A stretch of DNA of 64,000 nucleotides from positions 1,696,001 to 1,760,000 of the forward strand of contig OY771555.1 of the NCBI GenBank assembly GCA_963674785.1, in the 5' to 3' direction. The first letter of the stretch is position 1, and the number at the start of each line of letters is the position of its first letter. Source of the DNA: Caldisericia bacterium (lineage in GTDB: Bacteria > Caldisericota > Caldisericia > JAAYUI01). A model generated the notes under the pieces. It was not told the DNA's origin and did not search any database. It saw only the letters and a program-made list of their open reading frames with translations. Position numbers and translations under genes: made by a program. This document shows, in pieces, positions 1 through 64,000 of this stretch.

Positions 1-69
1 ACATTTGACTACTCGGTAGCCCTAAGTCTGATGACACCTGAATCTGAATCGTAATCAGAAAATGTTATT

Positions 70-1590
70 TTAATGTAGGAAATGTCTTTGTCCGGTAAAG
101 ACAAGACCTATTCCAAGCTCATTTGCTTTATCGATAACCTCTTGGTCTCTTATCGAACCACCTGGTTCGATAATTGCCTTGATACCAGCCTTTTTTGCTG
201 TCTCAACAGTGTCTGCAAATGGAATGAATGCGTCAGAGGCAAGGTAAGAACCAATTGCTTTTTCTCCAGCCTGATTTGCAGCTATGTTTGCGGATGCAAC
301 TCTGTTTGGTTGTCCAGCACCAACACCTATTGTTGCGAAACCTTTTGTGAGAACAATTGCATTGGATTTTACATGTTTGACTGCAAGCATACCAAAGGCA
401 AGCTCTTCCATGTCAACTTCTGAAACAGTGGCAGTACCTGCTATCTTCATCTCACTAAACAGAGATTTATCAGCTTCTTGTGCAAGAACTCCAAAGGCTG
501 TTCCTCTGAGCCTTACTTTTGTTGTCGATATTTTTGGGTCAAAAGTCAAAAGTCTGAGGTTTTTCTTTTTGGCAAAGACATCCATTGCTCCGTCTGAAAA
601 ACTTGGGGCAAGTATAATCTCAGCAAAAAGCTTTGATACCTCTTTTGCGGTTTCTGGGTCAACCTCTCTGTTGAAGGCAAAAATTCCACCATATGGTGAA
701 ACTTTGTCGCACTCAAAGGCCTTAAGATATGCATCTTTGATGTTACTGCTTATAGCAATCCCAGTTGGCGTAAGATGTTTCATAATAACGGCAGCTGGTT
801 TATCAAACTCAAGAATTGTCTCAAGTGCAGCATCAGCATCGAGAATATTATTGTATGAAAGCTTTTTCCCTTGAAGAAGGTTTATTGGAACATCATTCAT
901 TCCAAATGAGTAGAGGTTTGCTTTCTGATGTGGATTCTCACCATACCTAAGTTCTTGAATTGTTGTTGGCTTTATTGTCTCATCAAGAAGTTCGCTGGTT
1001 TTTGAACCAGTATCTGATTCTCCTGAAAGGTAACCAGAAATTGCTGTGTCGTATGACATTGTCTTCTTAAAAGCTTTGACTGCAAGTTTTTTTCTGTAGT
1101 CTTTATCAAATCTTCCATTACTTATTCTTTCAATGAATTCTTGATATTGATCAGAAGAACTCAAAACAAAAACATCTTTGAAATTTTTTGCAGCAGCCCG
1201 TAAAAGTGTTACTCCACCGATATCAATCTGTTCGACTGCAGATTCTAACGTGCAATCTGGTTTTGCGGTAGTTTCCTCAAATGGATAGAGATTGCAAACA
1301 ACAATATCGATGGGGTAGGATTCAATTTTTTCGAGGTCAGCTGCATCATCGATATTTTCTCTCCTTGAGAGAATTCCAGCAAAAATCTTGGGATTCAATG
1401 TTTTTACTCTCCCACCGAGAACCTCAGGTGTGCCTGTGTATTCAGAAACATCGATTATCTGAAAACCAATATTTCTTAGATATTTTGCGGTTCCTCCGGT
1501 TGAGAGAATCCTGTAGCCTACCACACTCAACTCTCGTACAAGAGGCTCAAGACCAGTCTTGTCAAATGTTGATATCAAAGCGTATTTCAT
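70..1590 (-). CDS. purH: Bifunctional AICAR transformylase/IMP cyclohydrolase
   Basis: ALIS.FDK start, STGGTA, GGRVKTL, IDIGG, LRYGENPHQ, SNAIV, ASDAF, PGGS.RD and TGQRHF motifs. Confidence 0.97.
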   Translation of the reverse strand: MKYALISTFDKTGLEPLVRELSVVGYRILSTGGTAKYLRNIGFQIIDVSEYTGTPEVLGGRVKTLNPKIFAGILSRRENIDDAADLEKIESYPIDIVVCNLYPFEETTAKPDCTLESAVEQIDIGGVTLLRAAAKNFKDVFVLSSSDQYQEFIERISNGRFDKDYRKKLAVKAFKKTMSYDTAISGYLSGESDTGSKTSELLDETIKPTTIQELRYGENPHQKANLYSFGMNDVPINLLQGKKLSYNNILDADAALETILEFDKPAAVIMKHLTPTGIAISSNIKDAYLKAFECDKVSPYGGIFAFNREVDPETAKEVSKLFAEIILAPSFSDGAMDVFAKKKNLRLLTFDPKISTTKVRLRGTAFGVLAQEADKSLFSEMKIAGTATVSEVDMEELAFGMLAVKHVKSNAIVLTKGFATIGVGAGQPNRVASANIAANQAGEKAIGSYLASDAFIPFADTVETAKKAGIKAIIEPGGSIRDQEVIDKANELGIGLVFTGQRHFLH

Positions 1591-2198
1591 TTGTCCTCCA
1601 AAATCCTGACTTTTTTTCCTTCAATTTTTGCATTTCCAGAAAGCACTGTCTTGCATGCTCTCCACAAAGTATCGTGTTCTGTTTTAAGAATCCTTGCAGA
1701 AACTGTATCTTCAGTGTCGTTTTCCAAAACTGGCACGGATTTTTGAATTATGATTGGACCTGTGTCGCATCCTTTATCAATAAAGAATACGCTACAGCCC
1801 GTAATTTTTACACCTGCATCAAATGCTTGTTTCTGAGCGTGAAGACCGGGGAACGAAGGGAGAAGTGATGGATGAATGTTTATCATCCTTCCCCAATATT
1901 TCTCTGTGAATTTATCAGGAGTCAAAAGCATGAATCCAGCATGAACAAGTAGATCAATTTCCAGTGAATCAATCAGTTCAGCAATATCATCGAACATTTG
2001 TTCACGGTTTTCGTAATCCTTTTTTTTGAAAATCTCGTGAGGAATGTTTTCTAGTTCGCAGTAATCGATAGCACCGATCTTTCGCTTGTTTGAGATTACA
2101 ATTTCTATTTCTGCATCAAGCCTTCCATCTTTTATGGCGTTGTTTAAAGCAATAAGGTTTGATCCTCTTCCTGATACAAAAACTGCAATTCTTTTCAT
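1587..2198 (-). CDS. purN: Phosphoribosylglycinamide formyltransferase
   Basis: SGRGSN, AGFM and NIHPSLLPSFPG motifs; ATG at 2198 preferred over the TTG start at 2204. Confidence 0.96.
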   Translation of the reverse strand: MKRIAVFVSGRGSNLIALNNAIKDGRLDAEIEIVISNKRKIGAIDYCELENIPHEIFKKKDYENREQMFDDIAELIDSLEIDLLVHAGFMLLTPDKFTEKYWGRMINIHPSLLPSFPGLHAQKQAFDAGVKITGCSVFFIDKGCDTGPIIIQKSVPVLENDTEDTVSARILKTEHDTLWRACKTVLSGNAKIEGKKVRILEDK

Positions 2199-2200
2199 AA

Positions 2201-3205
2201 TCAAATCAACTCAACTGAAGGTTTATCGTTCCCTTTTATACTACCAATAATTCTAGCCCCAGGATAGAGCGACATTGTTTTTGTGGCATCTTTTTCCGGT
2301 ACAATTACAACCATTCCAATGCCCATATTAAATGTCCTGTAGGCTGAGTGTTCATCAAGCTCACCCTCTTTTACTGCAAGTTCGATAACTGGTATTTTTG
2401 GAAGAGTTGATTTTTCAATAACAGCGGTACCTGATTTGAGAGTCCTTGGGATATTATCAAGAAGTCCGCCGCCCGTGATATGGGTTAGACCCCTGACATC
2501 AACTGCTGAAATCATTCTCAAAATGTATGGCGCATAAATTATTGTTGGCTCAAGCATCGCAAGACCAAGATTTGGAATGCCAGGAAAACTGTCATTCAAA
2601 TCATGATTTTCAAGCAGGATTTTTCTTGCAAGCGTGTATCCATTTGAGTGGAATCCAGACGATGGTAGTCCAACAAGGACATCACCTTCAGAGATTTTTG
2701 AACCATCAATAATCTTTGATTTTTCAACTATCCCAACTGCAAAACCCGCAAGGTCATATTCGTCATCATCATACATATCACCCATCTGGGCTGTTTCACC
2801 ACCAATGAGTGCACATCCTGATTGTCTACAACCTTCTGTTAGGCCTTTGATTATTTCTACAGCAATCCTGTTGTTAAGTTTGCCAACAGCAAGATAATCA
2901 AGGAAATAAAGTGGTTTTGCTCCACAGCAAACAATGTCATCAACATTCATGGCGACACAATCTAAGCCGATTGTATCATGTTTATCCATCTGGATTGAAA
3001 GCAAAACCTTTGTTCCAACACCATCTGTACCAGAAACAAGCACTGGTTCTTTGTAACCAGATGGAATCTCAAACATTGCACCAAAATCTCCAAGACCTCC
3101 AAGAACACCAGGTGTTTTTGTTGAATTCACCATATCCTTGATGTGTTCAACAAAAAGGTCACCTTTGGTCTGAGAAACTCCGGCTTTTTCGTATGCGTCA
3201 GGCAT
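2201..3205 (-). CDS. purM: AIR synthetase
   Basis: [30 protein letters not shown] and TFNMGIG motifs. Confidence 0.97.
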
Positions 3206-5393
3206 CCATCTTCTCCCTTAAAGAGTTGAAGTAAAGATTTGAGAGCTCTTCAACCGGAATATCAAAACTTCCCGAAAGTGAGAGAGTATTTCCACCAACA
3301 ACACCTATTATCTCTGCTGGAACCTCATGTTTTGTTGCAAGTTCCTGCATCTGCAGGACTTTTTCAGGTGGGACTGAAATCAAGGCTCTGGCGGCAGTTT
3401 CTGAGAAAAGCTGTTCAGTAAGCTTTGAGCCCTTGGATTTTAGAGAAATCTGACAGCCAATTCCTGATTCACAAACTGATTCTATTAAAACTGCTGCAAG
3501 TCCCCCTTCGGATAGGTCTGATGCAGAGGCAAGATATCCCTTATCTGTAGCATCAAGCAAAAGATCACCAAGGGCAATCTCAGCCTCAGGTCGGACAGCT
3601 GGTGGTCTTCCGAAAGTTTTTCCTTCGAGAATGTCGTAAAGAAGTGATCCACCAAATTCACTGTAAGTGTTTCCAAGAAGCATTACTACATCACTTGTTC
3701 TCTGGAAAGAGGGAGGATTGATTTTATCTTTGTCAGCGATTCCAACCATACAAACAACAGGGGTTGGCTTGATTGCACCTTCTGGGCTTTCATTATAGAG
3801 ACTGACATTCCCTGAAATTACGGGAATATTCAGTTCTTCGAGTGCTTCAATCATTCCCTTAACACATTCTGCAAACTCGTAATAAACCTCTGGTTTGTTC
3901 GGGTTACCGAAGTTTAAGCAATCCGAAATTGCAAGAGGTTTTGCACCAGTTGCAAATAGATTTCTTGCACCTTCAAAGACAGTTTGTGCACCACCATGTC
4001 GTGGATGAAGATAACAGTACTTGGGTTTGGCATCACTTGTTACAGCGATTGCCTTGTTTGTATTTTTTATTCTTATAACTCCAGAACCTACAGATGGTGG
4101 AATAACAGTGTTTGTAAGAAGGGTAGTATCATACTGATGATAAGCCCATTCCTTTGAGCAGCCCTCACCTGAACTTGCCATTTTTTTGATGAGGTTCTCA
4201 TGATCCCAAGACGGAAGTACAAATCCTGAAGGCTCTCGCATCCTCGATTCAAGATCAGGTCTTTTTGTAGGAAGGTCATATTCTGGAGCAGAATCAGTGA
4301 GGTATGAAACTGGGATATTACAGACAGTTTCACCTTTTTCGACAATTGTGATATTCCCTGAATCAGTTACTTCACCAATAACAGCAGAATCCAAATCCCA
4401 TTTCGTGAGTATTTCATGGATCTTTTCAACGTTTTCAGGTTTGACCATCAGAAGCATTCGCTCTTGAGATTCAGAAAGCATAAACTCATATGCAGTCATG
4501 TTTTCAGCACGTCTCGGAACAGAATCCATGTTGAGGATTATTCCTCTGCCGGTTCTTCCGCACATTTCAACGGATGATGATGTGAGTCCAGCTGCACCGA
4601 GGTCTTGTACGGCCTCGATGGCATCTTCTGAAATAAGTTCGAGAGTGGCCTCGATTAGAAGTTTCTCTAAGAATGGGTCACCAACCTGGACGGCTGATCT
4701 TTTTTCTTCTGATTCGTCTGAAAGCTCATCAGAGGCAAAAGTCGCACCATGAATCCCGTCTCTTCCGGTTTTTGCACCGATTATCATGACGACATCACCT
4801 GGCTCTGATGCTCTTGCATACTTGATTTCATTATGTTTTGCGATACCAAGGCAGAAAACATTTACGAGTGGATTGATCTTGTAGCAATCATCGAAATGAA
4901 GTTCTCCACCGAGGTTTGGAACTCCAACACAATTTCCATATCCTGCAATTCCTCTTACAACACCATCAAGCAAATTTCTTGAGTGAGCATCAGAAGTTGG
5001 GCCAAAAAAGAGTGGATCAAGTGTGAGGATAGGTCTTGCACCCATAGTGAAAATGTCTCGGATTATTCCACCAACTCCTGTCGCTGCACCCTGATAGGGT
5101 TCAATGGCCGATGGGTGATTGTGACTTTCAACCTTGAAAACAACAGCCAGGTCATCACCAATATCTACAACACCAGCGTTTTCACCAGGTCCTTGGATTA
5201 CTGCAGGGGATTTGGTTGGGAATTTTCTTAGATACGGTTTTGAGGATTTGTATGAACAATGCTCTGACCACATAACAGAAAAAATGGCAAGCTCCAAGTA
5301 ATTTGGAGTCCTTGCCATTTTATCAACGATAAGTTGAAATTCACTTTCAGTCAGTCCAAATTCAAGGGCTGACGCAAGCGTTCCTTCTTTCAT
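3198..5393 (-). CDS. purL: FGAM synthase subunit PurL (small form)
   Basis: [45 protein letters not shown] and SGNVSLYN motifs; 731 aa with no glutaminase domain. Confidence 0.97.
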
Positions 5394-6598
5394 ATAAGTC
5401 CTTTTTCTTCTACAATTTTCTTTGTGTCTCTAGCAATCACAAGCTCTTCATTTGTTGGGATAACAAGTACTCTGACAGTTGCGTCTGGGCTACTGATATC
5501 TCTTGCTTCCTTGCTTCTGATTATATTCTTTTCGTAGTCAAGTTCAATACCCATGAACTCAAGATTCTCACACACTTTTCCTCTTGTGTGTTCTGAATTC
5601 TCACCAATTCCTGCAGTAAAGACTACCACATCAAGTCCACCCATGATGGCAGCATATGCTCCAATGTATCTAGTGATTCTTCTGCTCATGACATTGAAAG
5701 CTAATGTATGTTTTTCTTTACCCTCAACCATACCATCATCAACATCTCTTGAGTCATGTGAACCACAAAGACCGAGAAGTCCACTCTTTTTATTCATGAG
5801 TTGGTCAACTTCATCAATCGTGAGTCCTTCTTTTTCCATGATGAATTTAACAAGAGCAGGGTCGATGTCACCACATCTTGTACCCATGACGAGTCCCTCA
5901 AGTGGGGTCATACCCATTGATGTTGCAACTGAAACTCCGCCATCAACAGCACAAACTGAACAGCCGTTTCCAAGGTGACAGGTAACAATCTTGAGGTCTT
6001 TGATATCTTTTTTCAAAAACTTTGCAGCTTCCTGAGATACGAAGTAGTGTGAGGTTCCGTGGAAACCGTATCTTCTAATACCATGTTTTTCGTAGAGCTC
6101 GTATGGGATTGCGTAAAGATATGACTCTGGTGGCATTGTCTGGTGGAACGCTGTATCAAAAACTCCACACTGTGGAACATTTGGGAGAATCTTTTTAAAC
6201 GCTGCAATTCCTCCTAGGTTTGGAGGGTTGTGAAGTGGTGCAAGTGGAATGCACTCTTCCATTTTGTCAATTACATCCTGTGTTATATGCTGCGATCCTG
6301 AGAATGTTTCTGCACCATGAACAACTCTGTGTCCAACGGCGTCAATCTCATTAACATCTTTGATGACACCGATTTTTGGGTCGGTGATCTCTTTTAAAAT
6401 CAGGTTGATACCATCTTCGTAATTAAGGATGGGTTTTATTTCTTTGATCTTTTTTTCGTCTAAACGTTGATAATTTGAAATTGCATCTTCAAAACCAATT
6501 TTCTCGAGTAATCCATTACAAAGCTCTTTTTCGCCTTCCATATCATAAAGTTTAAATTTAATAGACGATGAACCGCAGTTAATAACGAGTACCTTCAA
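5390..6598 (-). CDS. ackA: Acetate kinase
   Basis: [37 protein letters not shown] and PTNEE motifs; TTG start with GGAGG Shine-Dalgarno. Confidence 0.97.
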
Positions 6599-6650
6599 GG
6601 TAACCTCCAGAGGATTGAGTTTCTTGTGAGAATCAATCTCACTCGACCTG

Positions 6651-6678
6651 ATTATATATTTCAGTGATTTTCAATCAA
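6651..6678 (-). promoter_or_regulatory. Putative sigma70-type promoter for ackA-pur operon
   Basis: Minus strand TTGATT-N16-TATAAT about 50 nt upstream of the ackA start. Confidence 0.55.
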
Positions 6679-6690
6679 GGATTTTTGGGT

Positions 6691-7008
6691 CTACCTCTTT
6701 GTTCTGCTCATTTTTTCTCGTTTATGTCCTGGCCCTTCTGGAAACCACTTTTTCTCAACTCTGTCATATTGTTTGGAAACTTCATGGACAGTCCACAGAA
6801 GGTTTACTCCAAGGATTACCAGTGACCCTTTTATAAGCATCGAGGAGATGAAAAATGATGAAACAATCGATATTATTCCTGCGATGAGGAAAATCCACCA
6901 ACCTTTTGTTCCCCATTTATACTCCCATTTGACCGTGATTATGTGAAGAGCACCAGTTGAGGCAAGCAATACAACTCCAAAAATTAGGTGTGAAAAATCA
7001 AGAATCAT
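6691..7008 (-). CDS. Small membrane protein, DUF4491-like
   Basis: G..H..VK.EY.WG..WW.F...G pattern, C-terminal RV.K.WFP, about three TM segments. Confidence 0.7.
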   Translation of the reverse strand: MILDFSHLIFGVVLLASTGALHIITVKWEYKWGTKGWWIFLIAGIISIVSSFFISSMLIKGSLVILGVNLLWTVHEVSKQYDRVEKKWFPEGPGHKREKMSRTKR

Positions 7009-7537
7009 TTTCTACTCCGTTTGTATACCTATCGAAGACATTCATCAATCCAAAGATAACTGCCCCCAAACCAATGTCTTTTAGAAAATATGGAATCATC
7101 AACACATTTTGGATGGGATACACCTTCCCAAGATAAAATCTTGTGATAATCCAGAACCATGGAATACCAACAATATAAGTTATCAGGATTCCTAGGATAA
7201 TTGCCAAAATCCTTTTTGAATCTTTGTTATCCCAAAGAAATCCTGTAATCCAGGCAGAGATGGGGAAGCCGATGATGAACCCAAATGTTGGACTGAGAGC
7301 ATATCCAATTCCGCCACCTGTTGCAAAAACAGGTAACCCAACAAGCCCAAGGATTATGTAGATTACCATGCAAAGCGGTGCCAAAAATTTTCCAAGAAAT
7401 ATCCCTGACGCAATGGTAACAACAAGCTGAAATGTTAATGGAACATATGGAAATGGGATTTGAATCTTTGCAGATACCACCATCAGAGCGATGAAGATAC
7501 CGCCCATTACAAGATCTTTTGTTTTGATATTTTTCAT
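6998..7537 (-). CDS. bioY: Biotin ECF S-component BioY
   Basis: VPLTFQ, GLPVFA.GGG and PTFGFIIGF motifs. Confidence 0.92.
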   Translation of the reverse strand: MKNIKTKDLVMGGIFIALMVVSAKIQIPFPYVPLTFQLVVTIASGIFLGKFLAPLCMVIYIILGLVGLPVFATGGGIGYALSPTFGFIIGFPISAWITGFLWDNKDSKRILAIILGILITYIVGIPWFWIITRFYLGKVYPIQNVLMIPYFLKDIGLGAVIFGLMNVFDRYTNGVENDS

Positions 7538-8646
7538 ATAATAAATTCCTGAAAGATTTTATTCGATTTCAAAACCATATCATCTTTGATTCTGTATATA
7601 CCATCCGACTCGATAAGCATTTCTTTTGTTACAAGGTTATTAAGAATTTCCTTAATCTCTGATATTACCCCTATTTCAAGGTGTTCTTTTAATTGATTAA
7701 AATCCAGTCCTTCTAAAAGCATCCGAAGGGATAACATTGCAGTATCAAAAGCTTTTTCTTTTTCTGTGAGCTCTTCTTCAACGATTTTTTGAGTTGTTGG
7801 AGAGTGTATATAATCATCCAGATTGCACTTGTTTTTGAATCTGACTCCATCTACAAATGATGATGCTCCAGCCCCCAAACCGATGTAATCATATCCCCTC
7901 CAGCAGTTTAGATTGTGAATCGGTTCTTCTCCCGGTTTTGAAAAATTGGAAATCTCTACATGCTGGAAGCCTTTTTTGATAAGAAAATCTCTTAGAATAA
8001 AGAATAGCTCTACCTGCTTATCAGTTGACGGCAGACTGCTTGGAATATGTCTCGAAAGGGGTGTTCCTTCTTCAATCGAAAGACAGTACGCTGAAATCTG
8101 TCCCACATCAAGATTTGTCAAAGTTTCAAGTGTTTCAAGCAGAGATTCCTTTGTTTGATGAGGAAGCCCGATCATCACATCAACTGAGATTCTTCCAAAA
8201 CCAATCTCCCTTGCAAGCCTTATTGTATCTAGTGCATGACTTCGATTGTGCAATCTATCAACTGACTGTAGTTCCAGGTTTGATAGAGATTGCACTCCAA
8301 TTGATATTCGATTAATTCCGGAATCTTTTGTAGCAGACAGAAATTCTTCTGTCGCTGATTCAGGGTTTACTTCAATTGTTGCTTCAGAAAGTTCAAACTC
8401 AAAGACTTCTTTTAATCCATCGATAAGTCTCGAAACACTTTTTCCAAGAAGACTTGGTGTTCCCCCGCCAATGTAGAGGGTATCGATACTTGTATTTCTA
8501 TATAAGTCTGCTTCAGCGAGTAGGGCTTCAATGTAATTCTCAATCCTTCCATCAAAATTGGTGACCGAAAAGAAATCGCAATAGGAACACTTTTTTTTGC
8601 AGAAAGGTATATGGACATAAAGCCCCTTACTTTTTCTTGTTATCAT
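7534..8646 (-). CDS. hemW: Radical SAM heme chaperone HemW (HemN-like)
   Basis: LYVHIPFCxxxCxYCDF, GGGTPS, RISIGVQS and EISNF motifs; canonical position after lepA; start uncertain. Confidence 0.88.
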   Translation of the reverse strand: MITRKSKGLYVHIPFCKKKCSYCDFFSVTNFDGRIENYIEALLAEADLYRNTSIDTLYIGGGTPSLLGKSVSRLIDGLKEVFEFELSEATIEVNPESATEEFLSATKDSGINRISIGVQSLSNLELQSVDRLHNRSHALDTIRLAREIGFGRISVDVMIGLPHQTKESLLETLETLTNLDVGQISAYCLSIEEGTPLSRHIPSSLPSTDKQVELFFILRDFLIKKGFQHVEISNFSKPGEEPIHNLNCWRGYDYIGLGAGASSFVDGVRFKNKCNLDDYIHSPTTQKIVEEELTEKEKAFDTAMLSLRMLLEGLDFNQLKEHLEIGVISEIKEILNNLVTKEMLIESDGIYRIKDDMVLKSNKIFQEFII

Positions 8647-10435
8647 CTCCCTGAACTTGTAGCAGTGAAAGGAATGCCTCTTGAGGAACCTCGACTGATC
8701 CAATCATCTTCATCCTCTTCTTACCCTTTTTCTGTTTTTCAAGAAGCTTCTTTTTTCTTGTAACATCGCCACCATAACATTTTGCAAGAACATCTTTTCT
8801 GACTGGTGAAATGTCTTCTCTGGCGATGATTTTTCCATTTATCGCTCCCTGAAGCGGGATTTTGAATTGCTGCCTTGGGATAAGCTTAAGTAGTCTGTGA
8901 ACAAGTTTCCTTGCCTTGGTGACAGCACTTTCTCTTTCTGAGATATATGATAAGGCATCCACTTGATCAGAGTTTACAAGGATGTCTACTTTTACGAGGT
9001 CACCCTTCTCAAACCCTTTAAAGTCATAATCAAGGCTTGCGTAACCCCTGCTTACAGTTTTAAGTTTGTCGTAGAAATCAATTATCATTTCCGCCAGTGG
9101 AAGGTCGTATATAAGTGTTGTTCTTCTATCGTCAGGATATTCCATATCTACAAGTTTTCCACGTTTTGAATTGGCAAGCTCCATACATGAACCAACGTAG
9201 TCAGATGGTACAATAATTTTTGTCCTTACAATTGGTTCTTTTATGTGGTCAATCTCTTGAACTGTTGGGAATTTTGATGGGTTTTCAATATTGAGTTCTT
9301 CGCCGTCAGTCCTTATTACTTTGTATGCAACCGATGGCATTGTCGCGATAAGCTCCTGGTCAAATTCTCTTCTGATTCTCTCAAGGAAGATCTCCATATG
9401 AAGCATTCCAAGGAAACCAATTCTGAAACCATGACCAAGTGCAGCCGAACTCTCTTTTTCAAATGTGATTGATGAATCATTCAACTCAAGCTTATTTATG
9501 GACTTCAGGAGTTTGTCATAATCGTTTGTGTTGATTGGATAGATTCCACAGAAGACCATTGGTTTCATTTTTTTGAATCCTGGTATTGCGTCCGTATTTG
9601 GGTGATCAGCAGAAATGATTGTGTCTCCTACATGGATATCCTTAACATCCCTGATTACAGCACATAGGTATCCAACCTCACCGGCTTCGAGATTATTGGA
9701 TTTCTCCATCCTAATTCCGAAATATCCAACTTCCTCAACCTCATACTGTTTGCCGGTTGACTTAACCTGAATCTTATCCCCTTGTTTCAAGCTTCCATCA
9801 AAAATCCTTATGTGGCAGATCGTGCCTCTGTATGTATCATAATGAGAATCAAAGATTAAAGCCTTCAGTGGCTTATCGGTATTGGTTGATGGGGGAGGAA
9901 TCAGATCAGGAAGTGCTTCGAGTAGCTCGGGGACACCTGTTCCATCCTTTGCCGATACCTTAAGGGCATTGTCTGTCAAAATACCAAGCATATCCTCAAT
10001 CTGCATTTTTGTATCATCAACCATTGCGTGAGGAAGGTCGATTTTATTTAAAACAGGAATGATCTCCAGATTGGCATCAACTGCAAGATAAGCGTTTGCA
10101 ACTGTTTGGGCTTCCACTCCTTGACTGACATCAACAAGCAAAAGTGCTGCTTCGCAAGCATAAAGTGATCTTGAAACCTCGTAGTTGAAGTCAACATGAC
10201 CGGGTGTATCGATTAAGTTAAATATATACTCTCTACCATCACTTGCCTTAAAGGGTATCCTGATTGTTGTTGCTTTTATTGTTATTCCACGTTCTTTTTC
10301 AAGTTCCATTGAGTCAAGAACCTGCTCATTATTCTTGCTGTGGATGACTCCAGTCATCTCCAAAATACGATCAGCAAGGGTTGATTTCCCGTGGTCAATA
10401 TGCGCTATAATGCTGAAATTTCTTATATTACTCAT
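8627..10435 (-). CDS. lepA: Elongation factor 4
   Basis: IRNFSIIAHIDHGKSTLADR, DTPGH, KCYGGD and VPQEAF motifs; ATG at 10435 with GGAG. Confidence 0.98.
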   Translation of the reverse strand: MSNIRNFSIIAHIDHGKSTLADRILEMTGVIHSKNNEQVLDSMELEKERGITIKATTIRIPFKASDGREYIFNLIDTPGHVDFNYEVSRSLYACEAALLLVDVSQGVEAQTVANAYLAVDANLEIIPVLNKIDLPHAMVDDTKMQIEDMLGILTDNALKVSAKDGTGVPELLEALPDLIPPPSTNTDKPLKALIFDSHYDTYRGTICHIRIFDGSLKQGDKIQVKSTGKQYEVEEVGYFGIRMEKSNNLEAGEVGYLCAVIRDVKDIHVGDTIISADHPNTDAIPGFKKMKPMVFCGIYPINTNDYDKLLKSINKLELNDSSITFEKESSAALGHGFRIGFLGMLHMEIFLERIRREFDQELIATMPSVAYKVIRTDGEELNIENPSKFPTVQEIDHIKEPIVRTKIIVPSDYVGSCMELANSKRGKLVDMEYPDDRRTTLIYDLPLAEMIIDFYDKLKTVSRGYASLDYDFKGFEKGDLVKVDILVNSDQVDALSYISERESAVTKARKLVHRLLKLIPRQQFKIPLQGAINGKIIAREDISPVRKDVLAKCYGGDVTRKKKLLEKQKKGKKRMKMIGSVEVPQEAFLSLLQVQGDDNKKK

Positions 10436-10452
10436 AAATTCTCCGAGCTGGA

Positions 10453-10481
10453 ATGTTAACACATCCAAATCAACTGGTCAA
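10453..10481 (-). promoter_or_regulatory. Putative promoter for lepA operon
   Basis: Minus strand TTGACC-N17-TAACAT with TG extension. Confidence 0.55.
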
Positions 10482-10527
10482 TATAAACACTTGACAGCGG
10501 TTGTCTACCCCTCTAAAAACTTACACC

Positions 10528-13224
10528 ATGGAAAATGCTTTAATACTAACTGAGAAACCTTCTGTCGCTGCAGACATCGCAAATGCTCTTGGCGGATTTA
10601 AGAAAAACAAGGACTATTATGAGTCTGATACTGCATTCATCACATGGGCAGTAGGTCATCTTGTGACACTTGCTGAACCGGATGATTATGATAAGAAATT
10701 CAAATTTTGGACGCTTTCAACACTTCCAATCATACCTGATCATTTTGAATTGAAACCTATTCGAGGTAACAAAGAGCGTTTGAATGTAATTAAGAAGCTT
10801 GCTAAAAAGAAAAATATCACTGAGATAATCAATGCTTGTGACGCAGGTCGTGAAGGTGAACTTATCTTTAGATACATCTACGATTACCTCGATCTGAAAA
10901 AGGATTTTAGAAGACTTTGGCTTCAATCGATGACAATCGACTCAATTAGAAATGGATTTTCTGAACTCAAGGAAACCTCAGAGGTTGAGAATCTTGCATC
11001 ATCTGCAAAAGCTCGCTCGCAATCTGATTGGTTGATCGGAATAAATGCAACACGAGCTTTCACAAGAAGACTAGGAACACTGCTTTCAATTGGTCGAGTG
11101 CAGACTCCAACACTTGCAATTCTCGTTGAACGTGAAAAACAGATACTAAATTTCAAACCAATCCCATATTTTGAGATGACAGGAAACTTTGAAGCTGAAA
11201 AGGGTGAGTATCTTGGAAAATGGTTTATCGATGTACCAAAGAAAAAAGGTGAAAAGAAGCAACCTCTTGCAGATGCTGATACCCTAAAAGAGCTCGAAAA
11301 GAAACACCCTGGTTTTGCCGAATCAGCTTGGACTGCTTACCATGAGATAAAACATGGTGACAGACTTGAACGAGTTGCAACCGAAGAGATGGCAAACAAG
11401 ATTATCTCGGATGTTAAGGGTAAAACCGGTTCAGTTATCAAGGAAAAACACTCCAAAGTCAAACAGAGTCCGGCACTTCTTTTCAATCTCAATGAACTTC
11501 AGAGGGAAGCTAATAAACGATTTGGCTTGAATGCCTCGCATACCTTGAGAATTACTCAGTCCCTTTATGACGAAAAAAAGCTCGTAACTTATCCAAGAAC
11601 TGACAGCAAATACCTTCCTGAGGACTATGTTGCCGAGATTCCAAAGATTCTTGAGGCATTCGATGGAACGATTTATTCTGCTCATACAAAATCCCTTCTT
11701 AAAGATGGAATTGAAGAGACAAAAAGAATCTTCGATAATAAAAAGGTTTCGGATCACTTTGCAATTATCCCAACACCGAATTCCCCAGAGTCAATATCAC
11801 TTGACGAAGCTCAACAAAAAGTTTATGACCTTATCGTAAGACGTTTTATTTCAGCATTCTATCCTCCCGCTGAATGGGAAAACATCGAAAGGGTGACTGA
11901 GGTAGAGGGTCACACATTTAGAACCACTGCAAAAGTACTTCTAAAACCAGGGTTTTTAAAGGTTCATGGGCGTGATAAGGCGGAGGAAGACAAACTTCCA
12001 GAAGTTACTGAAGGTGAATCAGTAGTTTGTACAGATGCCACAAAGGAAGCAAAAGAAACCAAGCCGCCAGCAAGGTACAATGATGCATCATTACTTGGAG
12101 CAATGGAAGGTGCTGGTAAACTCCTTGATGACGAGGAAGTAAAAGAGGCAATGAAAGGGAAAGGTCTTGGAACTCCTGCGACAAGGTCATCGATTATTGA
12201 TAGACTCATAAATGTTGGATATGTCGACAGAGTCTCAAGGGAGCTTATTCCAACCGGCAAAGGAATTCAGCTTTTTGATATTTTAACTGGTTTTCCTCTC
12301 CCAGAACTTGTATCTCCTGAGATGACCGGAGAATGGGAATATAGTCTCACAAAGGTTGAAGATGGTAAACTTAAAGTTGAGACCTTTATGAAAAGGATTA
12401 CTGATTTCACGTCAGATTTCGTAAGACGTGTCAAAGAAGGTGATACAACAGCAATCTCAAATGGTGATGCTGAGGCTATCGGGAAATGTCCACTTTGTGG
12501 TGGCGACATCAAAGAAAACTTCAGAGCTTTCGGCTGCAGTAACTACATCCCAAAAAAGAAAACAAGAAAGAAAAAAACTGACGAAGAGGAAGTTGAAACA
12601 AACGAAGAACCTCAGGATGAAGGGTGTAAATTTGCAATCTGGAAAACAATTGCCGGGAGATATATTGATGAAAAGATAGCAAAAGACATCCTTGAAAAAG
12701 GAAAAACCGAACCTCTTTCCGGTTTTAGGAGCCGTGCCGGAAGACCATTTTCTGCAATTCTTAAACTCAATGATGAGGGAAAAATTGAGTTTGAATTTGT
12801 CGACAACAAAGAGGTAGATGAACCTGATATTGAGATAAACGAAGAACCCCTTGGCGCATGTCCCGTTTGCAAAGATGGTGTGGTTTCTGAAACAAAAAGT
12901 GCCTACAAGTGTAGTAATTACAAAGAAACTTGCAAATTATCAGTAGGTAGGGTAATTTTAGGTAAGCGTATTTTAAGGGAAGATGTGGAAAGACTCATGA
13001 AAAATGGGAAAACCGATTTGATTGAGGGGTTTATAAGTCGCAAGGGAAGACCATTTTCTGCATATTTAGTGTTAGGTGATGATGGAAAGGTAGGATTTGA
13101 ATTTGAACCAAGAAAACGAAAAGCACCTGCAAAGAAGACCACAAAGTCAAAATCTACAAAGTCCAAAACAACAAAGCCAAAAACAACTACAAAAAAGAGA
13201 ACGACGAAAAAAGATAGCGAATAA
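10528..13224 (+). CDS. topB: Type IA DNA topoisomerase (Topo III-like) with zinc ribbons, C-terminal repeats and Lys-rich tail
   Basis: EKPSVA, ACDAGREGELI, GRVQTPTL, TYPRTDS and GLGTPATR motifs; two GF.S+.GRPFSA repeats. Confidence 0.9.
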   Translation: MENALILTEKPSVAADIANALGGFKKNKDYYESDTAFITWAVGHLVTLAEPDDYDKKFKFWTLSTLPIIPDHFELKPIRGNKERLNVIKKLAKKKNITEIINACDAGREGELIFRYIYDYLDLKKDFRRLWLQSMTIDSIRNGFSELKETSEVENLASSAKARSQSDWLIGINATRAFTRRLGTLLSIGRVQTPTLAILVEREKQILNFKPIPYFEMTGNFEAEKGEYLGKWFIDVPKKKGEKKQPLADADTLKELEKKHPGFAESAWTAYHEIKHGDRLERVATEEMANKIISDVKGKTGSVIKEKHSKVKQSPALLFNLNELQREANKRFGLNASHTLRITQSLYDEKKLVTYPRTDSKYLPEDYVAEIPKILEAFDGTIYSAHTKSLLKDGIEETKRIFDNKKVSDHFAIIPTPNSPESISLDEAQQKVYDLIVRRFISAFYPPAEWENIERVTEVEGHTFRTTAKVLLKPGFLKVHGRDKAEEDKLPEVTEGESVVCTDATKEAKETKPPARYNDASLLGAMEGAGKLLDDEEVKEAMKGKGLGTPATRSSIIDRLINVGYVDRVSRELIPTGKGIQLFDILTGFPLPELVSPEMTGEWEYSLTKVEDGKLKVETFMKRITDFTSDFVRRVKEGDTTAISNGDAEAIGKCPLCGGDIKENFRAFGCSNYIPKKKTRKKKTDEEEVETNEEPQDEGCKFAIWKTIAGRYIDEKIAKDILEKGKTEPLSGFRSRAGRPFSAILKLNDEGKIEFEFVDNKEVDEPDIEINEEPLGACPVCKDGVVSETKSAYKCSNYKETCKLSVGRVILGKRILREDVERLMKNGKTDLIEGFISRKGRPFSAYLVLGDDGKVGFEFEPRKRKAPAKKTTKSKSTKSKTTKPKTTTKKRTTKKDSE

Positions 13225-15763
13225 TATCTGGTCAGTTGTCAAGATTGGCTTTTTCCTTTTTGTGATTGTTGGAATATCTCTTGTTTTGTACGTGTACAAG
13301 ACAATTTCTGATGTTCAGGTTCAAATGGTTGACATCACAAAAGAGAAGAGACCACCAACCGCGTCTGAGGTATACGATGTTGAAGGTAACCTTATCAGTA
13401 CAGTATTTTTACAGGAAAGATACTATAAACCACTCTCAGAAATTAGTATTGAATTTCAAAATACGATAATTTCAGCTGAAGATGAACGCTTTTATATGCA
13501 CAAAGGGTTTGATATTAGGGGATTACTTCGTGTCTTTTGGCATGTGTTGACTAGGCCTGGCAGACCTCCAGGTGCCTCAACGATAACTCAACAACTCGCA
13601 AGGTCTGAACTTTATCTGAATCAATCACAAAGAGAGATCAAGAGAAAAATCACTGAGATATACCTTGCCTATCAACTTGAGCAGAGATACACAAAAGAAC
13701 AAATCCTTGAAGAGTATGTCAATCAGGTTCCATTCAGCCTAAACACTTATGGTGTTGAGGCTGCTGCAAGGAAATACTTCGGGAAAAATGCAAAAGATCT
13801 CGATTATGCTGAATCTGCAATGATTTGTGGCTCACTTCCTGCGCCCAGTATCTATAATCCCAAAACTAATCCTGAGAAAGCAAAAAAAAGTCAGCTAAAT
13901 GTCTTGAGAAAACTCGAGGCAAATGGCTTTATCACTGAGGAAGAAAGAAAACAATACGAAGAACAAGAGCTTGTTTATAAAAAGTATTCTGATATTGAGT
14001 ATCGAGACAATATAAATTTCTTTGTCGATTATGTTGTTAAATACGAACTTCCAACGCTTATTGATGACCCAACAATCATAGAAGAGGGTGGACTCAAGAT
14101 ATATACCACCCTGAATATGAACTATCACAAACATGCAGAAAAATCTATTCAGGATTTTTATGCATCGATGTACAAGTCAGGTTCGTTTAGAAAAGATATT
14201 GTTTCAAAAGATGGAGCAACACAACCCCAGTCAGCTCTTGTTTCAACAAACCCAAAAACCGGTGCGATTCTTGCCATGATGGGTGGAGTAAACTATAACG
14301 AATCAGAATTCCCTAGAGCAGTATCAAGACAACCACCAGGTTCATCTTTCAAAGTCTTTGATTACACCTGTGCGATAGAAAACCGTTCCCTCACAGGTGG
14401 ATCGCTTCTTATGTCGGATGATTTTGAAATTGAAGGATACACACCCGGTGAATGGAATAGAGGAACTGGAAGATTTGATGAAGAGCTTGTAAGGCAGGCA
14501 TTGATCGATTCTTCAAATATATGTGCACTTCGAGCAGCACTTAGACCTGGACTTTACAATGTTGCCTACTATGCCAATAAAATGGGCATCACAACGGAGG
14601 TCAAACCCTACTATTCAATGCCTATTGGAAGTATGGAAGTAAAACCAGTCGATATGGCATGTGCTTATGGATGTCTGGCAACAAATGGAATGAGGATTGA
14701 CCCATATGCAATCCAAACAATTGAAACCCCTGACGGAAGAGAGATTTATAGGCATGAAATTCATCCGGTGAGAGTTGTTTCTGAAGAGGTTAGCTGGATT
14801 ATGACAAACCTTTTAAGGAGTGTCCATATTGCAAAAGGCAAACCGGGACTTGGATTCAATGTTGCTGGAAAAACAGGAACAGCAGGTGATGATGTTGCAG
14901 GATGGTACTGTTGTTATTCACCAGACATCGTAACCGTTGTCTATACTGGTGTTGATGACAAGGACTATACAAATGTTTTCAGATACACACCTTGGGGATC
15001 ATCTGTTGCATTTCCCATAGCCTATAATTATTTAGCGATGTGTGCGAAGGACGAGAAATATCCAGTTCCCAAAAACAAATTTCCTGAAAAACCTGAAGGT
15101 GTTGTTGCGGCAACCGTTTGCAAATACTCAGGACATCTTGTGACTGAGTATTGCCCAGAAGAACATCGTGCAACAGAGTATTTCTTAGAAGGAACTGTTC
15201 CAACGAGATATTGCCAGTATCATGCCGAACCAAGACGCCTATTTATGGTCTATGAGGACAAAGATACAGGGGAATATTTCAGAACAGATAATAGGTGGGT
15301 AAATAAAGTTGAAGTGATGATGACCCAGCGTGAGTATGATTCGCTTGAATATCATGATGGCCTTGGTGCAACACCATTGATTGATGATATTGTTTGGAGT
15401 CAACCAGAAGTTGATGGATCGCCAACACTTAATAATGATTCTCTTATTTTTGAAACAATAGATGGTGTGATTCTTGCAAAATTCTGTTTCAGAATACCGA
15501 AGGAAAAAATTGATTTAATATCATCTGTTACCCTTACAATGGGTGACCGCGAGATATATAAATGGAAAATTGGAAAATATGAGATTGATCTCGGAAGAGG
15601 ATTAACAAAGGAAGACCTAACTTCTGGTATTTGTTATGAAGATGTCAGATATAAAGTTCCCCCAGAAGGTGATCAATCAGAAGTAGAGATACTAATTGAA
15701 TTAAACGGACCCGGAAATTTCTACTCAAATTTAGAATATGAAGCTACCATCGTCAATCCCTAG
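13097..15763 (+). CDS. Class A penicillin-binding protein (PBP1A family), copy 1
   Basis: N-terminal TM; transglycosylase EDERF.H.G, GASTITQQL, RK..E; transpeptidase SSFK, SSN, KTGT; start uncertain (TTG inside topB). Confidence 0.92.
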   Translation: MNLNQENEKHLQRRPQSQNLQSPKQQSQKQLQKRERRKKIANNIWSVVKIGFFLFVIVGISLVLYVYKTISDVQVQMVDITKEKRPPTASEVYDVEGNLISTVFLQERYYKPLSEISIEFQNTIISAEDERFYMHKGFDIRGLLRVFWHVLTRPGRPPGASTITQQLARSELYLNQSQREIKRKITEIYLAYQLEQRYTKEQILEEYVNQVPFSLNTYGVEAAARKYFGKNAKDLDYAESAMICGSLPAPSIYNPKTNPEKAKKSQLNVLRKLEANGFITEEERKQYEEQELVYKKYSDIEYRDNINFFVDYVVKYELPTLIDDPTIIEEGGLKIYTTLNMNYHKHAEKSIQDFYASMYKSGSFRKDIVSKDGATQPQSALVSTNPKTGAILAMMGGVNYNESEFPRAVSRQPPGSSFKVFDYTCAIENRSLTGGSLLMSDDFEIEGYTPGEWNRGTGRFDEELVRQALIDSSNICALRAALRPGLYNVAYYANKMGITTEVKPYYSMPIGSMEVKPVDMACAYGCLATNGMRIDPYAIQTIETPDGREIYRHEIHPVRVVSEEVSWIMTNLLRSVHIAKGKPGLGFNVAGKTGTAGDDVAGWYCCYSPDIVTVVYTGVDDKDYTNVFRYTPWGSSVAFPIAYNYLAMCAKDEKYPVPKNKFPEKPEGVVAATVCKYSGHLVTEYCPEEHRATEYFLEGTVPTRYCQYHAEPRRLFMVYEDKDTGEYFRTDNRWVNKVEVMMTQREYDSLEYHDGLGATPLIDDIVWSQPEVDGSPTLNNDSLIFETIDGVILAKFCFRIPKEKIDLISSVTLTMGDREIYKWKIGKYEIDLGRGLTKEDLTSGICYEDVRYKVPPEGDQSEVEILIELNGPGNFYSNLEYEATIVNP

Positions 15764-18425
15764 ATTCAAACGAAAAAAAAATAAAAGCCATGCTTTTTTA
15801 GTGTCGGTTTTTTTGATACTGGTTCTTTCTGTTACTACCGCTGGTGCATATTTTTCTGTTATTGCAAGTATACACCAGGTTGAAGTGCTTGGAACAATGG
15901 TTAAGAACCCTCAAAGTCTCGCAATGGAGACTAACAGGATTTTTGATTATCAAGGCAATCTCATTCACGAATTCCATTTTGGTGAAGACAGGATATATGT
16001 CACTCTAGATGAGATTCCCGAGCATACTAGACAGGCAGTAATTGCAGCAGAAGACGAAAGATTCTATTCTCATCCTGGATATGACATAAAGGCAATCTTT
16101 AGAGCTGCTGTTAAAAATCTAACTGCAGGAAAGATTGAAGAGGGTGGATCAACAATAACCCAGCAGCTTGCAAGAAATGTCTACATCAATGACCCCACAA
16201 GAAGATCATTCTTGAGGAAAATCGATGAACTTATCCTGGCTACCGAACTTGAAAGAATCCACACAAAAGACCAAATCTTAGAGTATTATCTAAACATAAT
16301 CTATTTTGGTGCTGGAGCATATGGCATTCAGGCTGCTGCAAAAAGATACTTTGCAAAAGAAAATGTTGCTGACCTGACCCTTGAGGAGTCTGCTCTTCTT
16401 GCTGGACTTATTTCATCTCCGAGCAACTACAACCCATATGTGAATATGGACAAAGCTTTGAAACAGCGAAAGCTTGTTCTTTCAAAGATGGTTGCGTCAG
16501 ATTTCATAACCATAGAAACAGCAGATAGAGTTGCCGAAACACCTGTTAATCTAAAACCATATTCAATTCAGCTTGATATTGGAACATCAATCAATTACTT
16601 CATCGACTTCATTAAGGAGGAGATGATATTAAAGTGTGATCTCACTTTTGAAGATATTCAACGGGGGGGGCTTGATGTCTACACAACTATTAATCAAGAA
16701 TATCAGCAACATGGTGAGGATGCCGTAAACTACGTGCTTGATTCAGCACAAAAACGAGGAGAATTTGGAAAAACAAAGTTTGATACCCTGGGTGTGCTCC
16801 AACCTCAAACGGCACTCGTTGCAGTAGAAGTTGATACGGGAGCAATTGTTACAATGGTTGGCGGAAGGGATTACAAAAACACACAGTTCAATAGAACAAC
16901 AACACTCCGTGCTCCTGGGTCATCTTTTAAGATGATTGTTTATTCTGCAGCCCTTAACATGGGTAGGCTTTCACCAAGTAGTCTGTTGAAGTCTGGTCCA
17001 TACAAACTTGGTGATTGGAAGCCAACAGAGTGGTTTGGTGGATATTTCGGAACCATTACTGTAAGAAAAGCAATTGAACAATCCAGTAATATTTGCGCGA
17101 TCAGGGCTTTGATGTTAGTTGGTGCTGGAAATGTTGCAGCATACGCAAAGAGGATGTGCGGTACAGGGAACAGAGAAATTCTTGCAGTCCCATCTATGGC
17201 ACTCGGATCAGTTGAAATGAAACCACTTGAGATGGCATCTGCTGGTCAAACAATTTCCAATTATGGAACCCATATTGACCCGTGGGTTATAAGTAGAGTT
17301 AGGAATAGAAAAACAAAGAAGGATATCTATAAGATTGAACAGAATAAATATGTTTCACAGGCTCTGAATCCGGGAATAGCATACGATATGATTTCAATGC
17401 TTAAGGGGGTTGTCATTAGAGGAACCGGAAAATCTGCGAGAGTTCCTGGTGTTCCATGTGCTGGGAAAACTGGAACTACAGCAGATTTTAGAGATGGATG
17501 GTTTGTTGGATTCACTCCCGAGGTTTCTGCTGCTTGTTATGTTGGTTCTGACTCAAGGGATGTTGACCTTTCTTATGTTAGGAACTATGGATCAAAATAT
17601 TCAGCTGACATATGGAAGGAATATATAAGGCGAATATCTACTGGTAGAAAAATTGCCGATTGGAGAGACCCAAGCCCGAAGGACTTGATAAAGGTAAGGA
17701 TATGCAACGAGACTAGGTTGCTTGCAAATGATACATGTCAATCACACATTGAAACATTCAGAAAAGGTTTTGAACCAATCGAAAAATGCACAATCAAACA
17801 TCCAAAATATGTTGAATATTGGATATGCAAGGAAACCGGACTTCTTGCTAACAACTATTGTCCTTCAAATGAACTTAAAACGTTTATCAAAGGACAGGAG
17901 CCAACACAATACTGCCAGATTCATAATGAACAGACAGCAAAAGAGGAAGAAAAGAAAAACAATACTGTAAAACCAACTCCTAAACCAACACCTACACCTA
18001 CACCAAAACCAACCCCAAGCAATGGAAACGGTGGAAGCACAACTCCAACCCCCACTCCTACAACAACACCTGAACCACAACCCACGCCAACCCCTACTCC
18101 AACACCAACTCCTCAACCAGAACCAAAACCAGAACCGACTCCCGAACCAGCTTACACATCATTTTATGTTATCACCTCTCCACCTGGAAAATCCTGTAGA
18201 GTTGGTGATTTAGTTCGATTTACAGGTTCATATATAGGATATAAAAATGTTAGCAGAATGGTAATGTTTGCAAATGGTGTTTCTGTTTCAACAGCACTTG
18301 CTCCGTCGCTATCTGTTTCTTGGAAACCACCAAATAAAGGTAGCTTCAGCCTTCTGTTTGTCTTGTATAATTCATCTGGCTCGAGACTTTCAGAGTTCGC
18401 AACTAACTACACGGTGTACCCATGA
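15738..18425 (+). CDS. Class A penicillin-binding protein (PBP1A family), copy 2, with Pro/Thr linker and C-terminal Ig-like domain
   Basis: EDERFYSHPG, GGSTITQQL, SSFK, SSN and KTGT motifs; PTPTP linker. Confidence 0.93.
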   Translation: MKLPSSIPRFKRKKNKSHAFLVSVFLILVLSVTTAGAYFSVIASIHQVEVLGTMVKNPQSLAMETNRIFDYQGNLIHEFHFGEDRIYVTLDEIPEHTRQAVIAAEDERFYSHPGYDIKAIFRAAVKNLTAGKIEEGGSTITQQLARNVYINDPTRRSFLRKIDELILATELERIHTKDQILEYYLNIIYFGAGAYGIQAAAKRYFAKENVADLTLEESALLAGLISSPSNYNPYVNMDKALKQRKLVLSKMVASDFITIETADRVAETPVNLKPYSIQLDIGTSINYFIDFIKEEMILKCDLTFEDIQRGGLDVYTTINQEYQQHGEDAVNYVLDSAQKRGEFGKTKFDTLGVLQPQTALVAVEVDTGAIVTMVGGRDYKNTQFNRTTTLRAPGSSFKMIVYSAALNMGRLSPSSLLKSGPYKLGDWKPTEWFGGYFGTITVRKAIEQSSNICAIRALMLVGAGNVAAYAKRMCGTGNREILAVPSMALGSVEMKPLEMASAGQTISNYGTHIDPWVISRVRNRKTKKDIYKIEQNKYVSQALNPGIAYDMISMLKGVVIRGTGKSARVPGVPCAGKTGTTADFRDGWFVGFTPEVSAACYVGSDSRDVDLSYVRNYGSKYSADIWKEYIRRISTGRKIADWRDPSPKDLIKVRICNETRLLANDTCQSHIETFRKGFEPIEKCTIKHPKYVEYWICKETGLLANNYCPSNELKTFIKGQEPTQYCQIHNEQTAKEEEKKNNTVKPTPKPTPTPTPKPTPSNGNGGSTTPTPTPTTTPEPQPTPTPTPTPTPQPEPKPEPTPEPAYTSFYVITSPPGKSCRVGDLVRFTGSYIGYKNVSRMVMFANGVSVSTALAPSLSVSWKPPNKGSFSLLFVLYNSSGSRLSEFATNYTVYP
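17972..18150 (+). repeat. Pro/Thr(Glu/Lys) low-complexity coding repeat
   Basis: Degenerate CCN-ACN repeats encoding KPTPKPTPTPTP...EPKPEPTPEP. Confidence 0.9.
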
Positions 18426-19018
18426 GTTTGTTTATTGCATTTGAAGGGATTGATGGGTGTGGGAAAAGCACACAAGCACGAGTCCTTGCTGAAAAATTAA
18501 AAGAATTTGGTAAAGATGTCGTTTTGACAAGAGAGCCCGGTGCGACAAAAGTTGGGAAAGTAATCAGAGAAATGCTTTTTACAACGGAAATTGATCCAGT
18601 TACTGAGGTTTTTTTATTTGCATCAGATAGAAGTTCTCACATAAATGAGGTTATCTCACCAAGTCTTGATGCTGGTAAAACCGTTATAACTGACCGCTAT
18701 CTTCTCTCATCAGTTGTTTACCAAGGTATTGGTAAGGATGTTGGAAAAGATTTTGTTCTGAATGTTAATAACCCAATAACTAAGAATTTTGTTCCTGATT
18801 TGACAATTATTCTTGATATGCCCGTTGACATTGCACTAAAAAGAGTGCAGAATGCAAATAGGTTTGAAAAATATGATCTACAAGAAAGAGTAAGAGAGGG
18901 ATTTCTTGATGAAGCGTCAAAAAATCCTGAGAAAGTAAAAGTGATAAACGGAAACCAAAGTATAAGCAGGGTGTCAGAAGACATCTTGAACTTGGTGTTA
19001 TCTGGAGGAAATGTTTAA
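18422..19018 (+). CDS. tmk: Thymidylate kinase
   Basis: FEGIDGCGKST, TREPG and DRY..SS..YQG motifs. Confidence 0.97.
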   Translation: MSLFIAFEGIDGCGKSTQARVLAEKLKEFGKDVVLTREPGATKVGKVIREMLFTTEIDPVTEVFLFASDRSSHINEVISPSLDAGKTVITDRYLLSSVVYQGIGKDVGKDFVLNVNNPITKNFVPDLTIILDMPVDIALKRVQNANRFEKYDLQERVREGFLDEASKNPEKVKVINGNQSISRVSEDILNLVLSGGNV

Positions 19019-19347
19019 TGAAACTTGTCATTGCCGTAATACAACAAGAAGATTCTTCAGAGATAATGAATGAATTATTGCAAGATGGATTTAAAGTCAC
19101 AAAACTGAAAGGTGTAGGTGGCTTTCTTGAAGAAGGAAATATTGTTCTGATGATGGGTGTTGAGGACACAAACGTTACAAAAGTTATAAAGTATTTCAAA
19201 AAAAGCTGTGTCTCTCGCGACAGGTATATCAATGCGTTACCTTTTACACCAATTGAAGGAGTTCCGCCACTATCTTTTCCAATAAAGGTAAGTGTGGGTG
19301 GAGCAAAGATATTTGTAATAAATGTGGATGAATTTCACGTTTTGTAA
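19018..19347 (+). CDS. darA: PII-like cyclic-di-AMP receptor (DarA/PstA/YaaQ family)
   Basis: MKLVIAVIQ.ED, GGFL..GN and VGGA.IFV motifs; canonical position after tmk. Confidence 0.88.
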   Translation: MKLVIAVIQQEDSSEIMNELLQDGFKVTKLKGVGGFLEEGNIVLMMGVEDTNVTKVIKYFKKSCVSRDRYINALPFTPIEGVPPLSFPIKVSVGGAKIFVINVDEFHVL

Positions 19348-19361
19348 GTAGGTTCATATTT

Positions 19362-20303
19362 GTGGGAATACTTGAAGTAGGAATTCAGCCAGATTTTCTA
19401 AACCGGTTTATAAACCATCTAAAGTCTGGTAAAAGAAACAAAAGCTACATTATTTCGGGACAAACGAACAGGCTCGGGCTCGAATTTGCTGAGGCTTTTT
19501 CAATGTCTGTCAACTGTGAAAACATGGATGGCGATTTTTGCGGAACCTGCAAGAACTGCAAAATGATTCTTGGAAGAACTCATCCTGATTTACAGATGTA
19601 CGACATTGAAAAGAACAAAACAAAAATTGGAATTGAAACAATAAGGCTTATCCAAGAGGATTCATCAAAAACAAACTATGTTGCAAAAAGCAGATTCAAT
19701 ATCATTTTGAATGCTGATAAAATGACAACGCAAGCCCAAAATGCACTTTTGAAAACTCTCGAGGATGGATCAAATGACTGTACAACTATTATGTTGACAG
19801 ATTCACCAGAAATGATTTTGCCAACAATTCACTCACGAAGTGTATATGTAAATCTACCCCCACCTCCAAAGGAAACTGTTATTGACAGATTGGTTGAGTT
19901 GGGTTTACCAAAAGAGACTTCTCTTCTTGAATATGATGATTCTGGCGGAGACTTAGACTGGCTTTTTTGGTTATTGAAGAATAAAGAATATGGAGAAAAA
20001 ATATTAGGAGTTATCTCAAGAAACAATGATATGTCAGAATTGCTTGAGATTATTCTAGATACTGAATACACAGAAGGAATCAAGTTGCTTTTCCCTCAGA
20101 TACTGTCAAGGGTCGTAAAGGCAAGTTTTGGATTTCAAGCAAGATCAAAGATTCTTGATGAACCCGTTAAGTCTCTTTCTAAACTTAAGAATTCCACTAT
20201 CAATGAATTGTGTACTCAGTTGTCAAAGGCGGAAAAACTATGGAACACTCAAATAAAGAAAACAACGTTGCTACAAAAGATATTGACACCGTTAATGATA
20301 TAA
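19362..20303 (+). CDS. holB: DNA polymerase III delta-prime subunit
   Basis: C..FCGTCKNC zinc module, HPD, AQNALLKTLE and TIHSR motifs; tmk-holB-ricT context. Confidence 0.88.
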   Translation: MGILEVGIQPDFLNRFINHLKSGKRNKSYIISGQTNRLGLEFAEAFSMSVNCENMDGDFCGTCKNCKMILGRTHPDLQMYDIEKNKTKIGIETIRLIQEDSSKTNYVAKSRFNIILNADKMTTQAQNALLKTLEDGSNDCTTIMLTDSPEMILPTIHSRSVYVNLPPPPKETVIDRLVELGLPKETSLLEYDDSGGDLDWLFWLLKNKEYGEKILGVISRNNDMSELLEIILDTEYTEGIKLLFPQILSRVVKASFGFQARSKILDEPVKSLSKLKNSTINELCTQLSKAEKLWNTQIKKTTLLQKILTPLMI

Positions 20304-21673
20304 TTGCTGTAAGATTCAAAGGAAATCAACAATACTATCATTTTAAAACGGGTGGGATAAATGTTCAAAACGGACAAGCGGTAATTGCCTCAACAGAAAA
20401 AGGGGTAGATGTCGGATATGTCTGTTTTACATCTGCAAAACCAAAAGAAGATATCCCTTTAAAAACAATACTCAGGAAAGCAAATGAGCAAGACCTTAAA
20501 ATAATCAAGGAAAACATTGACCTGGAAATAAAAGCAAGAAAACTTGCCCAAGAAGAAGCAAAAAAACTAAAACTCAAAATGACTTTCCAGGTTTGCAAGT
20601 ATAGTCTTGATAGAAAAAGAGCAACCCTATATTTCACATCCGAAAAAAGAGTTGATTTCAGAGAGCTTGTAAAAAATCTTGCGAGTTCATTGCATCTTCG
20701 AGTAGAACTCTGGCAAATTGGAACAAGGGATGAAACCAGACTCTTTGGAGGGATTGGACCATGCAACAGAGAACTCTGCTGTTCAATGTTTTATTCAAGC
20801 AGAGAATCGGTAACAGTTAAGGATGCAAAAGCACAAGGACTTGATATTAACCCTCAAAAAATCACGGGGATGTGTGGCAAACTCATGTGCTGCTTAAAGT
20901 TTGAAGTTGGTGAATATAAGGACAAATTTGAAAAGCTACCATCGGAAGGTGAACTTGTCCGTGTTGATGGAAAAGAAGGGAAGACAGTTAAGGTTAATCC
21001 TTTCGGAGAGATGATTTCTGTATCCTTCGAAGAGGGAAACATTCAAACCTTTCATGCAAGTGAAATCAAAAGAAAGATCGATGGTCAGTGGGTAGTTTGC
21101 GAATTTGAAACCAAGATTGTTGAGCAGAAAAAGAACGAATTTTTCTCAGTTTCTGATTCAGATGAAAACAACATTACAGTTATCCCCGAAGAGAGAAAAG
21201 AAAAAATCAGAACGAAGGATAATGATTCAAAGCATCACAGAAAGACCCAACCCAGACAAAAAGACTTTGAACTGAAACCTGATAAAAAGACTGATGAAAA
21301 AGGTTTTTCTGAGCCAAAGGCATTCAGCTCAAGTAAAAACCAACAGGCAGAGAAAAAACATAAACCTTTTAAAGGCAACAAATCAAGAAATACACAGCCA
21401 AAAGATAAACAAGAAAACGATCAAAGTAGACCTGAAAATAAAAAGAGATTTGGAAAAAAACTATTTGGAAAAAGAAATAATAACCCCAATCAGCAAGACC
21501 AGAATAAATCAACTGATTCAAAAAGTGGCACTCCAGATAATAGAAACAAATCCGGAGATCATAAAAACAAGAAAAACAAATCAAAAAAGGTTTCAAATAT
21601 CAAACAGTATTTGAGTAACAGAGAAAAAAATAAGAAAAATACAAATCCCAATTCAAATACTTCTGAAAAATAA
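20240..21673 (+). CDS. ricT: RicT/YaaT (PSP1 domain) protein with long charged C-terminal tail
   Basis: RVDFRELVK, GGIGPC.RELCC and GMCGKLMCCLKFE motifs. Confidence 0.9.
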   Translation: MEHSNKENNVATKDIDTVNDIIAVRFKGNQQYYHFKTGGINVQNGQAVIASTEKGVDVGYVCFTSAKPKEDIPLKTILRKANEQDLKIIKENIDLEIKARKLAQEEAKKLKLKMTFQVCKYSLDRKRATLYFTSEKRVDFRELVKNLASSLHLRVELWQIGTRDETRLFGGIGPCNRELCCSMFYSSRESVTVKDAKAQGLDINPQKITGMCGKLMCCLKFEVGEYKDKFEKLPSEGELVRVDGKEGKTVKVNPFGEMISVSFEEGNIQTFHASEIKRKIDGQWVVCEFETKIVEQKKNEFFSVSDSDENNITVIPEERKEKIRTKDNDSKHHRKTQPRQKDFELKPDKKTDEKGFSEPKAFSSSKNQQAEKKHKPFKGNKSRNTQPKDKQENDQSRPENKKRFGKKLFGKRNNNPNQQDQNKSTDSKSGTPDNRNKSGDHKNKKNKSKKVSNIKQYLSNREKNKKNTNPNSNTSEK

Positions 21674-21681
21674 AATTCACC

Positions 21682-21711
21682 TCTCCCGCATAATCAGATT
21701 TATGCGGGAGA
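21682..21711. terminator. Inverted repeat between convergent ricT and ribU, probable (bidirectional) terminator
   Basis: 12-bp perfect stem TCTCCCGCATAA / TTATGCGGGAGA with 6-nt loop; T-run shortly after on the + strand. Confidence 0.75.
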
Positions 21712-21728
21712 ACATTTTTAAAACTCTA

Positions 21729-22319
21729 CTATATCTCCATTTTTTCACCAAATATATTGTTCCAGGCAACCATGAGAGGAATTGCTATTGTTGTGCTTAC
21801 TAATCCCTGGACTCCATTGAATACTGTTGTGTTTGTGTAAATATATAGTCTTGCGAACTCCCAATTGAAACCTTTGTCCGTCATAAATGCATCTTTGTAC
21901 GGCGTATAAAGTATCGCAAGCCAGTTGATTGGCACCATAATAATAACTCGTACAATGATTCCAATTATCAGCCCAAAGGCAATATATACATACTGGGTTT
22001 TGAGATTTTTTGCTCTATCAGCCAAGATTTTTGCATATCCAACAATAACTACCATTGTTCCGACAGCAAAAAAATTCATTGATACACCAATCAGATCACC
22101 CGACTTAAGCAAGTAATGGAGGATATTTTTGATTCCAACAATTAGTAATCCTATCCATGGTCCATAAATGATTGCACCGAGAATAGCAAAAATCTCAGAC
22201 AGATCAAATTTTAACCATGGAGTCATCCAAAATGGAATCTGGATCAGCATCCCAACAAACGACAAAGCCGAAAGCATTGAAACAACGACGAGAGTGTAAA
22301 CATCCTTTAATTTGGCCAT
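21729..22319 (-). CDS. ribU: ECF transporter S-component, riboflavin (RibU)
   Basis: LKFDLSEI..I.GA..YGP..G...IKN.LH pattern; FMN riboswitch directly upstream. Confidence 0.85.
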   Translation of the reverse strand: MAKLKDVYTLVVVSMLSALSFVGMLIQIPFWMTPWLKFDLSEIFAILGAIIYGPWIGLLIVGIKNILHYLLKSGDLIGVSMNFFAVGTMVVIVGYAKILADRAKNLKTQYVYIAFGLIIGIIVRVIIMVPINWLAILYTPYKDAFMTDKGFNWEFARLYIYTNTTVFNGVQGLVSTTIAIPLMVAWNNIFGEKMEI

Positions 22320-22374
22320 TTTGACCATCCTTTCCGCCAACGGGAAACGGAAAAGTGTGATATTAGTTTATCAC

Positions 22375-22490
22375 ATACCTTCTTTCATCCGGACTATAAC
22401 CGTCGGTTCAGGACTTACACCTGATCAACAGAGAATCTCTGCTCGCGGACTTTACCGCCGATAGGGAATTTCACCCAACCCCGAAGGCTG
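22375..22490 (-). ncRNA. FMN (RFN) riboswitch
   Basis: Minus strand CTTCGGGGTTGGGTGAAATTCCCTATCGGCGGTAAAGTCCGCGAGC...GATCAGGTGTAAGTCCTGAACCGACGGTTATAGTCCGGATGAAAGAAG matches the RFN consensus. Confidence 0.95.
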
Positions 22491-22496
22491 TGGAGG

Positions 22497-22525
22497 ATTC
22501 TAGTCTAATTATCAGATAATATCAA
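22497..22525 (-). promoter_or_regulatory. Promoter for FMN riboswitch-ribU
   Basis: Minus strand TTGATA-N17-TAGAAT about 7 nt before the aptamer. Confidence 0.65.
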
Positions 22526-23201
22526 GATCAAAAACCTCAGAAATAAGAGAAATATCATCAAGAATTGAAACATCTCCATAAGCTCGGATTTTTCCGTTAT
22601 GAAGAAGTAATACTTTATTGCAGAACTTTTTTGCAAGTTCAATCTCATGTATCACTGCTAAACCACAAGAATCATCTTTTATTCTTTTTTTTATTCCGGA
22701 CAAAAGTTGAGCTTTGTATCTCAAATCAAGATGAGATGTTGGTTCATCAAGCAGGTAGACCTTTGGATTCCTATAAACAGCCTGAGCAAGTGTGACTCTT
22801 TGTAGTTGTCCATCGGAAATATCGGATATGCTTTTCTCTGAAATATCCAAAAGCTCGAATTCTTGAAGAATTTCTGATAATCTAGCCTCATCAGGTTTAT
22901 TGAGTCCAGCAACAATGAACGATTTAACTGGTAATGAGATATTTGTTTTTACAACTGGTCTTTGGACAGAGACCAAAGATGCTATTTCATCGTATCGCAT
23001 TTTTGTGATGTCTTTACCATCAATAAAAATCGACCCAGAAAAAACATCTGCAATTTTAAAAAATGATTTTATAAGTGTTGATTTTCCAGATCCATTTGCA
23101 CCAATCAGCGCAACAAAATCTCCATTTTTTATTTCAAAAGACACATCTTTCAAAACTGCTTTTTTTTCATATCCAGCGGTCAGGTTTCTAATAACTACCA
23201 T
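22512..23201 (-). CDS. Cobalamin/iron-chelate ABC transporter ATPase (BtuD/FecE-like)
   Basis: GANGSGKST, SDGQ.QR and LLDEPTSHLD motifs. Confidence 0.9.
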   Translation of the reverse strand: MVVIRNLTAGYEKKAVLKDVSFEIKNGDFVALIGANGSGKSTLIKSFFKIADVFSGSIFIDGKDITKMRYDEIASLVSVQRPVVKTNISLPVKSFIVAGLNKPDEARLSEILQEFELLDISEKSISDISDGQLQRVTLAQAVYRNPKVYLLDEPTSHLDLRYKAQLLSGIKKRIKDDSCGLAVIHEIELAKKFCNKVLLLHNGKIRAYGDVSILDDISLISEVFDLDII

Positions 23202-24196
23202 GTCGGTCTCCTGATTACCAGATATAAAAAGAATATTCCACCAACGATACTCATCACAACGGATGCCGGTATCTGCTGGTGTGGTATAATTGCCTTACCA
23301 AACACATATGCAAAGCCAAGAACCGACCCTCCAAGCAGAAGTGACCCTGGTAGCATTTGTTTTGAATCCGCACCAAACAGTTTTCTTGAGATATGAGGAA
23401 TAATCAAACCAACAAACCCAAGAAGACCCGATGTTGCAACTGCAGTTCCTGTCAGAAGTGCAACAAGTAGAAAGAGGATTCTTCTAATCTTTTTTGGGTC
23501 AACTCCGAGATATATTGAGATCTCATCCCCAAGAAGATAAGCATTTATCCCATTGAGAAAAAAAGGAATTATTGAAATTGAAAAAATGAGTGCAACAACA
23601 AGAATCAATGCATCGTTGTAACTCGCACTCGCAAGCCCATTCCAACTCCAAAAAACGCTTTTTGAGAGGATATCTCGACCATACATAACAATAAGGTAAT
23701 TAACCCCGCTTAGTACAAATGATAATGCGACTCCCGCAAGAACCAGTGAAACACCGGTGCTACCAGTTCTTCCAGCAATTATCCATATAAGTAAACAGGC
23801 AAGAAGTGAACCAATAAATGCTGACACTGAAATCGCCGACATTCCAAGAAGACCAAGCTGAAGTCCTAAAAGCAATGTGATGTTTACGCCGAATATTGCA
23901 CCTGAGCCAATTCCAGCAATGTATGGGTCTGCAAGATCATTCCTAAAAAGAGTTTGTGATAACCAGCCTGCAAGTCCAAGAGCAGAGCCAGCAAGTATGG
24001 CGACCAATATACCAGGGATTCTTACCCCATGGACAATTGCAATATCGCCTGCTGATGCGTCACCAATGCCAATCCCTGCAAAAAAAGCTTTGACAGAGTC
24101 ACTAATCCCAACACTTGACGTACCAATAACAATTCCTAGGCTAACTGTTATCAGTAGAGAAATGCCAAGCAGAACGAAAATATGTTTGTTTCTCAA
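23195..24196 (-). CDS. Cobalamin/iron-chelate ABC permease (BtuC/FecCD-like)
   Basis: Q.LFRN.LADPY..G, LG...LGV and GFVGLIIPH motifs. Confidence 0.92.
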   Translation of the reverse strand: MRNKHIFVLLGISLLITVSLGIVIGTSSVGISDSVKAFFAGIGIGDASAGDIAIVHGVRIPGILVAILAGSALGLAGWLSQTLFRNDLADPYIAGIGSGAIFGVNITLLLGLQLGLLGMSAISVSAFIGSLLACLLIWIIAGRTGSTGVSLVLAGVALSFVLSGVNYLIVMYGRDILSKSVFWSWNGLASASYNDALILVVALIFSISIIPFFLNGINAYLLGDEISIYLGVDPKKIRRILFLLVALLTGTAVATSGLLGFVGLIIPHISRKLFGADSKQMLPGSLLLGGSVLGFAYVFGKAIIPHQQIPASVVMSIVGGIFFLYLVIRRPTW

Positions 24197-25056
24197 TCAG
24201 TGATTATCTCTTGGAGTAGCGTCAGAATTTCGATAATTCTTGGGCTTGGGCGCATCAGAAGATCAGCATTTATAGAGTAGATTTTGTCATTTTTTACTGC
24301 TGAGATATTTCCGTAGCCATTTCTTTTTTTAATGTCTTGGGCTGTCTCTTGATATGGGTCAGGGATTATTATTATGTCCGGATTCAAATCAATTATTGAT
24401 TCATGTGTTGTTGTTGGGAAGTCTCCAAGGATTTGGTCTCCAAGGTTTATCCCTCCAATTTTACTGATCAAATCGGAACCATATGTGTCTTTTCCAAATG
24501 TCATTGGTGGATCACCCCAAATCTCTGTGTAAATTACAGGTTCAGACTTCTGAGAAGTGATTTTTTCAATTCCTTCTCTAAGTTCCTCTGTTTTACTTGG
24601 AACATCACAAATTTTTGCAATTCTATCAATAGTTTTTAGAAGTGACTCAATACTATTTGGATCGAAGGCGGCAACAACTATTCTTCTTGATGATGTCCCC
24701 TTAAGCCCATCCAGGATTTCCATTGGAACCATACGATTTGCAATCACAAGGTCTGGTTCAAATCCAAGAATAGCTTCAACCGAAAGGTTCATCATGTCAC
24801 CAACAGTGGGGATTGATTCAACCTCAGGTGGATAATTACAAAATGAAGTCCTGGCAACAACCCTATCACCTACACCAAGATAAAAAAGTATCTCAGTAAT
24901 ATTTGGGGTTAGTGATACAATCCTTTGTGGTGAACCATCTGTTAATATTATCTCCTCACCCAAATCATCGATAATACCTGCATCGCTTGGATTTCCACAG
25001 GAAACAAAAGATAAGACCATAACAAAGCTAACCACCAATAAGAAAAACTTCTTCAT
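24193..25056 (-). CDS. Cobalamin-binding lipoprotein (BtuF-like)
   Basis: Lipobox FVSC, PQRIVSL.PNITEILF.LG and RPSPR motifs; downstream of B12 riboswitch; GAGGAGG Shine-Dalgarno. Confidence 0.9.
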   Translation of the reverse strand: MKKFFLLVVSFVMVLSFVSCGNPSDAGIIDDLGEEIILTDGSPQRIVSLTPNITEILFYLGVGDRVVARTSFCNYPPEVESIPTVGDMMNLSVEAILGFEPDLVIANRMVPMEILDGLKGTSSRRIVVAAFDPNSIESLLKTIDRIAKICDVPSKTEELREGIEKITSQKSEPVIYTEIWGDPPMTFGKDTYGSDLISKIGGINLGDQILGDFPTTTHESIIDLNPDIIIIPDPYQETAQDIKKRNGYGNISAVKNDKIYSINADLLMRPSPRIIEILTLLQEIITD

Positions 25057-25082
25057 TTCATCCTCCTCGGGATTATTCCACA

Positions 25083-25212
25083 AATGGTATCCTGACTTCA
25101 CAGTTTCACATCACAACTCGATAACCTTCCCAGTTTCCCAGTGGTTACCGACAATTCACTGCTTACAGTGGCGGGACCGTATCAGATTTTCACTGATTTC
25201 CCATATGCTTGT
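25083..25212 (-). ncRNA. Cobalamin riboswitch
   Basis: Minus strand GGGAAATCAGTGAAAATCTGATACGGTCCCGCCACTGTAA...CCACTGGGAAACTGGGAAGG...AAGTCAGGATACC carries the B12-box consensus. Confidence 0.93.
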
Positions 25213-25278
25213 GGTGAGGATGTTTTACACCAAACAAACAAACTTGTCAATGATTTCGAAAACAATATTATAACTACC

Positions 25279-26640
25279 ATGTCTAAACCAAAATCTAAAT
25301 ATATATGCAAAGAATGCGGATACAGTAGTACACAATTTCTTGGCAAATGTCCAAACTGTATGTCTTGGGATACTTTTGAGCAGGTCACCTCAACCAAAAA
25401 AGGAACAACAAAAAAAACATCCGAAACATTTTCATTTCAGTTAAACTCTAACTCACAAGAAAAACGGATCAGTCTTGGTTTATCTGAGGTCGATAGAGTT
25501 TTTGGAGGAGGAGTTGTTATGGGTTCTGTAAACCTTATCGGTGGTGAACCCGGGATCGGCAAATCGACACTGATGCTTGAAGTGGCATGTGCATACTCAA
25601 AAAAAGGTCACAAATCCTTATATATCTCAGGAGAAGAATCACCTGATCAGGTTACTATGAGAGCAAATCGAATCGATTCTGTTGGCGAGTTGATGGAGTT
25701 TGCATTTGAAGTTGATTTGGAAACTATTTTTCAATTATCCGATGACAATAAACCAGATGTTCTTTTTATCGATTCAATCCAGATTTTATCACTAGAAGAA
25801 GGTATTCCGGGAAGTCCATCAGTTGTCAGAGAGGCAACTAGAAGGATTGTTGAATACTCAAAATCAAAAAATATCACGACATTTATAATCGGACATGTCA
25901 CAAAAGAAGGCACAATCGCTGGACCTAAAACCCTTGAGCACTTAGTCGATGCAGTCTCGTATTTGAACGGGGATAAGTATTCAACTCTCAGAATTTTGAG
26001 CGGAACAAAAAACAGATTTGGTGCAACAAATGAAGTTGGATTGATGGAAATGACTGAGAAAGGTCTTGTGAAAGCAGACCATCATAAACTTATAAGCACC
26101 AATGAAAACCCAGGCGTTGCCGTGACAGCCGTTTCTATGGGTAATAGACCCTTGGCATTGGAAGTTCAGGCACTTCTCTCACCGACATACTACCCTACTC
26201 CAAAACGTGTCGTCACAGGCTGCAGTTTAAGCAGAACCTTAATGATCATGGCAGTACTTGAAAAAAGGTGTGGTTTGCCAATTGGCAAACTGGATGCATT
26301 TATAAATATTGTTGGTGGAATAAGTTCTGAAGAGCCGTCTCTGGATTTACCCATTGCAATAGCTATTGCCTCATCATTCATCGAAAAATCTGTTCCGGAA
26401 GGGGTTGCATTTATTGGTGAGGTTGGATTGACAGGGGAGATAAGACCAGTAACAAACCTAGGGCAGCGAATAAAGGAACTTGCTAATATTGGGTATAAAA
26501 CAATGATTATCCCAAAGCAAAAAATATCTGGGCTTGAATTAGAAAAATTTGAAACAGTAAATGCTACTTCTGTAAAGGAGGTATTGAGTTTGGTATGGCC
26601 TCGTCAAGGTCGACCTTCATATGAAAGTCAAAGTGATTAA
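25279..26640 (+). CDS. radA: DNA repair protein RadA/Sms
   Basis: CxxC...CPxC zinc finger, GEPGIGKST, KNRFG and Lon-like C-terminal domain. Confidence 0.96.
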   Translation: MSKPKSKYICKECGYSSTQFLGKCPNCMSWDTFEQVTSTKKGTTKKTSETFSFQLNSNSQEKRISLGLSEVDRVFGGGVVMGSVNLIGGEPGIGKSTLMLEVACAYSKKGHKSLYISGEESPDQVTMRANRIDSVGELMEFAFEVDLETIFQLSDDNKPDVLFIDSIQILSLEEGIPGSPSVVREATRRIVEYSKSKNITTFIIGHVTKEGTIAGPKTLEHLVDAVSYLNGDKYSTLRILSGTKNRFGATNEVGLMEMTEKGLVKADHHKLISTNENPGVAVTAVSMGNRPLALEVQALLSPTYYPTPKRVVTGCSLSRTLMIMAVLEKRCGLPIGKLDAFINIVGGISSEEPSLDLPIAIAIASSFIEKSVPEGVAFIGEVGLTGEIRPVTNLGQRIKELANIGYKTMIIPKQKISGLELEKFETVNATSVKEVLSLVWPRQGRPSYESQSD

Positions 26641-27379
26641 CAGCGTCTGATGGCCACATAATAAACTCGAACTTTGCAGTCTTCTTTGAACTTATCAATG
26701 GGAATCTAACCCATCCGGAGCGCTCTGCACCACCAGGAATACTGTTGATGAAAGTTTTATCATAACCAACCTGGGTGTATGTCTCACCATCAATAATCAT
26801 TTTTGTTCTGTCAGCAGGGAATCTGCAACTTTTCTCAGTCAGGTTTTGAATCTTGATGTTTAATCTGAGATGATATGTTCTATCGCCATCAATTATTGGA
26901 CCACGTTCCTTTGTGACAGACTTAAGAGTGAAATCAATACCATTTTTGCTATACACTATCGGAGGGACTGTATCCTCTTCGGGGAGAGGATTGTTTTCTT
27001 TCATGAGTTCTTCATTGATAGCCTTGAGGTCTTCGTTTTCTTGCTCGAGTTTTGCAATTTCTGCTTGAAGGGAAGCAACATATGTGCAATCCAATTGATC
27101 AAGGGGAATATTGTCAATCGTAACTTCTCTTGTTGCGCCATTCCAATCAAGATTCGAGCAATCTGGAAGCAGTTGTTCCTGTATGAATCGTAGCGGAACC
27201 ATGGTTCTTCCGGATATAATCGCCGGTGGAGCATCAAGCTCAATCTCCTCACCATCAACAATGGCCTTATTCGAGCCAACCTTAAGAACCGCTTTCCTGG
27301 TGGGATTCTCACCCAATATCGTTGGCACTACGGACATGACCAATAGAAACACCAACATGAACGCACATATCTTCTTCAT
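26564..27379 (-). CDS. Secreted protein with copper amine oxidase N-terminal ('stalk') domain, coiled coil and DUF4352-like Ig fold
   Basis: Signal peptide; LDAPP.I.SGRTMVPLRFI motif; C-terminal beta-rich region with I.GG..RSGW..F. Confidence 0.75.
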   Translation of the reverse strand: MKKICAFMLVFLLVMSVVPTILGENPTRKAVLKVGSNKAIVDGEEIELDAPPAIISGRTMVPLRFIQEQLLPDCSNLDWNGATREVTIDNIPLDQLDCTYVASLQAEIAKLEQENEDLKAINEELMKENNPLPEEDTVPPIVYSKNGIDFTLKSVTKERGPIIDGDRTYHLRLNIKIQNLTEKSCRFPADRTKMIIDGETYTQVGYDKTFINSIPGGAERSGWVRFPLISSKKTAKFEFIMWPSDAVNHFDFHMKVDLDEAIPNSIPPLQK

Positions 27380-27448
27380 GACATTAGCATCTTATACCTA
27401 ATTGCGATACAAGTCAATAGCTATTGGTTACAGGAGGTATTTAACCTT

Positions 27449-28204
27449 TTACCAACCTATCCTTAGTCTGTCTGCCAAGAAGAGTGGAAGTCCAACCTCA
27501 GTGATACGCTTGACTGCTTCTTGGATGTCATAATCAACTCTATGAATTTGGATTATTTGACTATCAGAATCATAGATCGTATAGGTGGATTGAGGATTTC
27601 TATCGCGAGGTTGACCAACCGAGCCAACATTAACAATATATTTATAACCTGGCTCAATTTTTACTTCAAGACCATGCGATGCCCTCAAATAATTTACGTC
27701 ACCTTCATTATCAATAATAAAGACTCCAGCAATGTGAGAATGACCAATGAATGAAAGATTTCCGATCATAAGCTCAGACATCCTAAGAGCCTCAATTGGT
27801 GAAGAGATGTATTCAAATGGTGCTGAAGGGTCAAGACTGCCATGGGCTACCTGGAAATCAGAACCAGAACCTGAACTTGGTATTGTCAAACGTGAGGGAA
27901 GCTCGCTTAGGAATTTTTGGTTTGAAGGTTTAATCTGGGAGCGTTGCCATCTAATAGCGGCCAATCCATACTGATTAAAATATCTCTCTTCAGCGGGATC
28001 AATCAAAGCCTTATCATGATTTCCCATTACAGAACTGATACCAAGATTAACCATTATATCAAGACACTCATCGGGATCTGCATTATAACCAACGGTATCC
28101 CCACAAGAAATCAGTTCGTCCACTCCCGCAAGCTCGAGTTGCTCAAGAACAGTTTTGAAAGCCACTAAGTTAGCGTGTATATCGGATATTATTCCATATT
28201 TCAT
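27449..28204 (-). CDS. Metallophosphoesterase (calcineurin-like)
   Basis: SDIHAN, GD.VGY, GNHD, GHSH and NVGSVGQPRD motifs. Confidence 0.92.
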   Translation of the reverse strand: MKYGIISDIHANLVAFKTVLEQLELAGVDELISCGDTVGYNADPDECLDIMVNLGISSVMGNHDKALIDPAEERYFNQYGLAAIRWQRSQIKPSNQKFLSELPSRLTIPSSGSGSDFQVAHGSLDPSAPFEYISSPIEALRMSELMIGNLSFIGHSHIAGVFIIDNEGDVNYLRASHGLEVKIEPGYKYIVNVGSVGQPRDRNPQSTYTIYDSDSQIIQIHRVDYDIQEAVKRITEVGLPLFLADRLRIGW

Positions 28205-28229
28205 CAGAAATTATTCTAAGCTCCTTATG

Positions 28230-29168
28230 CTACAAAGTCAACTGATTTTTAAAAATATCATTTTCCTTAACAAAACCAGATACTGCGAAGTCTTTTGTAT
28301 CCATAATTCTTTTTCCTTCTCTTTGCACTTTTGAAAAAGAGAGAAGATTTTCACCACATGCTACTATAATCTTTTTATTAATACTGATTATCTGACCAGA
28401 AACATAAGAGCCTTTGTTGTCCTCAATTATCTTTGGATCAAATAGCTTAACCCTTGTATCATGAATAATACTGTAACAACCAGGTTTAGGGGACATTGAT
28501 CTGATTTTTCTGCTAACAATTTCTGCGGATTTACTCCAATCGATTAACTCATCTTTTTTATTAAGCCTTCTTGCGTAAAACAGCTTTTCTTGTGCCTGCT
28601 CGATACCTTTATATCCGTTTTTTACTTGCTCCATTGTTTCAGGAAGCATCTCTTTTGAGAGGTTTATTAGTTTTTCTTGTAGGGTTTCGTTGTTATCAGA
28701 GTCTGATATAAGAATACTTTGGTGGGCCAGTATTTGACCCCGATCAAGTTTTTCTGTGATCAGCATGAGAGAAACACCTGTTTCCGTCTCTCCTTTTCTT
28801 ATTGCCCATCTTATGGGTTCTGCACCTCGATATTTTGGTAACAACGATGGATGAATGTTTATGATTTTATTCTTCAGAGTTTTGATTATCTCAGGTGACA
28901 AAATCTCTGAATATGACGCAAGAATTGCAACATCAAAATTATATTCTCTTATCTTTTCTATGGCTTCAACAGAGTTAATTGTCTCTGGTGTAAACATCTC
29001 AATCCCAAGATTATCTGCTGCCAAACCAATCACAGATCTTACAACTTTTTTTCCTCTTCCACTTCTTCTATCTGGTCTTGAAATACATAAAACAACTTCA
29101 CTATTTTTATTCAAAAACTCCAGAATAGGAACAGAAAAATCACCGGATCCTATAAAAACTATCTTCAT
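28230..29168 (-). CDS. fmt: Methionyl-tRNA formyltransferase
   Basis: PDR.SGRG, NIHPSLLPKYRGA.PI, LDRG and QREGKR.M motifs. Confidence 0.95.
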   Translation of the reverse strand: MKIVFIGSGDFSVPILEFLNKNSEVVLCISRPDRRSGRGKKVVRSVIGLAADNLGIEMFTPETINSVEAIEKIREYNFDVAILASYSEILSPEIIKTLKNKIINIHPSLLPKYRGAEPIRWAIRKGETETGVSLMLITEKLDRGQILAHQSILISDSDNNETLQEKLINLSKEMLPETMEQVKNGYKGIEQAQEKLFYARRLNKKDELIDWSKSAEIVSRKIRSMSPKPGCYSIIHDTRVKLFDPKIIEDNKGSYVSGQIISINKKIIVACGENLLSFSKVQREGKRIMDTKDFAVSGFVKENDIFKNQLTL

Positions 29169-30685
29169 ATCAATAAATTCTCCCTGTATTGAACAGCCTC
29201 AGCAATATGTGATGATGAAATTTTTAAAGAGTCATCGAGATCGGCTATGGTTCTTGCCACCCTCAAAACTCTATCGTATCCTCTTGCTGTAAGCGACATT
29301 CGTTCAGATGCAAGTTTTATGAAGTTCGATTCATCTTTCCCTAACTCACAGTGTTTTCTTATCTGTTTGGGTGTGAGTTGAGAATTGCAATATATATTTT
29401 CGTCTTTGTATCTGGAAAGCTGGATTTTTCGTCCTTTGATAACTCTTTTTCTTATGGTTTCACTCGTTTCACCAGGTTTTGCAGATGCTAGCTCTGAAGG
29501 AGTTAACCTGGTTACATTCAGATATATGTCGAACCTGTCCAGAAGTGGTCCAGAAATCCTTGATTGATATCGTCTTATCTGCGATTGACCGCAGACACAA
29601 GGTTTTGTTCTGTCGCCATAGAACCCACAGGGACATGGATTCATAGCACCGACCAAAAGGAATCTTGATGGAAAAGTAAGGGTTTTTCGAACTCTCGCTA
29701 TTGTCACCTCTCCATCCTCCATTGGTTGCCTTAGAACTTCAAGTACGTCTCTTCGAAACTCTGGAAGCTCATCAAGAAACAATACCCCACCGTGAGAAAG
29801 ACTTATCTCACCGGGTTTCGGATTCTGTCCGCCCCCAATGATGGATGATGGTGAGGCTGTATGATGTGGTGATCTGAATGGTCTTGTTTTGACCAAACCT
29901 TCCTCACAGGATAAAAGACCAGAGATAGAAAAAATCTGGCTTATCTCCATCGCCTCATCAAGAGTCATAGGGGGAAGAATCGATGGAAGTCTCTTTGCAA
30001 GCATTGTTTTTCCAGAACCAGGAGGACCAATCATCAAGACATTGTGCCCACCGCATGCTGCAATCTCCAAAGCCCTCTTAGCTTGTGTGTTGCCTTTTAC
30101 ATCCGCCATATTGTAAAGACTATGAATCAATGAATCATCAATCTTTATCTCACGATTTCTGACTGGTTTTATAATCACTTCTTCACGTAAGTGTTCAACT
30201 AGTTCTCGAAGGGTTGAAACCCCGATCACATCAAGGTCGAACATTTCCGCTTCTGATAGATTTTCTTTTGGGATAACAAGAGTTTGTCCGGTACCAGAAA
30301 GGGCAATTGCAATTGGCAAAATCCCTGGAACGCTTCTTATTTTTCCATCGAGTGCTAGTTCGCCAAGCACAACCAGGCCTTCAAGAGATTTTCGAGTGAT
30401 CTGTTCGGTTGCAGCAAGTATCCCAAGAGCAATTGGCAAGTCAAATCCAGAACCCTCTTTTTTTAAGTCCGCTGGGGCAAGGTTTGCTGTTATCCTTTTG
30501 ATTGGGAAAGAGAAATCACTGTTTTTAATCGCCGATCTGACGCGCTCTCTTGCCTCAGATACAGCTGCATCCGGAAGTCCAACGACAGTAAAAGAAGGAA
30601 GAGCATGACCGGTTATGTCGAGTTCAACAGAAAGCGGTAAAGGATTTAGTCCCTCCAAAGTTATGCTTTTTACACACGAAAACAT
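29165..30685 (-). CDS. comM: YifB/ComM family Mg-chelatase-like AAA+ ATPase
   Basis: VGLPDAAV.E.RERV, GPPGSGKTM, PFRSPHH, LDELPEF and NPCPCG motifs. Confidence 0.92.
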   Translation of the reverse strand: MFSCVKSITLEGLNPLPLSVELDITGHALPSFTVVGLPDAAVSEARERVRSAIKNSDFSFPIKRITANLAPADLKKEGSGFDLPIALGILAATEQITRKSLEGLVVLGELALDGKIRSVPGILPIAIALSGTGQTLVIPKENLSEAEMFDLDVIGVSTLRELVEHLREEVIIKPVRNREIKIDDSLIHSLYNMADVKGNTQAKRALEIAACGGHNVLMIGPPGSGKTMLAKRLPSILPPMTLDEAMEISQIFSISGLLSCEEGLVKTRPFRSPHHTASPSSIIGGGQNPKPGEISLSHGGVLFLDELPEFRRDVLEVLRQPMEDGEVTIARVRKTLTFPSRFLLVGAMNPCPCGFYGDRTKPCVCGQSQIRRYQSRISGPLLDRFDIYLNVTRLTPSELASAKPGETSETIRKRVIKGRKIQLSRYKDENIYCNSQLTPKQIRKHCELGKDESNFIKLASERMSLTARGYDRVLRVARTIADLDDSLKISSSHIAEAVQYRENLLI

Positions 30686-30694
30686 ATGTTAATC

Positions 30695-31228
30695 TTATTT
30701 TATGTTTTTCTCACCGTCAAGATTTATAAAGCTTGACAAAATGTCGTTAAAAATCGAATAATGAAATTTGACTCCATAAAACCGATCCATATCACCCTTT
30801 TTTTGTCTTTTATATCTGTTTGCCCTTATCATCATCTGCAATTTGTCTGCATCATGTACAAGTTTTGCATCAGCTGTTTCGTTTTTTTGGTACTCAAGAA
30901 ACAGTTCCAACAAATCCTCATGGTTTGGTAAAATATCTGAAGCGACCTTTTTCTCAATACTTTTTTTATCTAAAAAGTTTGATGCAGATGGGGTTAGATC
31001 ACCTATAACGGATTCTGGTAAATCGTGAATAACTGCCATTTTTAATGCTTTCGACTCATCAACTCCATCAATATGTTTTGATATGAGCATCACTAAAAAG
31101 ATCACCCCAAAACAATGCGATGAAACTTTTTCAGCGTCAGCAACACCCTCAAGAACATATCCAGTCCTTGGGATTTCAGTCAAGTTTTCTGAGTGTATTA
31201 AAAGCCTTGCAATATCCTCATGTATCAT
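30695..31228 (-). CDS. HD-domain 5'-deoxynucleotidase-like hydrolase (YfbR/HDDC2 type)
   Basis: RTGY, E.V..H, HDLPE..GD and DADKL motifs. Confidence 0.85.
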   Translation of the reverse strand: MIHEDIARLLIHSENLTEIPRTGYVLEGVADAEKVSSHCFGVIFLVMLISKHIDGVDESKALKMAVIHDLPESVIGDLTPSASNFLDKKSIEKKVASDILPNHEDLLELFLEYQKNETADAKLVHDADKLQMMIRANRYKRQKKGDMDRFYGVKFHYSIFNDILSSFINLDGEKNIK

Positions 31229-32145
31229 TTTTTGTCAGCTAGATAATCTTTTAAAATATTGAATGATTTTTCGGCAAGAGGTGGAACCTTGCCATCTTCA
31301 TATGAGGGTTCATTAAAAAGAACTGATTCGGTTTTTGAGATATAATCTGGGTCACCATGAACAAACAATGAATACATCAAAGACATACAGGTCGAAATTT
31401 TTCTCATTCCAACCTGTTCTTTCGCGACACTTTCTAGTTCTGTATCCCATTTCATATACAGGTCTGATTCAATTTGAGTCCAAGCTGAATCGATTTTTTT
31501 AAAAATAATAAGAGCGTGTGGTTTATTCAGTTTTTTATCAAAGAGATCAGATATTGTTTTATCAACACAGATCAATTCTGAAAAACCGTCGGAGTCAACA
31601 TCTCGAATAACCCAAGGTTGGATGTCGTCTGAAATATAAAACTTATTAACTAGAGCAAAATCATCTATTTCTGCAGAAACTATTTCTCTAGAAAATGGGG
31701 AGAAATCATGGATAATTGTATAGATTGTATCTAAAGAGTTGTTATCAAATACTCCGTAGATATTTCCCTGGCTTCCCTTTGTCCAGCTTTCGTGAAAATG
31801 AAAACCATAGGCTGTTGGGATGGAGTGTATTATTTCAGCATTTCTCTTACCAACCCAATATACGATAAATCTTGAAGCATTCATTTCTCTTTCCAAAGGA
31901 GCATAGACTTGGAAGACAAATTGATGAGCTTCATCATCATAAACAACCCTATGCTCTGTCGGGGAAAAGCCTCTGAGTTGATTTTCTTCGTGATATGCAA
32001 CAAGAGTTTTTCCAAATGGTTGCTCATGACCAGGCTCACCACGCTTGATAACTACTTCAGAGTGATCTGCATAGACAGATGTTGAGAACAAAAGCAGTGC
32101 TAAAATGAATACAAAAAAGAATCGGGTGTTAGTTCGCAATTTCAA
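31225..32145 (-). CDS. Hypothetical secreted protein
   Basis: Signal peptide ending VYA; one DVDSDGFSEL (FG-GAP-like) motif; overlaps both neighbours, consistent with translational coupling. Confidence 0.65.
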   Translation of the reverse strand: MKLRTNTRFFFVFILALLLFSTSVYADHSEVVIKRGEPGHEQPFGKTLVAYHEENQLRGFSPTEHRVVYDDEAHQFVFQVYAPLEREMNASRFIVYWVGKRNAEIIHSIPTAYGFHFHESWTKGSQGNIYGVFDNNSLDTIYTIIHDFSPFSREIVSAEIDDFALVNKFYISDDIQPWVIRDVDSDGFSELICVDKTISDLFDKKLNKPHALIIFKKIDSAWTQIESDLYMKWDTELESVAKEQVGMRKISTCMSLMYSLFVHGDPDYISKTESVLFNEPSYEDGKVPPLAEKSFNILKDYLADKK

Positions 32146-32389
32146 ACCCGGTTGTAAGAATGATCACCCTATTGTGGAATACCTCAATCCATCCGTCTTC
32201 TATCTTGAAAACAACCTCACCTTTTGAGGTTTTGACCTTTATGTTTCCTTTTGACAATACGGCAACCATGTTTGAATGCTTTGGTAAGATTCCCCAATAG
32301 CCATCCTCAAGAGGAACTATAAGTGATATTGCCTCATAGTCCTCCTGTTTGGCTTCTGGTGTAATTATTGTTACAGTTAATTCATTCAT
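32129..32389 (-). CDS. atpC: ATP synthase epsilon subunit (beta-sandwich only)
   Basis: IITPE, G..GILP.H and GWIEV motifs; follows atpD; 86 aa. Confidence 0.9.
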   Translation of the reverse strand: MNELTVTIITPEAKQEDYEAISLIVPLEDGYWGILPKHSNMVAVLSKGNIKVKTSKGEVVFKIEDGWIEVFHNRVIILTTGFEIAN

Positions 32390-32394
32390 GAGAA

Positions 32395-33855
<1,461 letters not shown>

Positions 33856-34725
33856 TTATGCGGTCTCCTTGAGTGCCTCAGCACTGGAGGTGATTTCTGT
33901 TAATTCTTTAGTAATTGAGGCTTGTCTTGTTCTTTGATATTTGATAGTAAGTTTTTCAGAGAGTTCATCGGCATTTTCCGTTGCTCGATGCATGCTCATT
34001 CTTCTCATGGCCTGCTCCGATGCACTCGCTTCAAGTAATACCTTATAGATAAAAAGGTCAATGTATGTGTTTGTTAAGGAATCTATAATCTTTGCTGGTT
34101 CAGGTTTAAATATAAAATCCTCAACAAGTCTTTTTTTGCCCTTGGTTATTCTCGCCAAAGGAAGCATTTGTCTTACAACAGATTCTTGCTTCAAAACCGA
34201 CTGGAACTCCATATAGGCAAAATTAACCGATTGAATCTCACCATTGATATACATCTCTTTTATCTTCGATCCAATAAGCTGTGCATTATCAAAGGTTACT
34301 TTATCGAGCATGCCCGGATGACTAAAAACAATCTTGTTTCCATTTTTATCAAATTCTTTTGAGGTCTTCTTTGAGATAGTTCCAAGTAATACCTCAACGT
34401 CTGACTGTTCTATGAATCTTCTTGTGATTGATGTAATATTTGAATTGAAAGATCCACAAAAACCTCTGTCTGAGGTCAACGGAATCAGAAGGGTTTTTTC
34501 AATGGGACTCGATTCAAAAAGAGGACCAGTGTTCACATCAGCATGGATGTGATTTGCAATTGAGATGAGCATCTCTTGAAGTTTTTCAACAAATGGAACT
34601 GATTGCTCAACCTGTTTTCTGAGGTGATATATTTTTACAACGGACAACATCTCCATTGACCTTGTAATATGGGCAACAGATTTTACAGATGAAATTCGTC
34701 TTTTAAGGTCGCGAAGAGTTGCCAC
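33856..34725 (-). CDS. atpG: ATP synthase gamma subunit
   Basis: ITRSMEM, SDRGFCGSFN, ATENA and RQASITKEL.EI motifs. Confidence 0.97.
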   Translation of the reverse strand: MATLRDLKRRISSVKSVAHITRSMEMLSVVKIYHLRKQVEQSVPFVEKLQEMLISIANHIHADVNTGPLFESSPIEKTLLIPLTSDRGFCGSFNSNITSITRRFIEQSDVEVLLGTISKKTSKEFDKNGNKIVFSHPGMLDKVTFDNAQLIGSKIKEMYINGEIQSVNFAYMEFQSVLKQESVVRQMLPLARITKGKKRLVEDFIFKPEPAKIIDSLTNTYIDLFIYKVLLEASASEQAMRRMSMHRATENADELSEKLTIKYQRTRQASITKELTEITSSAEALKETA

Positions 34726-34728
34726 TTA

Positions 34729-36240
34729 TTATCCCTCAAATTCCCTATTTGCATCCTCAATGATAACAGAAACATAATCTTTTATGTCGTCAGTAAGTTT
34801 TGGTGAATGCGAAAGATCAGAAATGATGTTTGGATGGTTTGTTCTTGCAACATTTAAAAGTGTTTCTTCGTAATCTTTGACTTTGTGTTTTGGAACATCA
34901 TCAAAAGCTCCAAGTGAATATGCAAGAAGAACGAGAACCTGTTCTCCAACAGGGAAAGGAGAATACTGCTTCTGTTTTAGAAGCTCAACAAGCCTTTCGC
35001 CGCGAGAAAGTTTTCTCTGTGTTGTTGGATCAAGCTCAGCACCAAACTGAGCGAATGCCTTAAGATCGTTATACTGGGAGAGGTCAAGCTTGAGTGTACC
35101 ACCAACTTTTTTCATTGTTGGGATCTGTGCTGCACCACCAACCCTTGAAACAGACAAACCAACGTTTACGGCAGGTCTGATACCCTCATTGAAAAGCTCA
35201 TTTTCAAGGAAAATCTGACCATCAGTAATAGAAATCAAGTTGGTTGGAATATATTGTGAAATATCTCCGGCTTGTGTTTCGATAATTGGAAGAGCGGTGA
35301 TTGATCCACCACCCAGTTCACTCTTAAGCTTGGCTGCACGCTCAAGAAGCCTGGAATGGAGATAGAAAATGTCACCAGGATACGCTTCACGTCCGGGTGG
35401 TCTTCTAAGAAGAAGTGAGAGTTCTCTGTAAGCATCTGCATGTTTTGAGAGATCATCATAAACAATCAAAACATGTTTTCCCTGACGCATGTACTCTTCA
35501 GCGATTGCACACCCAACATAAGGGGCAATATACCTAACAGCTGGTGGATAATCGGCAAAAGTGGCAACAATGATAGAATAATCAAGAGCACCGTTATCCT
35601 GAAGGGATTTTACGATTCCTGCCATTGTTGAAGATTTCTGAGAGATACCAACATAGATACAGATAACATTCTGACCTTTTTGGTTGATGATGGTATCGGT
35701 TGCAATTGCTGTTTTACCAGTTTGCCTGTCACCAATGATCAACTCTCTCTGACCCCTTCCAATAGGTATCAAAGCATCGAGAACCTTCAAACCAGTTTGC
35801 AGAGCTTCATGAACCGGCTCACGGTCAACAACTGATGGAGCAGCGGTTTCAAGAGGAAGGTGTTTTGAAGGTGCCAAAGCCGTTTTTCCATCAATTGCTT
35901 TACCTGTGGGGTCGATAACCCTACCAAGCATCCCTTTTGAAAACGGAACAGATAAGACTCTTCCAGTTCTTGTGACTCGGTCACCTTCTTTTACGAACTT
36001 ATCGGATCCAAGAAGAACAACACCAATATACTTTGGTGTCATTGAGAGAACGAATCCTTCTATGCCACCTTCAAAATAAAGGATTTCACTGATAAAGGCA
36101 TCAGATAAGCCAGAAACCAAAGCGACACCATCACCACAATTCCGTACTGTACCAGAGTTCTCAATGACCGGTTTAAATGGCTTCTCAGAAAATGAGTCTG
36201 TCCATCCTTTAAGTATCGATTCAAGAGTATCGGACATCAT
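34729..36240 (-). CDS. atpA: ATP synthase alpha subunit
   Basis: [20 protein letters not shown] and SVSRVGG motifs. Confidence 0.98.
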
Positions 36241-37116
36241 TTACCTCAAATTTTCAGAGATGGTATGACTAACCATTCGAGCTACCGATGAATCAAAGAT
36301 AGTATCATCAAGATACATCTTTATTCCGGAGATGAGGTTCTCGTTAACCTGGAAATTCATACTTGGTTTGCTTCCAGTAAAATCACTCACGAATGTTTCA
36401 ATCTTTTTCTTCTGAGGATCTGAAAGTGCGACAGCAGTTTCTACCATTACTTTTTTGATTTTTCCAGTGCTCTTGAGTGCATCGCAGAGTGTTATCTCAT
36501 GATCGGTTATATCGCAAGCGGTGAGCTCAGAAAGCGTTTCGATGATATGATCGGTATGATATTCAATCGTGTTGCCATCAAAGACATTTGAGATAACTTT
36601 TGATGAAAGAACCTCAACAACGTCCTTTGAGCGTTTTTTAAGTTCCATGACGGTCATCTCACGTTCGCCTTTTGCTTCCTCTTCTGCTGATCTTACGATA
36701 TCCTTTGCTTCATCTCTTGCTTTTCCAAGAATATCTTCTTTTATTGCATCAGCATTTTTGGCAGCTTCAGCTCTTATTGTTCTTGCCTCAGTGATTGCTT
36801 CATCATGTTCTTTTGTTGCCTCATCAAGTTTTAGATTTGCTTGATTCTGAACTTCTTTTGCCTCATCCAAAACCTTTGTGGCAGCAGCCTTTCTCTCGGC
36901 AAGCATGTTTACCACTGGCTTGTAGAGGAACTTTTTAAGAAGGATGACCAAAAGAATAAGGTTTAAAACAACAAATAGAAATGTCCTAAGGTCAACGCCG
37001 AGGAGAGATGGATTAGCCATTTCAGCAGCATGTTCTACAGCACCTTCGGATGCATATACCGTTGGAATCAGCCAATTAGAAAAAGAATCCAATATGGATG
37101 TTAACCATGTAAACAT
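36241..37116 (-). CDS. atpF: ATP synthase subunit b fused to the C-terminal part of delta
   Basis: TM followed by KFLYKP...ERK b-subunit coiled coil, then delta-like VETAV.L...ENLISGI...DDTIFDSS; no separate atpH. Confidence 0.85.
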   Translation of the reverse strand: MFTWLTSILDSFSNWLIPTVYASEGAVEHAAEMANPSLLGVDLRTFLFVVLNLILLVILLKKFLYKPVVNMLAERKAAATKVLDEAKEVQNQANLKLDEATKEHDEAITEARTIRAEAAKNADAIKEDILGKARDEAKDIVRSAEEEAKGEREMTVMELKKRSKDVVEVLSSKVISNVFDGNTIEYHTDHIIETLSELTACDITDHEITLCDALKSTGKIKKVMVETAVALSDPQKKKIETFVSDFTGSKPSMNFQVNENLISGIKMYLDDTIFDSSVARMVSHTISENLR

Positions 37117-37125
37117 GGAGTCACC

Positions 37126-37422
37126 TTATATGACGAAAATCAAAACAAGAGCAACGGCAAGAGCATAAATTACAAGTGATTCGATAAGTGCGAGTGAAAG
37201 AATAAGGGATGTGAAGATGTCTTGTTGTGCCTCTGGCTGTCTTGCGATAGCATCAACTGCTGATGCTGCAGCTCTTCCCTGACCAAGTGCACCACCAAAT
37301 GCGGCAATTGCAATTGCGAGTGCTGCTGCGATTTTTGTGCCCCAATATGCAGCAGGTGCGGCAAACTTAAGCATCTCTGCTGTGTTACCATTGAAAACTT
37401 CTTTAAGAACGTTTAAATCCAT
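37126..37422 (-). CDS. atpE: ATP synthase c subunit
   Basis: GQG...ARQPEA...IESLVIY motifs. Confidence 0.97.
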
Positions 37423-37425
37423 TTT

Positions 37426-38304
37426 TTAGTGCTCTCCTTTTTCATGTGGCAAACCCAAATTAAGGTAAACCAGGAATAACATTGTAAATACGAGTGCCTG
37501 GATGAATCCTGTGAATATTCCCAAACCAAGGATCACAACAGGAACACCAAAAGCAACAAGTCCGGTTATAACTTCTAAAACGATATGCTCACCAGTCAAA
37601 TTTCCAAACAAACGGACGGCGAGTGAAAGAGGTCTGCTGATTTGCTCGAGAACATTGATCGGTAACATAAAAGAGAATGGGTGCATAAAGGTTTCTTTAA
37701 AGTAATGACCAAATCCCAAACCTTTTATTGACTGAGCATGAACGTATACGATTGCAAATAGTGCAAGGGCAAGTGTTACTGAGAGGTCTGTTGTCGGTGC
37801 AATAAGAATTGAAAACATCTTACTTTTTGCAATAAATGGAGCTGTCAATCCAGAAAGCAAACCGAGGAAGTTGGAGATAAGGATATATCCAATAAGTGTT
37901 GTTGTAACAACAACATACTTTTCGCCTCTTTTTCCAACGATGTTTTTTGTAAAACTCTGCATCATTGTGACGATTATCTCAGCAAGAACAGCCCTTGTTG
38001 AACCTCTTTTTTTAACACCAATCCCGATAAAGATGATCAGAAATGCGAAAACAATGGTTGCAATTCCAACAGCAAAGAATGTGTTTGGTAGATTTAACCC
38101 TCCTGCAATATTGTTTAGAAAAGAAACAGGAGTTGTCTGAGGACCAACAGCTATATGAAGACCAGTCTCTGGTTGAAGGGGTTGTCCAGAAAAACTTTCA
38201 TAGATAGCTGGGGTGAAAAAAACCAAGACATAGGCAGCAATGAAAAGCATCACCACCCAAAACGATTTTCTCTTAAATAATGGTACTTTTTTCTTATCAG
38301 GCAT
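37426..38304 (-). CDS. atpB: ATP synthase a subunit
   Basis: PTTDLS, SRPLSLAVRLFGN and IQALVF motifs; ATG at 38304 with GGAGG. Confidence 0.96.
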   Translation of the reverse strand: MPDKKKVPLFKRKSFWVVMLFIAAYVLVFFTPAIYESFSGQPLQPETGLHIAVGPQTTPVSFLNNIAGGLNLPNTFFAVGIATIVFAFLIIFIGIGVKKRGSTRAVLAEIIVTMMQSFTKNIVGKRGEKYVVVTTTLIGYILISNFLGLLSGLTAPFIAKSKMFSILIAPTTDLSVTLALALFAIVYVHAQSIKGLGFGHYFKETFMHPFSFMLPINVLEQISRPLSLAVRLFGNLTGEHIVLEVITGLVAFGVPVVILGLGIFTGFIQALVFTMLFLVYLNLGLPHEKGEH

Positions 38305-38584
38305 CTTTTCCTCCAGAGGATAATTTAATCCTGAACCATATCCACCATAATGCAAAACCAAGAGCAAAACCACCAAAGGTGGCAAGCAGCGCATAAATAT
38401 TGATGAATGCAGGCAAGAATAAAGCAGCTGATGCAATTAATCGAAGAGGATTTCCAAAAGGTTTTAAACCTTTGTCAATTTTTTTCTTTGACGAGATATA
38501 AACCCAGTGAAATTGAACAAAACCTGCACCTGTTCCCCAGATAATTCCACCAATTATCGATAATGTGATTTGTAAAGTTGTCAT
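38297..38584 (-). CDS. ATP synthase accessory membrane protein (AtpI/AtpR-like)
   Basis: 95-aa hydrophobic ORF between the AtpZ-like gene and atpB, overlapping both. Confidence 0.6.
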   Translation of the reverse strand: MTTLQITLSIIGGIIWGTGAGFVQFHWVYISSKKKIDKGLKPFGNPLRLIASAALFLPAFINIYALLATFGGFALGFALWWIWFRIKLSSGGKDA

Positions 38585-38790
38585 GGCTTAAACTTTAACG
38601 CTCCTTTAACTGAAGCTGCGAGACCGAGAAGAGAAAGAAGGATCGTGAAAAGTGGTATTGTATGAAGCCACTTATCAAGAAAAAAGCCTCCTGCACCAGC
38701 AATTGCAAGAGGCATAATAATGACCAAAAGTGCGGATACACCTGTCATTCTAGCTTTTATAAACTCTCTTCCGATTTCAGACCATTTCAT
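38581..38790 (-). CDS. AtpZ/AtpI (AtpQ) family protein
   Basis: G.FLDKWL.T.P.FT..LLG signature. Confidence 0.8.
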   Translation of the reverse strand: MKWSEIGREFIKARMTGVSALLVIIMPLAIAGAGGFFLDKWLHTIPLFTILLSLLGLAASVKGALKFKP

Positions 38791-38798
38791 GTTTTTTC

Positions 38799-40241
38799 TT
38801 AACCAACAAAAATTTGGCTTGCTTTTTCAATAAGCATTACAAGTCCTGGAATCATAATCATTGTTGCGGTTCCAAGTGCGCATATTCCAGATGAAAGTGA
38901 AGCAAACGCATTCCCAAAATCTTTTTGGACGATTTCTTCATCGGGTTCATCAAGATACATTGCCCTTACAATGCCAAAGTAGTAGAACGCTGAAATAGCA
39001 GAGTTGACAACGGCAACAACCACTAGCCAGATGAGTTTTGCAGAAATTGCAGCCTTAAATACAAACAATTTCCCAAAGAAACCTGCTGCCCATGGAATAC
39101 CAAGAAGCGAAACAAGTGTTATAACCATCGTAATTGCAAGAGCTGGGTTCGTTTTTCCAAGTCCTGCAAAATGTTTTAATGATGAACCACCCCGTCTACC
39201 CTCAACAACTTTGATGATAGAGAATCCTGCAATATTCATCAATGCGTATGCTGTCACATACATGAGTATTCCAGCAGCACCTTGAGCAGCTAAATCTGTT
39301 CCAGGGTTGAAGGCGATTACAACAACACCCATCAAGATATACCCAACTTGAGCAATAGAACTATACGCAAATATCCTTTTTACATTGGTCTGCCATATTG
39401 CCGTGATATTTCCAAACGTCATCGATAATACAGAAATGATTAACACAACCCATCCAAAATTGGTTGCTAGGCTTGCAGGTAAAGCTGTTCCAACAAATCT
39501 CGCCATCACAATGAGTACACCGATTTTCGGTGCAACAGATATGAATGCGGTTGAAATTGGTGGAGCACCCTCGTATACATCCGGTGCCCAGAAATGGAAT
39601 GGGAAGGCAGCAACTTTGAAGAAAAGACCTGCAAATATGAATGTCAATCCCATATATTCAATTGGAAGACCTGAAAGCGAGAGGAAGAGCTGTGAGAAGA
39701 GCATTGTTTTTGTTGTTGTGAAGACAAGTGAGATTCCGTAAATGGTGATTGCTGAAGCAAAAGCACCAAGCAGGAAGTATTTTACAACAGCCTCTTTTGA
39801 GATCGAATCCCCCGTTTTCATTCCAGTAAGCATATAAAGCGGGATTGAGGTAATCTCAATTGCAAGATATACGATCATCAAACTTGTCGCTTGACACATC
39901 AACATAAGTCCAGAGATTGAGATAAGAATAAGGAACAAAAACTGTCCCTGTCTTTTTGAATCAGGAACAAACATATCGAAAGAAGAGAGGAAAATAGGCA
40001 ACGTTATCAGCAAAAGCAATCCTCTTGAATAAGTAGCAAACGAATCGGCAGTAAACAGAATGCTTGTGACCCCACCTGCCTGACCAACCAAAGCAATGAA
40101 TGAAGCGATCAAGATCAACATCGCCAGGATTCCATTTACAAACTTTTTCCCAGAGTATGGAATCAATGAAACAAGCAGAAGTATGCAAGCTCCAATGACT
40201 ACTATTGTTTCAGGGAGAAACGCGGAAAATTCCACAATCAC
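38799..40241 (-). CDS. nuoN: Complex I subunit N
   Basis: EA..KYF.LG, FKVAAFPFHFWAPDVYEGAP, KRI.AYSSIAQ.GY and GFFGK motifs. Confidence 0.96.
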   Translation of the reverse strand: MIVEFSAFLPETIVVIGACILLLVSLIPYSGKKFVNGILAMLILIASFIALVGQAGGVTSILFTADSFATYSRGLLLLITLPIFLSSFDMFVPDSKRQGQFLFLILISISGLMLMCQATSLMIVYLAIEITSIPLYMLTGMKTGDSISKEAVVKYFLLGAFASAITIYGISLVFTTTKTMLFSQLFLSLSGLPIEYMGLTFIFAGLFFKVAAFPFHFWAPDVYEGAPPISTAFISVAPKIGVLIVMARFVGTALPASLATNFGWVVLIISVLSMTFGNITAIWQTNVKRIFAYSSIAQVGYILMGVVVIAFNPGTDLAAQGAAGILMYVTAYALMNIAGFSIIKVVEGRRGGSSLKHFAGLGKTNPALAITMVITLVSLLGIPWAAGFFGKLFVFKAAISAKLIWLVVVAVVNSAISAFYYFGIVRAMYLDEPDEEIVQKDFGNAFASLSSGICALGTATMIMIPGLVMLIEKASQIFVG

Positions 40242-40247
40242 ACCCCC

Positions 40248-41753
40248 TTAGAGTATGCCTACAATTGAATTTGCAATCATAGAAAGGATTGGAGCTGGAT
40301 AGAGTCCAATAAAGAACACAAATGCAAATGGAGGAAGTGCTGCTATGAATTCAAGGAATGTTGCATCTTTAACTGTTTCAAATTTTTCCTGTGCTTTACC
40401 AAACATGACTCTCTGCATCATCCAAAGCATTACGCCGGCATTAACAACAAGACCAGCGATAGATGCCCATGCCCACCAGGAAACTGCACTAAACGCAGCC
40501 TGAAGTGAGAGGAATTCACCAACAAATCCTGAAAGAGCTGGAAGTCCAATTGAGGCAAATGATGCGATGATAAGCATGATTGCAATTACTGGAATCTTTC
40601 CTCCCATACCTGGAAGCTCAGAGATTTCTCTTGTATGAGTTCTTTCGTAGATATATCCAACCAAAAGGAAGAGTAGTCCAGTTGTGACACCGTGACTAAA
40701 CATTACAACGATTGCACCCTGAAGTGCAATTGCAGAACCTGTAATCATGTATGCACCGATTGCAAGAAGGACAAATCCCATATGGTTAACAGATGTGTAA
40801 GCAACAAGTTTTTTGAGGTCTTTTTGGACAAGCGCACAAAGAGCTCCATAAACAATTCCTATTACACCGAGCACACCAATAACAGGCCCCCAGAAGGCAA
40901 AAACACCATCCATGTTCTTGAAGATTCCAACACCAAGTCTGATGATTCCATAACCACCCATCTTAAGAAGAACACCGGCAAGCATGATTGAGATTGGCGC
41001 TGGAGCTTGAACGTGAGCATCTGGTAACCAGGTATGGAACGGGAATGATGGAACTTTTACAAGGAATCCAAATAACATTGCACCAAAGACCGGAAGAGCA
41101 AGAGTTCCAAGGCTAACTATTAGATTCGCATTGTTTGTGAGTTCAACAATTGAGAATGTCCCAGTTTTGAAATATATTGCCAGGATTCCAATAAGCATTA
41201 TCAGTGATGCAATAAGTGTATAGATGAAGAATTTGATTGATGCGTATTGTCTCTGTTTTCCTCCCCAAATTGCTATGAGGAAATACATTGGAACCAATAC
41301 TACTTCCCAGAACACATAGAACAAAACAAGGTCAAGAGCAAGGAAAACACCAATAAGTCCGGTTTCAAGAAGAAGGAATAATGAGAAGTATTCTTTTACA
41401 CGGTCTTTGATGTAGAATGATGCGAAACATGCAGTGACTGAAAGGAGAGTTGTGAGGAAGAGCATAAGCATCGACATTCCATCAATTCCGAGGTGGTAAT
41501 TCATTCCGATTGAAGGTACCCATTCAATTATGTGTTCTAATTGAAATGCCATTAATGGAGCTTCTACAGTACCAATTTTAAACAGCGACCAGATATAGAT
41601 TGATAATCCAAGGGTAAGTAGTGTTATGACAACAGAAAACCACCTGATCAGCTTGTGGTTGTCTTTTGGAAGCAAAAGAACAAGCAATGAACCCAATAGA
41701 GGCAGGAAAGTAACCGCCGATAATAGTATTCCAGAATTGAAATTCATATTCAA
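40248..41753 (-). CDS. nuoM: Complex I subunit M
   Basis: FYVFWE, VKVP.FPFHTWLPDAHVQAP, LLKMG.YG and SGFVGEF motifs. Confidence 0.96.
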   Translation of the reverse strand: MNMNFNSGILLSAVTFLPLLGSLLVLLLPKDNHKLIRWFSVVITLLTLGLSIYIWSLFKIGTVEAPLMAFQLEHIIEWVPSIGMNYHLGIDGMSMLMLFLTTLLSVTACFASFYIKDRVKEYFSLFLLLETGLIGVFLALDLVLFYVFWEVVLVPMYFLIAIWGGKQRQYASIKFFIYTLIASLIMLIGILAIYFKTGTFSIVELTNNANLIVSLGTLALPVFGAMLFGFLVKVPSFPFHTWLPDAHVQAPAPISIMLAGVLLKMGGYGIIRLGVGIFKNMDGVFAFWGPVIGVLGVIGIVYGALCALVQKDLKKLVAYTSVNHMGFVLLAIGAYMITGSAIALQGAIVVMFSHGVTTGLLFLLVGYIYERTHTREISELPGMGGKIPVIAIMLIIASFASIGLPALSGFVGEFLSLQAAFSAVSWWAWASIAGLVVNAGVMLWMMQRVMFGKAQEKFETVKDATFLEFIAALPPFAFVFFIGLYPAPILSMIANSIVGIL

Positions 41754-41759
41754 ATCCTC

Positions 41760-43886
41760 CTAATTAATTGCAAGGATAATTGCAAAAACAAGTAGTATAA
41801 CAACAAGTGAACCAAACATCACTGCTGCATAATTTGGCAGATACCCAGTTTGAATTTTTCGAGTCTTTTTTCCAGCAAACCCAAAAATCCAGGCAGAACC
41901 ATTTACAAACCCATCAACAACTTTTTCATCAAACCATTTGGCAATTTTGCTGAGTTTGACGCCAAGCCAGCCAACACCATTAACCATTCCATCAACGATG
42001 TGAGAATCAAACCAGTTAACAAGTTTGGCAAACTGAAGTGTTAACCATGCTGCACCGTTTACCATTCCATCAATTACGACAGCATCAAATCTGCTACAGA
42101 ATCCTGCGAACCATAGGAATGGTTTGACAGCAATGAGTGTCCATAGCTCATCCATGAACCAAGCTCTCTTGAAGAATATATAGAGCGGTTTGAGAGCTCT
42201 CATGAGTTTTACTTTTAGCTGAGGTTTCCAAACATAAACAAGTAAACCAACAAGGATTCCAGCAAAAACAAGTCCAATTGAACCAAAGAGAAGTGGTTTG
42301 TTCATTATTCCCCAGGTTTCATAGTGCTCTAGAATATGATGACTCATCTCATGGGTCATATAGCCTTTGCCAAGGAATTTTTGGAACCAGTTTGATGATA
42401 GACCCCAGAATGGAACACCGATGAAACCAATAAGTGCTGCCAAAGATCCAAGCACAATAAGAGGAACCCTCGATCTCCATGATCCTTCATGAGCATGGTT
42501 TTCTTTTCTTGGTTTTCCAAAAAATGTGAGCCAAACACATCTTGTCATGTAATATGGGGTTAGGAAGGCACCAATCAATGCTAGTATTAGAGCAATCCAA
42601 GCCGCTTGATGATGATGTGCTGAATGGAAAACTGCACCTATTATTGCATCTTTGCTCCAGAATCCAGCAAAAAGTGGGAACCCCGCAAGTGCAAGTGAAC
42701 CAATCACAAACGTCCAACCCGTAACGGGCATCTTTTTGATGAGTCCACCCATCTCATGCATATTTTTTGTATGTGTTGCGTGAATTACTGAACCTGAACC
42801 AAGGAACAATAACCCCTTAAAGAATGCGTGTGTCATAAGATGGAAGAGTGCTGCGACAAATCCAATAAGTGCGAATTGTGGTTCACCATGGTGGATTCCA
42901 CCAAAAACTGCACCAAGTCCCATAACCATATATCCAAGCTGGCTTATGGTTGAAAATGCGAGAACTTTTTTTATCTCCGCTTGCACGGTGGCAATTGTCG
43001 CCCCCATGAAAGCGGTTATCGCTCCTATCATCATAACAATGGTTAGAGCTGTTCCAGTCGTGTCCAGCATGAAAATTGGCATTGTTCTTGCTACAAGGTA
43101 GATACCTGCGGCAACCATTGTCGCTGCGTGAATGAGTGCAGAAACCGGAGTTGGGCCTTCCATCGCATTTGGGAGCCAAACATGGAGTGGGAATTGTGCT
43201 GATTTACCCATTGCACCGGCAAAGATAAGAAGAGGGATAACAATCAGCATAGTTTGGCTATATCCGGCAAGTTTTCCTGGTAAGTCGATAAAATTCAGGT
43301 TCCCTGTTACCGCAAAGATTGCAAATATTCCGAGGAATAAAAATACATCCCCGACTTTTGTTACAAAGAAAGCTTTTTTTGCTGCCTGGTAGACAGAACG
43401 TTCTGCAAACCAGAAACCAATGAGCAGATATGAACAAAGTCCAACAAGCTCCCAGAATGCAAACATCTGGAGAAGGTTTGAGGCAGTAACAACACCAAGC
43501 ATGGCAACAGTAAAGAGCTGAAGTTCTGCGTAGTATCTTGCAATTCCAGGATCACCCTTCATGTAGTCAATTGAGAAGAGGTGGACAAGGAACGAAACAA
43601 GGGATACCACGATCAGCATAATTACTGAAAGAGAATCAATATGGAACCCGAAATCAAGTGAATATTTTCCACTTTCAAGCCACTTGAAAGTTACAGGATC
43701 AAAAGAGCTTCCATGATTGGCAACAAGAATGAAAAGTACAATAGAAAGAATCAGTGAGATTCCAACTGTTATTGTACCGAGATATTTTGCCCATCCTTTT
43801 GCAATCTTTCCACATAATCCGATTGTTATAAATCCGATAAGTGGAATTCCAAGTATTAAAATTGGTAATAATGTGTGTAATGCCAT
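41760..43886 (-). CDS. nuoL: Complex I subunit L with extended lateral helix
   Basis: WELVG.CSYLLIGFW, GKSAQFPLH.WLP.AMEGPTPVSALIHAATMV, HAFFK and QTG motifs; 708 aa. Confidence 0.97.
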   Translation of the reverse strand: MALHTLLPILILGIPLIGFITIGLCGKIAKGWAKYLGTITVGISLILSIVLFILVANHGSSFDPVTFKWLESGKYSLDFGFHIDSLSVIMLIVVSLVSFLVHLFSIDYMKGDPGIARYYAELQLFTVAMLGVVTASNLLQMFAFWELVGLCSYLLIGFWFAERSVYQAAKKAFFVTKVGDVFLFLGIFAIFAVTGNLNFIDLPGKLAGYSQTMLIVIPLLIFAGAMGKSAQFPLHVWLPNAMEGPTPVSALIHAATMVAAGIYLVARTMPIFMLDTTGTALTIVMMIGAITAFMGATIATVQAEIKKVLAFSTISQLGYMVMGLGAVFGGIHHGEPQFALIGFVAALFHLMTHAFFKGLLFLGSGSVIHATHTKNMHEMGGLIKKMPVTGWTFVIGSLALAGFPLFAGFWSKDAIIGAVFHSAHHHQAAWIALILALIGAFLTPYYMTRCVWLTFFGKPRKENHAHEGSWRSRVPLIVLGSLAALIGFIGVPFWGLSSNWFQKFLGKGYMTHEMSHHILEHYETWGIMNKPLLFGSIGLVFAGILVGLLVYVWKPQLKVKLMRALKPLYIFFKRAWFMDELWTLIAVKPFLWFAGFCSRFDAVVIDGMVNGAAWLTLQFAKLVNWFDSHIVDGMVNGVGWLGVKLSKIAKWFDEKVVDGFVNGSAWIFGFAGKKTRKIQTGYLPNYAAVMFGSLVVILLVFAIILAIN
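41856..42089 (-). repeat. Three tandem 78-nt (26-aa) repeats in the NuoL amphipathic helix
   Basis: FDAVVIDGMVNGAAWLTLQFAKLVNW / FDSHIVDGMVNGVGWLGVKLSKIAKW / FDEKVVDGFVNGSAWIFGFAGKKTRK; Phe codons begin at 42089, 42011 and 41933. Confidence 0.93.
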
Positions 43887-43894
43887 TTATCCAC

Positions 43895-44191
43895 CTACCA
43901 CTTTAGAAGATTGAACTTCTCAAGGGTAATCCAACCCTTGGCACGATACATTGCTACAATTGCAGCAAGTCCAATAATTGTCTCGGCAGCAGCAACAGCA
44001 ACAGCAAAGATGACCATTGTATGAGCGACACCTGGATCAGGGATTGAGTATGCAGTCGCAAGGAATGTGAGGTTTGCGCCATTGAGCATCAGTTCAATAC
44101 ACATCAGTATTCGAATTGCATTTCTGAGACTGAGTGCACCAATTACCCCAATACAGAAGAGGGCAGCACCCACAAAGAATAAGAAATTCAT
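43895..44191 (-). CDS. nuoK: Complex I subunit K
   Basis: LMCIELMLN and AAAE..IGLA motifs. Confidence 0.95.
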   Translation of the reverse strand: MNFLFFVGAALFCIGVIGALSLRNAIRILMCIELMLNGANLTFLATAYSIPDPGVAHTMVIFAVAVAAAETIIGLAAIVAMYRAKGWITLEKFNLLKW

Positions 44192-44763
44192 ACCTCATCC
44201 TCCTTTTTCTTAGCCATTTCAATTCCACCAATAAGAGCTGCAAGGATCATGATTGATGTCATCTCAACCGGGATTGCATATGGAGTACTTTCTCCTTCTT
44301 TGCCGAACATTACTCTGCTAATTGATTCAATAGATGGTTCAGGATTAACCAATTTTGATGGATGGATACCAGTAGGTAGTCTTCCAGCGACACTTGGATC
44401 TGTTGTAGTCTGAGTTGCAGTTTGTAGGAAGAAGAAGGCAATTGTAAGAAACATTGTCACACCAACTGCGACACCAACTCCAACCTGTCTATGAATATGA
44501 AGAAGCTGGCTACCCTTTTTATCCCTTGTGAACATGATTGCAAAAAGGATAAGGATTGAGATAGCCCCGACATAGATTGCAACCTGGGCAGCGGCAATAA
44601 AGTCAGCGTGTATCGAGATATATATGACCGCAATTGATAAGAGACACGCAATCAATGCCATGATCGCATGAACAATGTTTTTCAGGAAGATTGAGAGAAA
44701 GGCAAAAATGATTACAGGTGCAGAGGCGATGAAGAATATTAATCTTGACTCAATAAATCCCAT
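44188..44763 (-). CDS. nuoJ: Complex I subunit J
   Basis: QVAIYVGAI.IL.LFAIM and PVE.TS..L.ALIG motifs. Confidence 0.94.
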   Translation of the reverse strand: MGFIESRLIFFIASAPVIIFAFLSIFLKNIVHAIMALIACLLSIAVIYISIHADFIAAAQVAIYVGAISILILFAIMFTRDKKGSQLLHIHRQVGVGVAVGVTMFLTIAFFFLQTATQTTTDPSVAGRLPTGIHPSKLVNPEPSIESISRVMFGKEGESTPYAIPVEMTSIMILAALIGGIEMAKKKEDEV

Positions 44764-45179
44764 TACACTTCACCTCCAGGCTGATTTGAAAGATCATCTA
44801 TGTTGTAAATCATGCCCTCTCTGGAAAATGATGCAAGTTCGTAAAAATTCCCAGCATGAAGTGCATCAAAAGGACAAACCTCAACACATATCCCGCAGAA
44901 CATGCATTGCTGAATCTTTACGGTGTATTCCTCAGGGTAAAATTTTCCTTCATCATTTTTTGCTTTTTTGATTTCTATCGCATGAACCGGACAGTTTCTG
45001 GCACAGATTCCACATGCTGTGCATTTCAACTTTCCGTTTTCATCAGAAACCAACCTCATGAGTCCAAAAAATCTTGGATTCATCGGTTGTTTCTTCTTTG
45101 GATACCTGAGAGTGAGCTTTTTCCTGAAAAGATGCTTCAGGGTAAGAAGTAGAGATAGTACAATTCCTTTTCCTGTCAT
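44763..45179 (-). CDS. nuoI: Complex I subunit I (2x[4Fe-4S])
   Basis: CTACGICARNCP and CMFCGICVEVCP motifs; start taken at 45179. Confidence 0.95.
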   Translation of the reverse strand: MTGKGIVLSLLLTLKHLFRKKLTLRYPKKKQPMNPRFFGLMRLVSDENGKLKCTACGICARNCPVHAIEIKKAKNDEGKFYPEEYTVKIQQCMFCGICVEVCPFDALHAGNFYELASFSREGMIYNIDDLSNQPGGEV

Positions 45180-45186
45180 ATCACCC

Positions 45187-46242
45187 TCACATTCCTGCCA
45201 AAGCATACTTGAATATCTCAAGTATGTGTGGATTTAGAACAATAAATGCGGTATACAACATATTTGCAACGGATAGTGGGAGTAAGAATTTCCATGCAAC
45301 ATCCATAAGCTGATCGGCTCTAATTCGAGGAAGCGACCTGGATACCCAGATTATCAGAACAACAATCGAACATGATTTTAGAATAAACCAGAGTGCTGGT
45401 GTTATATGTGGTCCAAGGCAAGTACCAAGAATACCGGGCATATATCCACCACCAAGGTATAATGCTGTTACCAATGCACCTGTAACAAATAAGTATGTAT
45501 ACTCTGCGAAGAAGAAGAATACGAACCTGATACCCGCAAACTCAACATTGTATCCAGCTACGAGCTCCGACTCACCTTCTGCAAGGTCAAATGGAATTCT
45601 GAAAACTTCAGCAAGTGATGCAATAAAGAATATTGCAAACCCTAAAAACTGGGGAATTATAAACCAAATCTTTTGAACTCCACCGATGATGCTTATGTTC
45701 ATTGAACCAGCCATCATAACAACACAAAGCATTGCAATTGTTTTAGGGACTTCATAACTTATTTCCTGAGCTGCCGATCTTACTGCTCCAAGAAGAGAAA
45801 ACTTGTTTCCAGATGACCATCCACCAACAAGAATACCGATAACACTAATGGACATAATCGCAGAAATCATAAGGATTCCAACGGATGAATTCGATGGAAC
45901 AAGCGGAGTTACAACTGCTTTTCCCGCAACATGTGTTACCGAAGTTGCAATAGGTATCAAAGCAAACACAATAAACGCAGGCACAAAAGTTATGAGTGGA
46001 GTGTAGGTATAAAGGAATTTGTCTGCCAGTTTTGGCATGACATCACCTTTACCAAGTAGCTTAACAGCATCTGCAAGTGGCTGGAACAATCCCCACGGTC
46101 CAACTTCCATTGGTCCAAGTCTCTGTTGAATCCAACCTAAAAACTTTCTTTCTACAAGAGTGAACGCAAGAGCGATGACCATAACAAACATGAACATCCC
46201 AATAGCAATTCCTGTTACAATCAATATATTCAATATGTTCAT
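45187..46242 (-). CDS. nuoH: Complex I subunit H
   Basis: ERK..G.IQ.R.GP, QP.ADAVKL, ISYE and PFDL.EGESELV.G motifs. Confidence 0.96.
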   Translation of the reverse strand: MNILNILIVTGIAIGMFMFVMVIALAFTLVERKFLGWIQQRLGPMEVGPWGLFQPLADAVKLLGKGDVMPKLADKFLYTYTPLITFVPAFIVFALIPIATSVTHVAGKAVVTPLVPSNSSVGILMISAIMSISVIGILVGGWSSGNKFSLLGAVRSAAQEISYEVPKTIAMLCVVMMAGSMNISIIGGVQKIWFIIPQFLGFAIFFIASLAEVFRIPFDLAEGESELVAGYNVEFAGIRFVFFFFAEYTYLFVTGALVTALYLGGGYMPGILGTCLGPHITPALWFILKSCSIVVLIIWVSRSLPRIRADQLMDVAWKFLLPLSVANMLYTAFIVLNPHILEIFKYALAGM

Positions 46243-46246
46243 TCGA

Positions 46247-47356
46247 TCACCTGTCTGCCTCGCCCATTGTTGGCGCAATAGAAGCAAAAGTTGCAATAAC
46301 ATCAGGGATCTGAATTCCCTTGATGATATCCGGGACTACTCGAATGTTGCTGAAGCTAGGAGCACGGATCTTCAATCGATATGGATTTGTTGACCCATCT
46401 GAAACAAGATACACTCCGAGCTCACCAATTGGGGCTTCGACTCTTGTGTAAACTTCACCCTTTGGAGGTTTTATTACTTTTGGAACTTTAGCCATGATGT
46501 CACCATCAGGCAGTTTTGAAAGGATTTGCTCAACAATATGAATGGACTGATATATCTCGTCATATCGAACCATATATCTTGAGAGGGTATCACCTTCGTT
46601 TCTTGTTATAACCTTGAACTCAAGTTTATCGTAAACTGAATAAGGTTCATCCATTCGAAGATCTCTTGCTACACCCGAACCCCTTAGAACTGGCCCCGAA
46701 CAACCATACTCAACTGCAAGGTCAGCAGGCAAAACACCGATTCCTTTTGTTCTTGCAAGGAATATCTCGTTTTTCTGCATCAAGTCACCATATTCTGGCA
46801 TCCTGTCTTTGAGATAATGGATAAATCTATCAATATCTGACAAAAATCCCTCAGGGATATCAGTTTTGACGCCACCGAACCTCATCCAGTTAAAAGTCAT
46901 TCTAGAACCTGAAACTGCAACAAAGAACTCAAGGAGATATTCTCGTTCACGAAGAGCGTATGTCATTGGGGTCATTGAAGCGAGATCGAGTCCCTGTGCA
47001 CCGATGTTTACAAGATGGGCTGCGATTCGATTGAGCTCCATCATAAGAACTCTCAGGTATTCTGCTCTTTCTGGGACTTCAATTCCCATGAGTTTCTCGA
47101 CTGCTGCAACATATGGATATTCATTCAAAAAACCAGCCAAGTAATCAAGCCTATCCATGTATGGGATAAACTGGAAATATGTGAGATTCTCGGCTATCTT
47201 TTCGATTCCTCTGTGAAGATATCCAAAAACGGGAGTACTGTTTACGACAACCTCACCATCTAATTCGGTTTTTAATCGGAAAACACCGTGAGTCGCCGGA
47301 TGGTGTGGACCGATATTCAGTTTCAATGTGTCTGTACAAATAGTCTGTTCGCTCAC
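46247..47356 (-). CDS. nuoD: Complex I subunit D
   Basis: GP.HP.THG, GYLHRGIEK, DRLDY and GE.DR motifs; no Ni-binding CxxC pairs. Confidence 0.95.
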   Translation of the reverse strand: MSEQTICTDTLKLNIGPHHPATHGVFRLKTELDGEVVVNSTPVFGYLHRGIEKIAENLTYFQFIPYMDRLDYLAGFLNEYPYVAAVEKLMGIEVPERAEYLRVLMMELNRIAAHLVNIGAQGLDLASMTPMTYALREREYLLEFFVAVSGSRMTFNWMRFGGVKTDIPEGFLSDIDRFIHYLKDRMPEYGDLMQKNEIFLARTKGIGVLPADLAVEYGCSGPVLRGSGVARDLRMDEPYSVYDKLEFKVITRNEGDTLSRYMVRYDEIYQSIHIVEQILSKLPDGDIMAKVPKVIKPPKGEVYTRVEAPIGELGVYLVSDGSTNPYRLKIRAPSFSNIRVVPDIIKGIQIPDVIATFASIAPTMGEADR

Positions 47357-47365
47357 ATCATCCTC

Positions 47366-47797
47366 CTAATCAGTTTCCTTGAACTCTTTCCTAAGAGGAA
47401 AATCTGTAAATCCCTCAGGAGTCAGTATTCTCTCAAGATTTGGATGATTGGTAAATTCAATTCCAAACATATCAAAGACTTCACGTTCAAGATAATCAGC
47501 AGCCATCCATGAAGGTGTTATACTTGGAATAACAGGATTTTCTTTAGAAACGAAAGAGTACACCCAAATCTTCTTTTTATGCTTCCAATCATCAAGGATA
47601 TAGACAACATCAAATCCATCATCTCTGCATTTTGCGGATAACATTGTTAAAAAAGAAAAGCCATTGTTTTTGAGAGCAAGGATTTTTTCAACAATCTGCT
47701 CTGGCTCAACGCGAATCATCAATTCAGTCTCAGAACCTTCGACGAGCTCGGTTTTTATGCCTGTTTTCTCAAAAATTAACTTACTAAGCTCTGACAT
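47366..47797 (-). CDS. nuoC: Complex I subunit C
   Basis: [17 protein letters not shown]...FPLRK motif. Confidence 0.95.
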
Positions 47798-48305
47798 GAT
47801 TCCTCCCGAGATTTTTTCGAGTTTTCATTATCTTTTCTTCGAGTTGAAGCATGGCAAACTGCAAAGCCTCTGGTCTTGGTGGACACCCAGGAATATACAC
47901 ATCAACCGGGATAATCTTGTCAACACCCTTTACAACAGAGTAACTATCAACAAAAGGGCCACCAGAACATGCACAAGCACCCATAGCAAGCACCCATTTT
48001 GGATTTGGAATCTGTTCATAAAGGAGCTGTGTGGGTTCAGCCATCTTCTTGGTAATAGTACCGGCAACAATCATGACATCACACTGTCTTGGTGTGGGTC
48101 TGAAAAAGCTTCCTAGCCTATCGAAATCATATCTTGGCATCCATGATTGAATCATCTCAAATGCGCAACACGCAGTTGCAAAGGTGAGAGGCCAAAGTGA
48201 ATTCTTTCGCCCCCAAGCAAGCAACCAATCAACGCTTGTGAGAAAAACTGCACCTTTGCCATCGGATAATACAGGATCAAGAGTTCTTGATTCTTTTAAT
48301 CCCAT
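47784..48305 (-). CDS. nuoB: Complex I subunit B
   Basis: [20 protein letters not shown] and PGCPPRPE motifs. Confidence 0.96.
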
Positions 48306-48661
48306 TTCAAAAGACCCCTTCCCCATGCGTACAACCATCCAACAAGGATGATCCCAATGAACAAAAAGACCTCAAAAAATGCATATAAACCAAGCACATT
48401 CGCCTTAACTGCCCATGGATAGAGAAATATTGCTTCAACATCAAATGCTACAAAAATAAGCAAGAATGTAAGATATCTGACGTTGAATTTTACATCGGCA
48501 TCTTTCTCCGGATACATTCCGCACTCGTACGGAGTCAAAGCTTTCTCACCTTTGATCCTCTTTGGTCTAAGAAGGAACGAAAGGAAGTACGCAACAAGAC
48601 CAAAACCGATGCCAACTAGTACAAAAATCCCTATGTTTACATAGTTATTTAGATATTCCAT
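48296..48661 (-). CDS. nuoA: Complex I subunit A
   Basis: PYECG, FDVEA.FLYPWA and G.LKW motifs. Confidence 0.96.
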
Positions 48662-48707
48662 TAACCACCTCGTCTATAAATGTGGTACAAGCCTCGAACA
48701 AAACAAC

Positions 48708-48735
48708 ATTATAAAAAACAATGTGTTTTTTGCAA
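48708..48735 (-). promoter_or_regulatory. Putative promoter of the nuo-atp operon
   Basis: Minus strand TTGCAA-N16-TATAAT, followed by GAGGTGG Shine-Dalgarno before nuoA. Confidence 0.65.
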
Positions 48736-48788
48736 CCATCTGACAGAGTTTGACATTTTGGGTGCAAAAAAGTTACAGCTTTAGCTCC

Positions 48789-49901
48789 TCACAAAACTCC
48801 AACAATCTCTTCAATTGTTAATTCTCTTGTGAGTTTTCCTCTCGCAATTTTCTCGTTTCCTCCACCTTTTCCACCTAGGCTTTCAGTTATCGATTTAAGA
48901 ATCTCTTTTGCAGAAATCCGATTTGAAGAAACAGAAATAGAGGTATCTGCAACAACTATTCCGATATCGTATTTTTCTAAAAGTGCTGATAAAACCTTAC
49001 CTTGTACGTCATTTGGGATTTTATCAACTATTAATCCAGTTTTAAAACTGTTATGGTCAACTACCTCACAGTTTTCAGTGATGAACGGAATCATTTTTAT
49101 CCAAAGAGCATTTAACTCCCTGTTCTTTTCTTTTGTATCTATGATCATCTGGCTTAGTTTCTTTAAAAGCTCCGAATTGCTGCAGCTTGTTTGCTTGCGG
49201 AGCTCCCTTAAGACATCTGTTTCACTTTGCGAATACTCAACAGCATCAAATCCTGTTACATACGTAATTCTTGAGCCAGTTCTTTTCTTTTCAATAGAGA
49301 TTATTTTTATGAAACCAATGTTTCCGGTTTTTGATACATGTGCCCCACAACATGCAGAGGAGTCGATATCTTCAATGGACACGACTCTTATGTCATCAGG
49401 ATTCATGCCCTCTAAAACATCATGAAACCGAGTTTCTCCTTCTCCATAAGATGTGTTAACAGAGAAATCATCCATCACGACTTGATTCGAAAGAAGTTCA
49501 ATCTTATTGATTGTTTCCCAGCAAACCTCTTTATCAAACTCAATCGTTGAGGTGTCACCGATATGGACACCAACAGTTTTTAGATCAAACTCTTTTTCTG
49601 CTATCCCGGAAATGATATGTTGTGCAGTGTGGTATCTACTCGTAAAGAGTCGATGTTTCTTATCGACTTTCACAGAATACTTTCCACTTGATATATCTTT
49701 TGATAATGATAATACGATTTTTCCATCTACAACAACTACAGATTCAACAACCACTTCACCGACCATTCCCTTGTCTGCGGGTTGTCCACCCTCCTCAGGA
49801 TGAAAGATATTTGGAGAGATTGTAATCCTCTTATCATCAATCTTTGTTACCTCAACTTCGACATTATAAATCTCTGGTGATTCCCAATATTCTCTTCTCA
49901 T
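48789..49901 (-). CDS. Alanyl-tRNA editing protein AlaX with DHHA1 domain
   Basis: GGQP.D.G, HTAQH, C.G.HV zinc motifs and GGKGGG; ATG at 49901. Confidence 0.88.
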   Translation of the reverse strand: MRREYWESPEIYNVEVEVTKIDDKRITISPNIFHPEEGGQPADKGMVGEVVVESVVVVDGKIVLSLSKDISSGKYSVKVDKKHRLFTSRYHTAQHIISGIAEKEFDLKTVGVHIGDTSTIEFDKEVCWETINKIELLSNQVVMDDFSVNTSYGEGETRFHDVLEGMNPDDIRVVSIEDIDSSACCGAHVSKTGNIGFIKIISIEKKRTGSRITYVTGFDAVEYSQSETDVLRELRKQTSCSNSELLKKLSQMIIDTKEKNRELNALWIKMIPFITENCEVVDHNSFKTGLIVDKIPNDVQGKVLSALLEKYDIGIVVADTSISVSSNRISAKEILKSITESLGGKGGGNEKIARGKLTRELTIEEIVGVL

Positions 49902-49976
49902 GAGGTTGATGATAACAAAAAAATCACATGAATTCCAACTATTGAATTTTGATTTTTCTTCATAAGAATTATCCAC

Positions 49977-50960
49977 ATGGATAAAGCAGAAATCATAGTA
50001 AGAAAATACAGAGGTGAGATAGTCGAATCTCAATTCAGAGGACACATTGTAGTAGTCAATAAAAGTGGAAAAATCATCAAATCTATCGGTGACCCAAATC
50101 ATTTCACGTTTATTAGAAGCGCCTCAAAACCGTTTCAGGCTATCGCATTGATTACCTCTGGTGCATTTGGATCATTTGGTCTTTCAAAAAAACATCTTGC
50201 AGTTGCATCTGGATCGCACAATGGCCAAAAAATAAATACTGATGTTGTTTTTGAGATGCTCAATAAAGCATCATTATCGGAAAACAATCTTTTGTGCGGA
50301 ATACATCCACCATTTACAAAAAATGCGAAAGATGAAATAGGAGATAATACAACTCCAGTTAACAACAATTGCTCAGGTAAACATGCTGCTATGCTATTAA
50401 TCTGTGTTCATATGGGATGGGAAATTCAAAACTACATGAACCCAGAGCATCCTGTACAGAAATTGATGAAAGAAACGGTATCAAAGATGTGCCAAATCAA
50501 TTCGAATAAAGTAAAGATTGGAATTGATGGTTGTGGTGTACCTGTTTTTGCGATGCCTCTTGTTAATATGGCAATTGGTTTTAGCAATTTGATAAACAAA
50601 GAGAATCTTCCTGAAGAATATAATAAGCCAGTTGAAGCAATTGTGAGTGCTATCCATAAGTATCCAGATATCTACGCTGGGGATGACCGAATCGCAACTG
50701 CATTCGTAAGAGATAACCCCGATTCTATCTTCAAAGCGGGAGCTGAAGGAGTGGGCTGCTTTGGTCTTAAAGATGTTGGAATCGCATTCAAACTCGAATG
50801 CGGTGATGATGGAAAAATCTCACATTTTGTAATCAGCAATATTGCAAAGAAAATGGGCTGCAAAACAACCAGATTGGAAAAATGGTGGAACCCCGACATC
50901 TACTCCCATTCAGGCACAAAAGTCGGTGAAATGAGATTTAATGACGATGTTTGGGGTTAA
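49977..50960 (+). CDS. L-asparaginase II (Rhizobium AnsA type)
   Basis: RSASKPFQ, NCSGKH, DGCG.P and K.GAEG motifs. Confidence 0.9.
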   Translation: MDKAEIIVRKYRGEIVESQFRGHIVVVNKSGKIIKSIGDPNHFTFIRSASKPFQAIALITSGAFGSFGLSKKHLAVASGSHNGQKINTDVVFEMLNKASLSENNLLCGIHPPFTKNAKDEIGDNTTPVNNNCSGKHAAMLLICVHMGWEIQNYMNPEHPVQKLMKETVSKMCQINSNKVKIGIDGCGVPVFAMPLVNMAIGFSNLINKENLPEEYNKPVEAIVSAIHKYPDIYAGDDRIATAFVRDNPDSIFKAGAEGVGCFGLKDVGIAFKLECGDDGKISHFVISNIAKKMGCKTTRLEKWWNPDIYSHSGTKVGEMRFNDDVWG

Positions 50961-50966
50961 TGCGAT

Positions 50967-52559
50967 TTATCTTCCAGGAGTCTTATCGTTTGAAAGTATT
51001 GCACGAAGGAATTGTTCGTTGCTCTTTGATTCCTTCATCCATTTGTAAAGCTTCTTAAGAGCTTCGTCTGTTTCAAGATTAGATAAGAATCTTCTCAGAC
51101 TCCAGATGCGTTTTCTCTCTTCAGCCTCATACAGAAGCTCATCTCTTCTCGTTCCAGATTTGTTGATTTCGATTGCAGGGAAGAGTCCCTTTTCTGCAAG
51201 TTTTCTGTCGAGTACAAGTTCCATATTTCCCGTACCTTTGTACTCTTCATAGATAACCTCATCCATTCTTGAGCCTGTTTCGATAAGTGCGGTTGCGATC
51301 ATTGTCAAACTTCCGCCACCATCCATGTTTCTTGCAGCACCAAGAACACGTTTTGGACCGTGAATTGCTGAGGTATCAAGACCACCAGTCAAAGTTCTTC
51401 CAGTTGGACTCATGACAAGGTTGTAAGCTCTTGTAAGCCTTGTAATACCATCCATAAGGATTACAACATCTTTGCCAAGTTCAACAAGTCTCTTCGCGCG
51501 CTCCATTGCAAGTTCAACGACCCTGATGTGGTTTTCAGGAAGCTGATCAAATGTTGAGTGGATTACCTGAGCCTTAACTGATCTTTCCATATCAGTTACT
51601 TCTTCTGGTCTCTCATCAACAAGGACAATCATAAGAATCACTTCAGGATGATTGATTGAAATCGCCTGGGCGATTTTTTTGATTACTGTTGTTTTTCCTG
51701 CCTTTGGAGGGGAAACGATCATTCCTCTCTGACCTTTTCCAATTGGAGAAAATAATTCTACAAGTCTCAGTGTGAAATTATTCTTGCCTGGAACTTCGAG
51801 GATAAGCCTCTCATCTGGGAAAACTGGGATCATTTTTTCAAAAATTGGTCTATCTTTCATCGCCCCGGGATCTTGACCATTTATCGATGTCACTCTCAAC
51901 ATCGCAGAATACTTCTCGCTAGCCTTTGAGGGATGTCTCACAAGACCCTCAACATAGTCACCATTCCTCAGATTGAATTTCCTTATCTGTGATGGAGCCA
52001 TATAGATATCATCAGGATTAGGAACATATGTAACCCTTAAAAAACCATAACCATCAGGATGAATCTCAAGTACACCTTTTCCTTCTCCCTGTGACTCACC
52101 CTTATACTGGAAACCGCTTATACTTTTTTTTGCATCTTTCTGTTTGGGTGGATCTTGTGGTGTTGCTTCTTTTTCTATATCAGCTTCTGTCTTCTGTTCG
52201 ACTTCCTCTTTTTCTTCGAGTTTATTCTGAGAATACTTTTTTGGAGGAAACATTAATTTTGGTCTTGGTTGCTGAGTATTTTCTTCGGTTTCATTTTTTT
52301 CATCATCTGAGGTGAATGAAAGTGATGGTGAACTTGTGTCCCCTTCCCTGTTCATCTTTTCAAGTTCGGCTTTACTCTTTCTACCTCTTTTTTTTCTTAC
52401 TACGACTTTCTTACCCTGTGACACAAGGCAAACTTCTTCAATGAGATCAGATTTTTTAAAACTTGTGTAATTTTTTATCTTAAGATCTTTGCAAATATCG
52501 TATATCTCTCTCATTGTGAGATCATCGAGATCTTCTGGTGTATAAATTTTCTTTTCCAT
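50967..52559 (-). CDS. rho: Transcription termination factor Rho with N-terminal insertion
   Basis: [29 protein letters not shown] and SGTRR motifs. Confidence 0.97.
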
Positions 52560-52561
52560 TT

Positions 52562-52972
52562 TTACCTATTTCCTTTTTCAAATGCAAGATTTGCCATTCT
52601 ATCTGCTGACTTATTAAATTCTCTTCCAACATGTATTATCTCTAAATTTGTAAAACGCTTTATGAGATTTGTTGCTATAAGATAATATACGAGGAGTTCT
52701 TTCTTTTTGACTTTATATTCTCCATTGATCTGTCTGACTATGAGCTGAGAATCTGATTTGATCTTCACCTCTTCAGTCTCAAGCCCTAATGAAACAAGCT
52801 TTGAAAGAGAATATATCATTCCGGCATACTCAGCTGCATTGTTTGTTTGAATGCCAATCTCAAAACTCTCTTCAAAAACAAGCGATTCATCAACCTCACA
52901 AATCGAACCAAAACTTGCTGGTCCAGGGTTTCCCTTTGAAGCACCATCTGTCCATACAAAAACTTTTTTCAT
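52562..52972 (-). CDS. Ribonuclease HI-like protein
   Basis: TDGASKGNPG, TNN.AEY, DSQL and N..AD.MAN motifs. Confidence 0.92.
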   Translation of the reverse strand: MKKVFVWTDGASKGNPGPASFGSICEVDESLVFEESFEIGIQTNNAAEYAGMIYSLSKLVSLGLETEEVKIKSDSQLIVRQINGEYKVKKKELLVYYLIATNLIKRFTNLEIIHVGREFNKSADRMANLAFEKGNR

Positions 52973-53682
52973 GATTCCACTTTTATCCTATAAATTATTC
53001 TTCCACAATTATTGCAATAATGAATTTCATCTGGTTCTTCAGATAATCTTTGATCCAATGATTTTGAGATTGTTTCGTTGCAACCAGAACAGAGAGTACC
53101 GATCACCTCTGCCATAGCGATCCCATCTTTTCTTTTGGCAAGGTTTCCGTAGATTTCCAATTGGTCTTCATCAATCTGAGGTAGGAGCTCTTCTCTTTCA
53201 ATATCGATTTCCAGAATCTTTTCTTCTCCCTTTTCCTTAATTTTTTTGTAGTTACCAAGAACTTCTTGATATTTTTCTTTTATCAAAGCCAATTTTTCCT
53301 GCAACTTATCCCTAAAAGATTTATACTTTTCAAACTTCTCAAGTAGCTCCAGTTCTTCTGTTTCAAGTTTATCAACATGTTCGGAAACTTTTTTTAGTGA
53401 TTCTTGAATATTTGAAATCTGCTTTGAATCAACATCCGAACTGAAAAGCATTTTTTCCATCTTTTCTTTTTCAGAAACAGCATCGTCAAGCTTCAGCTTC
53501 AAACTCTTCATTTTCTTTTCAATAAGGGAGACCGCGCTAACGAACTTATCAGCATCCACCTTCACAGAATAATACTGAGCTTTAAGTTCTGAGCCATCAT
53601 TTGTGTTTTCAATCTCGTTTTCTATCCGACGGCGCTTAAGATCTACAACACATAATCTGATGAGTTTTGAGATACCTGACAT
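52969..53682 (-). CDS. Coiled-coil protein with C4 zinc ribbon (DUF164/CT398 family)
   Basis: Long coiled coil, then CSGC...CNNCGRI. Confidence 0.88.
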   Translation of the reverse strand: MSGISKLIRLCVVDLKRRRIENEIENTNDGSELKAQYYSVKVDADKFVSAVSLIEKKMKSLKLKLDDAVSEKEKMEKMLFSSDVDSKQISNIQESLKKVSEHVDKLETEELELLEKFEKYKSFRDKLQEKLALIKEKYQEVLGNYKKIKEKGEEKILEIDIEREELLPQIDEDQLEIYGNLAKRKDGIAMAEVIGTLCSGCNETISKSLDQRLSEEPDEIHYCNNCGRIIYRIKVES

Positions 53683-53699
53683 TTCCCTCTCTCTAAGTA

Positions 53700-53773
53700 T
53701 GGGCCCAGCAGGACTCGAACCTGCGACCCACTGGTTATGAGCCAGTTGCTCTGACCGACTGAGCTATGGGCCC
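53700..53773 (-). tRNA. tRNA with CAT anticodon, probably tRNA-Ile2 (lysidine type); CCA not encoded
   Basis: GGGCCCATAGCTCAGTCGGTCAGAGCAACTGGCTCATAACCAGTGGGTCGCAGGTTCGAGTCCTGCTGGGCCCA folds to a cloverleaf; G1-C72 pair excludes initiator; C4-G69/C5-G68 fit TilS substrates. Confidence 0.92.
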
Positions 53774-53921
53774 TCATAAAAGAATAGTGGTATATAGATT
53801 ATCGATTTCTGGATTTATAAAACCAATAATTTATTAAGACTGACCAAAGTTTGAACGAACCTATATAGTTACGAAAACTTAATATATTTGCAATTTAAAA
53901 TAAATTCTGTATCATATCAAC

Positions 53922-54134
53922 ATGGAAAGCTTAAAAGATTTTAGTAGAAAAGAAACTGATTGTATTTTTCTCGAAGGGTGCCCATTCTTCAATAACCTTA
54001 CTGTATCTGTAACTGAGAAAGCACTTAAGGCTCTATACTGCAAGAGAAGGTACACGATGTGTGAACGTTACAAACTCAGGATGGCTGGGTCACTAGTAGA
54101 CAAAAAAATGTGGCCAAATGGTAAAATTGTTTAG
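53922..54134 (+). CDS. Small Cys-rich hypothetical protein
   Basis: 70 aa with C-x5-CPFF...YC-x6-C.RY...PNG; promoter-like TTGCAA-N16-TATCAT directly upstream. Confidence 0.7.
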   Translation: MESLKDFSRKETDCIFLEGCPFFNNLTVSVTEKALKALYCKRRYTMCERYKLRMAGSLVDKKMWPNGKIV

Positions 54135-54142
54135 GATTAAAT

Positions 54143-54856
54143 TTAACTTCTAGGCTTTCGTTTTAAAATTGCGACTTCTTTTGACGAAAGCCTCCTAAAA
54201 CTTCCGGGCTTAATACCCTTCAACGCAATTCCAGCGTATTCTGTTCTTTTCATTCGGTAAACTTTGTTCCCAACGGCTTCAACCATTCTTTTTACATGAT
54301 GATATCTGCCCTCGTGAAGAGTCAAAAAAAGATAATCACCTTGTTTGTATGCTTGATCAGCTTTTGTTGTTATTCCACCTTCGAGACTCACACCCTCAAG
54401 TAGTTTCTTTACTTGGTAATTGCCGACTCTATCTTTACATGTTATCCTGTATGTCCTGGCAACATTAAACTTTGGATGTGTAAGTTTATAGAGAAGATCA
54501 CCATCATCGGTAAGTAGAAGCAACCCCGATGTATCATAATCCAATCTTCCTACAGGATTCAAATGCTTCATGTTATCGGGAAGATACTTGTAAATTGTAT
54601 CTCTCCCTTTTTCATCTTTTTTTGAAGTGATTACTAATCGAGGTTTATTGAATACAATGTATTGTAGGGATTTTGCTTTCGTAAGCTCTTTGCCTTCAAC
54701 AATTATCGAGGCACTTTGAGGGAATTTTGCCCCCAGCTCGGTTATGACAACTCCGTCAACTGTAACCTTGCCATCAGCAATTAGCTCATCAGCTTTTCTT
54801 CTAGAACAGTAACCTGATTTAGAAATCAGAACATTTAGCCTAAAACTCTCGATCAA
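54143..54856 (-). CDS. rRNA pseudouridine synthase (RsuA/RluB family)
   Basis: S4 domain SRRKA..LI, catalytic GRLDYDTSGLLL, EGR.H.VKRM. Confidence 0.93.
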   Translation of the reverse strand: MIESFRLNVLISKSGYCSRRKADELIADGKVTVDGVVITELGAKFPQSASIIVEGKELTKAKSLQYIVFNKPRLVITSKKDEKGRDTIYKYLPDNMKHLNPVGRLDYDTSGLLLLTDDGDLLYKLTHPKFNVARTYRITCKDRVGNYQVKKLLEGVSLEGGITTKADQAYKQGDYLFLTLHEGRYHHVKRMVEAVGNKVYRMKRTEYAGIALKGIKPGSFRRLSSKEVAILKRKPRS

Positions 54857-55983
54857 ATTCCATCAAAAAGGTCTCTTGCGGAATTGTCATCATCTGACTT
54901 CTCCCAAGATTCCTTCTCCTTTTGAAGTCTTTCCCTCCATGATATAAACGATTGGAAACCATCACTCTTGTCTTTATCTCCATCGGATTCTTGCTCTATT
55001 TCGTTTGTATCAGATAAATCCATAATATTTGTCTTATTACTTGTGGTTTCTGAAGAAGTTTCAGTTTCATCATCATCTACCACATCTTTCTCATCATCTG
55101 ATTCATACACGATTTTTATAGCATCTGTGCTGCTATCATAAGAGAGAAACTCAGAATTGGCTGAGCTTTTCTCTTCTTCAGTATCTTCCTCAGTCTCATC
55201 AGAAAACCTGAACTCAATTTTATCTTGATCATCTGATGTGTCAGTTTCATGTGTTGGCTCGAAAGGAACATCCCCATCAGATTCTGATTCGATTGCTTCC
55301 TCTGACTCCTCTTCCACTGATTCTTCTTTCTCAACCAATGAGATTATCTCATCAGGATTTTCAATCTCTCTTTCGGTGGATTCGATTTCTTCTTCAATTT
55401 CGATGAGTTCAATAATTTCATCGGGGTCAGATATTTCGACAGAATTATCATCAACATCCAGAGGCTGAGATTGACTTTCTTCAACAGTTTCAACCGATAA
55501 ATCCGGTTCGTGATGCGTTATTTCCGGCTCGAAAATAACTTCATCGGATTCATCAGATGATACAGCATCAACAAGTTTTTCATCAGTTGTCTCAAAACTC
55601 ACAACTGACTCAGGAACAGATGGTTCATCTTTGATTTTTTCAGCAATAGCCGTTCTTAGTTTCTTACCCTTGTGAAGCAGCAAACCAAGATTTACATCAG
55701 AATCAGCAATCAAAAACAATGAATGATTTTCCAAAAAGAACACAAGAAGGAAAGAATCCTGATTCTTAATCAGGACATAGTCGTTTCCGGTTTTGCCAGC
55801 ACGTTCTGTTACTGAACTTGTAATACCAAGAATTGAAGTAGCCGATGCCGAAAGGGCTTCATTTAATGAGGAATCAGTTTCAGGAAAGGCATTTGTCAAC
55901 AGCCCATCAGATGTGCAAAGGACAGCTCTTTGGCAATATTTAATTGAGGTAACAGTTTCCTTTAATATCTCGTTGTAACTCAT
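54853..55983 (-). CDS. Roadblock/LC7-domain protein with long acidic disordered tail
   Basis: N-terminal ~115 aa with ..SDGL and NLG.L pattern; remainder strongly D/E/S-rich. Confidence 0.72.
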   Translation of the reverse strand: MSYNEILKETVTSIKYCQRAVLCTSDGLLTNAFPETDSSLNEALSASATSILGITSSVTERAGKTGNDYVLIKNQDSFLLVFFLENHSLFLIADSDVNLGLLLHKGKKLRTAIAEKIKDEPSVPESVVSFETTDEKLVDAVSSDESDEVIFEPEITHHEPDLSVETVEESQSQPLDVDDNSVEISDPDEIIELIEIEEEIESTEREIENPDEIISLVEKEESVEEESEEAIESESDGDVPFEPTHETDTSDDQDKIEFRFSDETEEDTEEEKSSANSEFLSYDSSTDAIKIVYESDDEKDVVDDDETETSSETTSNKTNIMDLSDTNEIEQESDGDKDKSDGFQSFISWRERLQKEKESWEKSDDDNSARDLFDGI

Positions 55984-56348
55984 TACGCAAGTTCCTCAAA
56001 CAGTTTTTGCTCAAATTTTTTAAGGAGGTACTTCGCTTTTCCGATATTGCCATCTGAAGTTCTCAAGCAAACAATACAGAAAAACTCTGTGCCGGGAATT
56101 TCATGGATTATAATGTGATGATCTGAAAAGGAATGGATACTCGAAAGTGCACCCTCATCATTAATCTCAAAACCTGCTTTTTTTGTAGCATTGAAAACGG
56201 TTGAAAATTCAACAATCAATGATGTAATATCAACATCGGGAAAAAGACTTTTTTGTGTCAATGCAAGCCCATCTCGTCCAACAAGTGCATAACACTCGAG
56301 ACCAACAAGTTCGTTACCTATATCTTCTAATATGTTATCAAGTTGCAT
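55983..56348 (-). CDS. Roadblock/LC7-domain protein
   Basis: LVGRDGL, GNIGKA.Y pattern; 121 aa; GAGGAGG Shine-Dalgarno. Confidence 0.78.
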   Translation of the reverse strand: MQLDNILEDIGNELVGLECYALVGRDGLALTQKSLFPDVDITSLIVEFSTVFNATKKAGFEINDEGALSSIHSFSDHHIIIHEIPGTEFFCIVCLRTSDGNIGKAKYLLKKFEQKLFEELA

Positions 56349-56456
56349 TTGAGCCTCCTCATACGCTCAATATCCTATTTGATTTTCCGAATTCGTCAAG
56401 CGATAATCAACAAGACCTTTGCATTGAAACATATGTTGTTATAATACCCATTTGTT

Positions 56457-57848
56457 ATGAAGAATCTAATTACATGGCTTGCACAAACAAGGATTGCAAG
56501 GTGGTTTCTCCGAAAATCATCTGTTGCATCAGAAAAGACTATTTTGTCGTTTTCAAGAGACGTTCATATGTCTTCCTCGGAGAAAATCTATTCTGTTTTT
56601 TTTAAGTTCTTTTTCAAAATATTCATGAGGTCTTATGGAATATCATGGAAGCAACTCAAGGGAGCATTAGAAGATCCAGGAATAGCCAGATGTTTTGTGC
56701 TTGTGACAAAAAGCCTTGCTGAATATGGATTAAGAGTCCCCATCGTTTTAAAGGCTCCATTTTCCGTTGTGTACAACCTGACAAACAGGTGCAACCTCCT
56801 TTGCAAGCATTGTTTTCAGCGTGCACACGAAAATGAAAAAGACCACATGACTCTTGCACAAAAATTAAAAATCATCGATGAACTCAATGATGCTGGTGTT
56901 GCCGCAATAACATTTTCTGGCGGAGAACCACTCATGTCAGATGACTTCTATGAGGTAGCCAATCACGCCTTCAAAAAAGGGATATATGTCTCTATTGATA
57001 CAAACGGCACACTAATTGATGAAGACACCGCAAAGAAACTATATGATACCGGTATTAGATGTGCACAAATTTCAATTGACTCAACAGATTCAAAAGTCCA
57101 TAACGAATTCAGAGGAAAAGATGGTGCTTTTGAGCTTTCCATGAAAGCAGCAACACATCTTTCAAAAATCGGGATTCATTTATCGATGGGTGTAACCCTT
57201 ACAAAATTCAATTTTGATAAAATTGATGAGTTTATAAATCTTGCAAAAAGCAATCATTTCAACCGAATTGTTTTCTATCACCTTGTTGCAGTTGGCAGAG
57301 GTGAAGAGGTTTACGACCTCGACCTTTCCCCAAAGCAGCGTTCTGAAACCATGGAAAAACTTGCAAACATAAATGATCCTGACATAGACATACTCTCTGA
57401 AACCCCCCACTTCGGACTCGAAACCATCAAGATAAAAAATGGAAGAAAATCTGAACTGCCGACTTCAAATTCATTCCCAATCACAGCATATTTCAATATG
57501 CTCCCACATCACAGTTTCTTCAGGGCGTTATCCGATATCTTAGGTGGTTGCCCTGCAGGAAGACTCTACGGAAACATCCAACCAAATGGAGACCTCACTC
57601 CGTGTATGTTTTCGCCATTTTATCCAGTTGTTGGGAATTTGACAAAACAATCGTTTGAGGAAGCCTGGAAAGGTTTCGAATTCCTTTGGGATAGAGACCT
57701 GCTAAAAGGTAAATGTGGTCAATGTATTAACAAAATCAGTTGTGGCGGATGCCGTGCAAGAGCTGCCTCAAAGGGCGATTCGCTCATAACTGATTTTGGA
57801 TGCGATATAGCAAAGTATTACAAGGAGGACAAGCGTGGACACCACTAA
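56457..57848 (+). CDS. Radical SAM/SPASM domain protein
   Basis: CNLLCKHC, FSGGEPL; SPASM region C.AGR...G...PC...CGQC....CGGCRARA...C. Confidence 0.9.
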   Translation: MKNLITWLAQTRIARWFLRKSSVASEKTILSFSRDVHMSSSEKIYSVFFKFFFKIFMRSYGISWKQLKGALEDPGIARCFVLVTKSLAEYGLRVPIVLKAPFSVVYNLTNRCNLLCKHCFQRAHENEKDHMTLAQKLKIIDELNDAGVAAITFSGGEPLMSDDFYEVANHAFKKGIYVSIDTNGTLIDEDTAKKLYDTGIRCAQISIDSTDSKVHNEFRGKDGAFELSMKAATHLSKIGIHLSMGVTLTKFNFDKIDEFINLAKSNHFNRIVFYHLVAVGRGEEVYDLDLSPKQRSETMEKLANINDPDIDILSETPHFGLETIKIKNGRKSELPTSNSFPITAYFNMLPHHSFFRALSDILGGCPAGRLYGNIQPNGDLTPCMFSPFYPVVGNLTKQSFEEAWKGFEFLWDRDLLKGKCGQCINKISCGGCRARAASKGDSLITDFGCDIAKYYKEDKRGHH

Positions 57849-58860
57849 ACTGAAAAATGATGCGATTTCAGAAATTGAAAAATCAACATCATCCACCGAA
57901 ATTGAAGAACTGAGAGTAAAATATCTTGGTAGAAAATCTGAATTGAGTCTTGCGTTCAGAGAGCTTGGAAAGCTTTCACCAGAAGAGAAGAAAGCACTTG
58001 CTCAAGATCTGAATGAAACAAAAAACTTCATCACAAAAATGATCGATGAAAAAAACGAGATTTTCAAAAAACAAGAAAAAGAAGCACAGATAAAAGCAGA
58101 AAAAATAGATGTCTCGCTTCCAGGAAGAAAAGAAAATATAGGCACATTCCATCCAGTTTCAATTATCATGGAACAGATCGTAGAAATCTTTCACAGAATC
58201 GGTTTTGAGGTTAGAACCGGTCCACACATTGAAGATGATTTTCACAATTTTGAAGCACTCAATATTCCAAAACATCATCCCGCAAGAGCCATGCAGGATA
58301 CTTTCTATATGGAAGATGGAAAACTTCTGAGAACACACACTTCACCAACTCAGATAAGAATGATGGAATCAAGCACACCGCCAATAAAGATGATTGCGCT
58401 TGGAACCTGTTACAGAAAAGATGCAACAGATGCTTCACACATGCCGGTCTTTCATCAGGTTGAAGGTCTCATGATTGACAAAGACATAACATTTTCAGAT
58501 CTCGGTGGAATTCTTTCCATTCTTTTGACAGAAGTCTTTGGTGGAGAAACAAAAGTCAGATTCCAACCTTCATACTTCCCATTTGTTGAACCAGGAGCAG
58601 AGACTTTAGCATCCTGTCCTTTCTGTGGCGGAGAGGGATGTCGCACATGCCAGGGTTCAGGATGGGTTGAGATGGGTGGTTCTGGAATGGTTCACCCAAA
58701 TGTTTTAAGAAATGTTGGATATGACCCGGATGTCTATCAGGGATTCGCATTCGGATGGGGACTTGAAAGACTTGCCATGCTCAAGTTTGGAATCAGAGAC
58801 ATTAGAGACCTTTTCACGGGCGACCTTAGATTCCTTTCACAGTTTGGAGGTATAAGATGA
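57835..58860 (+). CDS. pheS: Phenylalanyl-tRNA synthetase alpha subunit
   Basis: HPAR.MQDTF, LRTHTSP, FHQVEG, YFPFVEP and GFAFG.GLER motifs. Confidence 0.98.
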   Translation: MDTTKLKNDAISEIEKSTSSTEIEELRVKYLGRKSELSLAFRELGKLSPEEKKALAQDLNETKNFITKMIDEKNEIFKKQEKEAQIKAEKIDVSLPGRKENIGTFHPVSIIMEQIVEIFHRIGFEVRTGPHIEDDFHNFEALNIPKHHPARAMQDTFYMEDGKLLRTHTSPTQIRMMESSTPPIKMIALGTCYRKDATDASHMPVFHQVEGLMIDKDITFSDLGGILSILLTEVFGGETKVRFQPSYFPFVEPGAETLASCPFCGGEGCRTCQGSGWVEMGGSGMVHPNVLRNVGYDPDVYQGFAFGWGLERLAMLKFGIRDIRDLFTGDLRFLSQFGGIR

Positions 58861-61238
58861 TTTCATTAAATCTTTTACGATCATACACAGGTTGGGACTT
58901 GACCGACAAAGAAATAATTGATGGTTTCATCAGGCTCGGAATCGAAGTTGAAGAGGTTACCCACAGAGACAATATTGAGGGAACAAGAATCGGAATCATT
59001 CGAGAGATTACACCAATTACTGAAAAACTGAATCTCACAAAAACTGAGGTTGGCGAAGGTGATGTAAGAGAGATAGTCACAAACTCCAAAACTGTGAAGG
59101 TAGGGGATAAAGTTATTGCTGCACTTCCGGGTGGAAGAGTTGGAGACCTTCAAGTTGGTGAAAGAAAACTTCAAGGAACAATGTCATATGGAGTATTCCT
59201 CGGAGCTAAAGAAACAGGTGTTCCTTTAGAAATACTTCCTGCTGAGGAGCGTGATGGAGTATGGATCCTTCCAAAAGATGCACCCGAGTTTACTGATCCT
59301 GCTGAATCACTCTGGTTGAAAGACATAATCCTCGACGCAAGCCTCACACCAAATCATCCTGAATGGCAGGGGCTTGAAGGACTCATCAGGGAGCTTGCCA
59401 TTGTGCTTTGGTGGAAAACTGGTGAAATACCAGAAGTTCCAAAATTTGAAGCCCCAAAACTAACTTTTACAGGGAAAACCTCTGACAAGATGGCAATCGA
59501 GATTGATGATAAAGACGGCTGTATCAAATACACCGGCATCTATGCACAGATTGATTCCGTAAAACCTTCGGGATTTGATGCTAGAAAAAAACTTCTCGCA
59601 AGTTTCATGAGACCAATCAATAACGTTGTTGATGCATCAAATCTGATGATGTACTTCACCAATCAACCAACACACGCGTTTGATGCCGACAAGATCAAAT
59701 CGCACAAAATAAAGGTTTCATCCACAAAATCAGAGACTGAGTTTGTAACTCTTGATAAGGTAACACACAAGCTTCCAAAAGACACGCTGATGATTTGTGA
59801 TGATGAGATACCTATTGGGATCGCAGGGATTATGGGCGGACTTGATTCAGAAGTTAGCAATGATACGAAAAATATCCTTCTCGAATCAGCGTGTTTCTCG
59901 AACACAAAAATTGCCCAAACTGTTTCTCTTACAGGAATCAGAACTGATGCGAGTTCAAGATTCGATAAGGGTGCCGACCCAGAAACAACAGAAAGAACCG
60001 CTTATCTCGTGCTTGAAATGATCGGTGGAACTCCTTCTGAGCCACTTACAATCGGTAATGATGTTGAAAGAAATAAACTCACATTGCGATCATCGAGAAT
60101 GCAAAAGATTCTAGGTTATCTTCCAAAGATTGATGATGTCAAAAAAGGATTCTCACTTCTTGGATTGAATTGTACAGGAGATAATGATTTAGGGATTGAT
60201 ATTCCAGGTTTTAGAAGAGTCGACCTCTCAGCAGAAATCGACTTGATTGAAGAAGCAGTAAGAGTTACCGGGTATGATAATGTTCCAGCAACATTACCGC
60301 TCATAAAACTCAATATGATGCATGAAAAACCAGAGTTTGACTTTGAAAGAAGACTCAGGAGAATCACAGCGGGTATTGGTTTCAATGAGTGTGTGACATT
60401 GACTTTCACAAATGAAGATGAACTCAAAAAATTCCAGCTTGAATCAAAGCTTGACCTTGCTCCAAAAATCAGCAACCCAATGACAGCGGATGCAACAATG
60501 CTTAGACCAACAGGCGAAATTGGACTCATCAATACCGCTGCTGGCAATATCAGACAGGGAAACCACGATTTGAAACTGTTTGAAATTGGAAGCCAGTTTG
60601 GTCCTGAAACAAGAACATTGATGATTCTATTACACGGAAAAAATGGGACATTCTGGGATAAGGAATCAAATACATACGACTTCTTCGACATGAAGGGGAT
60701 TATTCACACCTTATTAAGTCAGCTTTCAATTTCAAATTTCATCGCAATTGAGTCCAATGATAATCCACATCTTCACCCCGAGAGACAAGCAAAAATAACT
60801 GCTGACAAAGAAACTATTGGCTACTTTGGTGAACTTCACCCTGACATTTCAGACACATTTGACTTCCCAGACAAAGTCCAGATAGCAAATATCGATATCC
60901 CAAGACTGATGAATGTTCTTCCCGAGAAAATTAAATTTGTCCAGACTCCAAAATTCCCTCCAGTTTATAGGGATATTTCAATGCTCTGCCCAGAATCCAT
61001 TTCAAGCTCTGAAATCGAAAAAAGAATCATGGAATCATGTGATGAAAAACTCTCATCTGTAAGACTTTTTGATCTTTTTGTGTCTGATGAAAACAAAGAA
61101 AAAGGCATCAAATCCTTAGCCTATTCACTTGTATTCGTTGATAAATCAGGAACTATTAAAGGCGAAGAGATCGACTCTCAGATTGAAAAAGTGATTTTGA
61201 ATCTTAAGGAAATTGGAGCAATTGTCAGAACAGGATGA
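58857..61238 (+). CDS. pheT: Phenylalanyl-tRNA synthetase beta subunit
   Basis: INNVVD.SN, QPTHAFD, AGIMGG, DLIEE.VR..GY and FDX-ACB C-terminal domain. Confidence 0.96.
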   Translation: MISLNLLRSYTGWDLTDKEIIDGFIRLGIEVEEVTHRDNIEGTRIGIIREITPITEKLNLTKTEVGEGDVREIVTNSKTVKVGDKVIAALPGGRVGDLQVGERKLQGTMSYGVFLGAKETGVPLEILPAEERDGVWILPKDAPEFTDPAESLWLKDIILDASLTPNHPEWQGLEGLIRELAIVLWWKTGEIPEVPKFEAPKLTFTGKTSDKMAIEIDDKDGCIKYTGIYAQIDSVKPSGFDARKKLLASFMRPINNVVDASNLMMYFTNQPTHAFDADKIKSHKIKVSSTKSETEFVTLDKVTHKLPKDTLMICDDEIPIGIAGIMGGLDSEVSNDTKNILLESACFSNTKIAQTVSLTGIRTDASSRFDKGADPETTERTAYLVLEMIGGTPSEPLTIGNDVERNKLTLRSSRMQKILGYLPKIDDVKKGFSLLGLNCTGDNDLGIDIPGFRRVDLSAEIDLIEEAVRVTGYDNVPATLPLIKLNMMHEKPEFDFERRLRRITAGIGFNECVTLTFTNEDELKKFQLESKLDLAPKISNPMTADATMLRPTGEIGLINTAAGNIRQGNHDLKLFEIGSQFGPETRTLMILLHGKNGTFWDKESNTYDFFDMKGIIHTLLSQLSISNFIAIESNDNPHLHPERQAKITADKETIGYFGELHPDISDTFDFPDKVQIANIDIPRLMNVLPEKIKFVQTPKFPPVYRDISMLCPESISSSEIEKRIMESCDEKLSSVRLFDLFVSDENKEKGIKSLAYSLVFVDKSGTIKGEEIDSQIEKVILNLKEIGAIVRTG

Positions 61239-62914
61239 CTTCCTGGGAAATAGCAACCAGACTTAGAAAAATATCTCGAATGATCCCGTTTTCTGAAAAG
61301 ATTACGGGTTCATTAAGATATTTGGATGCGGCGACACTACTTTTTTCTCTTGATCTTGATGATGTTCACGAAGAACTCATAACACACTTTGAAAACACTG
61401 GAGTAATGGACAAAAAAGTATGTGCTGACATTTTTGAAATGCTTAAGTCCGAAAATTCAACAATTGAGATGAATTTGATGGAATATGTTCCAAAAGGTAT
61501 AAGAAATCTTCTTCATCTTGATAATTTACGACCAGCAACTGTTTCGCAACTCTATTATGATCTTGGAATAGAAACAATCGATGAGCTTAAAAGAGCATTT
61601 GATAATAACATTCTTACTGGAAAAAAAAGTCTCGGAAAAAGATTTTCAGAACAACTTCGTCATCATTTGACACTCTATTACAAAGGAAACTCCAGCCTTT
61701 TTTTATACAAGGCTGAATATCTGGCAAATCTTATAAAACGCCGAATTGAAAAAACAAATCTCACTTCATCGGTACTTATTGTTGGGGATGTAAGACGCGG
61801 AAAAGAAGAGATAACAAACATCGATATTCTGTGTGTAGCAGAAAAACCAAATATCAACCTTTCAACAGATTTGATGAATAAACTGGGGCTTCCAAAATCT
61901 GAAATCACAAATTCTGGTTTTTCGGCTATTTATGAAAAAATGAATGTCAGAATACATTTTTGCAAAGAAAAATATCTCGGTTCAGTTCTCGTCTTCTTCA
62001 CTGGACCAAATGAGCATTACGACAAGTTAAGCAAAAAAATAGGACATGCAAAAAGGGTAAAGGCAGGATTCTTTAAGATTCTTGGTGATGAAAAGACATT
62101 TTATAAAAAGCTCGGTCTTTCTTATATCCCACCAGAAGTCCGTGAATGGGAAGATGCTATTGAACTTACTGAAGCAGGAAAGACTTGGAATCTTTTAGAA
62201 CTAGAAGATATTCAAGGTGATCTTCACGTTCACACAACCTGGAGCGATGGAAGGTCAAATTTTAAACAGCTAGGATATACAGCCAAAAATCATAGTCTGA
62301 ATTACATCTCAATAACTGACCACGCCCAAAAGATCAAGGTTGCGCGTGGTATTGATCTAGTCTCATTAAAAAAACAGATTAAAATCTTACAGAAAATGAA
62401 TTCATATGAAACTGATTTTGCCTTTATTCCGGGGATCGAACTAAACATAGACAAAAGCGGAGAAATTGATTACACACTCAGAGAAAACATTTTGAAACTC
62501 GGAGCAATCCACTCTGAAATGGGATGTACCCCCTCAGAAATTGAGAATAGATATATTAATGCTATAAGATCAGGTAACATAAACATCATTGCTCATCCAA
62601 GCGGAAGAAAGCTTAAAGTGAGAGATGAGTTTGATGTTGACTGGAAAAAGATTTTTACCGAGGCTGCAAAAAATAATGTTGCAATTGAATTAAACTATGC
62701 TCCTGACAGAATGGATTTGAGATGGGAACTTGCAAGAATTGCCGATGAGGCCGAATGTAAATTTACAATTGGTGGCGATATTCACTTCGCCGGTCAGCTT
62801 AATCACATCAAATATGGAGCAAAGATTGCAAAAAGGGCTGGTCTTTCTAGTGAAAAAGTGTTAAACTGTCTCCCAGCACGTGAACTGCGGCTGTTGCTTT
62901 GGAATAATAAATGA
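61235..62914 (+). CDS. polX: PolX-PHP protein with degenerate polymerase site and intact PHP domain
   Basis: G..RR, FTG..H, YIPPE.RE, GDLHVHT.WSDG, TDH and AHP motifs; located between pheT and mutS2. Confidence 0.85.
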   Translation: MTSWEIATRLRKISRMIPFSEKITGSLRYLDAATLLFSLDLDDVHEELITHFENTGVMDKKVCADIFEMLKSENSTIEMNLMEYVPKGIRNLLHLDNLRPATVSQLYYDLGIETIDELKRAFDNNILTGKKSLGKRFSEQLRHHLTLYYKGNSSLFLYKAEYLANLIKRRIEKTNLTSSVLIVGDVRRGKEEITNIDILCVAEKPNINLSTDLMNKLGLPKSEITNSGFSAIYEKMNVRIHFCKEKYLGSVLVFFTGPNEHYDKLSKKIGHAKRVKAGFFKILGDEKTFYKKLGLSYIPPEVREWEDAIELTEAGKTWNLLELEDIQGDLHVHTTWSDGRSNFKQLGYTAKNHSLNYISITDHAQKIKVARGIDLVSLKKQIKILQKMNSYETDFAFIPGIELNIDKSGEIDYTLRENILKLGAIHSEMGCTPSEIENRYINAIRSGNINIIAHPSGRKLKVRDEFDVDWKKIFTEAAKNNVAIELNYAPDRMDLRWELARIADEAECKFTIGGDIHFAGQLNHIKYGAKIAKRAGLSSEKVLNCLPARELRLLLWNNK

Positions 62915-64000
62915 ACAAACATACATTAAAAATACTTGAATTTGAGAGGATTAAAGAGCATTTGAAATCTCTGTCATTCACCGAAGGTGGCAGGGAATTT
63001 ATTGAAAATCTCGAACCAAGTAACCGCCTTGAAACTGTTTCAAATCTCCAAGATGAAACGACACAAGCAAAAGAATTTATTCAAATCGCCGGAAACATTC
63101 CACTTTCTGAAATAAAACCAATAAAAGATATACTGAGTGACTCTGCTATTGGTGTAACCGTAACATCCAGACAGGCACTCGATTTGTACCTCACCCTTAA
63201 AGCTTCAAGAGAAATAAAGGCTCTTATTTCCTCACATATGGAGCTTGCTCCAAGTCTTTGGGCGATTGCAGAACGTATCAAACCAAAAGCAAATCTTGAG
63301 AGGATGATAACAAAAGCAATCGACGAAGATGGAGAAATGCTTGACTCAGCCTCAGAGATGCTGACATCAATAATGTCGCAAACAAAGATTGTTAAAAACC
63401 GTGTCAAAGCGAAGCTTGATGACATTATTAAAACATCATCATACTCAAAAATGATTCAAGACGCTGTCATCACAATTCGAGATGACAGATATGTTATACC
63501 TATCAAATCTGAGTTTAAAAACCATTTTCCATGCATTGTCCACGACTCGTCATCATCGGGACAGACTTTATATGTTGAACCATTATCAGTTATTCCACTG
63601 AATAATGATCTTCGAAATCTGAGACAACGGGCAAGGGAAGAGATCGAAAGAATTCTAAAGGAAATCACCCTTGAGATTGCCTATGCTGCACATGATCTAA
63701 AGATCATGAATGACTCAGTCTCAAAACTTGATTTTATCTTCTCAAAAGGTCAACTTTCAATTGACTGGAATTGTATTTGCCCTGAACTCGATTCATCCCC
63801 AAAATTGAAGATTATCTCCGGAAGACACCCGCTTCTGAGTGTTGAACCAGTTCCAATTGATATTCAACTAGGAGACGGATATAGAGCACTTGTCTTAACT
63901 GGTCCAAATACCGGTGGAAAAACTGTTTCACTAAAAACAACTGCACTATTTATTGTTATGACCGAGTGTGGGTTACATGTACCATCACTTCCAGGTACAA
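62911..64000 (+). CDS. mutS2: MutS2 (truncated by window end)
   Basis: Own translation from ATG 62911: LEFERI, RDDRYVIP, HDSSSSGQTLYVEP, GRHPLL and TGPNTGGKTV motifs. Confidence 0.95.
   Translation, partial: MNKHTLKILEFERIKEHLKSLSFTEGGREFIENLEPSNRLETVSNLQDETTQAKEFIQIAGNIPLSEIKPIKDILSDSAIGVTVTSRQALDLYLTLKASREIKALISSHMELAPSLWAIAERIKPKANLERMITKAIDEDGEMLDSASEMLTSIMSQTKIVKNRVKAKLDDIIKTSSYSKMIQDAVITIRDDRYVIPIKSEFKNHFPCIVHDSSSSGQTLYVEPLSVIPLNNDLRNLRQRAREEIERILKEITLEIAYAAHDLKIMNDSVSKLDFIFSKGQLSIDWNCICPELDSSPKLKIISGRHPLLSVEPVPIDIQLGDGYRALVLTGPNTGGKTVSLKTTALFIVMTECGLHVPSLPGT

Follow-up and report, generated by a model that had tools for sequence, protein, structure and literature searches.

Three tandem lateral-helix units in NuoL of a Caldisericia complex I encoded with a single nuoM gene

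The number of ions that complex I translocates per electron pair sets respiratory energy yield and the reach of reverse electron flow, and it has been treated as fixed by gene content. The nuo operon of a Caldisericia bacterium, which lies in the 64,000-nucleotide stretch of DNA analysed here (the window), encodes a single NuoM pump next to a NuoL whose clamp, the lateral helix (HL), is of triple length. Either NuoM is built into this complex several times, or the accepted rule is wrong. What does such a helix hold, and how is its length related to the number of nuoM genes in other bacteria?

The C-terminus of NuoL

The 708-residue product of the nuoL open reading frame contains the PF00662 and PF00361 domains and passes the NCBIfam equivalog NF005141 (646 bits, cut-off 556) as well as TIGR01974 (626 bits, cut-off 407.5). 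Among solved structures, T. elongatus NdhF1 is its closest relative (E=2.8e-125). The gene and the parts of its 3' end are as follows.

41760..43886, minus strand: nuoL, 708 aa; antiporter-like core, TM15, lateral helix HL and TM16
42090..42194, minus strand: start of HL including the WFMDELW anchor (D579, E580), about residues 565-599; aligns with E. coli NuoL around D542
42012..42089, minus strand: HL unit 1, F600-W625; amphipathic, with hydrophobic moment 0.98 and mean hydrophobicity 0.73 (calculated on a window one residue earlier)
41934..42011, minus strand: HL unit 2, F626-W651; hydrophobic moment 1.27; the block that is absent from two-unit NuoLs in the MAFFT alignment
41856..41933, minus strand: HL unit 3, F652-K677; aligns with the sole unit of E. 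coli and other one-unit NuoLs
41763..41855, minus strand: I678-Q679-T680-G681, TM16 (about residues 684-706; mean hydrophobicity 2.29) and C-terminus

The three units are exactly 26 residues each and together occupy F600-K677 (41856-42089), with the motif D-x-x-h-h-D-G-x-h-N starting at residues 601, 627 and 653. The original prediction of three C-terminal units with an exact 26-residue period was therefore correct for the protein. At the DNA level, Tandem Repeats Finder detected no repeat at 41700-42300; the repetition is visible in the protein only, so the duplication is old. Since this search was negative and three units are present in 11/11 related genomes, we rejected the possibilities that the repeat arose recently in the DNA or through faulty assembly.

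Both ends of HL are of the usual kind, with the DELW anchor beside TM15 and the QTG stretch followed by TM16. In an alignment of 81 NuoLs D579 and E580 of the anchor are near-invariant and Q679 and G681 are conserved, and the TM16 segment aligns with the C-terminus of Paracoccus NuoL. A TM15-HL-TM16 architecture fits the alignment with E. coli and solved NuoLs, and also the profile of hydrophobicity and hydrophobic moment. We rejected the possibility that the extra units are transmembrane helices, as the units have a mean hydrophobicity of -0.1 to 0.7 and a moment of 1.0-1.3, versus a mean hydrophobicity of 1.8-2.3 for TM15 and TM16. Moreover, units are often added in odd numbers, which as transmembrane helices would invert the topology. 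E. coli residues P564-L565-N566, described as the HL kink closest to NuoM in Belevich et al. 2011 (PMC3274701), align with V656-V657-D658, inside the unit motif of HL unit 3.

From the WFMDELW anchor to QTG we counted 103 residues, compared with 48 in E. coli NuoL and 51-54 in one-unit NuoLs, and the predicted excess of about 2x26 residues thus held up on alignment. Compared with E. coli NuoL and all solved NuoLs that could be aligned, HL has 52 residues more, and the MAFFT alignment separates one-, two-, three- and four-unit NuoLs by clean 26-column block gaps. We rejected compensating deletions that bring HL back to normal length, since neither flanking span is shortened: the core SKD motif lies 167 residues from the anchor (class medians 151-171), and 30 residues separate QTG from the C-terminus (26-29 in the comparison classes).

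HL lengths fall in steps of 26 residues. Among the best 150 matches in a collection of 1.84 billion representatives, 103 proteins could be scored, and the distance from anchor to QTG was 77-78 residues in 94, 103-106 in six, and 129, 155 and 142 in one each. The four- and five-unit proteins (P0135, P0165) are both singletons and come from short contigs (1.1 and 1.9 kb). Length varies as little within the multi-unit classes as within the one-unit class, where it is set by spanning NuoM and NuoN. No multi-unit HL was found among the 14 solved NuoL-type chains that matched; each has one unit, as seen directly in five alignments and in that with E. coli, and as deduced from coordinates for the rest. 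Within the Caldisericia family, three units are kept in 11/11 genomes (three genera, NuoL 63-81% identical) with no indel in the 84-residue stretch that contains them. Over this stretch dN/dS is 0.08-0.11, indicating that all three units are under purifying selection.

The nuo operon and the antiporter-like genes of the genome

The operon has the order nuoABCDHIJKLMN and is followed by genes for an F-type ATP synthase.

43895..48661, minus strand: nuoA, B, C, D, H, I, J and K, with no nuoE, F or G between nuoD and nuoH
40248..41747, minus strand: nuoM, 499 aa, ATG at 41747; TIGR01972 512 bits, cut-off 263.8; the genome's only nuoM
38799..40241, minus strand: nuoN, 480 aa; TIGR01770 374 bits, cut-off 332.6
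32129..38584, minus strand, directly downstream of nuoN: orf95, then atpB, atpE, an atpF-atpH fusion, atpA, atpG, atpD and atpC

The nuoM Shine-Dalgarno sequence AGGAGGA overlaps the nuoL stop codon, and nuoD and nuoH overlap each other. NuoD is most similar to T. thermophilus Nqo4 (E=7e-101), and its HPxTHGV and DYL stretches, which we take to be quinone-site residues, are identical in the alignment. A complete set of nuoA, B, C, D, H, I, J, K, L, M and N with a NuoD of the 49-kDa quinone-site type identifies the product as a quinone-reducing complex I. As nuoE, nuoF and nuoG are absent from the operon and no match to PF01512 (NuoF) was found in the whole genome, this is an 11-subunit complex I that lacks the NADH module.

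The contiguous operon holds one nuoM and one nuoN, as originally predicted, and this is also true genome-wide. The genome is a single 2.23-Mb contig with a CheckM-type completeness of 92%, and its only PF00361 genes are nuoL, nuoM and nuoN. Searching it for further NuoM, MrpD or MrpA genes returned nothing else: with phmmer and with HMMs built from NuoL and NuoM alignments, the same three of 4335 open reading frames matched at E<=10. The other genomes agree, with L, M and N as the only antiporter-like genes in 11/11 members of the family; seeming fourth matches were split NuoL matches and, in one genome, an 18-bit match below the cut-off. These counts refute, for this genome and its family, the suggestion that two extra NuoM- or MrpD-like genes are located elsewhere.

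Between nuoN and atpB, orf95 encodes a small membrane protein without a family match, which may more simply be read as an ATP synthase gene I-like protein. The order nuoN-orf95-atp recurs in a second genus (loci L024 and L025).

The electron donor of this complex I is probably ferredoxin, and the genome encodes three 2-oxoacid:ferredoxin oxidoreductases. We estimate from textbook potentials that electron transfer from ferredoxin to menaquinone releases about 70-80 kJ per two electrons, versus about 47 from NADH to menaquinone, and the larger sum would make extra pump sites affordable at a modest membrane potential. On the acceptor side, no quinol oxidase was found in the genome among the four families searched; cytochrome bd, NrfD, haem-copper oxidase and MqnA/D gave no family match, and the UbiA family gave one.

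Two further sequence sets cover the locus. A separate DNA run, which may be the genome's own source, covers the stretch in full with 0 differences. An 863-nt contig from a wastewater metatranscriptome run (X5) covers 41493-42307 with 51 differences and no gap; it derives from a relative, and as a contig from an RNA library it does not by itself prove transcription. Positions left uncovered in runs X3-X5 carry no information.

Unit number and nuoM copy number in other bacteria

According to the original prediction, one insertion of about 26 residues in HL accompanies each extra nuoM gene. We compared unit number with gene order in two samples. The genome sample was drawn by the HL motif pattern and ranked against the three-unit query, and is thus enriched for multi-unit forms. 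Related loci in these samples are not independent of each other. Among the matches listed in it, a visible L-M-N order followed 53/64 two-unit NuoLs, and a true L-M-M-N order followed 0/64. The metagenome sample is less biased. It consists of 80 generic NuoL loci among the matches listed for query P0071, sought for the context of a four-unit-like NuoL, and P0071's own contig is not among them. Here, among the matches listed, L-M-N followed 18/23 two-unit NuoLs and L-M-M-N again none (0/23).

A two-unit HL with a single nuoM is common in Chlorobiaceae, Ignavibacteria, Acidobacteriota and Anaerolineae, and true L-M-M-N operons are a small subset of the two-unit forms. The Chlorobiaceae have one nuoL-M-N cluster in 41/41 genomes searched, with no other PF00361 gene in 19/41, and the two loci examined have two units each. 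Cultured bacteria with such an enzyme include, for example, green sulfur bacteria and Melioribacter. Among 18 Anaerolineae operons, five are L-M-M-N, all with two units, while those with a single nuoM have two (8), three (2) or four units (1). The five bona fide L-M-M-N operons encode NuoLs with 78-81 residues from anchor to QTG, the same helix length as in two-unit forms with one nuoM. The Anaerolineae genome with a four-unit HL contains only L, M and N and one weak 44-bit PF00361 open reading frame.

The premise of one insertion per extra nuoM does not hold in general, since most two-unit NuoLs in the samples are accompanied by a single nuoM. Among the Anaerolineae operons there was no fixed link between repeat number and nuoM copies: a single nuoM occurs with two, three or four units, and the five L-M-M-N operons have two. 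As the two-unit, single-nuoM form is so common, a long helix alone does not imply an unusual machine, contrary to what was originally proposed.

Multi-unit helices have a distinct operon context. Among the matches listed, nuoD and nuoH are adjacent, with no nuoEFG between them, in 40/42 and 12/12 scorable two-unit operons of the two samples, and are separated by a gap of at least 600 bp in 9/10 one-unit operons. In operons with a single nuoM, the strict motif occurs in every unit of 57/94 two-unit and 3/4 three-unit NuoLs, and in only one unit of 33/94 two-unit NuoLs. It occurs in neither unit of the L-M-M-N forms (0/5), all five of which are one clade. Unit number shifts fast among close relatives: L192 and L189 are sisters with three and four units, and the NuoL of L200 has two near-identical units that point to a recent duplication. 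Gaps between L, M and N in multi-unit operons were seen at few loci only (e.g. L030, L036, L054 and L070). A FastTree phylogeny of the NuoL core in which L-M-M-N NuoLs were nested among single-nuoM NuoLs was not confirmed by the NuoM and NuoN trees, which gave two sister clades. We therefore claim only one transition, which may have gone either way.

Candidate roles of the extra units

HL of this 11-subunit, NuoEFG-less complex I consists of three tandem copies of a 26-residue module, of which every solved complex I has a single copy. As a helix, the 52 added residues would extend about 78 A at 1.5 A per residue, which is two antiporter-like subunit widths. We propose that HL acts as a modular ruler, with one docking site for NuoM on each unit. 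With only one nuoM in the genome, additional copies of its product would have to occupy the two further positions, and the arm would be L-M-M-M-N, with six putative pump sites where the standard arm has four. That HL places extra copies of one NuoM in this way is the reading we favour, with confidence just short of even; stoichiometry, ion ratio and direction of operation are accordingly hypothetical.

The observations that count for the ruler concern the helix, its motif and its distribution. The extension is uncompensated, lengths change in steps of 26 residues within tight classes, and the helix has the same length where a second NuoM is encoded. The repeated unit corresponds to the NuoM-contact kink described for E. 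coli, and its motif is kept under purifying selection in all three Caldisericia units; loss of the strict motif from both units of the L-M-M-N forms would be expected if these touch two different paralogues. The units are amphipathic surface helices rather than transmembrane segments, and conservation of both ends of HL, including QTG-TM16, argues for the usual docking next to NuoN. The co-occurrence of multi-unit helices with adjacent nuoD and nuoH, the lack of a NuoF match and the three 2-oxoacid:ferredoxin oxidoreductases in the Caldisericia genome, and the four-unit helix of a genome with L, M, N and one weak PF00361 match, point the same way. By the dimensions of the membrane arm, a four-unit helix is too long merely to dock further along a standard arm.

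Other observations are neutral or weigh against the ruler. We found no sign of a higher NuoM dosage through Shine-Dalgarno sequences: the nuoM site is the strongest in 13/21 one-unit and 35/57 two-unit operons, with start codons assigned by alignment and several phyla making little use of such sites. Similarity between NuoL and NuoM, as a sign of interchangeable faces, was inconsistent, with medians of 355-416 in a large multi-unit clade versus 261, but 263 versus 261 in the metagenome sample. The fast change of unit number could equally mean that extra units are tolerated without consequence, and the 26-residue steps may come partly from the origin of the units by duplication rather than from fit to a partner. 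To move six to eight ions for every two electrons, the enzyme would have to work at a low membrane potential or in reverse, and no quinol oxidase turned up in the four families searched. No relative of complex I is known to us in which the product of one gene occupies several antiporter positions, and the literature searched contained no account of a "3M" complex, of two HL insertions in one NuoL or of Chlorobi with a multi-unit HL.

The most mundane alternative, possible in our view but doubtful, is a standard L-M-N arm on which the extra units extend the clamp surface along the membrane or make a detour, adding stability or lipid contact and no pump sites. The cautious reader may prefer it, as the two-unit, single-nuoM form is so widespread. 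The variable unit number of close relatives, including the recent duplication, the lack of a nuoM dosage signal and the 33 two-unit NuoLs with one strict motif are all in keeping with it, and E. coli HL tolerates insertions of 6-7 residues at some sites (PMC3274701). However, slack should drift, and lengths vary no more within the multi-unit classes than in the one-unit form; three units have been kept over three genera at a dN/dS of about 0.1 without an indel; operons with a second NuoM use the same HL length; and an odd number of added units is incompatible with a simple out-and-back hairpin. The extra length might instead span one or two non-antiporter membrane proteins, either accessory subunits encoded outside the operon or ones that went unrecognised. 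Other complex I relatives do have lineage-specific small membrane subunits, and orf95 is conserved in a second genus. We consider this unlikely, as the Caldisericia nuo operon contains no conserved unknown gene, other multi-unit operons have no regular extra gene and few loci with L-M-N gaps, the repeated unit is the NuoM-contact motif, and the gene I-like reading of orf95 would be the simpler one.

It is less probable again that TM16 docks further along the arm, next to NuoJ, K, A or H, or else on an adjacent complex, so that the helix clamps a dimer or the membrane domain as a whole. By membrane-arm dimensions, the NuoJ/A-H region could be within reach of a helix that is longer by one unit (about 39 A), and the heel might differ in operons without nuoEFG, of which multi-unit helices are a trait. 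Against this, the QTG-TM16 segment is conserved with one-unit NuoLs, four-unit and possibly five-unit helices would overshoot a standard arm, and the L-M-M-N operons have the same helix length as their single-nuoM sister clade. A clamp on the co-encoded Fo sector of the ATP synthase, as originally suggested, we regard as very improbable: the conserved nuoN-orf95-atpB order of two genera is its sole support, and many phyla have a multi-unit HL at loci that, on informal reading, show no atp genes after nuoN. Two extra NuoM- or MrpD-like subunits encoded elsewhere are, on the gene counts given above, next to negligible.

If the ruler is extended to other bacteria, unit number would set the number of NuoM copies. 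Caldisericia would then form L-M-M-M-N with six pump sites from three genes, and the two-unit enzymes of Chlorobi, Ignavibacteria, Acidobacteriota and Anaerolineae would form L-M-M-N from one nuoM. A single mutation that adds or removes one 78-nt unit would change the ion-per-electron gear, and 2M operons would be a later stage in which a paralogue was acquired at the repeated position. We advance this wider scheme, which is built on sequence comparison, tentatively and as somewhat likelier to fail than to hold. Were it true, the helix rather than the number of genes would encode how many pumps are built, which would be a new means of tuning a central machine of bioenergetics; otherwise, the practice of inferring extra pumps from helix insertions needs revision. 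In either case the clamp helix comes in steps of one, two, three, four and perhaps five units, with a length independent of nuoM gene number.

Among known systems, the canonical HL of NuoL, Nqo12 and ND5 (3RKO, 4HEA, 8QBY, 6HUM) belongs to the same family as that of Caldisericia, with a DELY-type anchor after TM15, a VDGxVNG-type unit and a QTG-TM16 end, but it has one unit where Caldisericia NuoL has three. MrpA (6Z16, 7QRU) shares a homologous antiporter-like core followed by a lateral helix; however, it runs on into a further membrane domain, whereas the Caldisericia operon is a complete nuoA-N set with a quinone-type NuoD. The ferredoxin-dependent NDH-1 of cyanobacteria and chloroplasts, with 11 core subunits, likewise lacks NuoEFG and includes the best solved relative, NdhF1, yet NdhF1 and NdhF have one unit. 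The 2M complex I (Chadwick et al. 2018, as cited in PMC9040806 and PMC7117926) has an HL insertion of about 26 residues, a second nuoM gene and a similar operon context. Caldisericia NuoL has this insertion twice over (103 versus 78-81 residues) with no second nuoM in the operon, the genome or the family (11/11), and, unlike in the five L-M-M-N operons, all its units keep the canonical motif. In Ca. Manganitrophaceae, Complex_I_1 and Complex_I_2 are described as lacking an extra NuoM while their NuoL carries an HL insertion of 26 residues, and Complex_I_3 as a five-pump complex (Yu et al. 2022, PMC9040806); the authors suggest that the former can already accommodate extra pumps or represent an evolutionary transition. 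A single insertion without an extra NuoM has thus been noted in that account, and the Caldisericia family goes beyond it, with two insertions and a genome that encodes a single complex I and three antiporter-like genes.

The three-unit helix and its operon

The lateral clamp helix (HL) of the NuoL encoded in the window contains three tandem 26-residue units, each opening with the motif F-D-x-x-h-h-D-G-x-V-N-G. The features concerned are:

48661 down to 38799, minus strand: nuoA-B-C-D-H-I-J-K-L-M-N operon
41760..43886, minus strand: nuoL, a 708-aa ORF whose last part carries the finding
41856-42089, minus strand: three 26-residue HL units (F600-W625, F626-W651, F652-K677) at the NuoL C-terminus
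38297-38584, minus strand: 95-aa hydrophobic ORF between nuoN and atpB

The protein carries a PF00662 and a PF00361 domain and passes the NCBIfam NuoL equivalog and TIGR01974 models. The three exact units at 41856-42089 were recovered as originally predicted, as was the distance of 103 residues from the WFMDELW anchor, where HL starts after TM15, to the QTG at its end, versus 48 in E. coli NuoL (L202) and 51-54 in the one-unit NuoLs of a metagenome sample. When aligned with MAFFT, NuoLs with one, two, three and four units were set apart by clean 26-column blocks. The segments upstream of the anchor and downstream of QTG are of normal length, and the HL extension is therefore uncompensated: against E. 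coli NuoL it is a block insertion with no compensating deletion. Unlike TM15 and TM16, the units form amphipathic segments. One-unit NuoLs have the same conserved QTG-TM16 end, and the repeat is undetectable at the DNA level. Three units, free of indels, are present in all 11 genomes of the same Caldisericia family, which span three genera; this rules out an accident of one assembly, and dN/dS across the stretch is 0.08-0.11. Phylum-wide, this NuoL occurs in 11 of 93 genomes, all within that family.

nuoD and nuoH overlap and hence have no nuoE, F or G between them, and no NuoF-type domain was matched anywhere in the genome, a single 2.23-Mb contig. NuoD belongs to the quinone-site 49-kDa type. 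The genome (G000) encodes three 2-oxoacid:ferredoxin oxidoreductases and has one UbiA-family prenyltransferase match; no quinol oxidase was found among four families searched, and the cytochrome bd, NrfD, haem-copper oxidase and MqnA/D families had no match in the whole genome.

The nuo operon is directly followed by a small ORF and then an F-type ATP synthase operon. The 95-aa ORF between nuoN and atpB, which has no match in Pfam or NCBIfam, is kept at the same position in L024 and L025, loci of a second Caldisericia genus (E about 1e-28), and possibly encodes a protein like that of ATP synthase gene I. It overlaps the long atpB ORF, which starts at TTG and has no Pfam match before residue 127. 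ATP synthase subunit b (PF00430) and delta/OSCP (PF00213) are fused in a single 291-aa ORF (36241-37116, minus strand). Directly 3' of atpC lies a 306-aa ORF (31225-32145, minus strand) that is hydrophobic at its N-terminus and matches nothing in Pfam; it is conserved in this position in L024 and L025 too.

Unit number and antiporter-like genes

The single nuoM and single nuoN of the operon, correctly read from the sequence at the outset, are joined only by nuoL among PF00361 matches genome-wide. At E<=10, phmmer and HMMs derived from NuoL and NuoM alignments matched none of the 4335 ORFs beyond these three, and the other ten family genomes likewise hold L, M and N only; apparent fourth matches there were split NuoL matches, except in one genome, where the hit fell below the cut-off. 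The suggestion that two extra NuoM/MrpD-like subunits are encoded elsewhere is therefore refuted.

Unit number was tabulated against nuoM copy number in three samples, and two-unit helices proved to lie mostly in single-nuoM operons. The first comprised eighty listed genome loci found by HL alignment, and so biased toward multi-unit forms; the matches listed included two three-unit NuoLs (the Caldisericia loci), 64 two-unit NuoLs, a single one-unit NuoL and four that were unscorable. Among these listed two-unit NuoLs, 53 of 64 lie in L-M-N operons and seven in L-M at a contig end; an apparent double M at L027 and L100 reflected frameshifted single genes. The second sample, eighty listed metagenome loci found by generic NuoL patterns, gave 32 one-unit, 23 two-unit and 30 unscorable NuoLs and no L-M-M-N operon among the matches listed. 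Eighteen Anaerolineae operons, picked after scanning 41 genomes for PF00361, made up the third. True L-M-M-N operons, with two nuoM copies, accounted for 5/18 (anchor-to-QTG distance 78-81) and 2/18 were unscorable; the L-M-N operons comprised eight two-unit, two three-unit (L192, L200) and one four-unit (L189) form. The four-unit NuoL (L189:5211-7451, minus strand; genome G074) has a distance of 132. It lies in a single-nuoM operon, as does the three-unit NuoL of L200 (4873-6921, minus strand; genome G055), whose nearly identical second and third units point to recent duplication. In this class, genomes with three or four units encode L, M and N, plus a single ORF elsewhere that matches PF00361 only weakly and in part. 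PF00361 genes number only three in a Chlorobiaceae genome whose NuoL has two units; one L-M-N cluster was present in 41/41 Chlorobiaceae genomes searched, with no other PF00361 gene in 19/41.

Among the matches listed, nuoD and nuoH were adjacent in 40/42 and 12/12 scorable two-unit cases, and separated by at least 600 bp in 9/10 one-unit cases. An HL-region search of 1.84 billion representatives yielded 103 scorable proteins among its best 150 hits, with distances of 77-78 in 94, 103-106 in six, and 129, 142 and 155 in one each.

Other NuoL forms were also seen. The fragments P0165 and P0135 have distances of 155 and 129, or five and four units, four of those in P0165 being near-identical; each is represented by one sequence, on a metagenome contig of 1.9 and 1.1 kb respectively, so that assembly error is possible. 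P0085 and P0234 carry about 65 residues between two HL units, with two long hydrophobic stretches, an insert resembling a transmembrane hairpin within HL. In P0071 (four units) and P0033 (three), the middle units take a variant form (YVDxxxVDFIVN) that recurs about every 27 residues. Nine metagenome contigs (L109, L114, L128, L133, L150, L155, L164, L170, L183) bear two tail-to-tail nuo clusters, one with a two-unit and the other with a one-unit NuoL, and therefore both helix classes are kept in one organism.

A FastTree was built from 138 rows of the NuoL core, without HL. It contains a clade of 63 rows, supported at 99, in which every NuoL is multi-unit; it joins the window NuoL to the Caldisericia loci with a support of 100, has at least three origins of helices with three or more units, and nests the L-M-M-N NuoLs among single-nuoM NuoLs. 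NuoM and NuoN trees place the five L-M-M-N operons sister to single-nuoM operons, with the extra copy, M2, on a separate long branch. From these sequence comparisons we concluded only that the two-unit helix is common to both sister clades and that helix length does not track the presence of M2. The premise that an HL insertion goes with a second nuoM does not hold generally, as single-nuoM operons can have two to four units.

Possible repeated use of NuoM, or a standard arm

Belevich et al. 2011 (PMC3274701) place the helix kink closest to NuoM at P564, L565 and N566 of E. coli NuoL, residues that align on V656-V657-D658 of the window NuoL, within the unit motif. The strict motif is present in every unit in most NuoLs of single-nuoM operons and in neither unit in all five L-M-M-N operons, which form a single clade, so that its absence there counts as one event. 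The simplest interpretation of HL is a taut helix with one NuoL site, three NuoM-type sites and one NuoN site. It is supported by the conserved helix ends, by units that equal the NuoM contact, by length changes in increments of 26 residues (about 39 A of helix), and by a helix that is no different in length in operons encoding a second NuoM. Three such sites and one nuoM gene would mean that NuoM is used repeatedly, to which we give somewhat less than an even chance in the window complex I. By our own estimate, from textbook potentials, extra pump sites would be energetically affordable for a ferredoxin-driven enzyme.

The main rival is a standard arm in which the extra HL length is an extension with no role assigned. 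This is favoured by two-unit forms being common, by the quick turnover of unit number, by a Shine-Dalgarno comparison that showed no difference and by an inconsistent NuoL-NuoM similarity result; we consider it rather unlikely.

Relation to known complexes

No solved structure among 14 hits has more than one HL unit: in five printed alignments the profile's two units map to the same single stretch of each chain, the coordinates of the remaining nine leave room for one unit only, and E. coli NuoL, checked by direct alignment, has one. Our literature search, which covered main texts other than the founding 2M paper, returned no paper on a double HL insertion or on HL unit number as a variable. 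In papers that cite the founding work, complexes combining a 26-residue HL insertion and a second nuoM are called 2M complex I, and Yu et al. 2022 (PMC9040806) note the HL insertion in NuoLs without an extra NuoM.
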